In this document: one piece after another, positions 1 through 32,000 of the stretch | Numbering within the stretch: position 1 is the stretch's first letter | Layout: every line of letters starts with the position of its first letter | Assembly (NCBI RefSeq): GCF_009557235.1 | Contig: NZ_CP045650.1 | Span: forward strand, 720,001-752,000 | Origin: Acinetobacter wanghuae | GTDB lineage: Bacteria > Pseudomonadota > Gammaproteobacteria > Pseudomonadales > Moraxellaceae | Length of the DNA: 32,000 nucleotides | Direction of reading: 5' to 3' | Made by a program: the position numbers and the translations under genes | The notes under the pieces: generated by a model | Seen by the model: the letters and a program-made list of their open reading frames with translations, nothing else | What the model was told of the DNA's origin: nothing | Databases searched by the model: none

Positions 1-7
1 GGGGGCA

Positions 8-553
8 TTGATGTCAATTGCAAAGCAAGAAATTGTTAGCCTATATAACGAAGTAAAAGATAGTGTGAATCATGCAATCAATGATATTAGTTCAATATCT
101 TTATCAAGTGAGGAGGAGCAGAAACATATCTTACAAATCAAAGATAAATTAAGTGAAATTAGTCAAAGCTTCAATAAAGAGATTGATAGTCTAGAAAAGA
201 ACTCAGAATGGGAAAAATTTACTATTGCCTTTTTTGGGGAGACAAATGCTGGAAAAAGTACGATCATTGAGTCCTTGAGGATTATTTTTAAAGAAAAAGA
301 ACGCCAAAAACACATTGAAAATGGTCAAGCTTCATTAGATGAGTTGGAAAAAACGTTTTCTGAAAATTCGGGTGCTTTAATTGCAGACTTGAATACAAGT
401 CTGCAAAATTATACGAATGAAATACGAAATATTGAAAGACAAATTACCTTAATCAAAAAAGAAAGTAATTCTTCATTTAATAATAAGATATTTGCTGCAG
501 CTGGGATATTCTTGGGAATCATCCTAACACTGATCTATCAGGCAGTGATTTAG
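8..553 (+). CDS. LeoC-like P-loop fragment of a split bacterial dynamin-like GTPase, with a C-terminal membrane anchor
   Basis: The ORF has TTG at 8 and ATG at 11; GGGGG at 1-5 could be the Shine-Dalgarno (SD) site, and upstream context is cut by the window edge. It has a canonical G1/P-loop, FFGETNAGKST (nt 236-262), but no G3 or G4 motif. A helical E/K/Q-rich stretch follows, then a C-terminal hydrophobic helix IFAAAGIFLGIILTLIYQAVI. The ORF ends 10 nt before the next ORF. Confidence 0.6.
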   Translation: MMSIAKQEIVSLYNEVKDSVNHAINDISSISLSSEEEQKHILQIKDKLSEISQSFNKEIDSLEKNSEWEKFTIAFFGETNAGKSTIIESLRIIFKEKERQKHIENGQASLDELEKTFSENSGALIADLNTSLQNYTNEIRNIERQITLIKKESNSSFNNKIFAAAGIFLGIILTLIYQAVI

Positions 554-563
554 GAGAAATAAG

Positions 564-2534
564 ATGACAAATCTGAATAATGATAGATGGTTCTATTTAG
601 ATAAAAAACATGAAACTTTAGGTAATTTTAATTCACAACAATTATTAGAGTTATATCAAAGAAAAATTCTTACAAATCGCAGTTATGTTTGGAAAGAAGG
701 TTTTGAAGACTGGAAAAGATTTAAAGATGTACGCCCATCAATTCAGAATCAAGAATTAAAGATTATAGAACAACAGGTTCAAATTGAATCAGTAACTAAA
801 GAAAGTGATTTAAATAGTTCTAAATTAAGCAATTCTAAAATTGTGGAAAAGCAAGAATTAAATAATATCGATTATACAGCTCCATATCGCGTGAATTGGA
901 TATCTGAAAATCATAAACAGAATGTAACAAGTTTGACACAGCAAATCGCTGAAAGTTTAGCTTTACAAAAGAGGTTAGAAAGTTTTCGATTATCACCAAA
1001 TAAACCAGATGGGTTGATTATAGGTACTGGTGAAGCTGACTTTACCAAGGATAACGTTCCTTATGAGTTTACTTATCAAAATAAAACATTCCAGTTGATT
1101 GATGTTCCTGGTATTGAAGGAAATGAAGGACGGTATGAGCAGTTTGTAAAAGAAGCAGTAGAAAAAGCTCATTTAGTAATTTATGTAAACGGGACTAATA
1201 AGAAGCCTGAAGAACTTACTGCTCGTAAAATCAAAAGTTATCTGAATCAATATGCAAAAATATATGCAGTTTGTAATTTGCGTGGTAAAGCCGATAAATA
1301 TGATTCAGAAATAGATGAACTAGTTTCATTAAAACATAGCCATAAAGAAATGGATGATGTTTACAATCAGACTTTAATTGTATTAAATCAAGCTGTAGGA
1401 GCCGATTTGATAGACGGAGGTACGTGTGTTCAGGGCTTAATGGCATTCTCTTCATTAGCTTACGATCAGAGTGAAGAAGAAACTACAATTTCATCTAGTC
1501 GTAAAGATTTAATTGCAACACAAAAGTCATTTATGCGTGACTTTCCTTCATTAGAAAAAATGAAAGAATTTAGTCAAATAGATGAGTTAGAGCAAAAAAT
1601 AATTTCAAAATTTTCTACGTTTGAAGAGGATATTATTGAAAGTAATAAAAATAAAATCGTTAGAAAAATAGAACAAATTAAAGCTGTTATTCAAGAACAA
1701 CTAAACGATCATCTGAAATTGCAAACAAAGATTAAGAAGGAGCTTGACGTTGGTCGAGATTCAATTAATCGAGCTTTAAACGATTTTGAAAGTAAGTTAT
1801 CGAATAAATCTAATAATGCAGTGAGTTCGGCTTTTATTAATATTGCAGATGAAGGATGTTTGATAATTGAAAAATACTTTGGTAACCAAGAACAAATATC
1901 TTCAAATATTGAAGATATAGTAGATTATGCAACTCACAATCTTTTCAAAGAATTAGAGAAAATTAAGACAGAAGAAAGTCAGTATTTTCAAGATAATCTA
2001 CAAGAGATAATACAGAGAATTGGGCGAAGTATTGAACAAGTTCAAATTAATAGTGAATTGGAATATTCTCAAGATCAAGATTTATCAATAAAGTTTTCAA
2101 GTGCATCCACGTTTGATGTAAAAACCATAGGAAAAGGCTTAATTGAAATTGGTAGCATGGCGGCATTAGGTGCAAGTATTGGAACAGTATTCCCCGTAAT
2201 AGGAAATATAGTTGGTGGACTACTAGGTGGATTGCTTGGATTAATTAAAGCCGGCCTAGATTTCTTTCGTAGTGAAAAATCAAAAATTAATAAAGCACAA
2301 AGTAAATTTAGGGGAAATGTTGAAAATGAACAATCGGGATTTAAATCCAAGTTGCGAGATACACTGAGTGAAACGACAAGTTCCGTTAGAGATTATGTGG
2401 ATGTCAACATTATTAAAAAAATCTACATTGAATATGAAAAAATGTGTGATATTGAACGTATTTTGAATGAACAAATAAATAAACTATCGAATTTAAGTAA
2501 TCAAATTAAGGGGAAGGGTTATGGAACAATTTAA
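564..2534 (+). CDS. GYF_2-domain fusion to the P-loop-less remainder of a dynamin-like GTPase (LeoB-like)
   Basis: An SD site (AGGAG) precedes ATG 564. The N-terminus DRWFYLDKKHETLGNFNSQQLLELYQRKILTNRSYVWKEGFEDWKRFKDV looks like a GYF_2/DUF4339 module. The G3 motif DVPG is at nt 1101-1112, preceded by a switch-I-like GTGEADFTKD, but there is no GxxxxGK[ST]. A long helical stalk follows. A glycine-rich hydrophobic paddle GSMAALGASIGTVFPVIGNIVGGLLGGLLGLIKAGL sits near the C-terminus. Confidence 0.6.
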   Translation: MTNLNNDRWFYLDKKHETLGNFNSQQLLELYQRKILTNRSYVWKEGFEDWKRFKDVRPSIQNQELKIIEQQVQIESVTKESDLNSSKLSNSKIVEKQELNNIDYTAPYRVNWISENHKQNVTSLTQQIAESLALQKRLESFRLSPNKPDGLIIGTGEADFTKDNVPYEFTYQNKTFQLIDVPGIEGNEGRYEQFVKEAVEKAHLVIYVNGTNKKPEELTARKIKSYLNQYAKIYAVCNLRGKADKYDSEIDELVSLKHSHKEMDDVYNQTLIVLNQAVGADLIDGGTCVQGLMAFSSLAYDQSEEETTISSSRKDLIATQKSFMRDFPSLEKMKEFSQIDELEQKIISKFSTFEEDIIESNKNKIVRKIEQIKAVIQEQLNDHLKLQTKIKKELDVGRDSINRALNDFESKLSNKSNNAVSSAFINIADEGCLIIEKYFGNQEQISSNIEDIVDYATHNLFKELEKIKTEESQYFQDNLQEIIQRIGRSIEQVQINSELEYSQDQDLSIKFSSASTFDVKTIGKGLIEIGSMAALGASIGTVFPVIGNIVGGLLGGLLGLIKAGLDFFRSEKSKINKAQSKFRGNVENEQSGFKSKLRDTLSETTSSVRDYVDVNIIKKIYIEYEKMCDIERILNEQINKLSNLSNQIKGKGYGTI

Positions 2535-4266
2535 ACAATACAATATCCAAAAAGATGATGTGATCTATCAACTTAGCCAGTTAAAAAAATTAGTAGAGCA
2601 GCTAGAGGATGTTGGAATTGATTCAACTGATGTATTAAATAAAATTGAAAACTCTATATCTAGCGTAAGGGATGATACGCTTAGAATTGCATTGCTAGGT
2701 GCATTTTCTGATGGAAAAACGAGTGTAATTGCAGGTTGGCTGGGCCATGTGATGGATGACATGAAGATCGACAGTGATGAGTCTTCTAATGAGTTAGCAA
2801 TTTATAAACCAAATCATTTACCTGAAAAATGTGAAATTGTTGATACGCCAGGATTGTTTGGTGATAAGCAACAATTAGATGGGAACGGAAATCTAATTCA
2901 ATATAGTGATATCACACGAAAGTATATTTCCGAAGCTCATCTAATTTTTTATGTAGTTGATGCGGTGAATCCTCTAAAAGAGAGTCATAAAGATACTGTT
3001 AAATGGGTCTTGAGAGATCTAAATAAATTATCCTCCACTGTATTTGTGATCAATAAAATGGATGAGGTTGCAGATTTGAGAGATGAAGATGAATTTGCTC
3101 ATCATGCTGCTATCAAAAAAGATAATCTACTAGAAAAATTGAAACGTTTTGTTGATCTTACTGCTGCTGAATGTGAAGCAATAAATATTGTGTGTTTGGC
3201 ATCAAATCCAAATGGGCGAGGTTTAGATTTTTGGCTTGAAAAAAGAGATGTTTATGAAAAACGTTCAAGAATAGGTAATCTAAAAAAATTAACTAATCAG
3301 ATTCTTACTAATAATACTAAGAAAGATTTAATTAATAAGACAGGAATAGATGTTGTTAAGGATATATTAGTACAAAATTTAACAATGGCACAATCACAAT
3401 ATTCCTCTATCGATGCGTATATAAGTAATACATATCAAGAAATTCAAGTAATAACAAATGATTTAGCTAAGGCTAGAAGAGCTTTTATAGATGCCAAGTT
3501 TGATTTGGTCACAGACTTACAATTGAGTGAAAAAAGTTTATTGGGAGCTATTTATGTATTAACACCTGAAGATTTAAAAATCTTTGTTGATGGGGAAATT
3601 GGTTATTCAAATAATGATGTGGGCTATAAACTTAGACAGAATATTGAATTAGTTTGCCAAAAACATTTTAATTACGCTGCTGGTATTCTTCAGGATTTGA
3701 CTATTAAGGTTGAGCATCAGTTATATCAATCTGAACAATACGCAAACTCATTATCTAAAGCTGCTTTTAGCTCTTCTAGCTTTGCATTAAAGCAACTCGG
3801 TAAAATGCCTGTAAATACTATTAAAACAACTGTTTTTACTGCCCGGGATCTTCTCAGTAGTATGACTGGTTTATCTTTGAAATTTAAACCTTGGGGAGCA
3901 GTAAATTTAGCTACCAATATTGGAAAATGGGCTGGGCCAATTGGAATAGGTATTTCAATATTTTCACAAATTCATGAGCAATATCAAAAACAGAAAGTTG
4001 AACAAGAGTTCAATGAAGCTAAAAACCAAATTAACTCTCTAGTAATGGAACATTTTAAAACGGTATACGACTTGTTAAGTAATGATAAAGATGCAATTGC
4101 TAATTTTGCTCCTCAATTAGGTGTTTTTCAGCAACTTCTTGACCAACAAAAACAAGATCTTGAAGATTTACAGATACGTAAAGCCAAACTAATTAAGATC
4201 TCCGAAGATTTTAAGAAAATTGGTTCTAGTCAACTAATCTCAGCTCAGTTTGAAAAAGCAGTATGA
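2521..4266 (+). CDS. Bacterial dynamin-like protein (LeoA/BDLP-like large GTPase)
   Basis: It carries a complete GTPase motif set: G1 GAFSDGKT (nt 2698-2721), G3 DTPG (2842-2853) and G4 NKMD (3052-3063). A long helical stalk follows. A hydrophobic paddle-like segment WGAVNLATNIGKWAGPIGIGISIF is present. An SD site (GGGGAAGGG) precedes the ATG, and the ORF overlaps the upstream ORF by 14 nt. Confidence 0.78.
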   Translation: MEQFKQYNIQKDDVIYQLSQLKKLVEQLEDVGIDSTDVLNKIENSISSVRDDTLRIALLGAFSDGKTSVIAGWLGHVMDDMKIDSDESSNELAIYKPNHLPEKCEIVDTPGLFGDKQQLDGNGNLIQYSDITRKYISEAHLIFYVVDAVNPLKESHKDTVKWVLRDLNKLSSTVFVINKMDEVADLRDEDEFAHHAAIKKDNLLEKLKRFVDLTAAECEAINIVCLASNPNGRGLDFWLEKRDVYEKRSRIGNLKKLTNQILTNNTKKDLINKTGIDVVKDILVQNLTMAQSQYSSIDAYISNTYQEIQVITNDLAKARRAFIDAKFDLVTDLQLSEKSLLGAIYVLTPEDLKIFVDGEIGYSNNDVGYKLRQNIELVCQKHFNYAAGILQDLTIKVEHQLYQSEQYANSLSKAAFSSSSFALKQLGKMPVNTIKTTVFTARDLLSSMTGLSLKFKPWGAVNLATNIGKWAGPIGIGISIFSQIHEQYQKQKVEQEFNEAKNQINSLVMEHFKTVYDLLSNDKDAIANFAPQLGVFQQLLDQQKQDLEDLQIRKAKLIKISEDFKKIGSSQLISAQFEKAV

Positions 4267-4273
4267 GGTTGTG

Positions 4274-5743
4274 ATGTTATCAAACAAACTTTTTAAGCAG
4301 AATTTTTTTACGCTTTATTTCTCAGCTAAGGGGCGAATTAGCCGTAGTCTTTTTTGGAAGTCATTCTTTACAGGCTGTTGTGGAGTTATTGGTTTATTTT
4401 TTGTTTTGATAATACTGCAAGGGTTGGGAGTAATTAACGATGCTAGCCTTGGATTTTTAGGGTTAGGCTTATACATACTCGCATATTATGGATTATTTAT
4501 CTTAACCATTAAGCGATTACATGATTTTAATTTTTCAGGATGGTGGTCAATACCAGCATTAATTCTAATTGTTCCTTTAATTGCTATTGGTTTGACTAGA
4601 GAAAAGAAAGGTGAAAATAAATATGGTTATAATGCAATCGAATATGAAAATTCCAGATTGTCGATAAATAAGTCGAATGGCTTACCACCGCCACCACCAC
4701 CATTAGATAATCCTATAAGTAAAATTATTTTATCTTTAATCATGATATTACCTATTCCAAGCTTGGTCATAGCAGGTTTAACTAATACTTCTCAGATATC
4801 TACAAAAGAAGTGAATACAACAGAAAACGATTTACCATTTATATTAGAGCCGGGTGACATATATCAAAAAGTCGAAGCTACAGATGATGTAGAGGCTTAT
4901 TATATTGTGACTAAAGCGAATGGTATAATTGAGCATTATAGTTTAGATGGTGTATTACAGTGGTCTAATGCTGAAAGTGAAATAGACTTAGAGGAAGAAA
5001 AAATAAGTTTTGTTAAAAAACTCTATATAAAAGAAATTTCAGAGAATTCATATCATGTCATAGAGGAGAATTCCTCTTTAGAGTTACGTGAACTGTTCAA
5101 TCAGCGTGATGCTATCTCCGATAGAAATCAAGGAGAAATGTGTGATTGGGTTGGTCGTGTTTTAGTTCCTGGGAATGGAGATATAACTTTAAATATTAAT
5201 GATATTCATATTTCCTTATTAAGTAACGGTCTCGTTCGTGCCCTTTTTAAAGCTGATGATGAAAATATTATCAGAGATTTTGATATCCAATGTATTAACG
5301 GACAATGTAAAATTCATGATATTTATTACCCTAATAGCTATAAACAAGAGTTAAAGGAGATCGCAGAGAAAAATATCTGTACATCTTTGGACACTAATAA
5401 TGAAGCAAATAAAATAGTTACGGGTTCTGGATTAGGATATGAGTCAATTGTAGAAGGTTCAGGTAGGATGCCTACAGAGGATTCTATTGTAGTTGTACAT
5501 TACGAGGGTAAATTGATTGATGGCACAGTGTTTGATAGCTCATATCAACGTGGTCAATATATAGAATTCCCTCTTAATCAAGTTATTCCAGGGTGGACAG
5601 AAGGTCTTCAGTTAATGAAAGAAGGGGGTAAAGCTACTTTATATATTCCATCTCATTTAGCATATGGTAAACAAGGAGTACCAGGTACGATCCCACCAAA
5701 TAGCGAATTAACTTTCGAAGTAGAACTGATTGAAGTTAAATAA
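4274..5743 (+). CDS. Membrane protein fusing a DUF805-type N-terminal domain, a poly-Pro linker, an unknown domain and a C-terminal FKBP-type peptidyl-prolyl isomerase domain
   Basis: I prefer ATG 4274 (GAGG at 4265-4268, 5 nt spacing) over the ORF track's TTG at 4250. The N-terminus GRISRSLFW...IKRLHDFNFSGWW...GENKYG with about 4 TM helices is typical of DUF805. A PPPPPP linker and one more hydrophobic helix follow. The C-terminus GLGYESIVEGSG...VVVHYEGKLIDGTVFDSSYQRG...VIPGWTEGLQLMKEGGKATLYIPSHLAYG...IPPNSELTFEVELIEV is a textbook FKBP_C domain. Confidence 0.78.
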   Translation: MLSNKLFKQNFFTLYFSAKGRISRSLFWKSFFTGCCGVIGLFFVLIILQGLGVINDASLGFLGLGLYILAYYGLFILTIKRLHDFNFSGWWSIPALILIVPLIAIGLTREKKGENKYGYNAIEYENSRLSINKSNGLPPPPPPLDNPISKIILSLIMILPIPSLVIAGLTNTSQISTKEVNTTENDLPFILEPGDIYQKVEATDDVEAYYIVTKANGIIEHYSLDGVLQWSNAESEIDLEEEKISFVKKLYIKEISENSYHVIEENSSLELRELFNQRDAISDRNQGEMCDWVGRVLVPGNGDITLNINDIHISLLSNGLVRALFKADDENIIRDFDIQCINGQCKIHDIYYPNSYKQELKEIAEKNICTSLDTNNEANKIVTGSGLGYESIVEGSGRMPTEDSIVVVHYEGKLIDGTVFDSSYQRGQYIEFPLNQVIPGWTEGLQLMKEGGKATLYIPSHLAYGKQGVPGTIPPNSELTFEVELIEVK

Positions 5744-5815
5744 TACTTAAAGTTTATAATTAAATTGAACTTTAGATAATTATAGATTTTTTTATTTAGT
5801 AAAGTATTAAAGGGA

Positions 5816-5858
5816 ATATTATGGAATATTAATACTCCCTTTAATTTTAAAAATTTCG
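5816..5858 (+). terminator. Hairpin between convergent genes; candidate intrinsic terminator
   Basis: ATTAAAGGGA (5816-5825) pairs with TCCCTTTAAT (5846-5855). Internal AATATT/AATATT pairing is possible, and a short T run follows. The loop is long and the T tract weak. Confidence 0.35.
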
Positions 5859-6011
5859 AACGGTCTGCTATATCTTAAATCCTTCTAAACAGTATCCAGA
5901 AACTAATTGGATAATTCAGATTCAGCACTTTTTATTGAGTTTATTTTGCAGATGATTCTAGATGCAATTTTCAGTTGAGATGCTAGCCATCAAGCTAAGG
6001 TACAAGCTTTA

Positions 6012-6743
6012 CTAAATAGCTAATACAACCTGATACGGTTTAAACCCTGCTAATACAGCTTCGGAAACCAATTGAATAAAAGCATCAGTTTTGCCATAAG
6101 CCATCCATTGATCTAAAGCTTCATAGTAGGCCAAGCGATTTTCAACAGTGATAACACATGGTGGATAACCCGCTTTAAGTAATTCGAGATTCATTAATAG
6201 ACGTGATGTACGTCCATTGCCATCAATGAATGGATGGATACCTACAAAATCCGCATGTACTTTAGCAGCACGTTCTATAGGATGAAGCTTATGTGCTTCC
6301 GTGTTATACCAATTGATTAACTGGGCCATCTTGTCATTTAGCAGCGTATAGTCTGGTGGCGTAGTTGTAGCACCTGAAATTAAAACATTTTGTTGACGAT
6401 AGCGACCTGCATTTTCATCATCAATATTTTTTAGAATGAGTTGGTGAATATTTCGAATCTGCCATTCAGAGAAAGGTTCTTCTTTTCGAATAATATCTTC
6501 AACATAGTAGATAGCATTTCTATGGTTGACCGCCTCAAAATGTTCTCGTAATGCTTTGCCACCGACAGTGATACCTTCTAGGACAACTTTTGTTTCAAGT
6601 AAGGTAAGTGTATTGCCTTCGATCGCATTTGAGTGATATGTCCAACGTAGAATAAGGTCTTCTTGTAGATTTTTTACAATTGCAGGTGAAAGAGGGCGAT
6701 GCTGATCTAACTTTGTTTTCAAATCATCAATACTTTCAAACAT
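6012..6743 (-). CDS. Fic-domain protein (AMPylase family), class II with an N-terminal auto-inhibitory motif
   Basis: The Fic catalytic motif HPFIDGNGRTSR is encoded at 6201-6236 (minus strand). The inhibitory-helix motif (S/T)xxxE(G/N), here SNAIEG, is at 6615-6632 and lies N-terminal to the catalytic motif. Confidence 0.9.
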   Translation of the reverse strand: MFESIDDLKTKLDQHRPLSPAIVKNLQEDLILRWTYHSNAIEGNTLTLLETKVVLEGITVGGKALREHFEAVNHRNAIYYVEDIIRKEEPFSEWQIRNIHQLILKNIDDENAGRYRQQNVLISGATTTPPDYTLLNDKMAQLINWYNTEAHKLHPIERAAKVHADFVGIHPFIDGNGRTSRLLMNLELLKAGYPPCVITVENRLAYYEALDQWMAYGKTDAFIQLVSEAVLAGFKPYQVVLAI

Positions 6744-7092
6744 GATCTTATCCCTGAATGTGTTTTAATGAATGATACATGAAAAAGAAATATCAAAAAA
6801 TGTAATGATATAGCATCACATTATATTCTTGGGGGGAATGGTAAAATGAGTACAAAAGTTCTGATAATAAATAAGTAGCAGTTTTTAGATTCATGAATAT
6901 ACGAGCATATTCAAAGTTTTATTTGTGGCTTAAATCTACTGCGTATTGTGGGGCAAATTCTAGATCGTCTTTATAGAAGTACTGACATCTTTTGATCCTA
7001 TGATCATGCTTCAATGTAAACACGGCATATCAGTATTTTAAATTCCAATAACTTAAAAAAATTAGTATCTTATAGGAAAAATTACTTGTCTA

Positions 7093-10000
7093 ATGATACA
7101 TAAATCAGTTGTGAGTACTATGCTAAATAACGAAAATCAAACTCCAAAAAACAATGGCTTATTAACGATCTATCTATATGACTCTTATTTAAAAGGTTCA
7201 TTAACCAAGCTAGAAGTTTTTGGGGGGCATACCAATCTCACAGGACAAAATGGCGCAGGGAAAACCTCAGCACTCAATCTTATACCTGTATTTTATGGTG
7301 CTAGACCAGATCGGATGATGGATCGATCTGCCAATAAACTCAATTTTACTGATTATTATTTGCCACATGATCGTAGTTTGTTGATTTATGAGTATGCAAC
7401 ACCGCTGGGCATCAATTGTGCCGTGTTCTATCGCCATCCTACCCAAGAGCGACTCTGTACTCGATTTATCCAAGGCGCAGCAGAAAAGACTTTATTAACT
7501 CAAGAAAACCTTCAATTCCATGCGGAAAATAATAGTGCTAAGGAGCTATTTTCCCACTTGTATAAACAAGGGGTGAATGTCAGTCTGCAAATAGAACACA
7601 CCAAGGATTACAAAGCTGTTATTACCAATGAACGGTTTAGATTAAAAGCAAATCCGAAATTGCGAGAGTTGGCAGTACTCTTTTCCTTAGCTGGGCAAAA
7701 ATTGGAAATTAAACATGTCGGTGATTTAACGCAGATTACCTCAAATAAATTGAATCTCTTAGACAGCTTTAAACAGATGCTAATTGATCTATATTTAGAT
7801 AGTGAAAGATCTGTGACCAAATTTAAAATCAGTCATGATTTTGCTGAAGTGACGAATGAGCTGCGTGTTTTATATCGATTACAAAAAGAAAAGCCAAAGA
7901 TTCAAGCAGGGATTGAGCGTAGAACGGTACTTCTCAATACCTATGAAGAGTTGTCAGCATATCAATCACATGTGCAAACATGGAAAATAAACAATGAAGA
8001 TCAAATTCATCTTTTTGAAACAAACTTAGCTGACCTAAAGCAAAAGTTACAGCGTGATGTAGCTGAACTCAATCAGAAAATTGCTGTAAATAGTACTGAG
8101 CTTGCATCTATCGAAGGAAAATTAACGGCATCACAGGCACATTTAAAGCGGATTGTAGATACTGAAACATTTTATAAGCAAAATAATATTTTAAAAAAAC
8201 AACAGGAGTTTCATCATTTAGCGACTCATGAACAGAACATGCTGGATGCTAAAAACTATTTAAGTGAGCTCGAACAAAATTATCAGGATGTCAAAAATAA
8301 ATTCAGCCAATTAGAGCTGGAGATACTGAAGCAAAAAGACCGTGATGTTGGTCGTAACACAGAAACTTTAGAACAGCTCGCAAATGAAAAAGAACAGCTC
8401 AGCATCAAGCAAAAACAACGAATGGATGAGCTTTTACAAGCCAAACATGCTGAAGAGTTGGATTTTAATCAAAGTCACGAAAAACAACGTTCGGAGTTTG
8501 AGGCTAAAATTACCCGCTGTACAACTCGCATTGAAACTGTCATGCGTATGGAGGCAAATGAAGAACAAGAGGACAGTGCTTATCGCGTTGATATTGATTT
8601 AAAGAACATCAAAATTCAGAACAAAGACAAAGAAATTAAACAGTACTATCAAAATCAATCTGTTTTACGCGATGAGTATGAACATCTTCGCGAAGAACTG
8701 CGTTTAGAAAAACAGAGGTTGCAGCAACTCGAGGCTGAAAAAAAGTCCTTGATCGAATTGATTGAGTCGAATGACACTATTTTACATTTTTTAAATCAAA
8801 ACCCAGATGTAAATTGGCGTGAACATATTGCAAAAGTCATTCACCCTAAATTACTCGCACGTAAGGATTTAAGTCCGTATTGGGATTTAGAATTAGATGG
8901 CTTTGGTAGCTTCTATGGCCTCAACTTAGATCTTGATCAGTTATCTCTTCCGCAGGAAGCAGATTCTTTAGATATCCAAACAGCACGACTTGCTGAAGTA
9001 TCGCTAAATATAGATGAACTGCATAAAACAGTGCAAAGCTTGGAGATCGCATTTAATAAACTGCATAAAAAGCGTCATGATGCGGAATTGCATACCATCC
9101 AGTTCAATACTGAACTCAATGCTTTAAAATCAGAGCTTGAAAGTCTACATATTGAATATCAATCTTTTAAAGATCGTCTGCAATTGGCCATTCAGGAACG
9201 CAAACAGGTTGCAGAAGATTTTCTCAGAACAACGCAAAGACAATACGATGAATTCAAACGGACTGTTGAGCAAGAGCGCCAGGCAATTAATGTGAGGTTT
9301 TTGCAAGAACGACAACGGATTGAAGATGCCATTCAAGATGAAAAAAATATTTTAACTGAACAGCAAATCGCCTTAAAACAGCAAAATCTTAATATTCAAG
9401 AAGATTGCCAGCGTAAGCTGGAAGACTTGAGTGTCATGTATGAAAGTGAGCTGCAACAACGTGGTTTTGATGTGCAAGTACAACGCAATGCGAAGCAAAG
9501 ATTTGAACAGCTGCGGGATGAATATGAACGTATTAAAAACTATCGCGATGAATTACAGAAATATGCACAGTGGTTAGAAAATGAATATCGATTAAAAGAC
9601 TATTTGTCAGAGCAAATCAGCGCTTATGAAAAAGAGCTGTATCGAGTTAATTTACAAAAACAAAAATTAAAAGATAAATTAGAGTCTGTGAATCAATTGG
9701 CTCAACATGATAGTCAGAAGATCAGTGCAACCATTCGGAGCGTTGAAGCCGAAAATAAAAAACTGACGGCACTTGCTTCCATGCTCGATCAATTATTTGG
9801 CGATGTAGAGGCCATTGAGATCAATACAACTGTTGATGTTGCCAAACCAGTTAACTTTGAGATGCTGTGTCGTTATACCGAGGATTTAATCTCACGTCGA
9901 GCACAACAATACAAAGAACTCAAACAGTCGGTATATGTGATCATGTCGATCATTCGCCAAGATACGGATCTTGAATTGTATAAATTATGGAAGAGCCGTA

Positions 10001-10869
10001 TTGACCGTTATGGTGCTTTAACAGGTGTTGCCTATGATTTACAGAGTATGTTTGAAATTGAAGAAATGCTCTATCACGATATCCCAAGCCGAGAGGCCTT
10101 GATTCGTGCGCAATTCTGTCTAAAAGCCTACAGCTTACGTGATTATGCTGAAGCAGTCTTAAGCTTCAATGCGAAACTGAATAAAGTCTCAAAGGATTTA
10201 AATTATAAAACAAACTCGACCAACCCATTCCCAGCGCTCACTGAAATTGAAACGAAATTGGTATCGGTACTTGATGGATTGGATGTGTATGAACAGTTAA
10301 AGAGCTATGTCCGAGAGTTGCAAGAATCCAATTTAGAAGATTCGACTTTATTGCCTTCAGAACGACTTATTGAGTCTTATGAGCGTACATACACCGCATT
10401 AGAAAGTGCCAAAGTGGATACTAATGATATTCAAACATTAGTCCGTCTACGTATTGGTTATAAGGAAAACGGGCGTACTGTTGTAGTCAATAATGATTCG
10501 GATTTGGCACAGGGCAGTAGTACTGGTTTATCTCGGCTCATCATTATCATCATCTTTACTGCTTTAACTCGTGATATGTGCCCTGATCTTAATACTGCGA
10601 TTCACATGCCTTTAGATGAAATTGGTCAATTTGATACACAAAATACCACGCGCTTATTCCAATTGATGCAGGATCAAAATATACATTTGATTTGTGCGCA
10701 ACCGGGACTCACAGCCGAGCTGAGTAAGCGATTCAAACATAAGCATGATATTGATCGTAATTTCGGTATCCGTAGATTTGTGGTACAGAAAAGTCTGTTA
10801 GCCAATCCCTTATTGGCACATGAAAGCACGCAAAATAATGAGCCAACTCCAGTTGCTGAGGTTGAATGA
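7093..10869 (+). CDS. SMC/MukB/JetC-like ABC-type ATPase (head - coiled coil - hinge - coiled coil - head), 1258 aa
   Basis: Walker A GQNGAGKTS is at 7243-7269. Very long E/K/Q/L-rich helical arms are interrupted at the protein midpoint by a Pro/Gly-containing non-helical segment (about 8790-8975: NPDVNWREH...SPYWDLELDGFGSFYGLNLDLDQLSLPQEAD). The C-terminal signature-like GSSTG is at 10513-10527. A hydrophobic strand LIIIIIF and the Walker B sequence PLDE (10609-10620) complete the head. Confidence 0.82.
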   Translation: MIHKSVVSTMLNNENQTPKNNGLLTIYLYDSYLKGSLTKLEVFGGHTNLTGQNGAGKTSALNLIPVFYGARPDRMMDRSANKLNFTDYYLPHDRSLLIYEYATPLGINCAVFYRHPTQERLCTRFIQGAAEKTLLTQENLQFHAENNSAKELFSHLYKQGVNVSLQIEHTKDYKAVITNERFRLKANPKLRELAVLFSLAGQKLEIKHVGDLTQITSNKLNLLDSFKQMLIDLYLDSERSVTKFKISHDFAEVTNELRVLYRLQKEKPKIQAGIERRTVLLNTYEELSAYQSHVQTWKINNEDQIHLFETNLADLKQKLQRDVAELNQKIAVNSTELASIEGKLTASQAHLKRIVDTETFYKQNNILKKQQEFHHLATHEQNMLDAKNYLSELEQNYQDVKNKFSQLELEILKQKDRDVGRNTETLEQLANEKEQLSIKQKQRMDELLQAKHAEELDFNQSHEKQRSEFEAKITRCTTRIETVMRMEANEEQEDSAYRVDIDLKNIKIQNKDKEIKQYYQNQSVLRDEYEHLREELRLEKQRLQQLEAEKKSLIELIESNDTILHFLNQNPDVNWREHIAKVIHPKLLARKDLSPYWDLELDGFGSFYGLNLDLDQLSLPQEADSLDIQTARLAEVSLNIDELHKTVQSLEIAFNKLHKKRHDAELHTIQFNTELNALKSELESLHIEYQSFKDRLQLAIQERKQVAEDFLRTTQRQYDEFKRTVEQERQAINVRFLQERQRIEDAIQDEKNILTEQQIALKQQNLNIQEDCQRKLEDLSVMYESELQQRGFDVQVQRNAKQRFEQLRDEYERIKNYRDELQKYAQWLENEYRLKDYLSEQISAYEKELYRVNLQKQKLKDKLESVNQLAQHDSQKISATIRSVEAENKKLTALASMLDQLFGDVEAIEINTTVDVAKPVNFEMLCRYTEDLISRRAQQYKELKQSVYVIMSIIRQDTDLELYKLWKSRIDRYGALTGVAYDLQSMFEIEEMLYHDIPSREALIRAQFCLKAYSLRDYAEAVLSFNAKLNKVSKDLNYKTNSTNPFPALTEIETKLVSVLDGLDVYEQLKSYVRELQESNLEDSTLLPSERLIESYERTYTALESAKVDTNDIQTLVRLRIGYKENGRTVVVNNDSDLAQGSSTGLSRLIIIIIFTALTRDMCPDLNTAIHMPLDEIGQFDTQNTTRLFQLMQDQNIHLICAQPGLTAELSKRFKHKHDIDRNFGIRRFVVQKSLLANPLLAHESTQNNEPTPVAEVE

Positions 10870-11504
10870 TGATTCCACACCATTTAAAAAGTCAGATCCT
10901 GAACGCGCTATTGGCAGGGCGTATTATTAGTGAGTATACGGACAAAGAGTTTTTTGCAATTTTAAGACAAGTACATGCCTTAGAAGAAATCAATACTGCC
11001 TTGGCCATGCTAGATAAACGTTGTGTCATGAGTACGCAAAATTCAGCCTACTACTGTGTGTATACACGAGAAAATTTAACGAAAGAAGAAGCAGAGATTG
11101 TACGTAAGCAATTTGAAGAAAGTAAATTTAGATTAGAGTTCGTAAGTGCTTGGGCTGAGTTTTGTCGCAGTGAGTTAAGTAAAAATAGTTTGCCAATTCA
11201 AAGTGGCGATATTATTTCTTATACCGATTTATTACGTGTAACTGATGAATCGAGTATTGCTAAAGCCAAGCTGGCGGATTTAATTAAACGTATTAAACGA
11301 AATACCACCACGATTAAAGATCAACTCAGTTCTGTTTTACAATATTTAGTCGATCATGAATATTTAGTGCCGACGGGAAATAATGGTGTTGCTTATCTAG
11401 CGACAGGTAAGTGGTCAGTTCTTTACGATGAGCTTGAGTTTATGTGCTCACATCATCAGCTCTCTTTTGACACACCAGAGCCTGAGCAGGGTGAATTGCT
11501 GTGA
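10866..11504 (+). CDS. Hypothetical protein, 212 aa; second gene of the SMC-like operon (KITE/MksE-sized; no recognisable motif)
   Basis: The start overlaps the upstream stop as ATGA (10866-10869), and the stop overlaps the next start as GTGA. The ORF is same-strand and tightly coupled. Any functional assignment rests only on size and position. Confidence 0.6.
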   Translation: MMIPHHLKSQILNALLAGRIISEYTDKEFFAILRQVHALEEINTALAMLDKRCVMSTQNSAYYCVYTRENLTKEEAEIVRKQFEESKFRLEFVSAWAEFCRSELSKNSLPIQSGDIISYTDLLRVTDESSIAKAKLADLIKRIKRNTTTIKDQLSSVLQYLVDHEYLVPTGNNGVAYLATGKWSVLYDELEFMCSHHQLSFDTPEPEQGELL

Positions 11505-12733
11505 CAGACTTAATCAATTATGCAGAGAAACCAGCAAGAGTCTTATTAAACTACATTGAGCAGATTAGTGAGGCGGTCTATTTTCATAATTCTGGCTTTG
11601 TCATTGATGAAAATAATAAAGTAATGCTGGATGCACTCAATAATGCTGAATTGGGCTATTACAACACTGAGAACAACAGTTTCCAGTTGCACAACATCAT
11701 TATCAATTTTGTCAGCTTTTATAAAAAAAGAAAAATTATCAATAATGCCAAAATGATCAATCAAATTTTGGATGAGATTAAACATGCGACCTATGATTTG
11801 GTACAGGCTAAAATAGAAACACCTGAGAGTGTCGACTTGCTTAAACAAGAAATCATCGATTTGGTCATTTCACTGTCAAATGCCATCCATGAAAGCTCTT
11901 ACAACTTTGCAATTTTAGCAATGCGCGATTTAACTTTATTTAATAACCTAAAGTTACGCATCAAGCGGATTACACGTCATATCGCAGTGGTCAATGAGCT
12001 ATTGTCCGTGCATGGGGTTTTATCGCATAGTGAAATGATTAAACTGGCTGTGGGAGATAAAGACTTAGAGCATTCGATTCGGCACTATCTCATGCCAGTA
12101 TTTCGTCAGAGTAAAATTGATCTGATTGATAGTCTTGGAAAACTTGAAAAGCAACTTTTTGAATGGAAGCAAGAAGAGGTCTATCAACGACAAAACAATA
12201 TGATAGATGCTTGGCTGAAATACTGTCAGCAACATGCATCTATCCGCGATGATGTAGATATTTATGACCTACCAGATAGCTTTTATCGTATTCCGCGTAA
12301 AGATTTGGTTTGCCGAGCTGATTTAAATCAGCTCACGGATGACTTAGTCGAGATCAGTACTGGAGTAATGAAGAAAGCATTGCAGGATCAGCAAATACTT
12401 GAGCAAAAGGCTGAGCAAGTCCTAGAGACGGTCATTACGAAAGAAGAGATTATGACTCAACAAGAATCACCGCTTGAAATTGCACTGAATCATTTCTTTG
12501 AAGCACTTATGCCAGCTCAGACAGGTGGGTATCAAACTTTGGATGCAAGGTCGACTTTTGAAAAATTATCACCAGACTGTGAGTTAGATTATTGGGTCAG
12601 TAGTTTGGTGTCCTGCTGTCGTAATGATTATCCACAAGACTTAAAGATCGAATTTATCGAAGAGATTGATCCAGTATTTACTGGTAATAGTCAGGTCACC
12701 AATGTGGTCATTTCTAGAGTGGAACGCTCATGA
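11501..12733 (+). CDS. Hypothetical protein, 410 aa; third gene of the SMC-like operon (kleisin-sized; no recognisable motif)
   Basis: The GTG start at 11501 overlaps the upstream TGA, and its own TGA overlaps the next ATG (12730-12733). The sequence looks mostly helical, with no catalytic motif seen. Confidence 0.6.
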   Translation: MTDLINYAEKPARVLLNYIEQISEAVYFHNSGFVIDENNKVMLDALNNAELGYYNTENNSFQLHNIIINFVSFYKKRKIINNAKMINQILDEIKHATYDLVQAKIETPESVDLLKQEIIDLVISLSNAIHESSYNFAILAMRDLTLFNNLKLRIKRITRHIAVVNELLSVHGVLSHSEMIKLAVGDKDLEHSIRHYLMPVFRQSKIDLIDSLGKLEKQLFEWKQEEVYQRQNNMIDAWLKYCQQHASIRDDVDIYDLPDSFYRIPRKDLVCRADLNQLTDDLVEISTGVMKKALQDQQILEQKAEQVLETVITKEEIMTQQESPLEIALNHFFEALMPAQTGGYQTLDARSTFEKLSPDCELDYWVSSLVSCCRNDYPQDLKIEFIEEIDPVFTGNSQVTNVVISRVERS

Positions 12734-13590
12734 TGAATGGTAAACAGTTAAATGTAATTAAACATGCCATTCAGTCTAAAAAGAAAGTGGTAGAACTGAA
12801 CCAGACATGGCTCATGCTCAATCAGGACTTTCAAGTGGGTGTTAAACAGGGACGAGAGTTGCTCTTAAGTCATCGTGATTATGAGATGCTCACAGCAATT
12901 TATCAGCGTCATATCAAAGTTGCACCATCAGTGAATATCACACTTCAGCAAGATCGTATGACCTTGGTGGATTATTTGAAAGATGAAAAAGTTGGTGGAT
13001 TTAACGTATTTGCAGATCAATTGGTCTTTGCATCGGTATCAACTGATTTACCATTAAAAACAGGTAAGGCGACGATTGCTTTTGCGGGGATGTTAGCGAC
13101 TACACAGATTGAAAACCTTGATATACCGGCAATACAGCGCATCATTATTATTGAGAATGGTGCCATGATGAGTCGGGTATTTGATTGGTATATGCAGTTA
13201 CCTATTGAATGGCAGTCGAGCCTGTTTGTTTATCGTGGGCATGGCAGCAACATTAAAACGGTAGTCAAATTACTAAAACAAGTATCGATGAGTTGCTTGG
13301 TAGCTTTTTATGGTGATTTTGATCCTTATGGGATTAATATTGCCTCTCATTTTTATAAAATCCGCCCTTTAGCACTGATCGTACCGTATATTTGGAAGGA
13401 AATTAGAGCAACTCACATCGATAACAATATACATAAATACATGAAGCAGATTGTTCAGAGTCGTGATCTCGCCGTTGATCAAGAAGAACCTATAGTTTTA
13501 AGAGAGCTATTTCATCACATTAAAACGAACCAAATTGCGATTATGCAGGAGAATGTAAATCGAATAGGACGTTTGATGGTTCTGTATTAA
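12730..13590 (+). CDS. Compact Toprim-domain protein, JetD/MksG C-terminal (DUF2220)-like; putative nuclease subunit
   Basis: The Toprim acidic residues occur in the JetD-type arrangement: RIIIIENGAMM (E at 13153-13155), then SLFVYRGHGSN, then AFYGDFDPYGINI (DxD within 13312-13332). The protein is only 286 aa, with about 135 aa N-terminal to the Toprim core. Confidence 0.7.
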   Translation: MMNGKQLNVIKHAIQSKKKVVELNQTWLMLNQDFQVGVKQGRELLLSHRDYEMLTAIYQRHIKVAPSVNITLQQDRMTLVDYLKDEKVGGFNVFADQLVFASVSTDLPLKTGKATIAFAGMLATTQIENLDIPAIQRIIIIENGAMMSRVFDWYMQLPIEWQSSLFVYRGHGSNIKTVVKLLKQVSMSCLVAFYGDFDPYGINIASHFYKIRPLALIVPYIWKEIRATHIDNNIHKYMKQIVQSRDLAVDQEEPIVLRELFHHIKTNQIAIMQENVNRIGRLMVLY

Positions 13591-13854
13591 TCCTATTTCT
13601 GGATAGGGCTATGGCTGCTTTAGCTTGAACAGATGACAATTTCAATACAACATCTTTGGCTCATAGGCATGCTGGGGTATCGTAGTTTATGTTACAATAT
13701 CCGCATATAAATATGTTTTGTTACATATAAAAAGAAGAAAAGTTCCCGAGTTCAATTTCCTTTTCCGCAGGGATGTCCTTGTACACAGTATGTACAATCT
13801 ATTTTTTCCAAACAAATAAAAGTTAATAAAAACATTGTTTTATATTTGAGTTAG

Positions 13855-13873
13855 CCGGACGCCATCTCCACCA
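13855..13873 (+). other. tmRNA/tRNA 3'-acceptor-end-like fragment (CCGGACGCCATCTCCACCA); candidate distal att site of the island
   Basis: The fragment ends in a discriminator A plus CCA. The implied acceptor strand CATCTCC would pair with 5' GGGGAUG through a G3:U70 pair (tRNA-Ala/tmRNA identity). No D, anticodon or T arm lies upstream, where the sequence is about 80% AT, so this is a fragment and not a gene. Confidence 0.4.
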
Positions 13874-13893
13874 AAATTCTTGTTACAAATCAG

Positions 13894-13917
13894 CCACTAA
13901 TATTAAGTGGTTTTTTT
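13894..13917 (+). terminator. Weak intrinsic terminator just downstream of the RNA-end-like fragment
   Basis: CCACT (13894-13898) pairs with AGTGG (13906-13910), followed by TTTTTTT (13911-13917). The stem is short. Confidence 0.35.
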
Positions 13918-14066
13918 ATTGCCAAATTTTCTTCCAAGAATGTTCAATCTCAAGCAATTGAGATTGAACTCCTCATGCTTTATTTAGAAATCTTCAATTT
14001 CTCTAATTTTTATTTGAAATAATATTTAATAGTCTTTAAGGGATTCACAAAAAACAATAATCTTGG

Positions 14067-14372
14067 ATGAGCAAAAAGCTTAAGCATCTCTTAATACAGC
14101 TTTTCCATTTTGCAGAGGAACAGTACAAGATCAGTTCTGATCAAGCTCGGCATAAAGAGGTTGTTAGATAAATTTGGGGCATAAAATCACATGATCTGCT
14201 TCAGCATGCAGTTAAATATACAAAAAGGTGTATGACCTCTTTTTATCGTGACTATGTGTATTGCCTAAGATTACGAAAATTGTCTAAAACAAAACGTATG
14301 GACTTTAGTCTATTCTTAAATGAGATAGAGTATGAAGTTCTGATTCGAAATCAGGGATTTTCTTATAGGTAA
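14067..14372 (+). pseudogene. About 100-codon reading frame interrupted by a single in-frame TAA (14169-14171); possible decayed small gene
   Basis: ATG 14067 gives MSKKLKHLLIQLFHFAEEQYKISSDQARHKEVVR, then TAA. The same frame continues as IWGIKSHDLLQHAVKYTKRCMTSFYRDYVYCLRLRKLSKTKRMDFSLFLNEIEYEVLIRNQGFSYR and stops at 14370-14372. A 66-codon open stretch is unusual in DNA this AT-rich. I recognise no homology. Confidence 0.25.
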
Positions 14373-14466
14373 TACGTCTAAATTAATCAATAAAACTTCA
14401 TAATAAAACCTAGTGCAGAAGAATTGCTGAGCTAGGGAGAATGTATTTTAATCTTGCTGATGTTTT

Positions 14467-15372
14467 TTAAGATTCTGAAAACAGCTCGAAAAAAATACGT
14501 CTTAACCATTCCACATTTGAATTATTGTGTGAGCGAGAATGCCAATATTGTTTCACGCTATAACTTGGGAATGTATAGGGTGGTTTAAAGATTTTAATAT
14601 CACCCCGTGATTCAAGAAATTCACTTAAATAACGCGGTACAGTGGCAATGGCATCGGTGGTTTTAATAATTGGACCGACCCCTAAATAACCGGGTAGCTG
14701 CATCAAAATATTGCGACTCACACCTAATTTTTGTAATTCATTTCTCACAATGTAATGCCCGCCAGTGCCCATAATATCAATATGAAGTTCACGGCAATAA
14801 TCTTCTTGGGTCAGCATTTCATGATTCAGCCTTGGATGGAATGGACTGCAAATCACGGTATATTCTTGTTTGAAAAGCGTTTGTTGATAAAACCCTGCTT
14901 CAATTTGAGGAATAAATCCAATCGCAAGATCAATTTTCCCTTCAGCCATTTTCGTAGGTGTATCCGCATCAATTGGCACAATACTTAAACGAATATTGGG
15001 AGCATTTTCTCGTAAATAATTAACCAATTGGGGGAGCAGCACCAAGTGACTAATATCGGTCATGCTGATCTTAAATTCGTAATTTGATGTTGTAGGATCA
15101 AAATCGACATTGTATTGATTAATCAGTTTTAGATGATTTAAGCATTCTACCGTAATAGGATAAATCGCTTTGGCAAGATCGGTCGGTTCCATATTATTAC
15201 CGACACGAACAAATAATGGATTATTAAAATGTTCACGTAATTTATTTAAGCCAATACTTAATGTGGATTGTCCCGTGCCTAATGAAGCTGCTGCCTTTGA
15301 GACACTTTTATGGCGGTAAATCTCATAAAAAATTTGTATAAGTCGTGAATCAATATCCATCTGCGTCATCAT
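14467..15372 (-). CDS. LysR-family transcriptional regulator (MhbR/NagR-like), divergent from the gentisate operon
   Basis: The N-terminal HTH is LIQIFYEIYRHKSVSKAAASLGTGQSTLSIGLNKLREHF. The length of about 300 aa and the divergent arrangement are typical of LysR-type regulators. Confidence 0.9.
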   Translation of the reverse strand: MMTQMDIDSRLIQIFYEIYRHKSVSKAAASLGTGQSTLSIGLNKLREHFNNPLFVRVGNNMEPTDLAKAIYPITVECLNHLKLINQYNVDFDPTTSNYEFKISMTDISHLVLLPQLVNYLRENAPNIRLSIVPIDADTPTKMAEGKIDLAIGFIPQIEAGFYQQTLFKQEYTVICSPFHPRLNHEMLTQEDYCRELHIDIMGTGGHYIVRNELQKLGVSRNILMQLPGYLGVGPIIKTTDAIATVPRYLSEFLESRGDIKIFKPPYTFPSYSVKQYWHSRSHNNSNVEWLRRIFFELFSES

Positions 15373-15377
15373 ACTGT

Positions 15378-15417
15378 ATTGATTTTATCAATATAGCCTA
15401 TTCATTTCGGGCTATAT
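15378..15417. promoter_or_regulatory. Candidate LysR operator dyads in the divergent promoter region
   Basis: ATTGATTTTATCAAT (15378-15392) is a perfect palindrome. ATATAGCC-N11-GGCTATAT (15391-15417) is an interrupted dyad of the T-N11-A type. Confidence 0.4.
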
Positions 15418-15514
15418 ATACAAGGTTTTGCTGTTGATAAATTGAGCCAAATGAAGGGTGGACGAGCAATTTTTAGCTAAAAATTGCTTTTACAAAACTG
15501 GAAGAGGCTGAAAG

Positions 15515-16552
15515 ATGGAACAACTTGCAACATTAGAAGATTTACCGAAAGAGTATGTGTCAACTCTGACGCAATCAAATCTTGTCCCGCTTTGGCCGAG
15601 TCTACGTAATGTATTACCGCCGAATCAGCCCATCCCGCAAACACAAGCAACAGCTTGGCATTTTAAAGATATTAAGCCGCTTTTATTACAAGCAGGCGAA
15701 TTAACACCAATTGAAAAAGCTGAACGTCGTGTATTGGTACTGGCGAATCCCGGTCATGGTTTAGAAAACATGAAGGCAACATCGTCTATTTATTTGGGTA
15801 TGCAATTGCTACTACCGAATGAATGGGCACCTTCACATCGTCATACACCAAATGCAGTTCGCTTAATTGTTGAAGGCACAGGGGCATATACCACAGTTGA
15901 AGGTCAAAAATGCACGATGGAGCATGGTGATTTGATCTTAACGCCATCAGGCTTATGGCATGAACATGGTCATGATGGCGATGAACCTGTGATCTGGCTC
16001 GATGTTCTCGATTTACCTTTGGTTTACTACATGGAAGCATCGTTCGTTGAAGGCGGAGATGTCCAAGAAGTCAAAGGAACGGATCGTGGTCATCGCTATG
16101 CTAAGGGCATCGTTCCGACTGTGCATTTTGTGCGTGAAAACTCAGGTTATCCACTGCTTCGTTACTCTTGGAAAGATGCAAAACAAGTATTGGATGCTTT
16201 AGCCGCTGATGCCGCGCACCAAGGTCCTGCACAAATTAGCTATGTGAATCCTGAAACAGGTGAAGACTGCCAAAAAATTATTGGTTATTCAGCGATTCGT
16301 TTAGCGCCGAAAGAAGTGGTTCAATTGGAACGTCGTTCAGCCGCGCAAGTTTTTCATGTCATTGAAGGTCAGATGCACATCGACATCAATGCAAATACCT
16401 ATGAATTATCACGTTCTGATACCGCATGTGCACCTTGTTTTGCACAAATTGATTTAATCAATAATGGTGATGAACCCGCTTATATTTTTGTTGCTGATGA
16501 AGCGCCTTTACAGAAGAAGTTAGGGCTTTATTCAACACGTGCACGTATCTAA
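15515..16552 (+). CDS. Gentisate 1,2-dioxygenase (bicupin)
   Basis: The protein is 345 aa, with the cupin metal motif WAPSHRHTPNAVRLIVEG...WHEHGH. The operon context also includes an FAD hydroxylase, a GST-zeta isomerase and an FAH hydrolase. Confidence 0.85.
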   Translation: MEQLATLEDLPKEYVSTLTQSNLVPLWPSLRNVLPPNQPIPQTQATAWHFKDIKPLLLQAGELTPIEKAERRVLVLANPGHGLENMKATSSIYLGMQLLLPNEWAPSHRHTPNAVRLIVEGTGAYTTVEGQKCTMEHGDLILTPSGLWHEHGHDGDEPVIWLDVLDLPLVYYMEASFVEGGDVQEVKGTDRGHRYAKGIVPTVHFVRENSGYPLLRYSWKDAKQVLDALAADAAHQGPAQISYVNPETGEDCQKIIGYSAIRLAPKEVVQLERRSAAQVFHVIEGQMHIDINANTYELSRSDTACAPCFAQIDLINNGDEPAYIFVADEAPLQKKLGLYSTRARI

Positions 16553-16571
16553 AGTTTTGGAAGGAATCAAG

Positions 16572-17825
16572 ATGTCTATCGATCAACGTCCTATTTTAAT
16601 TGCTGGTGGTGGTATTGGTGGTTTTGCTGCAGCATTGGCTTTGGCGAAACAAGGTTTCACCGTTAAAGTTTTAGAGCAAGCCCCTGAAATTGGTGAAATT
16701 GGCGCGGGTATTCAGTTAGGGCCAAATGCCTTCAACGCTTTCGATGCGCTTGGTATTGGTGATCGCGCACGTGGTCGTGCAGTTTATACCGATTATATGG
16801 TCATGCATGATGCCATCGATGAATATTGTGTCGGTCGTATTGATACGGGTGAAGACTTCCTAAAACGCTTCGGCAACCCTTACGCAGTAATTCATCGTGC
16901 TGACATTCACACCTCATTGGTGGAAGGTGCACAGGAAAATGGTGATATCGAAATCATTACCGACTGTCGTATTGTTGCGGTTGATCAGGATGAAAACAGC
17001 GTGACTGTGATCGACCATAAAGGCAATAGCTACACAGGTCAGGCATTAATTGGTGCGGACGGTGTGAAATCGGTGATTCGTGAGAAATACGTGGGTGATC
17101 CAGCACTGGTCACCGGTCATGTGGTTTACCGAGCTGTTGTGCCACGCGAAGAATTCCCAGAAGATTTACAGTGGAATGCCGCAAGTATTTGGGTCGGTCC
17201 AAACTGTCACCTCGTGCATTATCCACTGCGTGGTGGTGAAGAATACAACGTGGTGGTGACGTTCCACAGTCGTGAGCAAGAAGAATGGGGCGTAAAAGAC
17301 GGCTCTAAAGAAGAAGTTTTATCTTACTTCCAAGAAATCTGTCCGAAAGCACGTCAGCTCATTGAACTGCCAAAATCATGGCGTCGTTGGGCAACTGCTG
17401 ATCGTGAACCTATTGATGTATGGAGCTATGGTCGTATTACATTATTGGGCGATGCAGCGCATCCTACGACGCAATATATGGCGCAAGGTGCATGTATGGC
17501 GATGGAAGATGCAGTAACGCTTGGTGAAGCATTACGCGTATGCGAAAAAGATATTCACAAAGCCTTTGCTTTATACCAAAAAGCGCGTGTCGCACGTACT
17601 GCTCGTATCGTATTGTCTTCACGTGAAATGGGTAAAATTTATCATGCCAAAGGCGTACAACGCATGGTGCGTAACGACTTATGGCGTAACCGTCCAAGTG
17701 AACGTTTCTACGATGCAATGGAGTGGCTGTACAGCTGGAATGTGAATAACTGTCTAAGCGCAGCAAATTACTACACGGGTCAAGCGACTGATGCAGCAGC
17801 TGAACACACAGGAGATGCCGCATGA
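16572..17825 (+). CDS. FAD-dependent aromatic monooxygenase, likely 3-hydroxybenzoate 6-hydroxylase (MhbM/XlnD-like)
   Basis: I prefer ATG 16572 with an SD site (GGAAGGA, 16559-16565) over the ORF track's GTG at 16539. The Rossmann motif ILIAGGGIGGFAAALALAKQG and the GD...LLGDAAHP motif are present. Substrate specificity is inferred from context only. Confidence 0.75.
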   Translation: MSIDQRPILIAGGGIGGFAAALALAKQGFTVKVLEQAPEIGEIGAGIQLGPNAFNAFDALGIGDRARGRAVYTDYMVMHDAIDEYCVGRIDTGEDFLKRFGNPYAVIHRADIHTSLVEGAQENGDIEIITDCRIVAVDQDENSVTVIDHKGNSYTGQALIGADGVKSVIREKYVGDPALVTGHVVYRAVVPREEFPEDLQWNAASIWVGPNCHLVHYPLRGGEEYNVVVTFHSREQEEWGVKDGSKEEVLSYFQEICPKARQLIELPKSWRRWATADREPIDVWSYGRITLLGDAAHPTTQYMAQGACMAMEDAVTLGEALRVCEKDIHKAFALYQKARVARTARIVLSSREMGKIYHAKGVQRMVRNDLWRNRPSERFYDAMEWLYSWNVNNCLSAANYYTGQATDAAAEHTGDAA

Positions 17826-18460
17826 AAATGTATGGTTTCTTCCGTAGTGGCACCTCACACCGTTTACGCATTGCCCTCAATCTTAAAGGTTTGAGCTACG
17901 AACAGGTATCGGTGTCTTTGGCTAAAAACCAACATCATGAAGATGTATTTAAGGCATTAAACCCGCAAGGTTTTGTACCGGTTTTAGAAACAGAACAAGG
18001 TGTGTTGACGCAGAGCCCTGCAATTCTAGAGTGGTTAGAAGAGGTTTATCCTGAAACTGCACTATTGCCTGAAGGTGCATTTGAAAAAGCTAGAGTACGT
18101 GCTTTAGCGGCATTGGTGGGTTGTGATATTCATCCGATCAATAACAAACGTGTACTCGAATACTTACGTAAAAACTTACAGCAAGATGAAACACACGTAT
18201 TGGCATGGTGTGCTGAATGGATTTCAAAAGGTTTTGCAGCCTTAGAAACAATTTTAGCCAAAGATACAACACGTGAAAACTTCTGCTACGGCAATACAGC
18301 AACTTTGGCGGATGTATATCTCATTCCGCAAGTGTATTCAGCAAAACGCTTCAATGTGGATTTATCCGCTTACCCAACTATTGTTTCGATTTATGAGCAC
18401 TGTATGCAATTGCCTGCCTTCCAACAGGCAGATCCTGCACAACAGTCAGATGCAATTTAA
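17822..18460 (+). CDS. Maleylpyruvate isomerase (GST zeta class)
   Basis: The N-terminus MYGFFRSGTSHRLRIALNLKGLSYE is typical of the GST-zeta/maleylacetoacetate isomerase family. The ATGA overlap with the upstream gene and the gentisate context support the call. Confidence 0.78.
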   Translation: MKMYGFFRSGTSHRLRIALNLKGLSYEQVSVSLAKNQHHEDVFKALNPQGFVPVLETEQGVLTQSPAILEWLEEVYPETALLPEGAFEKARVRALAALVGCDIHPINNKRVLEYLRKNLQQDETHVLAWCAEWISKGFAALETILAKDTTRENFCYGNTATLADVYLIPQVYSAKRFNVDLSAYPTIVSIYEHCMQLPAFQQADPAQQSDAI

Positions 18461-18496
18461 AGATTTAACCTAAGAAATTAAGACAAGGAAATAGAT

Positions 18497-19201
18497 ATGT
18501 CATTTGTTTTTGAACCCATTGAAACAGCAGCTCTCCCGATTGTAGATTCTGAGCAACAGTATCCAGTTCGTCGTGTGTACTGTGTCGGTCGTAACTATGC
18601 AGCGCATGCACGTGAAATGGGCTTCGATCCAGATCGTGAACCGCCATTCTTCTTCTGCAAACCAAATGACAAAGAATCCATTGTTGCTGTTCCTGCAAAC
18701 CAAGCGGTTGATCTTCCTTACCCAACACAAACCAATAATTACCATTATGAAATCGAATTAGTGGTTGCGATTGGTAAAGACGGTAAAGATATTTCGGTAG
18801 AAGATGCGAAAGATTACATCTTTGGTTATGCCGTTGGTCTAGATATGACACGTCGTGATTTACAAATGGGCATGCGTGAAAAAGGTCGTCCTTGGGAAAT
18901 TGGTAAAGCGTTTGATTACTCTGCACCGATTGGTCCAATTCACCCAATCGCTGCAACAGGTGAAATCAACCAAGCTGACATTCACTTAACCGTAAACGGT
19001 AAAACTGAGCAACGTAGTGACGTCAGCCACCTGATTTGGGATGTGTCAGAAACTATCGCAAACTTATCAACATTGTTTGAATTAAAAGCAGGTGATTTGA
19101 TCTTCACTGGTACACCAGAAGGTGTGGGTGCTGTGGTAAAAGGTGACGTTATGCGTGCTGAAATCGCGGGCTTAACAGGCATCACTGTAAATGTAATCTA
19201 A
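18497..19201 (+). CDS. Fumarylpyruvate hydrolase (FAH family)
   Basis: This is a 234-aa FAH-fold protein (VYCVGRNYAAHAREMG...FTGTPEGVG). An SD site (AAGGA) is present, and the gene sits in the gentisate operon. Confidence 0.78.
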   Translation: MSFVFEPIETAALPIVDSEQQYPVRRVYCVGRNYAAHAREMGFDPDREPPFFFCKPNDKESIVAVPANQAVDLPYPTQTNNYHYEIELVVAIGKDGKDISVEDAKDYIFGYAVGLDMTRRDLQMGMREKGRPWEIGKAFDYSAPIGPIHPIAATGEINQADIHLTVNGKTEQRSDVSHLIWDVSETIANLSTLFELKAGDLIFTGTPEGVGAVVKGDVMRAEIAGLTGITVNVI

Positions 19202-19305
19202 CATTTACATCATCAAAGATGGCTGAACAATCAAAACAATAAGCCATCTTTGATTGCTAAGTAATGCAAAGACGTAGGGATACGTTTTTTTCATGAGGGT
19301 ATCGT

Positions 19306-20661
19306 ATGTCTCAAATTCAAAATACCGTTGATGTGCAGAGTTTCATTGATGGTAATCCACTCTCACGCGCTCAAAAAATGATTATGTGGCTGTGTTTTAT
19401 CATTGTCGCCATTGATGGTTTTGATACCGCAGCCGTTGGTTTTATTGCACCAGCGCTAAAAGCTGAATGGGCGCTTGAAGCAACAGGGCTCGCGCCACTG
19501 TTTGGTGCGGGCTTATTTGGTTTAATGGCGGGTGCTTTATTCTTCGGTCCATTAGCAGATAAGTTCGGTCGAAAAACCATTTTAATCGGTTCGATTTTAG
19601 TGTTTGGTTTTGCCAGTGTCATTGCAGCCTACAGCTCAGATATGAATTCACTGATTATTTGGCGTTTTATCACTGGGTTAGGGCTAGGCGGCGCAATGCC
19701 AAATGCGATTACATTAACCTCTGAATATAGTCCGACACGCCGTCGTTCTAATTTAGTGACGTTAATGTTCTGTGGCTTTACCATTGGTTCGGCATTAGGT
19801 GGAATTCTATCCGCACAGTTATTACCGACGGTCGGGTGGCGAGGGATTTTGCTGATTGGTGGTATTGCACCCTTAGCGACCATTCCTTTTTTGATGATAT
19901 TCCTTCCTGAATCTTTACGTTTCTTGGTCTTAAAAAACAGAGCCAAAGAGAAGATTGATAAAATTGTCCGCTCGATTGCACCACATGTAAAAACTGTTCC
20001 TCATTTGGTTCCAACACAGAATGAAACCAATAATGCGGGGATTCGTGATTTATTTAGTCGTCAATATGCGCTCGGTACATTCTTAATTTGGTGTACTTTC
20101 TTCATGAGTTTGTTGATTATCTATCTCATTTCGAGCTGGATGCCAACGATGCTGACCAATCACGGCTTTAACCTTGAAAATGCCTCATGGGTGACTTCAG
20201 TCTTCCAAATTGGCGGCACGATCGGTGCAATTGTGATTGGTTACTTAATGGATAAGAAAGATGCAACCAAAGTACTGAGCATTGCTTATGTATTAGGTGC
20301 AGTTTTCCTTGTCTGCCTTGGTTTTGGTATCGAAAATGCCATGATGCCATTACTGTTGTTGGGTATGTTTGGTGTCGGTGTGGGGATTAGTGGCTCACAA
20401 GTGGGTGTTAATGCATTCTCTTCTAGCTTCTATCCAACGCATTGCCGTGCGACGGGTGTAAGTTGGGCGAATGCTGTGGGTCGTTCAGGTTCTGTGGTGG
20501 GTTCAATTATTGGTGGTTGGTTAATGTCATTAAACCTATCAACCTTTGAGATCTTGTCGCTATTGGCTATCCCTGCCGTTTTTGCAGCCTTTGCACTGTT
20601 CATGATTAAACGCATGAAGCAAAAAGCCGCACAATCGACTTATGCAGTTGCTGAGTCTTAA
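19306..20661 (+). CDS. MFS aromatic acid:H+ symporter (PcaK/MhbT/GenK-like)
   Basis: The protein is 451 aa with about 12 hydrophobic segments and the MFS motif GPLADKFGRK. It is the last gene of the gentisate operon. Confidence 0.85.
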   Translation: MSQIQNTVDVQSFIDGNPLSRAQKMIMWLCFIIVAIDGFDTAAVGFIAPALKAEWALEATGLAPLFGAGLFGLMAGALFFGPLADKFGRKTILIGSILVFGFASVIAAYSSDMNSLIIWRFITGLGLGGAMPNAITLTSEYSPTRRRSNLVTLMFCGFTIGSALGGILSAQLLPTVGWRGILLIGGIAPLATIPFLMIFLPESLRFLVLKNRAKEKIDKIVRSIAPHVKTVPHLVPTQNETNNAGIRDLFSRQYALGTFLIWCTFFMSLLIIYLISSWMPTMLTNHGFNLENASWVTSVFQIGGTIGAIVIGYLMDKKDATKVLSIAYVLGAVFLVCLGFGIENAMMPLLLLGMFGVGVGISGSQVGVNAFSSSFYPTHCRATGVSWANAVGRSGSVVGSIIGGWLMSLNLSTFEILSLLAIPAVFAAFALFMIKRMKQKAAQSTYAVAES

Positions 20662-20687
20662 TTAGAAAAAATAGCATCATGAATCAT

Positions 20688-20716
20688 AAAAAGTTGGGCG
20701 ATATGCCCAACTTTTT
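20688..20716 (+). terminator. Intrinsic terminator after the MFS gene
   Basis: The sequence is AAAAAGTTGGGC-GATAT-GCCCAACTTTTT: a perfect 7-bp GC-containing core stem extended by A:T pairs, with a T run. Confidence 0.7.
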
Positions 20717-20899
20717 ACATTTGAATAATAACGTTTTAAGCTCTCTTTTCTTCGTTTTTTTAATTCCATATTTTTAATTTTTATTGAGTAATTGAAGTGT
20801 TGAATCTTATCTAAATAAAGACACGAATATTTCAAACGCTTTGGAATAAATTATTGAGGAAAGATAGAGCATTTTTGAATGATGAAAGAACTCTGTCTT

Positions 20900-20929
20900 A
20901 AAAAAGCACTGAATATTCAGTGCTTTTTC
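20900..20929 (-). terminator. Bidirectional-type intrinsic terminator after the PcaC-like gene
   Basis: The sequence AAAAAGCACTGAATATTCAGTGCTTTTT has a perfect stem with A and T runs on both sides. Confidence 0.7.
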
Positions 20930-20941
20930 AATATATGCAAC

Positions 20942-21328
20942 TTACTTATTTTGCTCATAATCTTGAATCACTTCAAGCGCAGCACGAAACGCTTCTTGAG
21001 TTGCAGGCGCACCGCAGTACGGTAGGCTATGCAGTAACACTTCCTGAATTTCTTCAACCGTCGCACCATTATTCAGTGCACCACGTACATGTCCCTTGAG
21101 TTCTGTTGGGCTTTTTTGCGCGGTTAAAAAAGCAATGGTAATCAGTGAGCGGTATTTGCGTGGTAATACACCTTCACGTTGCCACGTTGAGCCCCAAGCA
21201 TGTTCATTAATCCAATTTTGCAAAGGCTCAGTAAAAGGCACAGTATTGTCTTGTGCACGTTTCACAAAACTTTCGCCCATGACTTCCTTACGTACTTTTA
21301 GTCCATTTTCAAAATCTTGTTGTGACAT
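20942..21328 (-). CDS. Carboxymuconolactone decarboxylase-family protein (PcaC-like)
   Basis: The protein is 128 aa. NEHAWGSTWQREGVLPRKYRSLITIAFLTA...LHSLPYCGAP is typical of the CMD family. Confidence 0.8.
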   Translation of the reverse strand: MSQQDFENGLKVRKEVMGESFVKRAQDNTVPFTEPLQNWINEHAWGSTWQREGVLPRKYRSLITIAFLTAQKSPTELKGHVRGALNNGATVEEIQEVLLHSLPYCGAPATQEAFRAALEVIQDYEQNK

Positions 21329-21472
21329 AGTTTAACCCTCTAAGATGTTCATTATTATTGGTAGTGATTATCTCAGTTTTGGCTGAAAAAATGATTTATC
21401 CTTTAGCCTTAATCGATCCGTTCGAAACGTCAAATTTCATATTTAAAAGTAGCGATGTAAATATTAAGGTGT

Positions 21473-21497
21473 AAAAAAGCAGCCTAAGCTGCTTTTT
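21473..21497 (-). terminator. Intrinsic terminator after scoB
   Basis: The sequence is AAAAAAGCAGC-CTAA-GCTGCTTTTT. Confidence 0.65.
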
Positions 21498-21509
21498 AAA
21501 ATACACGAA

Positions 21510-22157
21510 TTAAACTGCGACAAGGTCAGTGGTAATCAACTCAACACCTGATGCCGCTTGAATTTGTTCAAGAGTGACATCTTTTGCAAGCTCAATCACT
21601 TTCACGCCTTCGGCAGTAATGTCCATGACGCCAAGTTCAGTAATGATACGATTTACGACGCCTTGACCTGTAAGTGGTAGAGCACAGTTTTTCACAACTT
21701 TTGGACTGCCGTCTTTTGCCGCATGTTCCATCAGTACCACGACTTTTTGCACACCTGCAACCAAGTCCATTGCACCGCCCATGCCTTTGACTTTTTTACC
21801 TGGAATCATCCAGTTGGCAAGGTCGCCCTTTTCAGACACTTCCATCGCCCCTAAAATCGCAATATTGACATGACCACCACGGATCATGGCAAATGATTCA
21901 GAGCTCGAAAAAAATACTGCGCCTTTACGTGCAGTCACGGTTTGTTTACCTGCATTGATCAAGTCAGCATCAACAGTTTCAGCCGTTGGAAATTCATCAA
22001 TACCGAGTAGACCATTTTCAGACTGTAGCCATACATTGATATTTTCCGGAATATAGTTGGCAACCAGTGTCGGTAAACCAATCCCGAGATTCACATAGAA
22101 ACCATCTTCAAGTTCAAGCGCGGCACGTTGTGCCATTTCATTGCGTGTCCAAGCCAT
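21510..22157 (-). CDS. scoB: Succinyl-CoA:3-ketoacid CoA-transferase subunit B
   Basis: The protein is 215 aa. ENGLLG and [31 protein letters not shown] (catalytic Glu region) are typical of family I CoA-transferase beta subunits. Confidence 0.82.
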
Positions 22158-22160
22158 GAT

Positions 22161-22862
22161 TTATGCCTCCGCCTTTAACGTCATTTGTTCAATACGCTTT
22201 TCAGGTGTTGCATTCAAGACAATACGATTGACATAAATACCGGGTAAATGGATGTCGTCAGGATCGATCTCACCAATTTCAACCACTTGCTCCACTTCAA
22301 CCACAGTGAACTTGCCTGCAACAGCGCATTCAGGATTAAAGTTGCGTGCCGTTTTACGGAACACTAAATTACCCGCTTTATCCGCTTTATAGGCTTTTAC
22401 CAAAGCCACATCAGCGGTTAAGGTATTCTCGAGAATATATTCTTTACCATCAAAAATACGACTTTCTTTACCTTCGGCAATAAGTGTACCCACACCTGTT
22501 TGGGTGTAGAACGCAGGAATGCCTGCACCGCCTGAGCGAAGCTTTTCAGCCAAAGTCCCTTGAGGGGTCAGTTCAACTTCAAGTTCACCGCTTAAGTATT
22601 GGCGTTCAAATTCTTTGTTTTCACCGACATACGATGAAATCATTTTTTTGATTTGCTTGGTTTGCAGTAATTTACCCAAACCAAAATCATCGACACCGGC
22701 ATTGTTGGAAATACAGGTGAGGTTTTTAACGCCTGTGTCTTTTAGAGCGTCAATCAAGGCTTCTGGAATACCGCATAAACCAAAACCGCCTACTGCGAGT
22801 GTTTGACCATCGGCAACAATGCCTTCAAGTGCTTCATTTGCACTTGCAACCAATTTATTCAC
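22161..22862 (-). CDS. scoA: Succinyl-CoA:3-ketoacid CoA-transferase subunit A
   Basis: The protein is 233 aa. [19 protein letters not shown]...[12 protein letters not shown]...[31 protein letters not shown] matches ScoA-type rather than PcaI-type alpha subunits, as far as I recall those families. Confidence 0.82.
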
Positions 22863-22879
22863 GTGTTTAATCCTTTAAA

Positions 22880-23455
22880 TTAGTGATCAATTTTTGCATC
22901 TGCTGAATTGTTTTCTAATTCATCCGCATGTAAGAAATGCGTGTGATGTGGGGCACGTTTGGTCTTCGACCATTCAGCCAACATTTCATGCTTCATTTCT
23001 TCAGTGATCATGGCAATTTTTTCAGGTGCTTTTTCATCATCATATGCGAGTTCTAAGCGGTGACCGTTTGGATCGAAGAAGTAAATGGAATGGAAGATGC
23101 CGTGGTTAGTAATGCCCAATACATCCACACCGTTTTCTTCTAAATGCGCTTTCGCTTCGATTAAAGCGGCACGGTCTTTCACTTTGAGCGCAATGTGTTG
23201 TACCCATTTTGGCGTGTTTTCATCACGACCCATTTCAGGTTGGGTTGGCAGTTCAAAGAATGCCAAAACATTGCCATTACCTGCATCTAAAAACAAATGC
23301 ATGTATGGATCAAACGCTTTCGTCGATGGCACATGGTCTTCAGCAAAAGCCAAAATGAAGTCCATGTTTAAATTCTTTTTGTACCAATCCACTGTTTCTT
23401 TTGCATCTTTACAGCGGTATGCAACGTGGTGAATTTTTTCAATTTGTATAGCCAT
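22880..23455 (-). CDS. VOC (glyoxalase/extradiol dioxygenase) superfamily protein, 191 aa
   Basis: I prefer ATG 23455 (MAIQIEKIHHVAYRC) with AAGGA upstream. The ORF track's longer start at 23536 would overlap maiA. Putative metal ligands are HHVAY, HIALKV and HRLELA. Confidence 0.8.
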   Translation of the reverse strand: MAIQIEKIHHVAYRCKDAKETVDWYKKNLNMDFILAFAEDHVPSTKAFDPYMHLFLDAGNGNVLAFFELPTQPEMGRDENTPKWVQHIALKVKDRAALIEAKAHLEENGVDVLGITNHGIFHSIYFFDPNGHRLELAYDDEKAPEKIAMITEEMKHEMLAEWSKTKRAPHHTHFLHADELENNSADAKIDH

Positions 23456-23475
23456 TTTAATATCCTTATTTTGAA

Positions 23476-24114
23476 TTATTTCGCTTCTTGCTGGGCTTCT
23501 GGTGCAGCGTTTTGGAACGCTGCTAAGGTGTTGCAATGTTGATAAATCGAGGTAATTTTTGGATATGCTGATAAATCAATATTAAAACGTAGGGCGTTGT
23601 AGACTTGGGGAATTAGGCAGCAATCGGCAATAGTCGCTTGGTCGCCAAAGCAGAATTTGCCATTTGATTCTGCAAGTAAGGCTTCTAATGTTTTAAAGCC
23701 TGTTTCAACCCAATGCTTGTACCACTCGGTCTTTTGCTCATCAGTCACGTTTAATGTGCCCGTGAGATATTGCAAAACACGTAAGTTATTTAGAGGGTGA
23801 ATATCGCAAGCAATTGCAAGGCTAAATGCACGAACCAACGCACGTTGCTGAGCACCCTGTGGCAATAACGCCACCTCAGGATATTGTTCATCTAAGTATT
23901 CAAGAATGCTGAGTGATTGACTTAAGTTAAAATCATCTTCAACGAAAGTTGGCACAAGCTCAGATGGATTCATTGCTTTATATGCTTCGCTGTGCTGCTC
24001 GCCACCGTTATTGACCAAATGCACAGGAATAAGCTCTGTATTTAAGCCTTTTAAGTTCAGTGCAATGCGTACACGATACGCGGCTGAACTTCGGAAGTAG
24101 GTATACAGTTGCAT
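23476..24114 (-). CDS. maiA: Maleylacetoacetate isomerase (GST zeta)
   Basis: MQLYTYFRSSAAYRVRIALNLKGL is characteristic, and the gene lies directly downstream of fumarylacetoacetase. Confidence 0.85.
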   Translation of the reverse strand: MQLYTYFRSSAAYRVRIALNLKGLNTELIPVHLVNNGGEQHSEAYKAMNPSELVPTFVEDDFNLSQSLSILEYLDEQYPEVALLPQGAQQRALVRAFSLAIACDIHPLNNLRVLQYLTGTLNVTDEQKTEWYKHWVETGFKTLEALLAESNGKFCFGDQATIADCCLIPQVYNALRFNIDLSAYPKITSIYQHCNTLAAFQNAAPEAQQEAK

Positions 24115-24126
24115 GCTTTAATTTCC

Positions 24127-25416
24127 TTATGATTGGAAATCAAATTGAACTGCAGGCAAAATTTTACCTGTCACTTCACCAAAGCCGATACGTAAACCGT
24201 CTTTTTCACAATGACCTTTCATAATCAACGTATCGCCATCTTGCATGAAGGTACGTTGTTCACCATTTGAAAGTGTGAGTGGCTTGGTTGCATTCCATGT
24301 GATCTCAAGTAATGAGCCATACGAATTTGGTGTAGGACCTGAAATCGTTCCTGAACCCATCAAATCACCGACTTGTACATTACAGCCCGCAATGGTGTGA
24401 TGCGTCAGTTGTTGTGCCATCGACCAATACATGTATTTGAAGTTGGTTTCACAAATCACATCTGCTTGTTCCGCATTTTCAGCTTGAATCTCAACAGATA
24501 AGTTGATGTCGTAGCTATTTGCCGCATGATCTTCGCGTAGGTAAGCCAATGGTTGTGGTTCTTGCACAGGTGAGCTTGTTTTGAATGGCTCAAGCGCTTC
24601 TAAAGTCACAATCCATGGTGAGATTGAAGAGGCAAAGGTTTTTGCATTGAACGGACCAAGAGGTACGTATTCCCATTGTTGTAAATCACGTGCCGACCAG
24701 TCATTGAATAGCACCATACCGAAGATATGATCCCATGCATTTTCAATCGAAATTGGTTCGCCCAATTTATTGGGTTTACCCACGATGAAACCTGTTTCTA
24801 ATTCGAAATCAAGTTTACGACAAGCTGAAAATTGCGGACGCTCTTCATTCGGCAGTTTGATCTGACCTGAAGGGCGAACGATGTCTGTACCGCTCACAAT
24901 CACAGAACTTGCGCGGCCGTTATAACCCACTGGAAGTTCTGACCAATTTGCAAGCAGTGCATTTTTAGGGTCACGGAACATGCAGCCCACGTTGGTCGCG
25001 TGTTCTTTAGACGAATAGAAATCGGTATATCCCGGAACGTGTACAGGCAAATGTAAGGTTACATCCGCTTGCTTAAAAAATACTTGCTCACGCAGTGCAG
25101 TATTGTCACGTAATTCAGCATTGTCCGCTGAAAGTAAGCGTTGTAATTCCGCACGAACTTTCGACCAGTTGGCTTTACCTGAATCAATAAACTTATTCAA
25201 AATCGCTTGATTAAAAAATGTTTCGCCTGCTTGCAGGGCTAAATAACCATTTGCTTCCAAAGCTGCAAGGTCAACCACCCATTCACCCAATGCCACACCG
25301 ATACGACGCTCGCCATCTTTTGATGTGCTAAATACACCAAAGGGTAAGTTCTGAATTGGAAAATCTGAATCTTGAGCAACCTCAATAAACGATTTTAATT
25401 GGCTAGTCATTTCCAT
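24127..25416 (-). CDS. fahA: Fumarylacetoacetase
   Basis: This is a 429-aa long-form FAH with the N-terminal domain (FPIQNLPFGVFS) and the C-terminal catalytic fold (GDLMGSGTISG). Confidence 0.9.
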   Translation of the reverse strand: MEMTSQLKSFIEVAQDSDFPIQNLPFGVFSTSKDGERRIGVALGEWVVDLAALEANGYLALQAGETFFNQAILNKFIDSGKANWSKVRAELQRLLSADNAELRDNTALREQVFFKQADVTLHLPVHVPGYTDFYSSKEHATNVGCMFRDPKNALLANWSELPVGYNGRASSVIVSGTDIVRPSGQIKLPNEERPQFSACRKLDFELETGFIVGKPNKLGEPISIENAWDHIFGMVLFNDWSARDLQQWEYVPLGPFNAKTFASSISPWIVTLEALEPFKTSSPVQEPQPLAYLREDHAANSYDINLSVEIQAENAEQADVICETNFKYMYWSMAQQLTHHTIAGCNVQVGDLMGSGTISGPTPNSYGSLLEITWNATKPLTLSNGEQRTFMQDGDTLIMKGHCEKDGLRIGFGEVTGKILPAVQFDFQS

Positions 25417-25610
25417 GTTCCTTATGTAAAACCGTGGGTTTTATGTCAACCCAGTCATAAAATTTCAGCAAAATCAGGCTTAAATCGCGCATGAATTTGA
25501 AATAAAAATATGCATAAACAGTTGCTTATATATTTTTATAAAAATTCATTCATCTTGTGTCTAAGACCTATTGATTTTTAGGATTAATCTCATCATACTG
25601 ATTTTCACAA

Positions 25611-25648
25611 ATTACGCAATACATAAATTGATTACGTAATTCGTAAAT
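25611..25648. promoter_or_regulatory. Repeated ATTACG(C/T)AAT boxes; candidate IclR/HmgR-type operator
   Basis: The boxes are ATTACGCAAT (25611-25620), the perfect palindrome ATTACGTAAT (25631-25640), and an overlapping TTCGTAAAT. All lie in the divergent fahA/iclR intergenic region. Confidence 0.35.
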
Positions 25649-25765
25649 TAATGCGATTGTGATCAGGTTTCTAAAGTATTCTCGACACATCTACTGGCTT
25701 TGATTCTTGGTAATGAACTGGCTTCGAGTAGAATACGAGTCAATTGAAATGAGAGTTGTCGACGA

Positions 25766-26551
25766 ATGTCTGAAGAAAAAGTACAAGGTGGTGTGCAATC
25801 TCTTGAGGTTGGCTTAGGTGTATTGGATGCGCTGATTGCTCATCGTAACCCGATGATGCTGAAAGAATTGGCAGAAGCATTACAGATGCATCCTGCAAAA
25901 GTGCACCGTTATGTGGTGAGTTTGGTGCGTATGAACTATGCGCAGCAATTGCCTGATGGGCGTTATGGCTTGGGTGATCAAGCATGGCGTTTAGGGTTGC
26001 AATGTATTCAACGTACCGATGTGATCCAAGCAGTACAGTCTTATATTTACGCATTACACCGCGATATTCAGTGCGGTTTGCAAATCAGTCGTTGGTCATC
26101 ACAAGGCCCATTGATTGTACAGTTTATGGAACCTGATCAACCGGTATCTGTCATTACCCGTGTCGGTTCCATCATGCCATTGCTCAATTCGGCAACGGGT
26201 CGTGCGTATGCGAGCTTTATGCCTGAAAACGTTGTGCGTCCAATTTTAGAACGTGAATGGCTTGAGAAACAAAAACAAGGTTTGTCGGTGTATCCTGCAA
26301 ACTGGAACGAATTTTTAGAACTGAAGCAGGGCATTGTAGCGAAAGGCGCAGCGACTGTTTCAGGGGATATGTTGGCAGGTGTAAACTCATTCTGTGTACC
26401 GATTTTTAATGTACATGGTGAAATTGAGTTTTGTATTGCAGCATTAGGCAGTGAAGCCTGTTTACCGATGGATTTCGAAAATGAAAAGGTTCGAACGCTT
26501 AAGGAAACAGCACAAAAAATTACCGCCTTTATCAGCAAAGGACAAGCTTAG
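25766..26551 (+). CDS. IclR-family transcriptional regulator (HmgR-like)
   Basis: The protein is 261 aa with an N-terminal wHTH (VQSLEVGLGVLDALIAHRNPMMLKELAEALQMHPAKVHRYV) and a C-terminal IclR effector domain. It is divergent from the fahA operon. Confidence 0.85.
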   Translation: MSEEKVQGGVQSLEVGLGVLDALIAHRNPMMLKELAEALQMHPAKVHRYVVSLVRMNYAQQLPDGRYGLGDQAWRLGLQCIQRTDVIQAVQSYIYALHRDIQCGLQISRWSSQGPLIVQFMEPDQPVSVITRVGSIMPLLNSATGRAYASFMPENVVRPILEREWLEKQKQGLSVYPANWNEFLELKQGIVAKGAATVSGDMLAGVNSFCVPIFNVHGEIEFCIAALGSEACLPMDFENEKVRTLKETAQKITAFISKGQA

Positions 26552-26639
26552 CCGCTTGTATGAATGCAGCACCTGATGTATGCATTGAATCAACATGTCC
26601 TCAGCGTGAATATCGATTCAATTTAAAGACCTGAACAGA

Positions 26640-26668
26640 AACCCCGAAGGATGCTTTGGGGTTTTTTT
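26640..26668 (+). terminator. Intrinsic terminator after the IclR gene
   Basis: The sequence is AACCCCGAAG-GATG-CTTTGGGGTT followed by a T run. Confidence 0.7.
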
Positions 26669-26774
26669 CCTGTTCTATTTAAGAAAATATATTGATTTAA
26701 ATCATAATTATAAAAGATTACCCATCTTCTATTTTTGGGCTAGAATAAGATAAATTGATTTGAGAGTTATTGTG

Positions 26775-26897
26775 ATGTTTGATTTTTTGAAAAAGAAAAA
26801 TAAAGCCAGTTTTGTATTTTTTATTATCACACTCTATGCTCTGATTGGTTTTAGTTTGGGGTATATCATTTGGGAATTTTTCCTTTCTGTAGATTGA
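26775..26897 (+). CDS. Possible small (40 aa) single-TM protein
   Basis: The translation is MFDFLKKKNKASFVFFIITLYALIGFSLGYIIWEFFLSVD: a basic N-terminus plus one hydrophobic helix. The SD site is weak, and the ORF is below the ORF-track size cutoff. Confidence 0.2.
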   Translation: MFDFLKKKNKASFVFFIITLYALIGFSLGYIIWEFFLSVD

Positions 26898-27417
26898 TCA
26901 AATAAACGTGCTGAGAACGAGTAGATCAAAATGATAAATGTTTTGGTCTTTTTTATTTTAAATATACGAAAACTATTTATACAGCAAGGCAACTTATGGC
27001 ATCCGATTGATGAACTAAATATATGACGAAGAGAATAGAGTTTTTCAAAACGGCTACACTATTTAAGTAAACAGCACGATATTATTTTCAAGTCAAATTT
27101 TTAGAAGTGTATGAAATATAGCGATAGCTTGATCATTTGAATCTATACATGATGTTCCTATGATGATTTTCATAATCGATATTCAGCTATTTCATTCAAT
27201 TATTTAAATTATAGCAGTGTCCGGTTGTCATAAAATTTATAAAGTAGTTAACTATTTTTTTGATAAACGAAAAAATGTAAATTAAGAAAGCCTAAAGGCT
27301 TTTAGATGAAAATATAAGCTCTATTAATTTGTCATCATTTAATGACGATCCACATATTAAAAACAGTGTCGCGCTTGATGTTCACATAGCACCTAGCGTC
27401 TATTCAGGAGAATATAG

Positions 27418-28866
27418 ATGCAACTCAATCATCCAGATCTACTCAAACAACAAGTCTACATTGATGGTGTATGGCTTGATGCTGCAGATCAAAAAACCAT
27501 TGCAGTGACGAATCCTGCAACGGGTCAAGAAATTGCGACTGTTCCGAGTGTTTCAGCACTACAAGTTGAACAAGCAGTACAAGCAGCTGAATCAGCACTT
27601 AAAACTTGGAAATTAACAACAGCGAAAGAGCGTTCAACACTGCTTCGTAAATGGTTTAATTTAATCGTTGAAAACCAAGAAGACTTGGCTGTGATTTTAA
27701 GTACTGAACAAGGTAAACCATTGGCTGAAAGTCGTGGCGAAATCCTGTACGGTGCAAGCTTTATTGAATGGTTTGCTGAAGAAGCAAAACGTACTTACGG
27801 TGATGTTATTCCTCACGATAAACAGGGTCGTCGTTTGGTAGTCATCAAACAACCTGTCGGTGTTGTTGCTGCAATTACACCATGGAACTTCCCGAATGCG
27901 ATGATCACACGTAAAGTGGGTCCTGCGTTAGCTGCGGGTTGTACTGTCATTATTAAACCAGCCTCAGAAACTCCACTTTCTGCTTTGGCTTTGGTTACAC
28001 TTGCTGAACAAGCGGGTATTCCGAAAGGCGTAGTTAACGTGGTGACAGGTAGTTCACGTGAAATTGGTGGTGTATTAACGACACATCCAGCCGTGAAAAA
28101 AGTATCGTTTACAGGTTCTACAGGTGTCGGTAAATTGTTGATGGAACAATGTTCTTCAACAATGAAAAAAGTCAGCATGGAATTGGGCGGTAATGCACCG
28201 TTTATCGTGTTCGAAGATGCAGACTTAGATAAAGCGGTTGAAGGTGCAATTGCCTCTAAATTCCGTAACTCAGGTCAAACTTGTGTATGTACCAACCGAA
28301 TCTTGGTTCAAGAAAACATCCACGATGCCTTTGTAGAGAAACTCTCTAAAGCAGTTCAAGCATTGAAAGTTGCACCTGCATTTGAGGCAGGCGCTGAGCA
28401 AGGTCCTCTCATCAACGAGAAATCGGTTGAGAAGATTGAAGAACACATTGCAGATGCTGTGGCAAAAGGTGCGAAAATTGCTGTTGGTGGTAAGCGTCAT
28501 GCACTCGGTCAAACCTTCTTTGAGCCGACACTTTTGACAGATGTGACAGCTGATATGCTGGTTGCTAAAGATGAAACGTTTGCACCGCTTGCACCTGTAT
28601 TTAAATTTAAGACAGATGAAGAAGCAATCTTCATGGCAAATGACACTGAGTTTGGTCTCGCGTCTTATATTTATACTGAAAGTTTAAGTCGTGCGTGGAA
28701 AGTGGGTGAAGCACTTGAATATGGCATGGTGGGGATTAACGAAGGTTTAATTTCAACTGAAGTTGCACCATTTGGTGGGATTAAAGAATCAGGTTCAGGT
28801 CGTGAAGGTTCTAAATACGGTATTGAAGATTATTTAGAGATTAAATATATGTGTATGGGCATCTAA
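27418..28866 (+). CDS. gabD: Succinate-semialdehyde dehydrogenase (NAD(P)+)
   Basis: The protein is 482 aa and appears co-linear with my recollection of E. coli GabD. Shared segments include ITPWNFPNAMITRK, catalytic ELGGNAP, FRNSGQTCVC and EGSKYGIEDYLEIKYMCMG. An SD site (AGGAG) is present. Confidence 0.9.
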   Translation: MQLNHPDLLKQQVYIDGVWLDAADQKTIAVTNPATGQEIATVPSVSALQVEQAVQAAESALKTWKLTTAKERSTLLRKWFNLIVENQEDLAVILSTEQGKPLAESRGEILYGASFIEWFAEEAKRTYGDVIPHDKQGRRLVVIKQPVGVVAAITPWNFPNAMITRKVGPALAAGCTVIIKPASETPLSALALVTLAEQAGIPKGVVNVVTGSSREIGGVLTTHPAVKKVSFTGSTGVGKLLMEQCSSTMKKVSMELGGNAPFIVFEDADLDKAVEGAIASKFRNSGQTCVCTNRILVQENIHDAFVEKLSKAVQALKVAPAFEAGAEQGPLINEKSVEKIEEHIADAVAKGAKIAVGGKRHALGQTFFEPTLLTDVTADMLVAKDETFAPLAPVFKFKTDEEAIFMANDTEFGLASYIYTESLSRAWKVGEALEYGMVGINEGLISTEVAPFGGIKESGSGREGSKYGIEDYLEIKYMCMGI

Positions 28867-28891
28867 CTTTAGATTCGCTCAGGCATTTAAA

Positions 28892-28919
28892 ATAAGGACT
28901 TTCGAGTCCTTATTTTTTT
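28892..28919 (+). terminator. Intrinsic terminator after gabD
   Basis: The sequence is ATAAGGACT-TTCG-AGTCCTTAT followed by TTTTTT. Confidence 0.75.
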
Positions 28920-29629
28920 GTTTTTACAAAAGAAAAATAATGTAGATGCTAAATATTCTATTTTCTTTGATGAGCTCTACGAGATGATTGGGTATGCTAT
29001 TAATACATAAAATATATCAGGATAGACTTAAAATATATTAATTAGGTGGGTGTAAATTATGATGATCAAATGTGGTTTTGATCGTTATTCTTGAATTAAT
29101 CATTCATTTGAGTGTCTAGAAATCAAATCTATAAATCAATTTATCATATTCACATCACTTAATATCGAGCTGATTAAAACAATTTAAAGAGTCGATCGAG
29201 CCTAAGACAGTCACTTTTTCTTATTTTAAGATAGCTTTTAACTATAACCAAAAATGCCAAAAAACTGATTAAAAGATATGTATATCATATTAATAATATA
29301 ACCATTTGATATATAAGAAAATATATTTTTAAGAAAAATTAAAGAATAAAATTATAAAAAGAAGAGATAGATCTATTTTCTATTATTGGCATGGGTGTTT
29401 TTGACAGTGTTTTTTTAGCTATTCTTTTTGGGAATCGCACTCAAAAAATGGCTGTTGAACTAAAGTATCATTACGTTAAATATATGTTAATTAATAGAAT
29501 AATAGAGTAGATCAAGCTAGGCTGAGAAATACCCTTTAAAGCGTGGAAATTACATTTATCTGAGACGGTCAGATATTTGAAAATCATAACCAGAATTAAG
29601 TAATTCTGAAAAAGTAAAAGGATTTTACC

Positions 29630-29951
29630 ATGAGTCAACATGACAGCGAACACAGCGATATTCAATTGATAGGATTTCACGAATCTTTATCACCGCAATT
29701 ACTACGTATGATTTATTCAAACAGATGAACAGCAACCTGTTGAATCTCCAAAAATCATTATTCAAGTTATTCATCAATTTTCTGAAAAGATAAGCTCTGT
29801 GACAGTCAATCAATCTATGTGTTTGGCATTATTAAAAAATGACGAATGCATGTTTGATGTCATTATTGAACAATTTACTCAGTTGAAGTGTGGCTTAGCG
29901 CTCGGCTATAAAACATCGACTGGTTTGCCAAAGCTTTGGTTATTAAATTAA
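29630..29951 (+). pseudogene. Possible frameshifted small gene (about 107 codons if repaired)
   Basis: A good SD site (AAAGGA) lies 7 nt before ATG 29630. The frame gives MSQHDSEHSDIQLIGFHESLSPQLLRMIYSNR, then TGA at 29726. The +1 frame is open from 29712 to the TAA at 29949-29951 (…EQQPVESPKIIIQVIHQFSEKISSVTVNQSMCLALLKNDECMFDVIIEQFTQLKCGLALGYKTSTGLPKLWLLN). I recognise no family. Confidence 0.25.
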
Positions 29952-30099
29952 ATCAAAGAATCATCGTGCAACCAAAGACTATCGTTGTAACGATATGGAT
30001 GAATGACGAGTCATCGTTGAATATCCGTTAGCTTTTTAGTATTTTTTCAAAAAGTTGCTAGAATATTTATTATATGAATACAATTGCCAACTTTTATTT

Positions 30100-30525
30100 A
30101 TGAAAAAAATACGACCTTCTTTAACCTTAGCATTACTTGAGGCGCGTGAAGCCTTAATGACGCATTTTCGCCCTGAGTTAAATGATGTCGGTTTGACTGA
30201 ACAACAATGGCGAATTATTCGGACGCTGGCAGAGTTTGATGAACTTGATAGCACAACACTTGCCGATAAAGCCTGCATTTTGAAACCAAGTTTGACTGGT
30301 ATTATTCATCGGTTGCTAGAAACAGGACTAATTATTCGTCGTCGCTCTGAGCAAGATCAACGCTTTAGTTATATTTCGTTGAGTGATGCCGGACATAGCA
30401 TGTTTGCCGAAATGTCGGTACGTATGGAACAACGTTATCAGCATATTCAAGACCGTTTAGGCACTGAGAAAATGGAGCAGCTTCTCGTATTGTTAAAAGA
30501 TGCGAAAGCGCTGAAACGTGACTAA
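30100..30525 (+). CDS. hpaR: MarR-family regulator, HpaR-like (homoprotocatechuate operon repressor type)
   Basis: I prefer ATG 30100. SLTLALLEAREALMTHFRPELNDVGLTEQQWRIIRTLAE...ACILKPSLTGIIHRL closely resembles my recollection of E. coli HpaR (SLTIALLQAREAAMSYFRP...LTEQQWRIVRILAE...ACILRPSLTGIL). Confidence 0.75.
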   Translation: MKKIRPSLTLALLEAREALMTHFRPELNDVGLTEQQWRIIRTLAEFDELDSTTLADKACILKPSLTGIIHRLLETGLIIRRRSEQDQRFSYISLSDAGHSMFAEMSVRMEQRYQHIQDRLGTEKMEQLLVLLKDAKALKRD

Positions 30526-30552
30526 GCTAAGCCTTTTGATTGTGCTGATTAT

Positions 30553-30584
30553 AAAAAATGCCTGATTGATTCAGGCATTTTTTT
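30553..30584 (+). terminator. Intrinsic terminator after the HpaR-like gene
   Basis: The sequence is AAAAAATGCCTGA-TTGAT-TCAGGCATTTTTTT. Confidence 0.7.
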
Positions 30585-30707
30585 CAGATCTTTAACATAT
30601 GACGATCAAAGCGGATCATTTAAATTAAATTGATAAAGATAGGCAAGATTAAATCAGGTTGAACATGCAGTTCCCAGCAATAAAAAATGACCGATACCGC
30701 TTAAAAC

Positions 30708-30902
30708 TTAAAGCTCACGCCACACATCATTTTCATCTTTTAGAGAAACCGTAAAATTAAATGAATCGTCTGTACTGACCAGTAATGAAGTCGGGGTATG
30801 CATGACCACTTTTAAAACCGTACCTGCTTCAAAGATCAATGGTTCGCAATTTTCTTTTTCCAACGTGATAGGCTTGAGTAATTCAATGACCGAGCTTTCC
30901 AT
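30708..30902 (-). CDS. Small hypothetical protein (64 aa from ATG 30902)
   Basis: ATG at 30902 is preceded by GGGGA; the ORF track instead uses TTG at 30917. I recognise no motif. Confidence 0.35.
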   Translation of the reverse strand: MESSVIELLKPITLEKENCEPLIFEAGTVLKVVMHTPTSLLVSTDDSFNFTVSLKDENDVWREL

Positions 30903-31386
30903 TTTTTCATTCCCCAATAGATGTTGGTATTTTTCGCAGATGATAGCATGCTTTGACCCAAAAAATGAGCCTGTTTATCGCTTGATATTGTGAAATTGTA
31001 GCGACTTAAGTCTAAGAATTATAAAAATAATCATGACAAATGTATTGGTCATATCGTATTAATTCTGTACTTGTTCTCAGCCACGCATCATCAGGAAATT
31101 TAATACAGCTTGTAATACAAATATGGTTCTTTCACCCATTAGATGAACTTCATTGCATCTGATTTAACGCCACTCATTCAACCGTGTATTGATACCATTG
31201 CTCGCTCAAAATGCTAAATTTCTTGGCTTTCATTAAATTAATCAACGTCATCTTCCATCTTTCAGCTATATTGTGATGCATAGATCCCGTTGCCATAAAT
31301 TTGAAGATTAGTGCAGTATTTCCCTTAAAAAATAATAAACTATCTTTTTTACGTTGAAATAAAAGAATAAGGAGTATTCACCGAAC

Positions 31387-32000
31387 ATGTTTAAGTCGTT
31401 TTTCCCAAAGCCAGTCTGGTTTTTTAGCAGTTTGGTGCTATGGTTTGTGATTAATTTATGGCTTTGGCACAGTGGCGGCTCAGGATGGGGCAGCTACGTA
31501 GGTTTTGCTAAAGACTACCACGAGGTGACATTACCGATTGGTGTGAGCCGATTCTGGTCAGCGCAATTTCTTTGGTTCTATTTGTGGTATTTCGTTGCAA
31601 CGGTTTTATTTGCATGGTTTTGGCATGTTAAAGCACATCATCCATGGCAACGTTGGTCGATTTGGGGGTCTTCTTTCATTCTGTTTAACATTTGGTTTGG
31701 TGTCCAAGTCAATGTCGTGCTGAATGAATGGTACAGCCCATTTTATGATTTAATTCAAAAAATGCTGACCAGTGGTGGAGGTGATGTACAGTCACTCTAC
31801 AGTGGAGCGGTGACTTTCATATATATCGCGATGGTTTATGTCACTTTGGCGGTGTTTAACCTGTTCTTTGTGAGCCATTATGTGTTCCGTTGGCGTACCG
31901 CAATGAATGACTATTATACGGCGCATTGGGAGCAGTTACGTCATATCGAAGGTGCATCACAGCGTATTCAAGAAGATACAATGCGTTTTGCACGTACCAC
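31387..32000 (+). CDS. sbmA: Peptide antibiotic transporter SbmA (SbmA/BacA family); 5' part, runs off the window
   Basis: An SD site (AAGGAG, 31369-31374) precedes ATG 31387. MFKSFFPKP...FFVSHYVFRWRTAMNDYYTAHWEQLRHIEGASQRIQEDTMRFA is nearly co-linear with my recollection of the E. coli SbmA N-terminus. It is absent from the ORF track because there is no stop codon before the window end. Confidence 0.85.
   Translation, partial: MFKSFFPKPVWFFSSLVLWFVINLWLWHSGGSGWGSYVGFAKDYHEVTLPIGVSRFWSAQFLWFYLWYFVATVLFAWFWHVKAHHPWQRWSIWGSSFILFNIWFGVQVNVVLNEWYSPFYDLIQKMLTSGGGDVQSLYSGAVTFIYIAMVYVTLAVFNLFFVSHYVFRWRTAMNDYYTAHWEQLRHIEGASQRIQEDTMRFART

Follow-up and report, generated by a model that had tools for sequence, protein, structure and literature searches.

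The first four genes of the window (the whole stretch of DNA analysed, 32,000 nucleotides) very probably constitute an Acinetobacter-type version of the Eleos (LeoCBA) dynamin-like system, located on a defence island of about 30 kb at the tmRNA gene; two halves of one dynamin would co-fold, a GYF domain would bind a proline motif, and the proteins would act on the membrane in defence. Dedicated PADLOC profiles match three of the proteins (LeoC 4.2e-54, LeoB 3.6e-171, LeoA 4.3e-237), which supports the Eleos-like module proposed in the first-pass annotation. The locus is a copy of the published leoC-leoB-leoA dynamin-like anti-phage operon ("Eleos", formerly 'Dynamins'; name from 10.1101/2022.12.12.520048). 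Since Michie et al. 2014 published the LeoC/LeoB/LeoA split of ETEC H10407 (PMC4159319; LeoA structure PDB 4AUR), the core finding, a split dynamin, is ordinary; Millman et al. 2022 (bioRxiv 10.1101/2022.05.11.491447) likewise mention the arrangement. The sole unfamiliar part is the Acinetobacter-type variant, in which LeoB carries a GYF domain and an additional, fourth gene encodes a membrane protein with an invariant polyproline motif.

Genes and operon structure

The features are as follows (window coordinates, strand, description):

11..553, +, leoC, 180 aa
236..262, +, GETNAGKST, the P-loop (G1) of the split dynamin
494..550, +, predicted C-terminal transmembrane (TM) helix of LeoC, residues 162-180
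564..2534, +, leoB, 656 aa
588..731, +, GYF_2 domain of LeoB, residues 9-56
1023..1046, +, switch-I-like (G2) motif GTGEADFT
1101..1112, +, DVPG, the G3 (switch II) motif of the split dynamin
2148..2258, +, LeoB paddle, a hydrophobic Gly-zipper at about residues 529-565
2521..4266, +, leoA, complete dynamin-like GTPase
2698-2721, 2842-2853 and 3052-3063, +, G1, G3 and G4 of LeoA
4274..5743, +, fourth operon gene, 489 aa
4616..4723, +, conserved block N115-K150 of the fourth protein, NxIEYExxRLxINxxxx-PPPPPP-LDNPISK, candidate GYF ligand
5809..5842, no strand, intergenic hairpin where the fourth gene and fic converge
6012..6743, -, fic, 243 aa, convergent

The three open reading frames annotated at first are present at 8..553 (181 aa), 564..2534 (656 aa) and 2521..4266 (581 aa), and leoB and leoA overlap by 14 nt (2521-2534) as had been claimed. 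The motifs also translate as given, both in the first two frames (GETNAGKST and DVPG) and in the third (GAFSDGKT, DTPG and NKMD). Two boundaries needed correction. The first frame exists, but its start is likely ATG 11 rather than the alternative TTG 8, because orthologues begin with MSIAKQE or MTIAKQE; a GGGGG lies 5 nt upstream of this ATG. Furthermore, the module had been ended at 4266, one gene too early: the fourth gene starts with an ATG 7 nt past the leoA stop, a GAGG overlaps that stop, and the gene is translationally coupled to leoA. A hairpin follows (RNAfold -14.6 kcal/mol, then an A/T-rich tail) that is likely a two-way terminator ending the operon; it was not flagged by a simple terminator scan.

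LeoA is, as the first-pass annotation had it, a complete dynamin-like GTPase with G1, G3 and G4 all in place. It matches NCBIfam NF041922 (617 bits, cut-off 325), and the similarity that had been expected to dynamin-family models and to ETEC LeoA was found with Pfam DLP_helical (6.6e-67) and with the crystal structure 4AUR (1.3e-166 over residues 1-559).

Position and reality of the split

LeoC begins with N-terminal helices, strand beta1, the P-loop and helix alpha1 of a dynamin-like G domain, continues as a coiled coil and has a TM anchor at its C-terminus. A motif scan finds the sole Walker A of the first two frames in LeoC, where no DxxG is seen, and residues A73-S83 are invariant among 45 homologues, with flanking residues at least 90% conserved. 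Residues 162-180 are hydrophobic (Kyte-Doolittle 2.2 over 19 residues) and such a tail is present in 8/8 aligned LeoC proteins. This agrees with the earlier description of a P-loop-only protein that is membrane-anchored through its C-terminal helix.

The remainder of the dynamin is found in LeoB, for which the same scan yields no Walker A and one DxxG. Its layout comprises the GYF domain, a disordered linker, a helix, switch I, the G domain from beta2 on, the stalk and a Gly-rich paddle. In the AlphaFold2 model (pLDDT 72) the G domain begins at beta2, beta1, the P-loop and alpha1 are absent, and the paddle sits between stalk helices. Foldseek relates the model to BDLP, the Campylobacter DLP pair, LeoA and IniA, so the proposed comparison with the Nostoc protein was borne out. 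Motif scan, hydropathy and model together agree with what had been claimed for this frame, namely a switch-I-like region, DVPG, a stalk and a glycine-zipper paddle in a protein lacking a P-loop. The DVPG aligns with DTPG of LeoA. Within the switch-I-like motif, which has an equivalent in fused LeoBC, G154, T155, G156, D159, F160 and T161 are invariant over 70 homologues whereas E157 and A158 are not; T161, the candidate G2 threonine, is located 19 residues ahead of the G3 aspartate. Neither the motif scan nor the homologue alignment reveals an NKxD G4 motif in LeoB, and its guanine specificity is therefore uncertain. N238 is invariant, and R240 and G241 occur in at least 90% of homologues.

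On the fused LeoBC profile the two proteins occupy adjoining stretches without overlap, LeoC covering positions 15-98 with its residues 10-91 and LeoB covering positions 100-600 with its residues 135-653. Real fused proteins from the same bacterial family (four from Moraxellaceae, loci L005-L008, matching PADLOC LeoBC at 1e-126 to 1e-135) show the same order, aligning first with LeoC residues 10-104 and after that with LeoB residues 131-574. In these four, 198-258 aa separate the P-loop from DVPG, with a hydrophobic patch halfway in 3/4. The cut falls between G1/helix alpha1 and switch I, where the fused relatives have their helical insertion of 198-258 aa. Given this collinearity with the fused profile and proteins, the split is genuine, in line with the earlier claim of a split GTPase.

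It is by comparison hardly conceivable that the split is an artefact of assembly or of a frameshift, or that a fused leoBC is decaying into a pseudogene here. Fused genes do occur in the same family, but nothing was found that favours such an origin. LeoC closes with a TM helix followed by a stop codon, and leoB starts from an ATG with an AGGAG site of its own and encodes a GYF domain, in agreement with the earlier remark that no simple frameshift could fuse the two. The same split is carried by at least 842 LeoC clusters from Pseudomonas, Aeromonas, enterics and others, it is common to five Acinetobacter-type loci at 40-92% protein identity, and the ETEC split was re-sequenced by Michie et al. 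(PMC4159319). Given this conservation across relatives, the artefact was rejected. With so many LeoC-type clusters, the split is ancient.

In the GTPase sheet, beta1 is one of the inner strands. Because of this position we infer that LeoC and LeoB must co-fold for nucleotide binding. When LeoC is modelled alone, its most conserved segment (residues 64-92) stays below pLDDT 50.

The GYF domain and the fourth protein

LeoB residues 9-56 match Pfam PF14237 (GYF_2) at 39.8 bits with a cut-off of 25.8, in agreement with the GYF domain assigned earlier, and their model resembles the GIGYF1/2 GYF domains 7RUQ/7RUP (Foldseek probability 1.0, rmsd 2.8-3.3). On LeoB, GYF_2 is found only in the Acinetobacter-type clade, where one relative has three tandem copies.

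The fourth protein starts with a DUF805 membrane domain (Pfam, 54.7 bits), followed by a juxtamembrane block with the polyproline that ends in PPPPPPLDNPISK, a TM helix, a variable region with 4 Cys and an FKBP-type PPIase domain (FKBP_C, 111.5 bits). Its family counts only 21 clusters, is directly 3' of leoA in 7/7 readable contexts and is seen only alongside the GYF-bearing LeoB form; the non-GYF loci examined in Pseudomonas, E. coli and Vibrio lack it. The GYF-LeoB proteins all fall into a single clade, hence this co-occurrence represents a single evolutionary event and not independent replication. Over 18 sequences, 13 columns of the N115-K150 block are invariant and 3 further ones at least 90% conserved, whereas the C-terminal part varies and is not alignable. 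The distal domain is swappable (FKBP here).

The proline run (4685-4702) within this block is the only run of at least three prolines among the four operon proteins. Since a bacterial GYF domain, that of GltJ, binds a proline-rich sequence (Attia et al. 2024, PMC11135422), we propose that the LeoB GYF domain docks on the proline motif, with the peptide NKSNGLPPPPPPLDNPISK as candidate ligand of the LeoB(1-65) GYF region. A natural GYF_2-proline linker-DUF805 fusion exists. Counting against the proposal, GYF_2 and DUF805 are adjacent only twice in 401 sampled genomes among the matches listed, a list that leaves out 113 DUF805 matches. The charge bias around the TM helix after the polyproline (7 K+R before, 3 after) would put the block in the cytoplasm, but a three-TM DUF805 domain with the N-terminus inside would put it in the periplasm.

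There is a minor but real chance that the fourth protein is instead an effector or sensor without GYF docking; for instance, its DUF805 domain might permeabilise the membrane once the dynamins are triggered, and the GYF domain might bind another target such as a phage protein. The gene is strictly linked to the system, and its distal part varies as specificity or sensor domains often do. The three-TM topology of DUF805 would leave the proline motif periplasmic, and the three tandem GYF domains in one LeoB fit multivalent binding of a foreign target as well. Against this stand the uniqueness of the proline run, the conservation of its block, which is the highest anywhere outside the DUF805 core, the binding preference of bacterial GYF domains and the known fusion.

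Genomic context, function and known systems

The locus lies in an island of about 30 kb at ssrA, between type I R-M genes (HsdR upstream) and Wadjet-like genes (a DUF3584/JetD-like operon downstream). A second copy of the tmRNA 3' end occurs at 13860-13875, the GC content is 31% against 40.6% for the genome, and a gene of the locus is present in 1/74 sampled genomes of the genus. A WYL regulator is absent at this locus and present in 3/5 relatives with readable upstream DNA. The fic product (Pfam Fic 8.8e-24) contains HPFIDGNGRTSR and an inhibitory-type SNAIEG motif; the gene accompanies the module here and in three relatives examined, and its membership of the module is uncertain.

LeoC and LeoB thus make up a single dynamin-like protein between them. 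The N-terminal helices, beta1, the P-loop and alpha1 come from LeoC, whose tail is anchored in the inner membrane; switch I (GTGEADFT), switch II (DVPG), the remaining G domain, stalk and paddle come from LeoB. In the probable mechanism, the LeoCB heterodimer would pair with the soluble, complete dynamin LeoA, and NTP hydrolysis by this pair would serve to reshape or seal the cytoplasmic membrane when a phage infects, by analogy with the fused system and B. subtilis DynA. Docking of the GYF domain on the proline motif would allow the membrane protein to recruit or position the dynamin.

Anti-phage activity has been demonstrated only for the fused two-gene Bacillus system and for no split form; fused Eleos protects against jumbo phages, and this protection is lost when the P-loop of either protein is mutated (10.1101/2022.05.11.491447). 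Functional data on a split system come from ETEC only and concern vesicle and toxin release, with LeoA periplasmic: leoAB mutants secrete less periplasmic and outer-membrane markers (PMC4159319). The module could accordingly serve vesiculation or secretion (outer-membrane-vesicle release or envelope maintenance) and not anti-phage defence, and the distal domain of the fourth protein does resemble periplasmic FkpA-type isomerases (NCBIfam PRK10902, 3.7e-37). We consider this improbable in view of the type I R-M and Wadjet-like neighbours, the mobile ssrA island, the sporadic occurrence in the genus and the WYL regulator, typical of defence systems, in relatives. In addition, about 60% of Eleos operons adjoin known defence systems (10.1101/2022.05.11.491447).

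With ETEC H10407 the locus shares the gene order and the distribution of parts (P-loop on a small tail-anchored protein; DxxG, stalk and paddle on LeoB). LeoB is longer (656 against 572 aa) because of its N-terminal GYF domain and linker, whereas LeoC is shorter (180 against 206 aa). Downstream of leoA we find the coupled DUF805-polyproline-FKBP gene, where ETEC has an unrelated orf5; the tia gene of ETEC is missing here. Also, we map switch I to LeoB, whereas Michie et al. 2014 (PMC4159319) assign it to LeoC.

Eleos of Bacillus vietnamensis (LeoA and fused LeoBC) likewise consists of two dynamin-like GTPases encoded in a defence island; the PADLOC LeoBC and LeoA profiles match the proteins here, and both partners' P-loops are intact, as its activity requires. 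It differs in having two genes, with no GYF domain, DUF805 partner or TM anchor at the break, and its defence is shown only against Bacillus jumbo phages. GltJ of Myxococcus xanthus (PMC11135422) also carries an N-terminal bacterial GYF domain, cytosolic and on a membrane-associated machine working with a GTPase, which binds its partner's proline-rich sequence with micromolar affinity (Attia et al. 2024). That machine, however, serves gliding motility, the GYF domain is paired with a zinc ribbon, the partner is a soluble coiled-coil protein, and no link to dynamins is known.

Campylobacter DLP1/DLP2 (5OWV/5OXF), Nostoc BDLP, B. subtilis DynA and M. smegmatis IniA have a fold like the LeoB model (Foldseek E 3e-7 to 4e-5), paired or tandem genes and a membrane paddle, but their G domain is never divided over two polypeptides. 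The Moraxellaceae fused LeoBC proteins, finally, are single chains of 729-817 aa with the helical insertion at the place of the cut and only 25-43% identity to the proteins of the window; they nevertheless share the LeoC-like N-terminus EWxxFxIAFFGETxAGKST, a DGxIIGxGxxDFT ahead of DVPG, and a LeoA gene directly after their own.

Identity of the split leo operon

The operon genes and the polyproline block are located as follows:

11-553, forward: leoC (ORF1), P-loop part of the split dynamin
564-2534, forward: leoB (ORF2), remainder of the split dynamin
2521-4266, forward: leoA (ORF3), complete dynamin partner
4274-5743, forward: fourth gene, DUF805-polyproline membrane protein
4616-4723, forward: polyproline block of the fourth protein (residues N115-K150)

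The first three genes are orthologous to leoC-leoB-leoA. The Eleos/Leo identity proposed in the first-pass annotation is borne out by PADLOC matches to LeoC (4.2e-54), LeoB (3.6e-171) and LeoA (4.3e-237). The crystal structure of ETEC LeoA, 4AUR, aligns with LeoA residues 1-559 (1.3e-166). LeoA furthermore scores 617 bits against the NCBIfam LeoA/HP0731 model NF041922 (cut-off 325), contains DLP_helical (6.6e-67) and possesses all of the G1, G3 and G4 motifs. The three reading frames lie where that annotation had placed them, its motif coordinates all translate to the peptides it named, and leoB and leoA indeed overlap by 14 nt. A gap of 10 nt separates leoC from leoB, which together encode the second dynamin immediately ahead of leoA in the same orientation. 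The likelier start of leoC is ATG 11, because the orthologues begin with MSIAKQE or MTIAKQE; a GGGGG run is found 5 nt upstream of this codon.

A motif scan reproduces the claimed partition of motifs between the two pieces: Walker A is found in LeoC only, and LeoB has one DxxG without Walker A. LeoC ends in the expected hydrophobic helix (residues 162-180), and the LeoB paddle is glycine-rich.

Another observation concerns nucleotide recognition. LeoB has no NKxD (G4) after G3; LeoA retains NKMD. At the end of beta5, LeoB reads CNLRGKAD (1272-1295, residues 237-244), in which, across 70 homologues, N238 is invariant and R240 and G241 reach at least 90% conservation. The guanine-selecting aspartate seems to be missing from LeoB, which may mean that the split dynamin is not GTP-specific.

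The split and the position of the cut

A dynamin encoded in two pieces might be read as a frameshift or artefact. We reject this reading on conservation: the same split recurs in at least 842 clusters of LeoC-type proteins (Pseudomonas, Aeromonas, Pectobacterium, Azospirillum and others) and is genuine, as had been claimed. Michie et al. (2014, PMC4159319) described LeoC as the P-loop plus a C-terminal anchor and LeoB as the remainder, and re-sequenced the region to rule out error; the split is also mentioned by Millman et al. (2022, bioRxiv 10.1101/2022.05.11.491447). The split dynamin itself is therefore already known, in print since 2014 and with dedicated separate models for the split form in defence-system catalogues (PADLOC), and the window adds one more example.

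The split is ancient and collinear with the single-chain form. Fused LeoBC proteins of 729-817 aa are present in the same bacterial family (PADLOC LeoBC 1e-126 to 1e-135). On the fused LeoBC profile of PADLOC, LeoC residues 10-91 map to positions 15-98 and LeoB residues 135-653 to positions 100-600. BLAST alignments to the fused proteins are likewise in order and non-overlapping (for the fused protein of locus L005, LeoC 10-104 to residues 27-124 and LeoB 131-574 to residues 297-724). The N-terminal mapping is based on these HMM and BLAST matches; hhalign of LeoC versus LeoA, on a shallow 8-sequence alignment, was set aside because it gave nothing but a spurious match at the C-terminus (probability 2%).

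The fused relatives place 198-258 residues between the P-loop and DVPG; this stretch is coiled-coil-like and, in three of the four, has a hydrophobic patch near its middle. DGxIIGxGxxDFT directly precedes DVPG. In LeoB, D149-T161 is mostly invariant among 70 homologues, and the spacing from T161 to D180 (19 residues) equals that between the invariant E87-S88-S89 and D108 of LeoA. Given this conservation and spacing, switch I (G2) probably sits on LeoB, in agreement with the first-pass annotation, whereas the wording of Michie et al. (2014, PMC4159319) assigns switch 1 to LeoC.

The single-chain AlphaFold2 model of LeoB (mean pLDDT 72) shows a GYF fold (9-60), a disordered linker (65-113), a helix (115-143) and a low-confidence switch I (139-158); its G domain opens at beta2 (165-171), and beta1, the P-loop and alpha1 are absent. 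LeoC modelled alone reaches a pLDDT of 59, and its most conserved segment (64-92) stays below 50. Foldseek neighbours of the LeoB model are BDLP, the Campylobacter DLP pair, LeoA, IniA, Drp1 and Mx proteins. A neighbourhood search with LeoB alone returned a single Myxococcota locus that is irrelevant here.

Taken together, the fused relatives, the conservation within LeoB and the LeoB and LeoC models suggest that the cut falls within a long insertion of helical character that separates alpha1 from switch I. Its ends would then carry the transmembrane anchor on the LeoC side and, on the other, the LeoB N-terminus, with a GYF domain in this clade. The LeoC helix at approximately 95-158 is predicted to zip with LeoB helix 115-143, and we infer that LeoC and LeoB co-fold obligatorily. 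Such co-folding would rebuild one nucleotide-binding G domain from the two chains; the missing beta1, P-loop and alpha1 of the LeoB model and the poor modelling of the P-loop in LeoC alone support this indirectly. Comparison with the fused relatives clarifies the nature of the split, and these proteins also provide naturally fused versions for biochemical work that proved out of reach for Michie et al.

A four-gene variant in a defence island

The operon is a conserved variant of four genes. The fourth gene starts at ATG 4274, 7 nt past the leoA stop, which is overlapped by a GAGG, and it follows leoA by 7-9 nt in every readable context (the window and relatives L009, L011, L012, L013, L019 and L020). 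It is absent from all three non-GYF leo loci examined. Judging from their spacing, the four genes are probably co-transcribed.

The fourth protein consists of a DUF805 membrane domain, a conserved block, a further transmembrane helix, a variable region and an FKBP domain. DUF805 (PF05656) is matched at 54.7 bits (cut-off 25.7) over profile positions 1-110 of 111. Its GRxxR and KRLHD motifs are present, and K19, R21, K80, R81, L82 and D84 are invariant in an 18-member alignment. In the same members the block NxIEYExxRLxINxxxx(L/F)PPPPPPLDNPISK is conserved like the DUF805 core, with 13 invariant columns. Beyond the next transmembrane helix the sequence is exchangeable: about half of the 18 carry FKBP and the rest Cys-rich or other modules. 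Runs of three or more prolines occur, among the four operon proteins, only in this block. Charge counts of the DUF805 core are ambiguous for topology, and one orthologue (P0141) seemingly has one extra hydrophobic segment. The family is small, with 21 clusters in 5.8 billion proteins when queried with the first 250 residues.

LeoB of the window carries a GYF_2 domain (PF14237, 39.8 bits against a cut-off of 25.8). The domain is confined to roughly the top 44 of 443 LeoB homologues, which are 40-92% identical to the window LeoB; every named one is from Acinetobacter, and all LeoB proteins with a GYF domain belong to a single clade. Among the LeoB proteins listed, those of Pseudomonas (543 aa) and of enterics and Vibrio (565-582 aa) have no GYF_2. 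No description of this GYF/DUF805 four-gene architecture was found in the searched literature and, as far as that literature shows, it is new.

In one metagenomic relative of LeoB (762 aa; L018:768-3056) three tandem GYF domains precede the dynamin part, so the copy number of the GYF adaptor varies. The only other GYF_2 protein of the genome (genome positions 1566015-1566896) combines the domain with an RDD-type membrane protein, the GYF being followed by a proline-containing linker, AAPPVTP. A weak GYF_2 match in genome G389 (open frame of 665 aa) lies in a dnaG/rpoD region and was dismissed as irrelevant.

The surroundings of the operon include the following features:

Genome 703438-703796: tmRNA gene (ssrA)
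6012-6743, reverse: fic
7093-13590: DUF3584 operon of four genes
13860-13875: 16-nt copy of the tmRNA 3' end, CGCCATCTCCACCAAA

The leo operon lies in a defence island. The repeat of the tmRNA 3' end delimits an island of approximately 30 kb integrated at ssrA, with as cargo a type I restriction-modification system (its hsdR region stops about 289 nt short of the window), the leo operon, fic and a DUF3584/JetD-like (Wadjet-like) operon. The latter encodes a DUF3584 SMC-like ATPase (1258 aa, 1.6e-129), a DUF7281/JetD_C Toprim protein (286 aa) and two proteins of 212 and 410 aa with no family match; it is a Wadjet/Mks-like system with an unusual gene order. GC content is 30-33% over positions 1-6000 against 40.6% for the genome, and among the genomes sampled LeoB turns up in only 1 of 74 within the genus and in 6 of 301 within the family.

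In relatives L009, L011 and L012 an HTH_11-WYL-WCX regulator is located directly upstream of leoC. None is present in the 289-nt upstream gap of the window, tblastn finds no homologue anywhere in the genome, and relative L020 lacks it also; a regulator region of about 1.45 kb (L009:4960-6408) corresponds to only some 260 nt here. Lacking this regulator, the leo operon may be expressed without that repressor. A simple terminator and promoter scan gave nothing useful in this AT-rich DNA; a hairpin at 5809-5842 was spotted by eye and then folded.

Comparison with L012 yields a mosaic pattern. Positions 4487-6873, which take in fic and the 3' portion of the fourth gene, are 85% identical in DNA to L012:10953-13335, whereas leoCBA gives only patchy matches at about 70% (40% for the LeoB protein). 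This difference indicates modular exchange and suggests that recombination has recently swapped the distal module without involving the dynamin genes. In the Fic protein the active site HPFIDGNGRTSR is intact, and an inhibitory-type motif, SNAIEG, lies at the N-terminus. The fic gene is convergent with the operon and stands beside the fourth gene in the window, L009, L012 and L013; L011 and L019 lack it at this position.

A possible GYF-polyproline link and comparison with known systems

On the strength of three observations we propose the polyproline block of the fourth protein (peptide NKSNGLPPPPPPLDNPISK) as a candidate ligand on which the LeoB GYF domain would dock, a possibility we put forward tentatively and hold to be rather unlikely. 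First, the N-terminus of the LeoB model resembles the GYF domains of GIGYF1/2 in structures with TNRC6 proteins (probability 1.0, rmsd 2.8-3.3 A, about 51 columns). Second, the GYF domain of M. xanthus GltJ has micromolar affinity for a proline-rich stretch in AglZ, which it binds via a surface typical of prokaryotic GYF domains (PMC11135422). Third, a natural fusion exists in an unrelated high-GC genome (G604; L021:2942-3820, reverse strand), where a 292-aa ORF (open frame 327 aa) joins GYF_2 through the proline-rich linker TAPPPMPAQGQP to a four-TM DUF805. This fusion suggests that the DUF805 N-terminus faces the cytoplasm and that GYF_2 and DUF805 are functionally linked. Across 401 genomes of the phylum, the matches listed, beyond which lie a further 113 DUF805 matches, show the two domains together only in the window locus and in one fused gene; given this rarity the link is not general, and we claim no statistical association. 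This rarity, the ambiguous topology around the polyproline block and the restriction of GYF-LeoB to a single clade all weaken the docking proposal.

For the dynamins themselves, P-loop-dependent phage protection is reported for the fused Bacillus system only (Millman et al. 2022, bioRxiv 10.1101/2022.05.11.491447), and the ETEC work on the split system points to vesicle release (Michie et al. 2014, PMC4159319). If the split form works like DynA and like the fused Eleos that has been tested, LeoCB would pair with LeoA and the pair would remodel the membrane during infection; the split LeoCBA presumably acts in defence. In the Acinetobacter type, the fourth protein might capture the LeoB GYF domain through its invariant juxtamembrane polyproline motif, the exchangeable distal domain (FKBP here, Cys-rich in relatives) might read an envelope or phage cue, and both steps together might recruit or switch on the split dynamin at the site of attack. 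Such a four-part machine of capture, cue sensing and dynamin recruitment or activation is a speculative scheme that we consider more apt to fail than to hold.

The architecture nonetheless gives Eleos a candidate partner in the form of a membrane protein whose linkage is strict and whose motif is short, invariant and mutable, and the matching peptide-binding domain on the dynamin makes recruitment open to direct testing. To our knowledge, neither a mechanism nor a partner is known for Eleos. If true, the scheme would give bacterial dynamin defence its first described adaptor or sensor, and would bring the known GYF-proline pairs of bacteria to two.

Follow-up and report, generated by a model that had tools for sequence, protein, structure and literature searches.

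A B-E-F-G operon of Acinetobacter wanghuae that very probably encodes a Wadjet-group SMC-kleisin-KITE-Toprim complex

Mechanistic knowledge of the anti-plasmid Wadjet systems (MksBEFG) comes entirely from types I and II. Both types cut DNA circles below about 50-100 kb and, since type II cleaves circular DNA like type I, the mechanism seems to be general across types. In type I (JetABCD/MksBEFG/EptABCD; E. coli GF4-3, P. aeruginosa, C. glutamicum), four subunits are combined: an SMC ATPase, a KITE protein, a kleisin bearing a winged helix at each terminus, and a TopoVI-A/Spo11-like Toprim protein with a glutamate and a DxD motif. The latter, JetD, is docked onto JetC by its arm-CAP domain.

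A locus which shares this four-subunit logic is present in a 32,000-nucleotide stretch of the Acinetobacter wanghuae chromosome (contig NZ_CP045650.1, positions 720,001 to 752,000), hereafter called the window. The order of its genes is C-B-A-D in the Jet naming, that is, B-E-F-G in the Mks naming, whereas type I operons are arranged F-E-B-G (jetA-B-C-D). Furthermore, type I JetD contains about 380-400 aa including the arm-CAP domain, whereas the MksG protein of the window contains 286 aa and, lacking the long arm-CAP domain, has an N-terminal domain of about 60 aa only. It can be stated with high confidence that the locus encodes an intact Wadjet-group SMC-kleisin-KITE-Toprim complex.

The four genes and their products

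Four ORFs, all on the + strand, span positions 7093-13590 (Table 1). The 4-nt overlaps which a preliminary description of this DNA had reported at the three junctions (ATGA at 10866-10869, GTGA at 11501-11504 and ATGA at 12730-12733) were found as read, and all four genes are co-transcribed and translationally coupled. The intergenic region which precedes them is presumed to contain the promoter of the operon; a consensus scan of this region gave no convincing promoter on the + strand. A second defence operon does adjoin the locus, as had been described: LeoC, LeoB and LeoA were recognized by PADLOC (E 4e-54 to 4e-237), together with a Fic/SoFic-like gene. The term 'AT-rich island' is appropriate for this upstream Leo operon (GC 0.312), but it fits the four genes poorly, their GC content being uniform (0.376-0.379) and close to that of the right flank (0.403).

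Table 1. Features of the locus, in window coordinates; domain boundaries are given in residues.
Feature	Position	Strand	Details
Presumed operon promoter region	6744-7092	+	349-bp intergenic, ORF-free
Gene 1	7093-10869	+	1258 aa; mksB/jetC-like SMC ATPase
Walker A / P-loop GQNGAGKTS	7243-7269	+	gene 1 residues 51-59, K57
Hinge-like non-coiled segment	8758-8982	+	gene 1 residues ~556-630; conserved W575, L593, P595, G609
ABC signature GSSTG	10513-10527	+	gene 1 residues 1141-1145
Walker B and catalytic Glu, IHMPLDE	to 10620	+	gene 1 residues 1170-1176; PLDE = 1173-1176 (10609-10620)
Gene 2	10866-11504	+	212 aa; mksE/jetB-like KITE subunit
Gene 3	11501-12733	+	410 aa, GTG start; mksF/jetA-like kleisin
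Gene 3 domains (AlphaFold2)			N-terminal winged helix 9-63; helical bundle 65-244; disordered linker 245-280; helix 280-305; C-terminal winged helix 324-406
Gene 4	12730-13590	+	286 aa; mksG/jetD-like Toprim nuclease
Gene 4 domains			small winged-helix-like N-terminal domain 4-61; conserved low-confidence segment 63-93; Toprim domain 98-285
Toprim acidic motif IIIIENG	13141-13161	+	gene 4 residues 138-144, E142
Toprim DxD motif YGDFDPYG	13309-13332	+	gene 4 residues 194-201, D196, D198
Terminator-like hairpin, then T run	13892-13912	+	about 300 nt 3' of mksG; consensus scan only

Gene 1 is the SMC ATPase MksB. Its product matched Pfam DUF3584 over its full length (residues 28-1220, E 1.6e-129), and every motif of the SMC architecture recognized earlier was located at the coordinates claimed. 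When ten MksB homologues (18-41% identity) were aligned with it, G51, N53, G56, K57, T58, S1142, S1143, G1145, D1175 and E1176 were invariant. The Pro/Gly profile displays two stretches that are nearly free of these residues (~211-555 and ~631-900), between which the segment ~556-630 contains them; the latter corresponds to the hinge-like segment that had been noticed at the mid-point of the protein (about 8790-8975). The resulting layout is N-head, arm (~211-555), hinge (~556-630), arm (~631-900+) and C-head. Because the homologues measure 1217-1254 aa, the start codon of gene 1 is uncertain by about 10-26 codons.

The product of gene 4 was matched in Pfam by DUF7281 (4e-33), JetD_C (2e-5) and DUF2399 (6e-5), and the profile of its family matched the Spo11 Toprim at 4e-6. 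When its AlphaFold2 model (pLDDT 80.9) was compared with the PDB by Foldseek, the top match was JetD (7TIL_B, E 2.6e-3, probability 1.00). The Toprim glutamate and DxD motif that had been described were located (Table 1), and E142, N143, D196, D198, P199 and G201 are invariant in 15 homologues; the Toprim domain is of the TopoVI-A/Spo11/JetD type and not of the OLD type. Across the same 15 homologues no invariant tyrosine was found in residues 1-95, as expected of a JetD-type nuclease, which has no catalytic tyrosine in its CAP-like part. The segment 63-93 is conserved yet predicted to be disordered, with E86 and K87 invariant. Since the motifs of gene 1 and those of gene 4 are invariant across homologues, they are not chance strings.

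In the two middle proteins the preliminary description had found no recognisable motif; this statement no longer holds. Pfam MksE was matched by 11 of 14 members of the gene-2 family (best 1e-12) and DUF4194/JetB by 7 of the 14, and the homologues in two loci (L001 and L016) carry a precomputed Pfam MksE annotation. The window protein alone matched Pfam MksE with an E value of 0.019, under the curated cut-off. In a comparison by hhalign, the gene-2 family was collinear with E. coli MukE over 161 columns, a weak match (E 0.002, probability 13%). The MksE family has a conserved acidic C-terminal tail. On these profile matches, gene 2 is assigned as the KITE subunit, of the MksE/JetB family.

For gene 3, the domain layout of the AlphaFold2 model (mean pLDDT 87.5; Table 1) points to the kleisin MksF. 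Among the solved protein families, MukF is the one that this model resembles most: MukF chains made up 8 of the 31 top Foldseek matches in the PDB, each of them non-significant when taken alone (E 0.03-0.2). The sequence gave no match in Pfam, PADLOC or the PDB profiles, and the alignment of the gene-3 family with MukF by hhalign was not significant (probability 0.4%). It is a small family, since 1.84 billion proteins contain 80 clusters of it at 50% identity. As significant sequence or structure matches to a kleisin are lacking, the MksF assignment rests on the modelled architecture, the place of the gene in the operon and its 34% identity with a catalogued MksF, itself assigned by Bürmann et al. 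via iterative profiles.

When the window was searched with the PADLOC type I-III JetA/B/C/D models, gene 4 matched JetD3 best (E 6e-7) and gene 1 matched JetC2 only (E 0.0025), while genes 2 and 3 gave nothing. The family-wide scan was equally poor: JetA models matched none of 52 gene-3 relatives, and the other three subunits were weakly matched. For the ATPase family, the LmuB and AriA matches were comparable to the weak JetC matches; that of gene 1 with LmuB (E 0.068) fell in coiled-coil regions.

Orthologous operons and phylogenetic position

An operon on the Acinetobacter indicus plasmid pB18-1 (QIC71742-QIC71745) encodes proteins with which all four window proteins share 34-41% identity, in each case along the full length. 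Gene 1 is 38.8% identical to its MksB (QIC71742.1) over 97% of the length, and genes 2 and 3 are 39% and 34% identical to its MksE and MksF, respectively. The coordinates of the pB18-1 operon match the 'BEFG' row of Data S1 in Bürmann et al. (Cell 2025, PMC7617805), where it is listed as MksB-MksE-MksF-MksG. Other BEFG entries of this table are Acinetobacter sp. CIP 64.2 and Psychrobacter arcticus 273-4, and the BEF(G) order is rare, occurring in only 12 of the catalogued operon clusters of the Wadjet group, which number at least 817. MksG is kept in 11 of these 12 clusters; the Ruminobacter member is devoid of it.

The catalogued BEFG operons have the same order and sizes as the window locus (about 1240, 210, 415 and 285 aa). 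The Toprim subunit, which had been called much shorter than JetD, is indeed so with respect to type I, but its size is normal here, since MksG proteins measure 234-332 aa in neighbouring clades, according to the coordinates in Data S1. In comparison with pB18-1, the window copy is chromosomal, lies in the Leo/Fic island and represents a separate sub-lineage, its closest relatives being 66-83% identical.

In the published tree file, a head-plus-hinge phylogeny, the MksB proteins of the 12 BEF(G) operons form a single clade (100% bootstrap) inside the Wadjet group. Wadjet type I is further from this clade than are MukBEF and the P. aeruginosa-type Mks, the joint clade with the last two having a support of 76. 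The window MksB was placed by means of its identity to QIC71742.1, the tree itself being without the window sequence; it thereby appears to belong inside the Wadjet/Mks clade.

These results bear on the two readings between which the preliminary description had hesitated. The 'very divergent, permuted Wadjet subtype' is supported by the complete SMC-KITE-kleisin-Toprim set and by orthology to operons catalogued in the Wadjet group as BEFG. The 'distinct SMC-plus-Toprim system' was not supported, as the orthologues lie inside the Wadjet group and the operon contains both a KITE and a protein of kleisin layout. A version of the latter reading, in which the locus would be a separate, non-Wadjet SMC-like sensor of phage DNA (which, like Lamassu or the Gabija/OLD-type systems, might recognize DNA ends or replication intermediates) with a Toprim effector and a superficial likeness to Wadjet, could draw on the PADLOC results for the ATPase and gene-3 families and on the anti-phage neighbours LeoABC and Fic. 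However, the KITE and the kleisin-layout protein are strictly syntenic, Lamassu, Gabija and PARIS possess neither, and the Toprim type and the position of the orthologues in the published phylogeny are those of Wadjet; we therefore consider this sensor very improbable.

As to whether this order and size class was already a catalogued Wadjet subtype, it is so in the sense of a supplementary-table listing, but it has no name and lies outside the PADLOC models. In the text of Bürmann et al. (PMC7617805), the BEFG clade is never named, discussed or tested, and we found no published plasmid-restriction or cleavage test of it in the literature. Because the branch already stands in the 2025 supplementary table, the system is real but not new in kind, and the window locus is an orthologue of the catalogued operons.

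The survey of gene neighbourhoods that had been suggested confirmed that the order is conserved across taxa: wherever the sequence of a locus was long enough, the genes stood as B-E-F-G on a single strand, in Acinetobacter, Marinobacterium, Marinobacter, Vibrio, Pseudomonas, Aromatoleum, Rhodoferax and metagenomes. The operon is patchily distributed and often resides on plasmids, in Tn7-like cargo or in defence islands. In one case it is Tn7-like cargo beside BrxR; in separate loci, it neighbours a RES toxin and helicases, a DNA methyltransferase, or HicAB. In loci L002 and L003 it stands among housekeeping genes. An apparently intact BEFG operon is borne by pACI-b25a, a 40-kb circular Acinetobacter plasmid.

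Decayed copies also occur: on Vibrio campbellii pLA16-1, both mksB and mksF are broken into two parts, and IncHI2 plasmids contain IS-truncated mksB stubs. These copies would be compatible with the window locus being an inactive remnant, passively carried in a genomic island. Such an explanation is hardly credible, however, for a locus that has four full-length ORFs coupled by their starts and stops, in which every catalytic motif is intact and whose GC content is uniform over the four genes.

Proposed mode of action and physiological role

The locus probably encodes a complete Wadjet-group nuclease of the BEFG clade which acts as follows, the steps being taken by homology from the characterised type I and type II complexes. 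Two MksB chains would dimerise via their hinges, and the N- and C-terminal winged-helix domains of MksF would bridge the MksB heads. The MksF N-terminal domain and helical bundle would dimerise two such motors, while MksE dimers on MksF would clamp the DNA. Once loaded on DNA, the complex would carry out ATP-driven loop extrusion. On a small circle, extrusion would reach completion and the stalled motor pair would then offer bent DNA to the MksG dimer, whose Toprim site (E142, D196 and D198) would cleave it. In this way, plasmids would be destroyed and the chromosome would be spared. Since MksG is devoid of the arm-CAP docking domain of type I JetD, its coupling to the motor must differ.

By analogy with the characterised types, we favour, with moderate confidence, the restriction of circular extrachromosomal DNA as the physiological role. 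Two observations complicate this view: the cisplatin phenotype of DUF3584 genes in Shewanella and the 40-kb plasmid pACI-b25a, which is an awkward carrier of an intact operon because types I and II would cut circles of this size.

The operon might mainly encode an MksBEF-like condensin, active on the host chromosome in maintenance or DNA-damage tolerance and aiding repair or segregation; MksG would then serve as an accessory or processing nuclease, and plasmid restriction would be secondary or absent. Price et al. (bioRxiv 10.1101/072470) reported DUF3584 to be of specific importance to motility and to the resistance to cisplatin in three Shewanella species, and two neighbouring hypothetical genes are co-fit with it (Sama_0592-0594); consecutive locus tags, however, fit a B-E-F and an F-E-B order alike, so that membership of the BEFG clade is putative. 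A condensin would also be in keeping with the tree super-group shared with the chromosome organisers E. coli MukB and P. aeruginosa MksB, with the fact that gene-2 relatives match Pfam MksE, a P. aeruginosa-type model, best, with the Ruminobacter member without MksG, with the housekeeping surroundings in L002 and L003 and with the 40-kb carrier plasmid. On the other hand, MksG with intact catalytic residues is found in 11 of the 12 catalogued clusters and in all loci examined, the patchy distribution over plasmids, Tn7-like elements and defence islands is typical of defence genes and unlike that of core chromosome machinery, and the gene-3 family is small. We regard the condensin role as unlikely, and it is not strictly exclusive of the plasmid restriction favoured here.

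It is also conceivable, although doubtful, that the BEFG clade is less a gene-shuffled Wadjet than an SMC nuclease close to MukBEF, which follows another target rule or has another role in the cell. The target might be damaged or stalled chromosomal DNA, which would explain the Shewanella cisplatin and motility phenotypes; or the complex might respond to some cue that is not size, or its size limit might be much lower, which would explain the intact copy on a 40-kb plasmid. In either case, the minimal MksG would dock by a new interface, for which the segment 63-93 (E86 and K87) and the acidic C-terminal tail of MksE are candidates. If it is true that the Shewanella cisplatin phenotype belongs to the BEFG clade, this clade would offer a tractable connection between the condensins that organise chromosomes and the nucleases of defence.

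The BEFG kleisin was missed by every sequence-profile search that was run (Pfam, PADLOC and PDB). As the PADLOC Wadjet models miss the kleisin and match the other three subunits weakly, surveys of genomes and large plasmids probably undercount anti-plasmid immunity. This probable undercount concerns Acinetobacter, Vibrio, Psychrobacter and Shewanella and, for Acinetobacter, it is relevant to plasmid-borne resistance.

Comparison with known systems

Wadjet types I, II and III (Doron 2018 / PADLOC) were each considered as an identity for the locus and rejected, because the type-specific models were unmatched apart from the two hits given above and the order C-B-A-D differs from the FEBG or GFEB of the named types. 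In the published tree file, type I MksB sits elsewhere than the BEFG clade. The order G-F-E-B and a JetD of 357-418 aa are common to type II (Neobacillus vireti), which has a tandem KITE, and type III (Bacillus thuringiensis YBT-020), and both types fall in tree clades separate from BEFG. Lamassu, composed of LmuB, LmuC and a variable effector without a kleisin/KITE pair or a TopoVI-type Toprim, was rejected in view of the weak LmuB matches and the presence of a KITE and a kleisin-layout protein.

MukBEF and the P. aeruginosa-type MksBEF(G) belong to the same tree super-group as the BEFG clade. However, a nuclease is lacking in MukBEF, whose order is F-E-B and whose MukB contains about 1486 aa, whereas in the window an MksB of 1258 aa is accompanied by a coupled Toprim gene. 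Moreover, MukBEF is a core chromosome-segregation machine, whereas the BEFG operon is patchily distributed and often carried by mobile elements, with linkage to plasmids and Tn7-like elements; an identity with the MukBEF condensin was rejected on these grounds. The BEFG clade sets itself apart by being the sole one with the B-E-F-G order, by a nuclease pared down to about 286 aa and by its position adjacent to MukBEF and P. aeruginosa Mks in the tree.

Composition of the mks operon

The window contains a complete and intact SMC-KITE-kleisin-Toprim set (mksB, mksE, mksF and mksG, hereafter genes 1-4), which is translationally coupled and in which all the catalytic residues are present. The four same-strand ORFs and their ATGA, GTGA and ATGA junctions were read exactly where the preliminary description had placed them, and the motifs that it had recognized were also in place: GQNGAGKTS (residues 51-59), GSSTG (1141-1145) and PLDE (1173-1176) in gene 1, IIIIENG (138-144) and YGDFDPYG (194-201) in gene 4. 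Residues G51, N53, G56, K57, T58, S1142, S1143, G1145, D1175 and E1176 were invariant among 10 homologues of gene 1 sharing 18-41% identity, as were E142, N143, D196, D198, P199 and G201 among 15 homologues of gene 4. Because of this invariance, the motifs of both genes are considered to be functional and not chance strings. The Pro/Gly profile of gene 1 displayed two stretches nearly devoid of these residues (about 211-555 and 631-900), and the hinge proposed from the sequence corresponds to the Pro/Gly-containing block that separates them (about 556-630).

The Shine-Dalgarno sequence is poorly placed relative to the mksB ATG at 7093 (window 7093-7170), the homologues are shorter (1217-1254 aa) and the Pfam match begins only at residue 28. 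For these reasons the start is doubtful, and the true one may be the ATG at 7120 (M10) or lie further downstream.

Features of the window (Mks genes from the ORF listing)
Feature	Position	Strand	Remarks
mksB (gene 1)	7093-10869	+	1258 aa
mksE (gene 2)	10866-11504	+	212 aa
mksF (gene 3)	11501-12733	+	410 aa, GTG start
mksG (gene 4)	12730-13590	+	286 aa
LeoC-LeoB-LeoA operon	8-4266	+	dynamin-like GTPase defence system; PADLOC E 4e-54, 4e-171, 4e-237
DUF805-FKBP protein gene	4250-5743	+	497 aa, TTG start; overlaps leoA end by 17 nt
Fic/DOC-family gene	6012-6743	-	PADLOC candidate system PDC-S04 5e-39, SoFic 6e-34

Assignment of the four subunits

Profile searches against Pfam and PADLOC, which had been suggested as a check, matched genes 1 and 4 directly and gene 2 through its family, but gave nothing for gene 3. 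The Pfam DUF3584 match runs through the whole of gene 1, its residues 28-1220 being aligned with positions 2-1189 of a 1191-position profile (E 1.6e-129). Gene 4 was matched by DUF7281 (4e-33), JetD_C (2e-5) and DUF2399 (6e-5) in Pfam, and by JetD3 in PADLOC (E 6e-7). Direct phmmer comparison of genes 1 and 4 with PDB sequences yielded zero matches; with the gene 4 family profile, the Spo11 Toprim domain was found in the PDB (4e-6). The AlphaFold2 model of gene 4 (pLDDT 80.9) had as its best Foldseek match the P. aeruginosa JetD (7TIL_B, E 2.6e-3, probability 1.00), followed by Toprim domains of type II topoisomerases. No invariant Tyr was present in the N-terminal 95 residues among the 15 homologues, so that, as in JetD, nothing indicates covalent catalysis in the manner of a topoisomerase. 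The Toprim protein is indeed much shorter than usual, as had been remarked; this is explained by the neighbouring clades, in which MksG is likewise short (234-332 aa, versus 357-418 aa in types I-III, according to the Data S1 coordinates of Bürmann et al., Cell 2025, PMC7617805).

Genes 2 and 3 had both been described as lacking any recognisable motif. For gene 2, this is contradicted by the MksE/DUF4194 family matches found across its homologues. Alone, it matched Pfam MksE below threshold (E 0.019); in a set of 14 homologues taken from related loci, MksE was matched by 11 (best 1e-12) and DUF4194, the JetB family, by seven. The family profile found nothing in the PDB beyond coiled-coil/helical noise. 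Judged from the matches of its family, gene 2 is the KITE subunit. Its C-terminal tail (window 11460-11501) is conserved and acidic, ending in PEPEQGELL (family pattern EQGxL); at least 90% of the 14 homologues share Q208, and the tail may be a partner-binding peptide.

For gene 3, the description held at the level of sequence families: no match was obtained in Pfam, NCBIfam, PADLOC or the PDB, whether for the protein itself or for a set of 52 family members, the family profile returned only coiled-coil/helical noise from the PDB, and hhalign comparison of the family with E. coli MukF was not significant. An exhaustive profile search of 1.84 billion proteins delimited the family to 80 clusters at 50% identity, all of about 400-430 aa and matching end to end. 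Named carriers are Acinetobacter (including A. baumannii and A. baylyi), Psychrobacter, Vibrio, Shewanella, Pseudoalteromonas, Pseudaeromonas, Psychrosphaera and Paralysiella. It is in the confident AlphaFold2 model (pLDDT 87.5) that a kleisin layout appears: residues 9-63 and 324-406 form the N- and C-terminal winged helices, and between them lie a long helical bundle (65-244), a disordered linker (245-280) and a helix (280-305). This modelled layout is that of a MukF/JetA-type kleisin. MukF chains accounted for 8 of the 31 top Foldseek PDB matches (E 0.03-0.2, 225-325 aligned columns), none of the matches being individually significant. The assignment of gene 3 as the kleisin is thus well supported by its predicted architecture and its position, the homology tests falling short of proof.

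A BEFG clade of the Wadjet group, its carriers and its context

Modules of these four genes, with order and sizes unchanged, were found in metagenomic loci (28-38% identity) and in Marinobacterium lutimaris. The module was also found on plasmids or chromids of Marinobacter, Vibrio, Aromatoleum, Rhodoferax, Pseudomonas and Acinetobacter, and in 12 further metagenome loci anchored on gene 4 alone. With HMMs built from our alignments, all loci of sufficient length showed B-E-F-G as a contiguous, co-directional run, which answers the question, raised earlier, of whether this exact order is conserved across genomes.

Such operons are listed in Data S1 of Bürmann et al. ('Wadjet operons with subunit assignments'; PMC7617805), which is based on a profile search run in six rounds, together with inference of operons. 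Among at least 817 clusters, 11 are BEFG and one is BEF; the others, among those listed, are FEB, FEBG or GFEB. One row describes the A. indicus plasmid CP044456.1 (MksB 100873-104592, MksE 104603-105256, MksF 105253-106503, MksG 106516-107379), and these are the exact CDS coordinates of our plasmid match in this replicon. The window proteins align with those of CP044456.1 over essentially their full length, with identities of 38.8% (MksB, by tblastn), 39% (MksE), 34% (MksF) and 41% (MksG). Of the two readings first offered, the divergent, permuted Wadjet subtype was therefore right, orthologous BEFG operons being already catalogued, and the distinct SMC-plus-Toprim system was wrong, since the four parts and their order match catalogued Wadjet-group operons. 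That the operon is present and undamaged was confirmed; the existence, composition and order of the BEFG clade are already on record and the window locus is a further member. The clade is never mentioned in the running text of Bürmann et al. (PMC7617805), and a literature search on DUF7281, or on Wadjet with Acinetobacter, found nothing on it.

Against the PADLOC-DB v2 HMMs, the window gave JetD3 at 27 bits and JetC2 at 13.7 bits, a coiled-coil level, and genes 2 and 3 had no match. JetA was matched by 0 of 52 gene 3 family kleisins, and JetB1 by 3 of 14 KITEs (best 1.7e-5); relatives of MksB matched JetC and LmuB about equally weakly. The PADLOC models therefore fail on the BEFG kleisin and barely match the other subunits, and we infer from these scans that PADLOC would miss the window locus as Wadjet.

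The genomic context supports a role in defence, with complications. The operon had been placed in an AT-rich island beside another defence operon: the Leo operon does lie beside it, but the truly AT-rich part is the Leo operon itself (GC 0.312). LeoB carries an N-terminal GYF_2 domain. The following protein begins with a DUF805 membrane domain, continues with a proline-rich linker and ends in an FKBP-type prolyl isomerase, and is matched by no PADLOC model; because it is coupled to leoA, its gene may be a fourth one of the Leo operon. The Fic gene, encoded on the minus strand, is situated between the Leo operon and the Mks operon, and a LysR regulator and catabolic genes follow the Mks operon. 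As no Rfam match was obtained in 5700-15600 and no tRNA in the window (ARAGORN), no island boundary was identified. In a JGI metagenome locus (3300054975, 1-13533), BEFG lies directly downstream of Tn7-like genes (AAA_22/TnsC-like, TniQ, TnsD), and genes for a BrxR-type WYL regulator and a DUF5677 protein come after it; this copy has the appearance of Tn7-like element cargo, accompanied by further defence-like genes. Neighbours at other loci include a RES toxin with helicases, a DNA methyltransferase and HicAB. No gene 4 homologue was found in phage GenBank records or IMG/VR viral contigs.

One complication comes from the carriers. Full-length copies on plasmids are mostly borne by replicons of 107 kb-1.17 Mb. 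However, the circular plasmid pACI-b25a of Acinetobacter sp. ACNIH1 (NZ_CP026423.1, 40,249 bp) bears an apparently intact BEFG operon (1073-7449) adjoining ISAba12, which is at odds with a size limit as simple as that of type I; self-immunity by size, with all carrier plasmids above 100 kb, was thereby ruled out. On the conjugative Vibrio campbellii plasmid pLA16-1 (NZ_CP021147.1, 109,793 bp; operon 5989-12431), mksE and mksG are intact, and both mksB and mksF are broken into a pair of CDSs, as by a frameshift or in a pseudogene. These splits may represent inactivation on a replicon near the known size limit of type I Wadjet. A Citrobacter IncHI2A plasmid (NZ_CP069802.1, 6953-7618) retains among msrA/msrB a 222-aa MksB N-terminal head stub truncated by IS630, 38% identical to residues 36-238 of the window MksB. 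Similar stubs occur on six Enterobacteriaceae plasmids among the matches listed, the IncHI2-type carriers being of 266-338 kb; the IncHI2-type stub is a remnant and not a system.

In the tree file published with PMC7617805, the 12 BEF(G) MksB proteins form one clade (100% support). It joins a Lactobacillales FEBG clade (88), then a Chloroploca/Desulfosediminicola clade (88), a Bacteroidota clade (42) and the clade with E. coli MukB and P. aeruginosa MksB (76). The same region of the file also holds, at a more outlying position, the type III protein of B. thuringiensis YBT-020; the type I proteins (C. glutamicum MksB and P. aeruginosa JetC) and that of type II (N. vireti) are placed elsewhere in the file. 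The BEFG clade is thus near MukBEF and P. aeruginosa Mks. In three Shewanella species, DUF3584 and two co-fit neighbours have cisplatin-sensitivity and motility phenotypes (Price et al., bioRxiv 10.1101/072470), which would point to a chromosomal role of the clade if those genes belong to it; S. amazonensis is not shown among the member names of the gene 3 family clusters, where some other Shewanella are named. The 40-kb carrier, the Shewanella phenotypes and the tree position keep alive the alternative that the Mks complex serves chromosome maintenance, which we consider unlikely beside the defence role favoured by the context. They also prompt a second, likewise unlikely reading, in which the clade is an SMC nuclease close to MukBEF whose target rule or cellular role differs. 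The minimal nuclease, the cryptic kleisin, the proximity to MukBEF, the possible DNA damage link and the poor fit to PADLOC models make the clade worth characterising.

Proposed mechanism and comparison with type I Wadjet

By analogy with type I/II Wadjet, MksF would close the MksB dimers and carry bound MksE dimers; this assembly would load on DNA and extrude loops, two motors being paired through the MksF N-terminal domains. On a small circle, extrusion would go to completion, and the stalled pair would present a bent segment to be kinked and cleaved by an MksG dimer at its Toprim sites.

In type I, the large arm-CAP domain of JetD docks on the JetC 'larynx', whereas the N-terminus of the window MksG is modelled by AlphaFold2 as a winged-helix-like domain of about 60 residues followed by an unstructured segment (63-93, pLDDT below 50). 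With these elements only, the docking step must differ from that of type I. Conserved positions fall in or just after this segment (R76, the invariant E86 and K87, and VFADQLVF at 93-100). We suggest that the docking element may be either MksG 63-93 or the MksE acidic tail. In MksG, residues 63-100 (window 12916-13029) may act as a linear docking motif in place of the interface that the arm-CAP domain provides in type I JetD.
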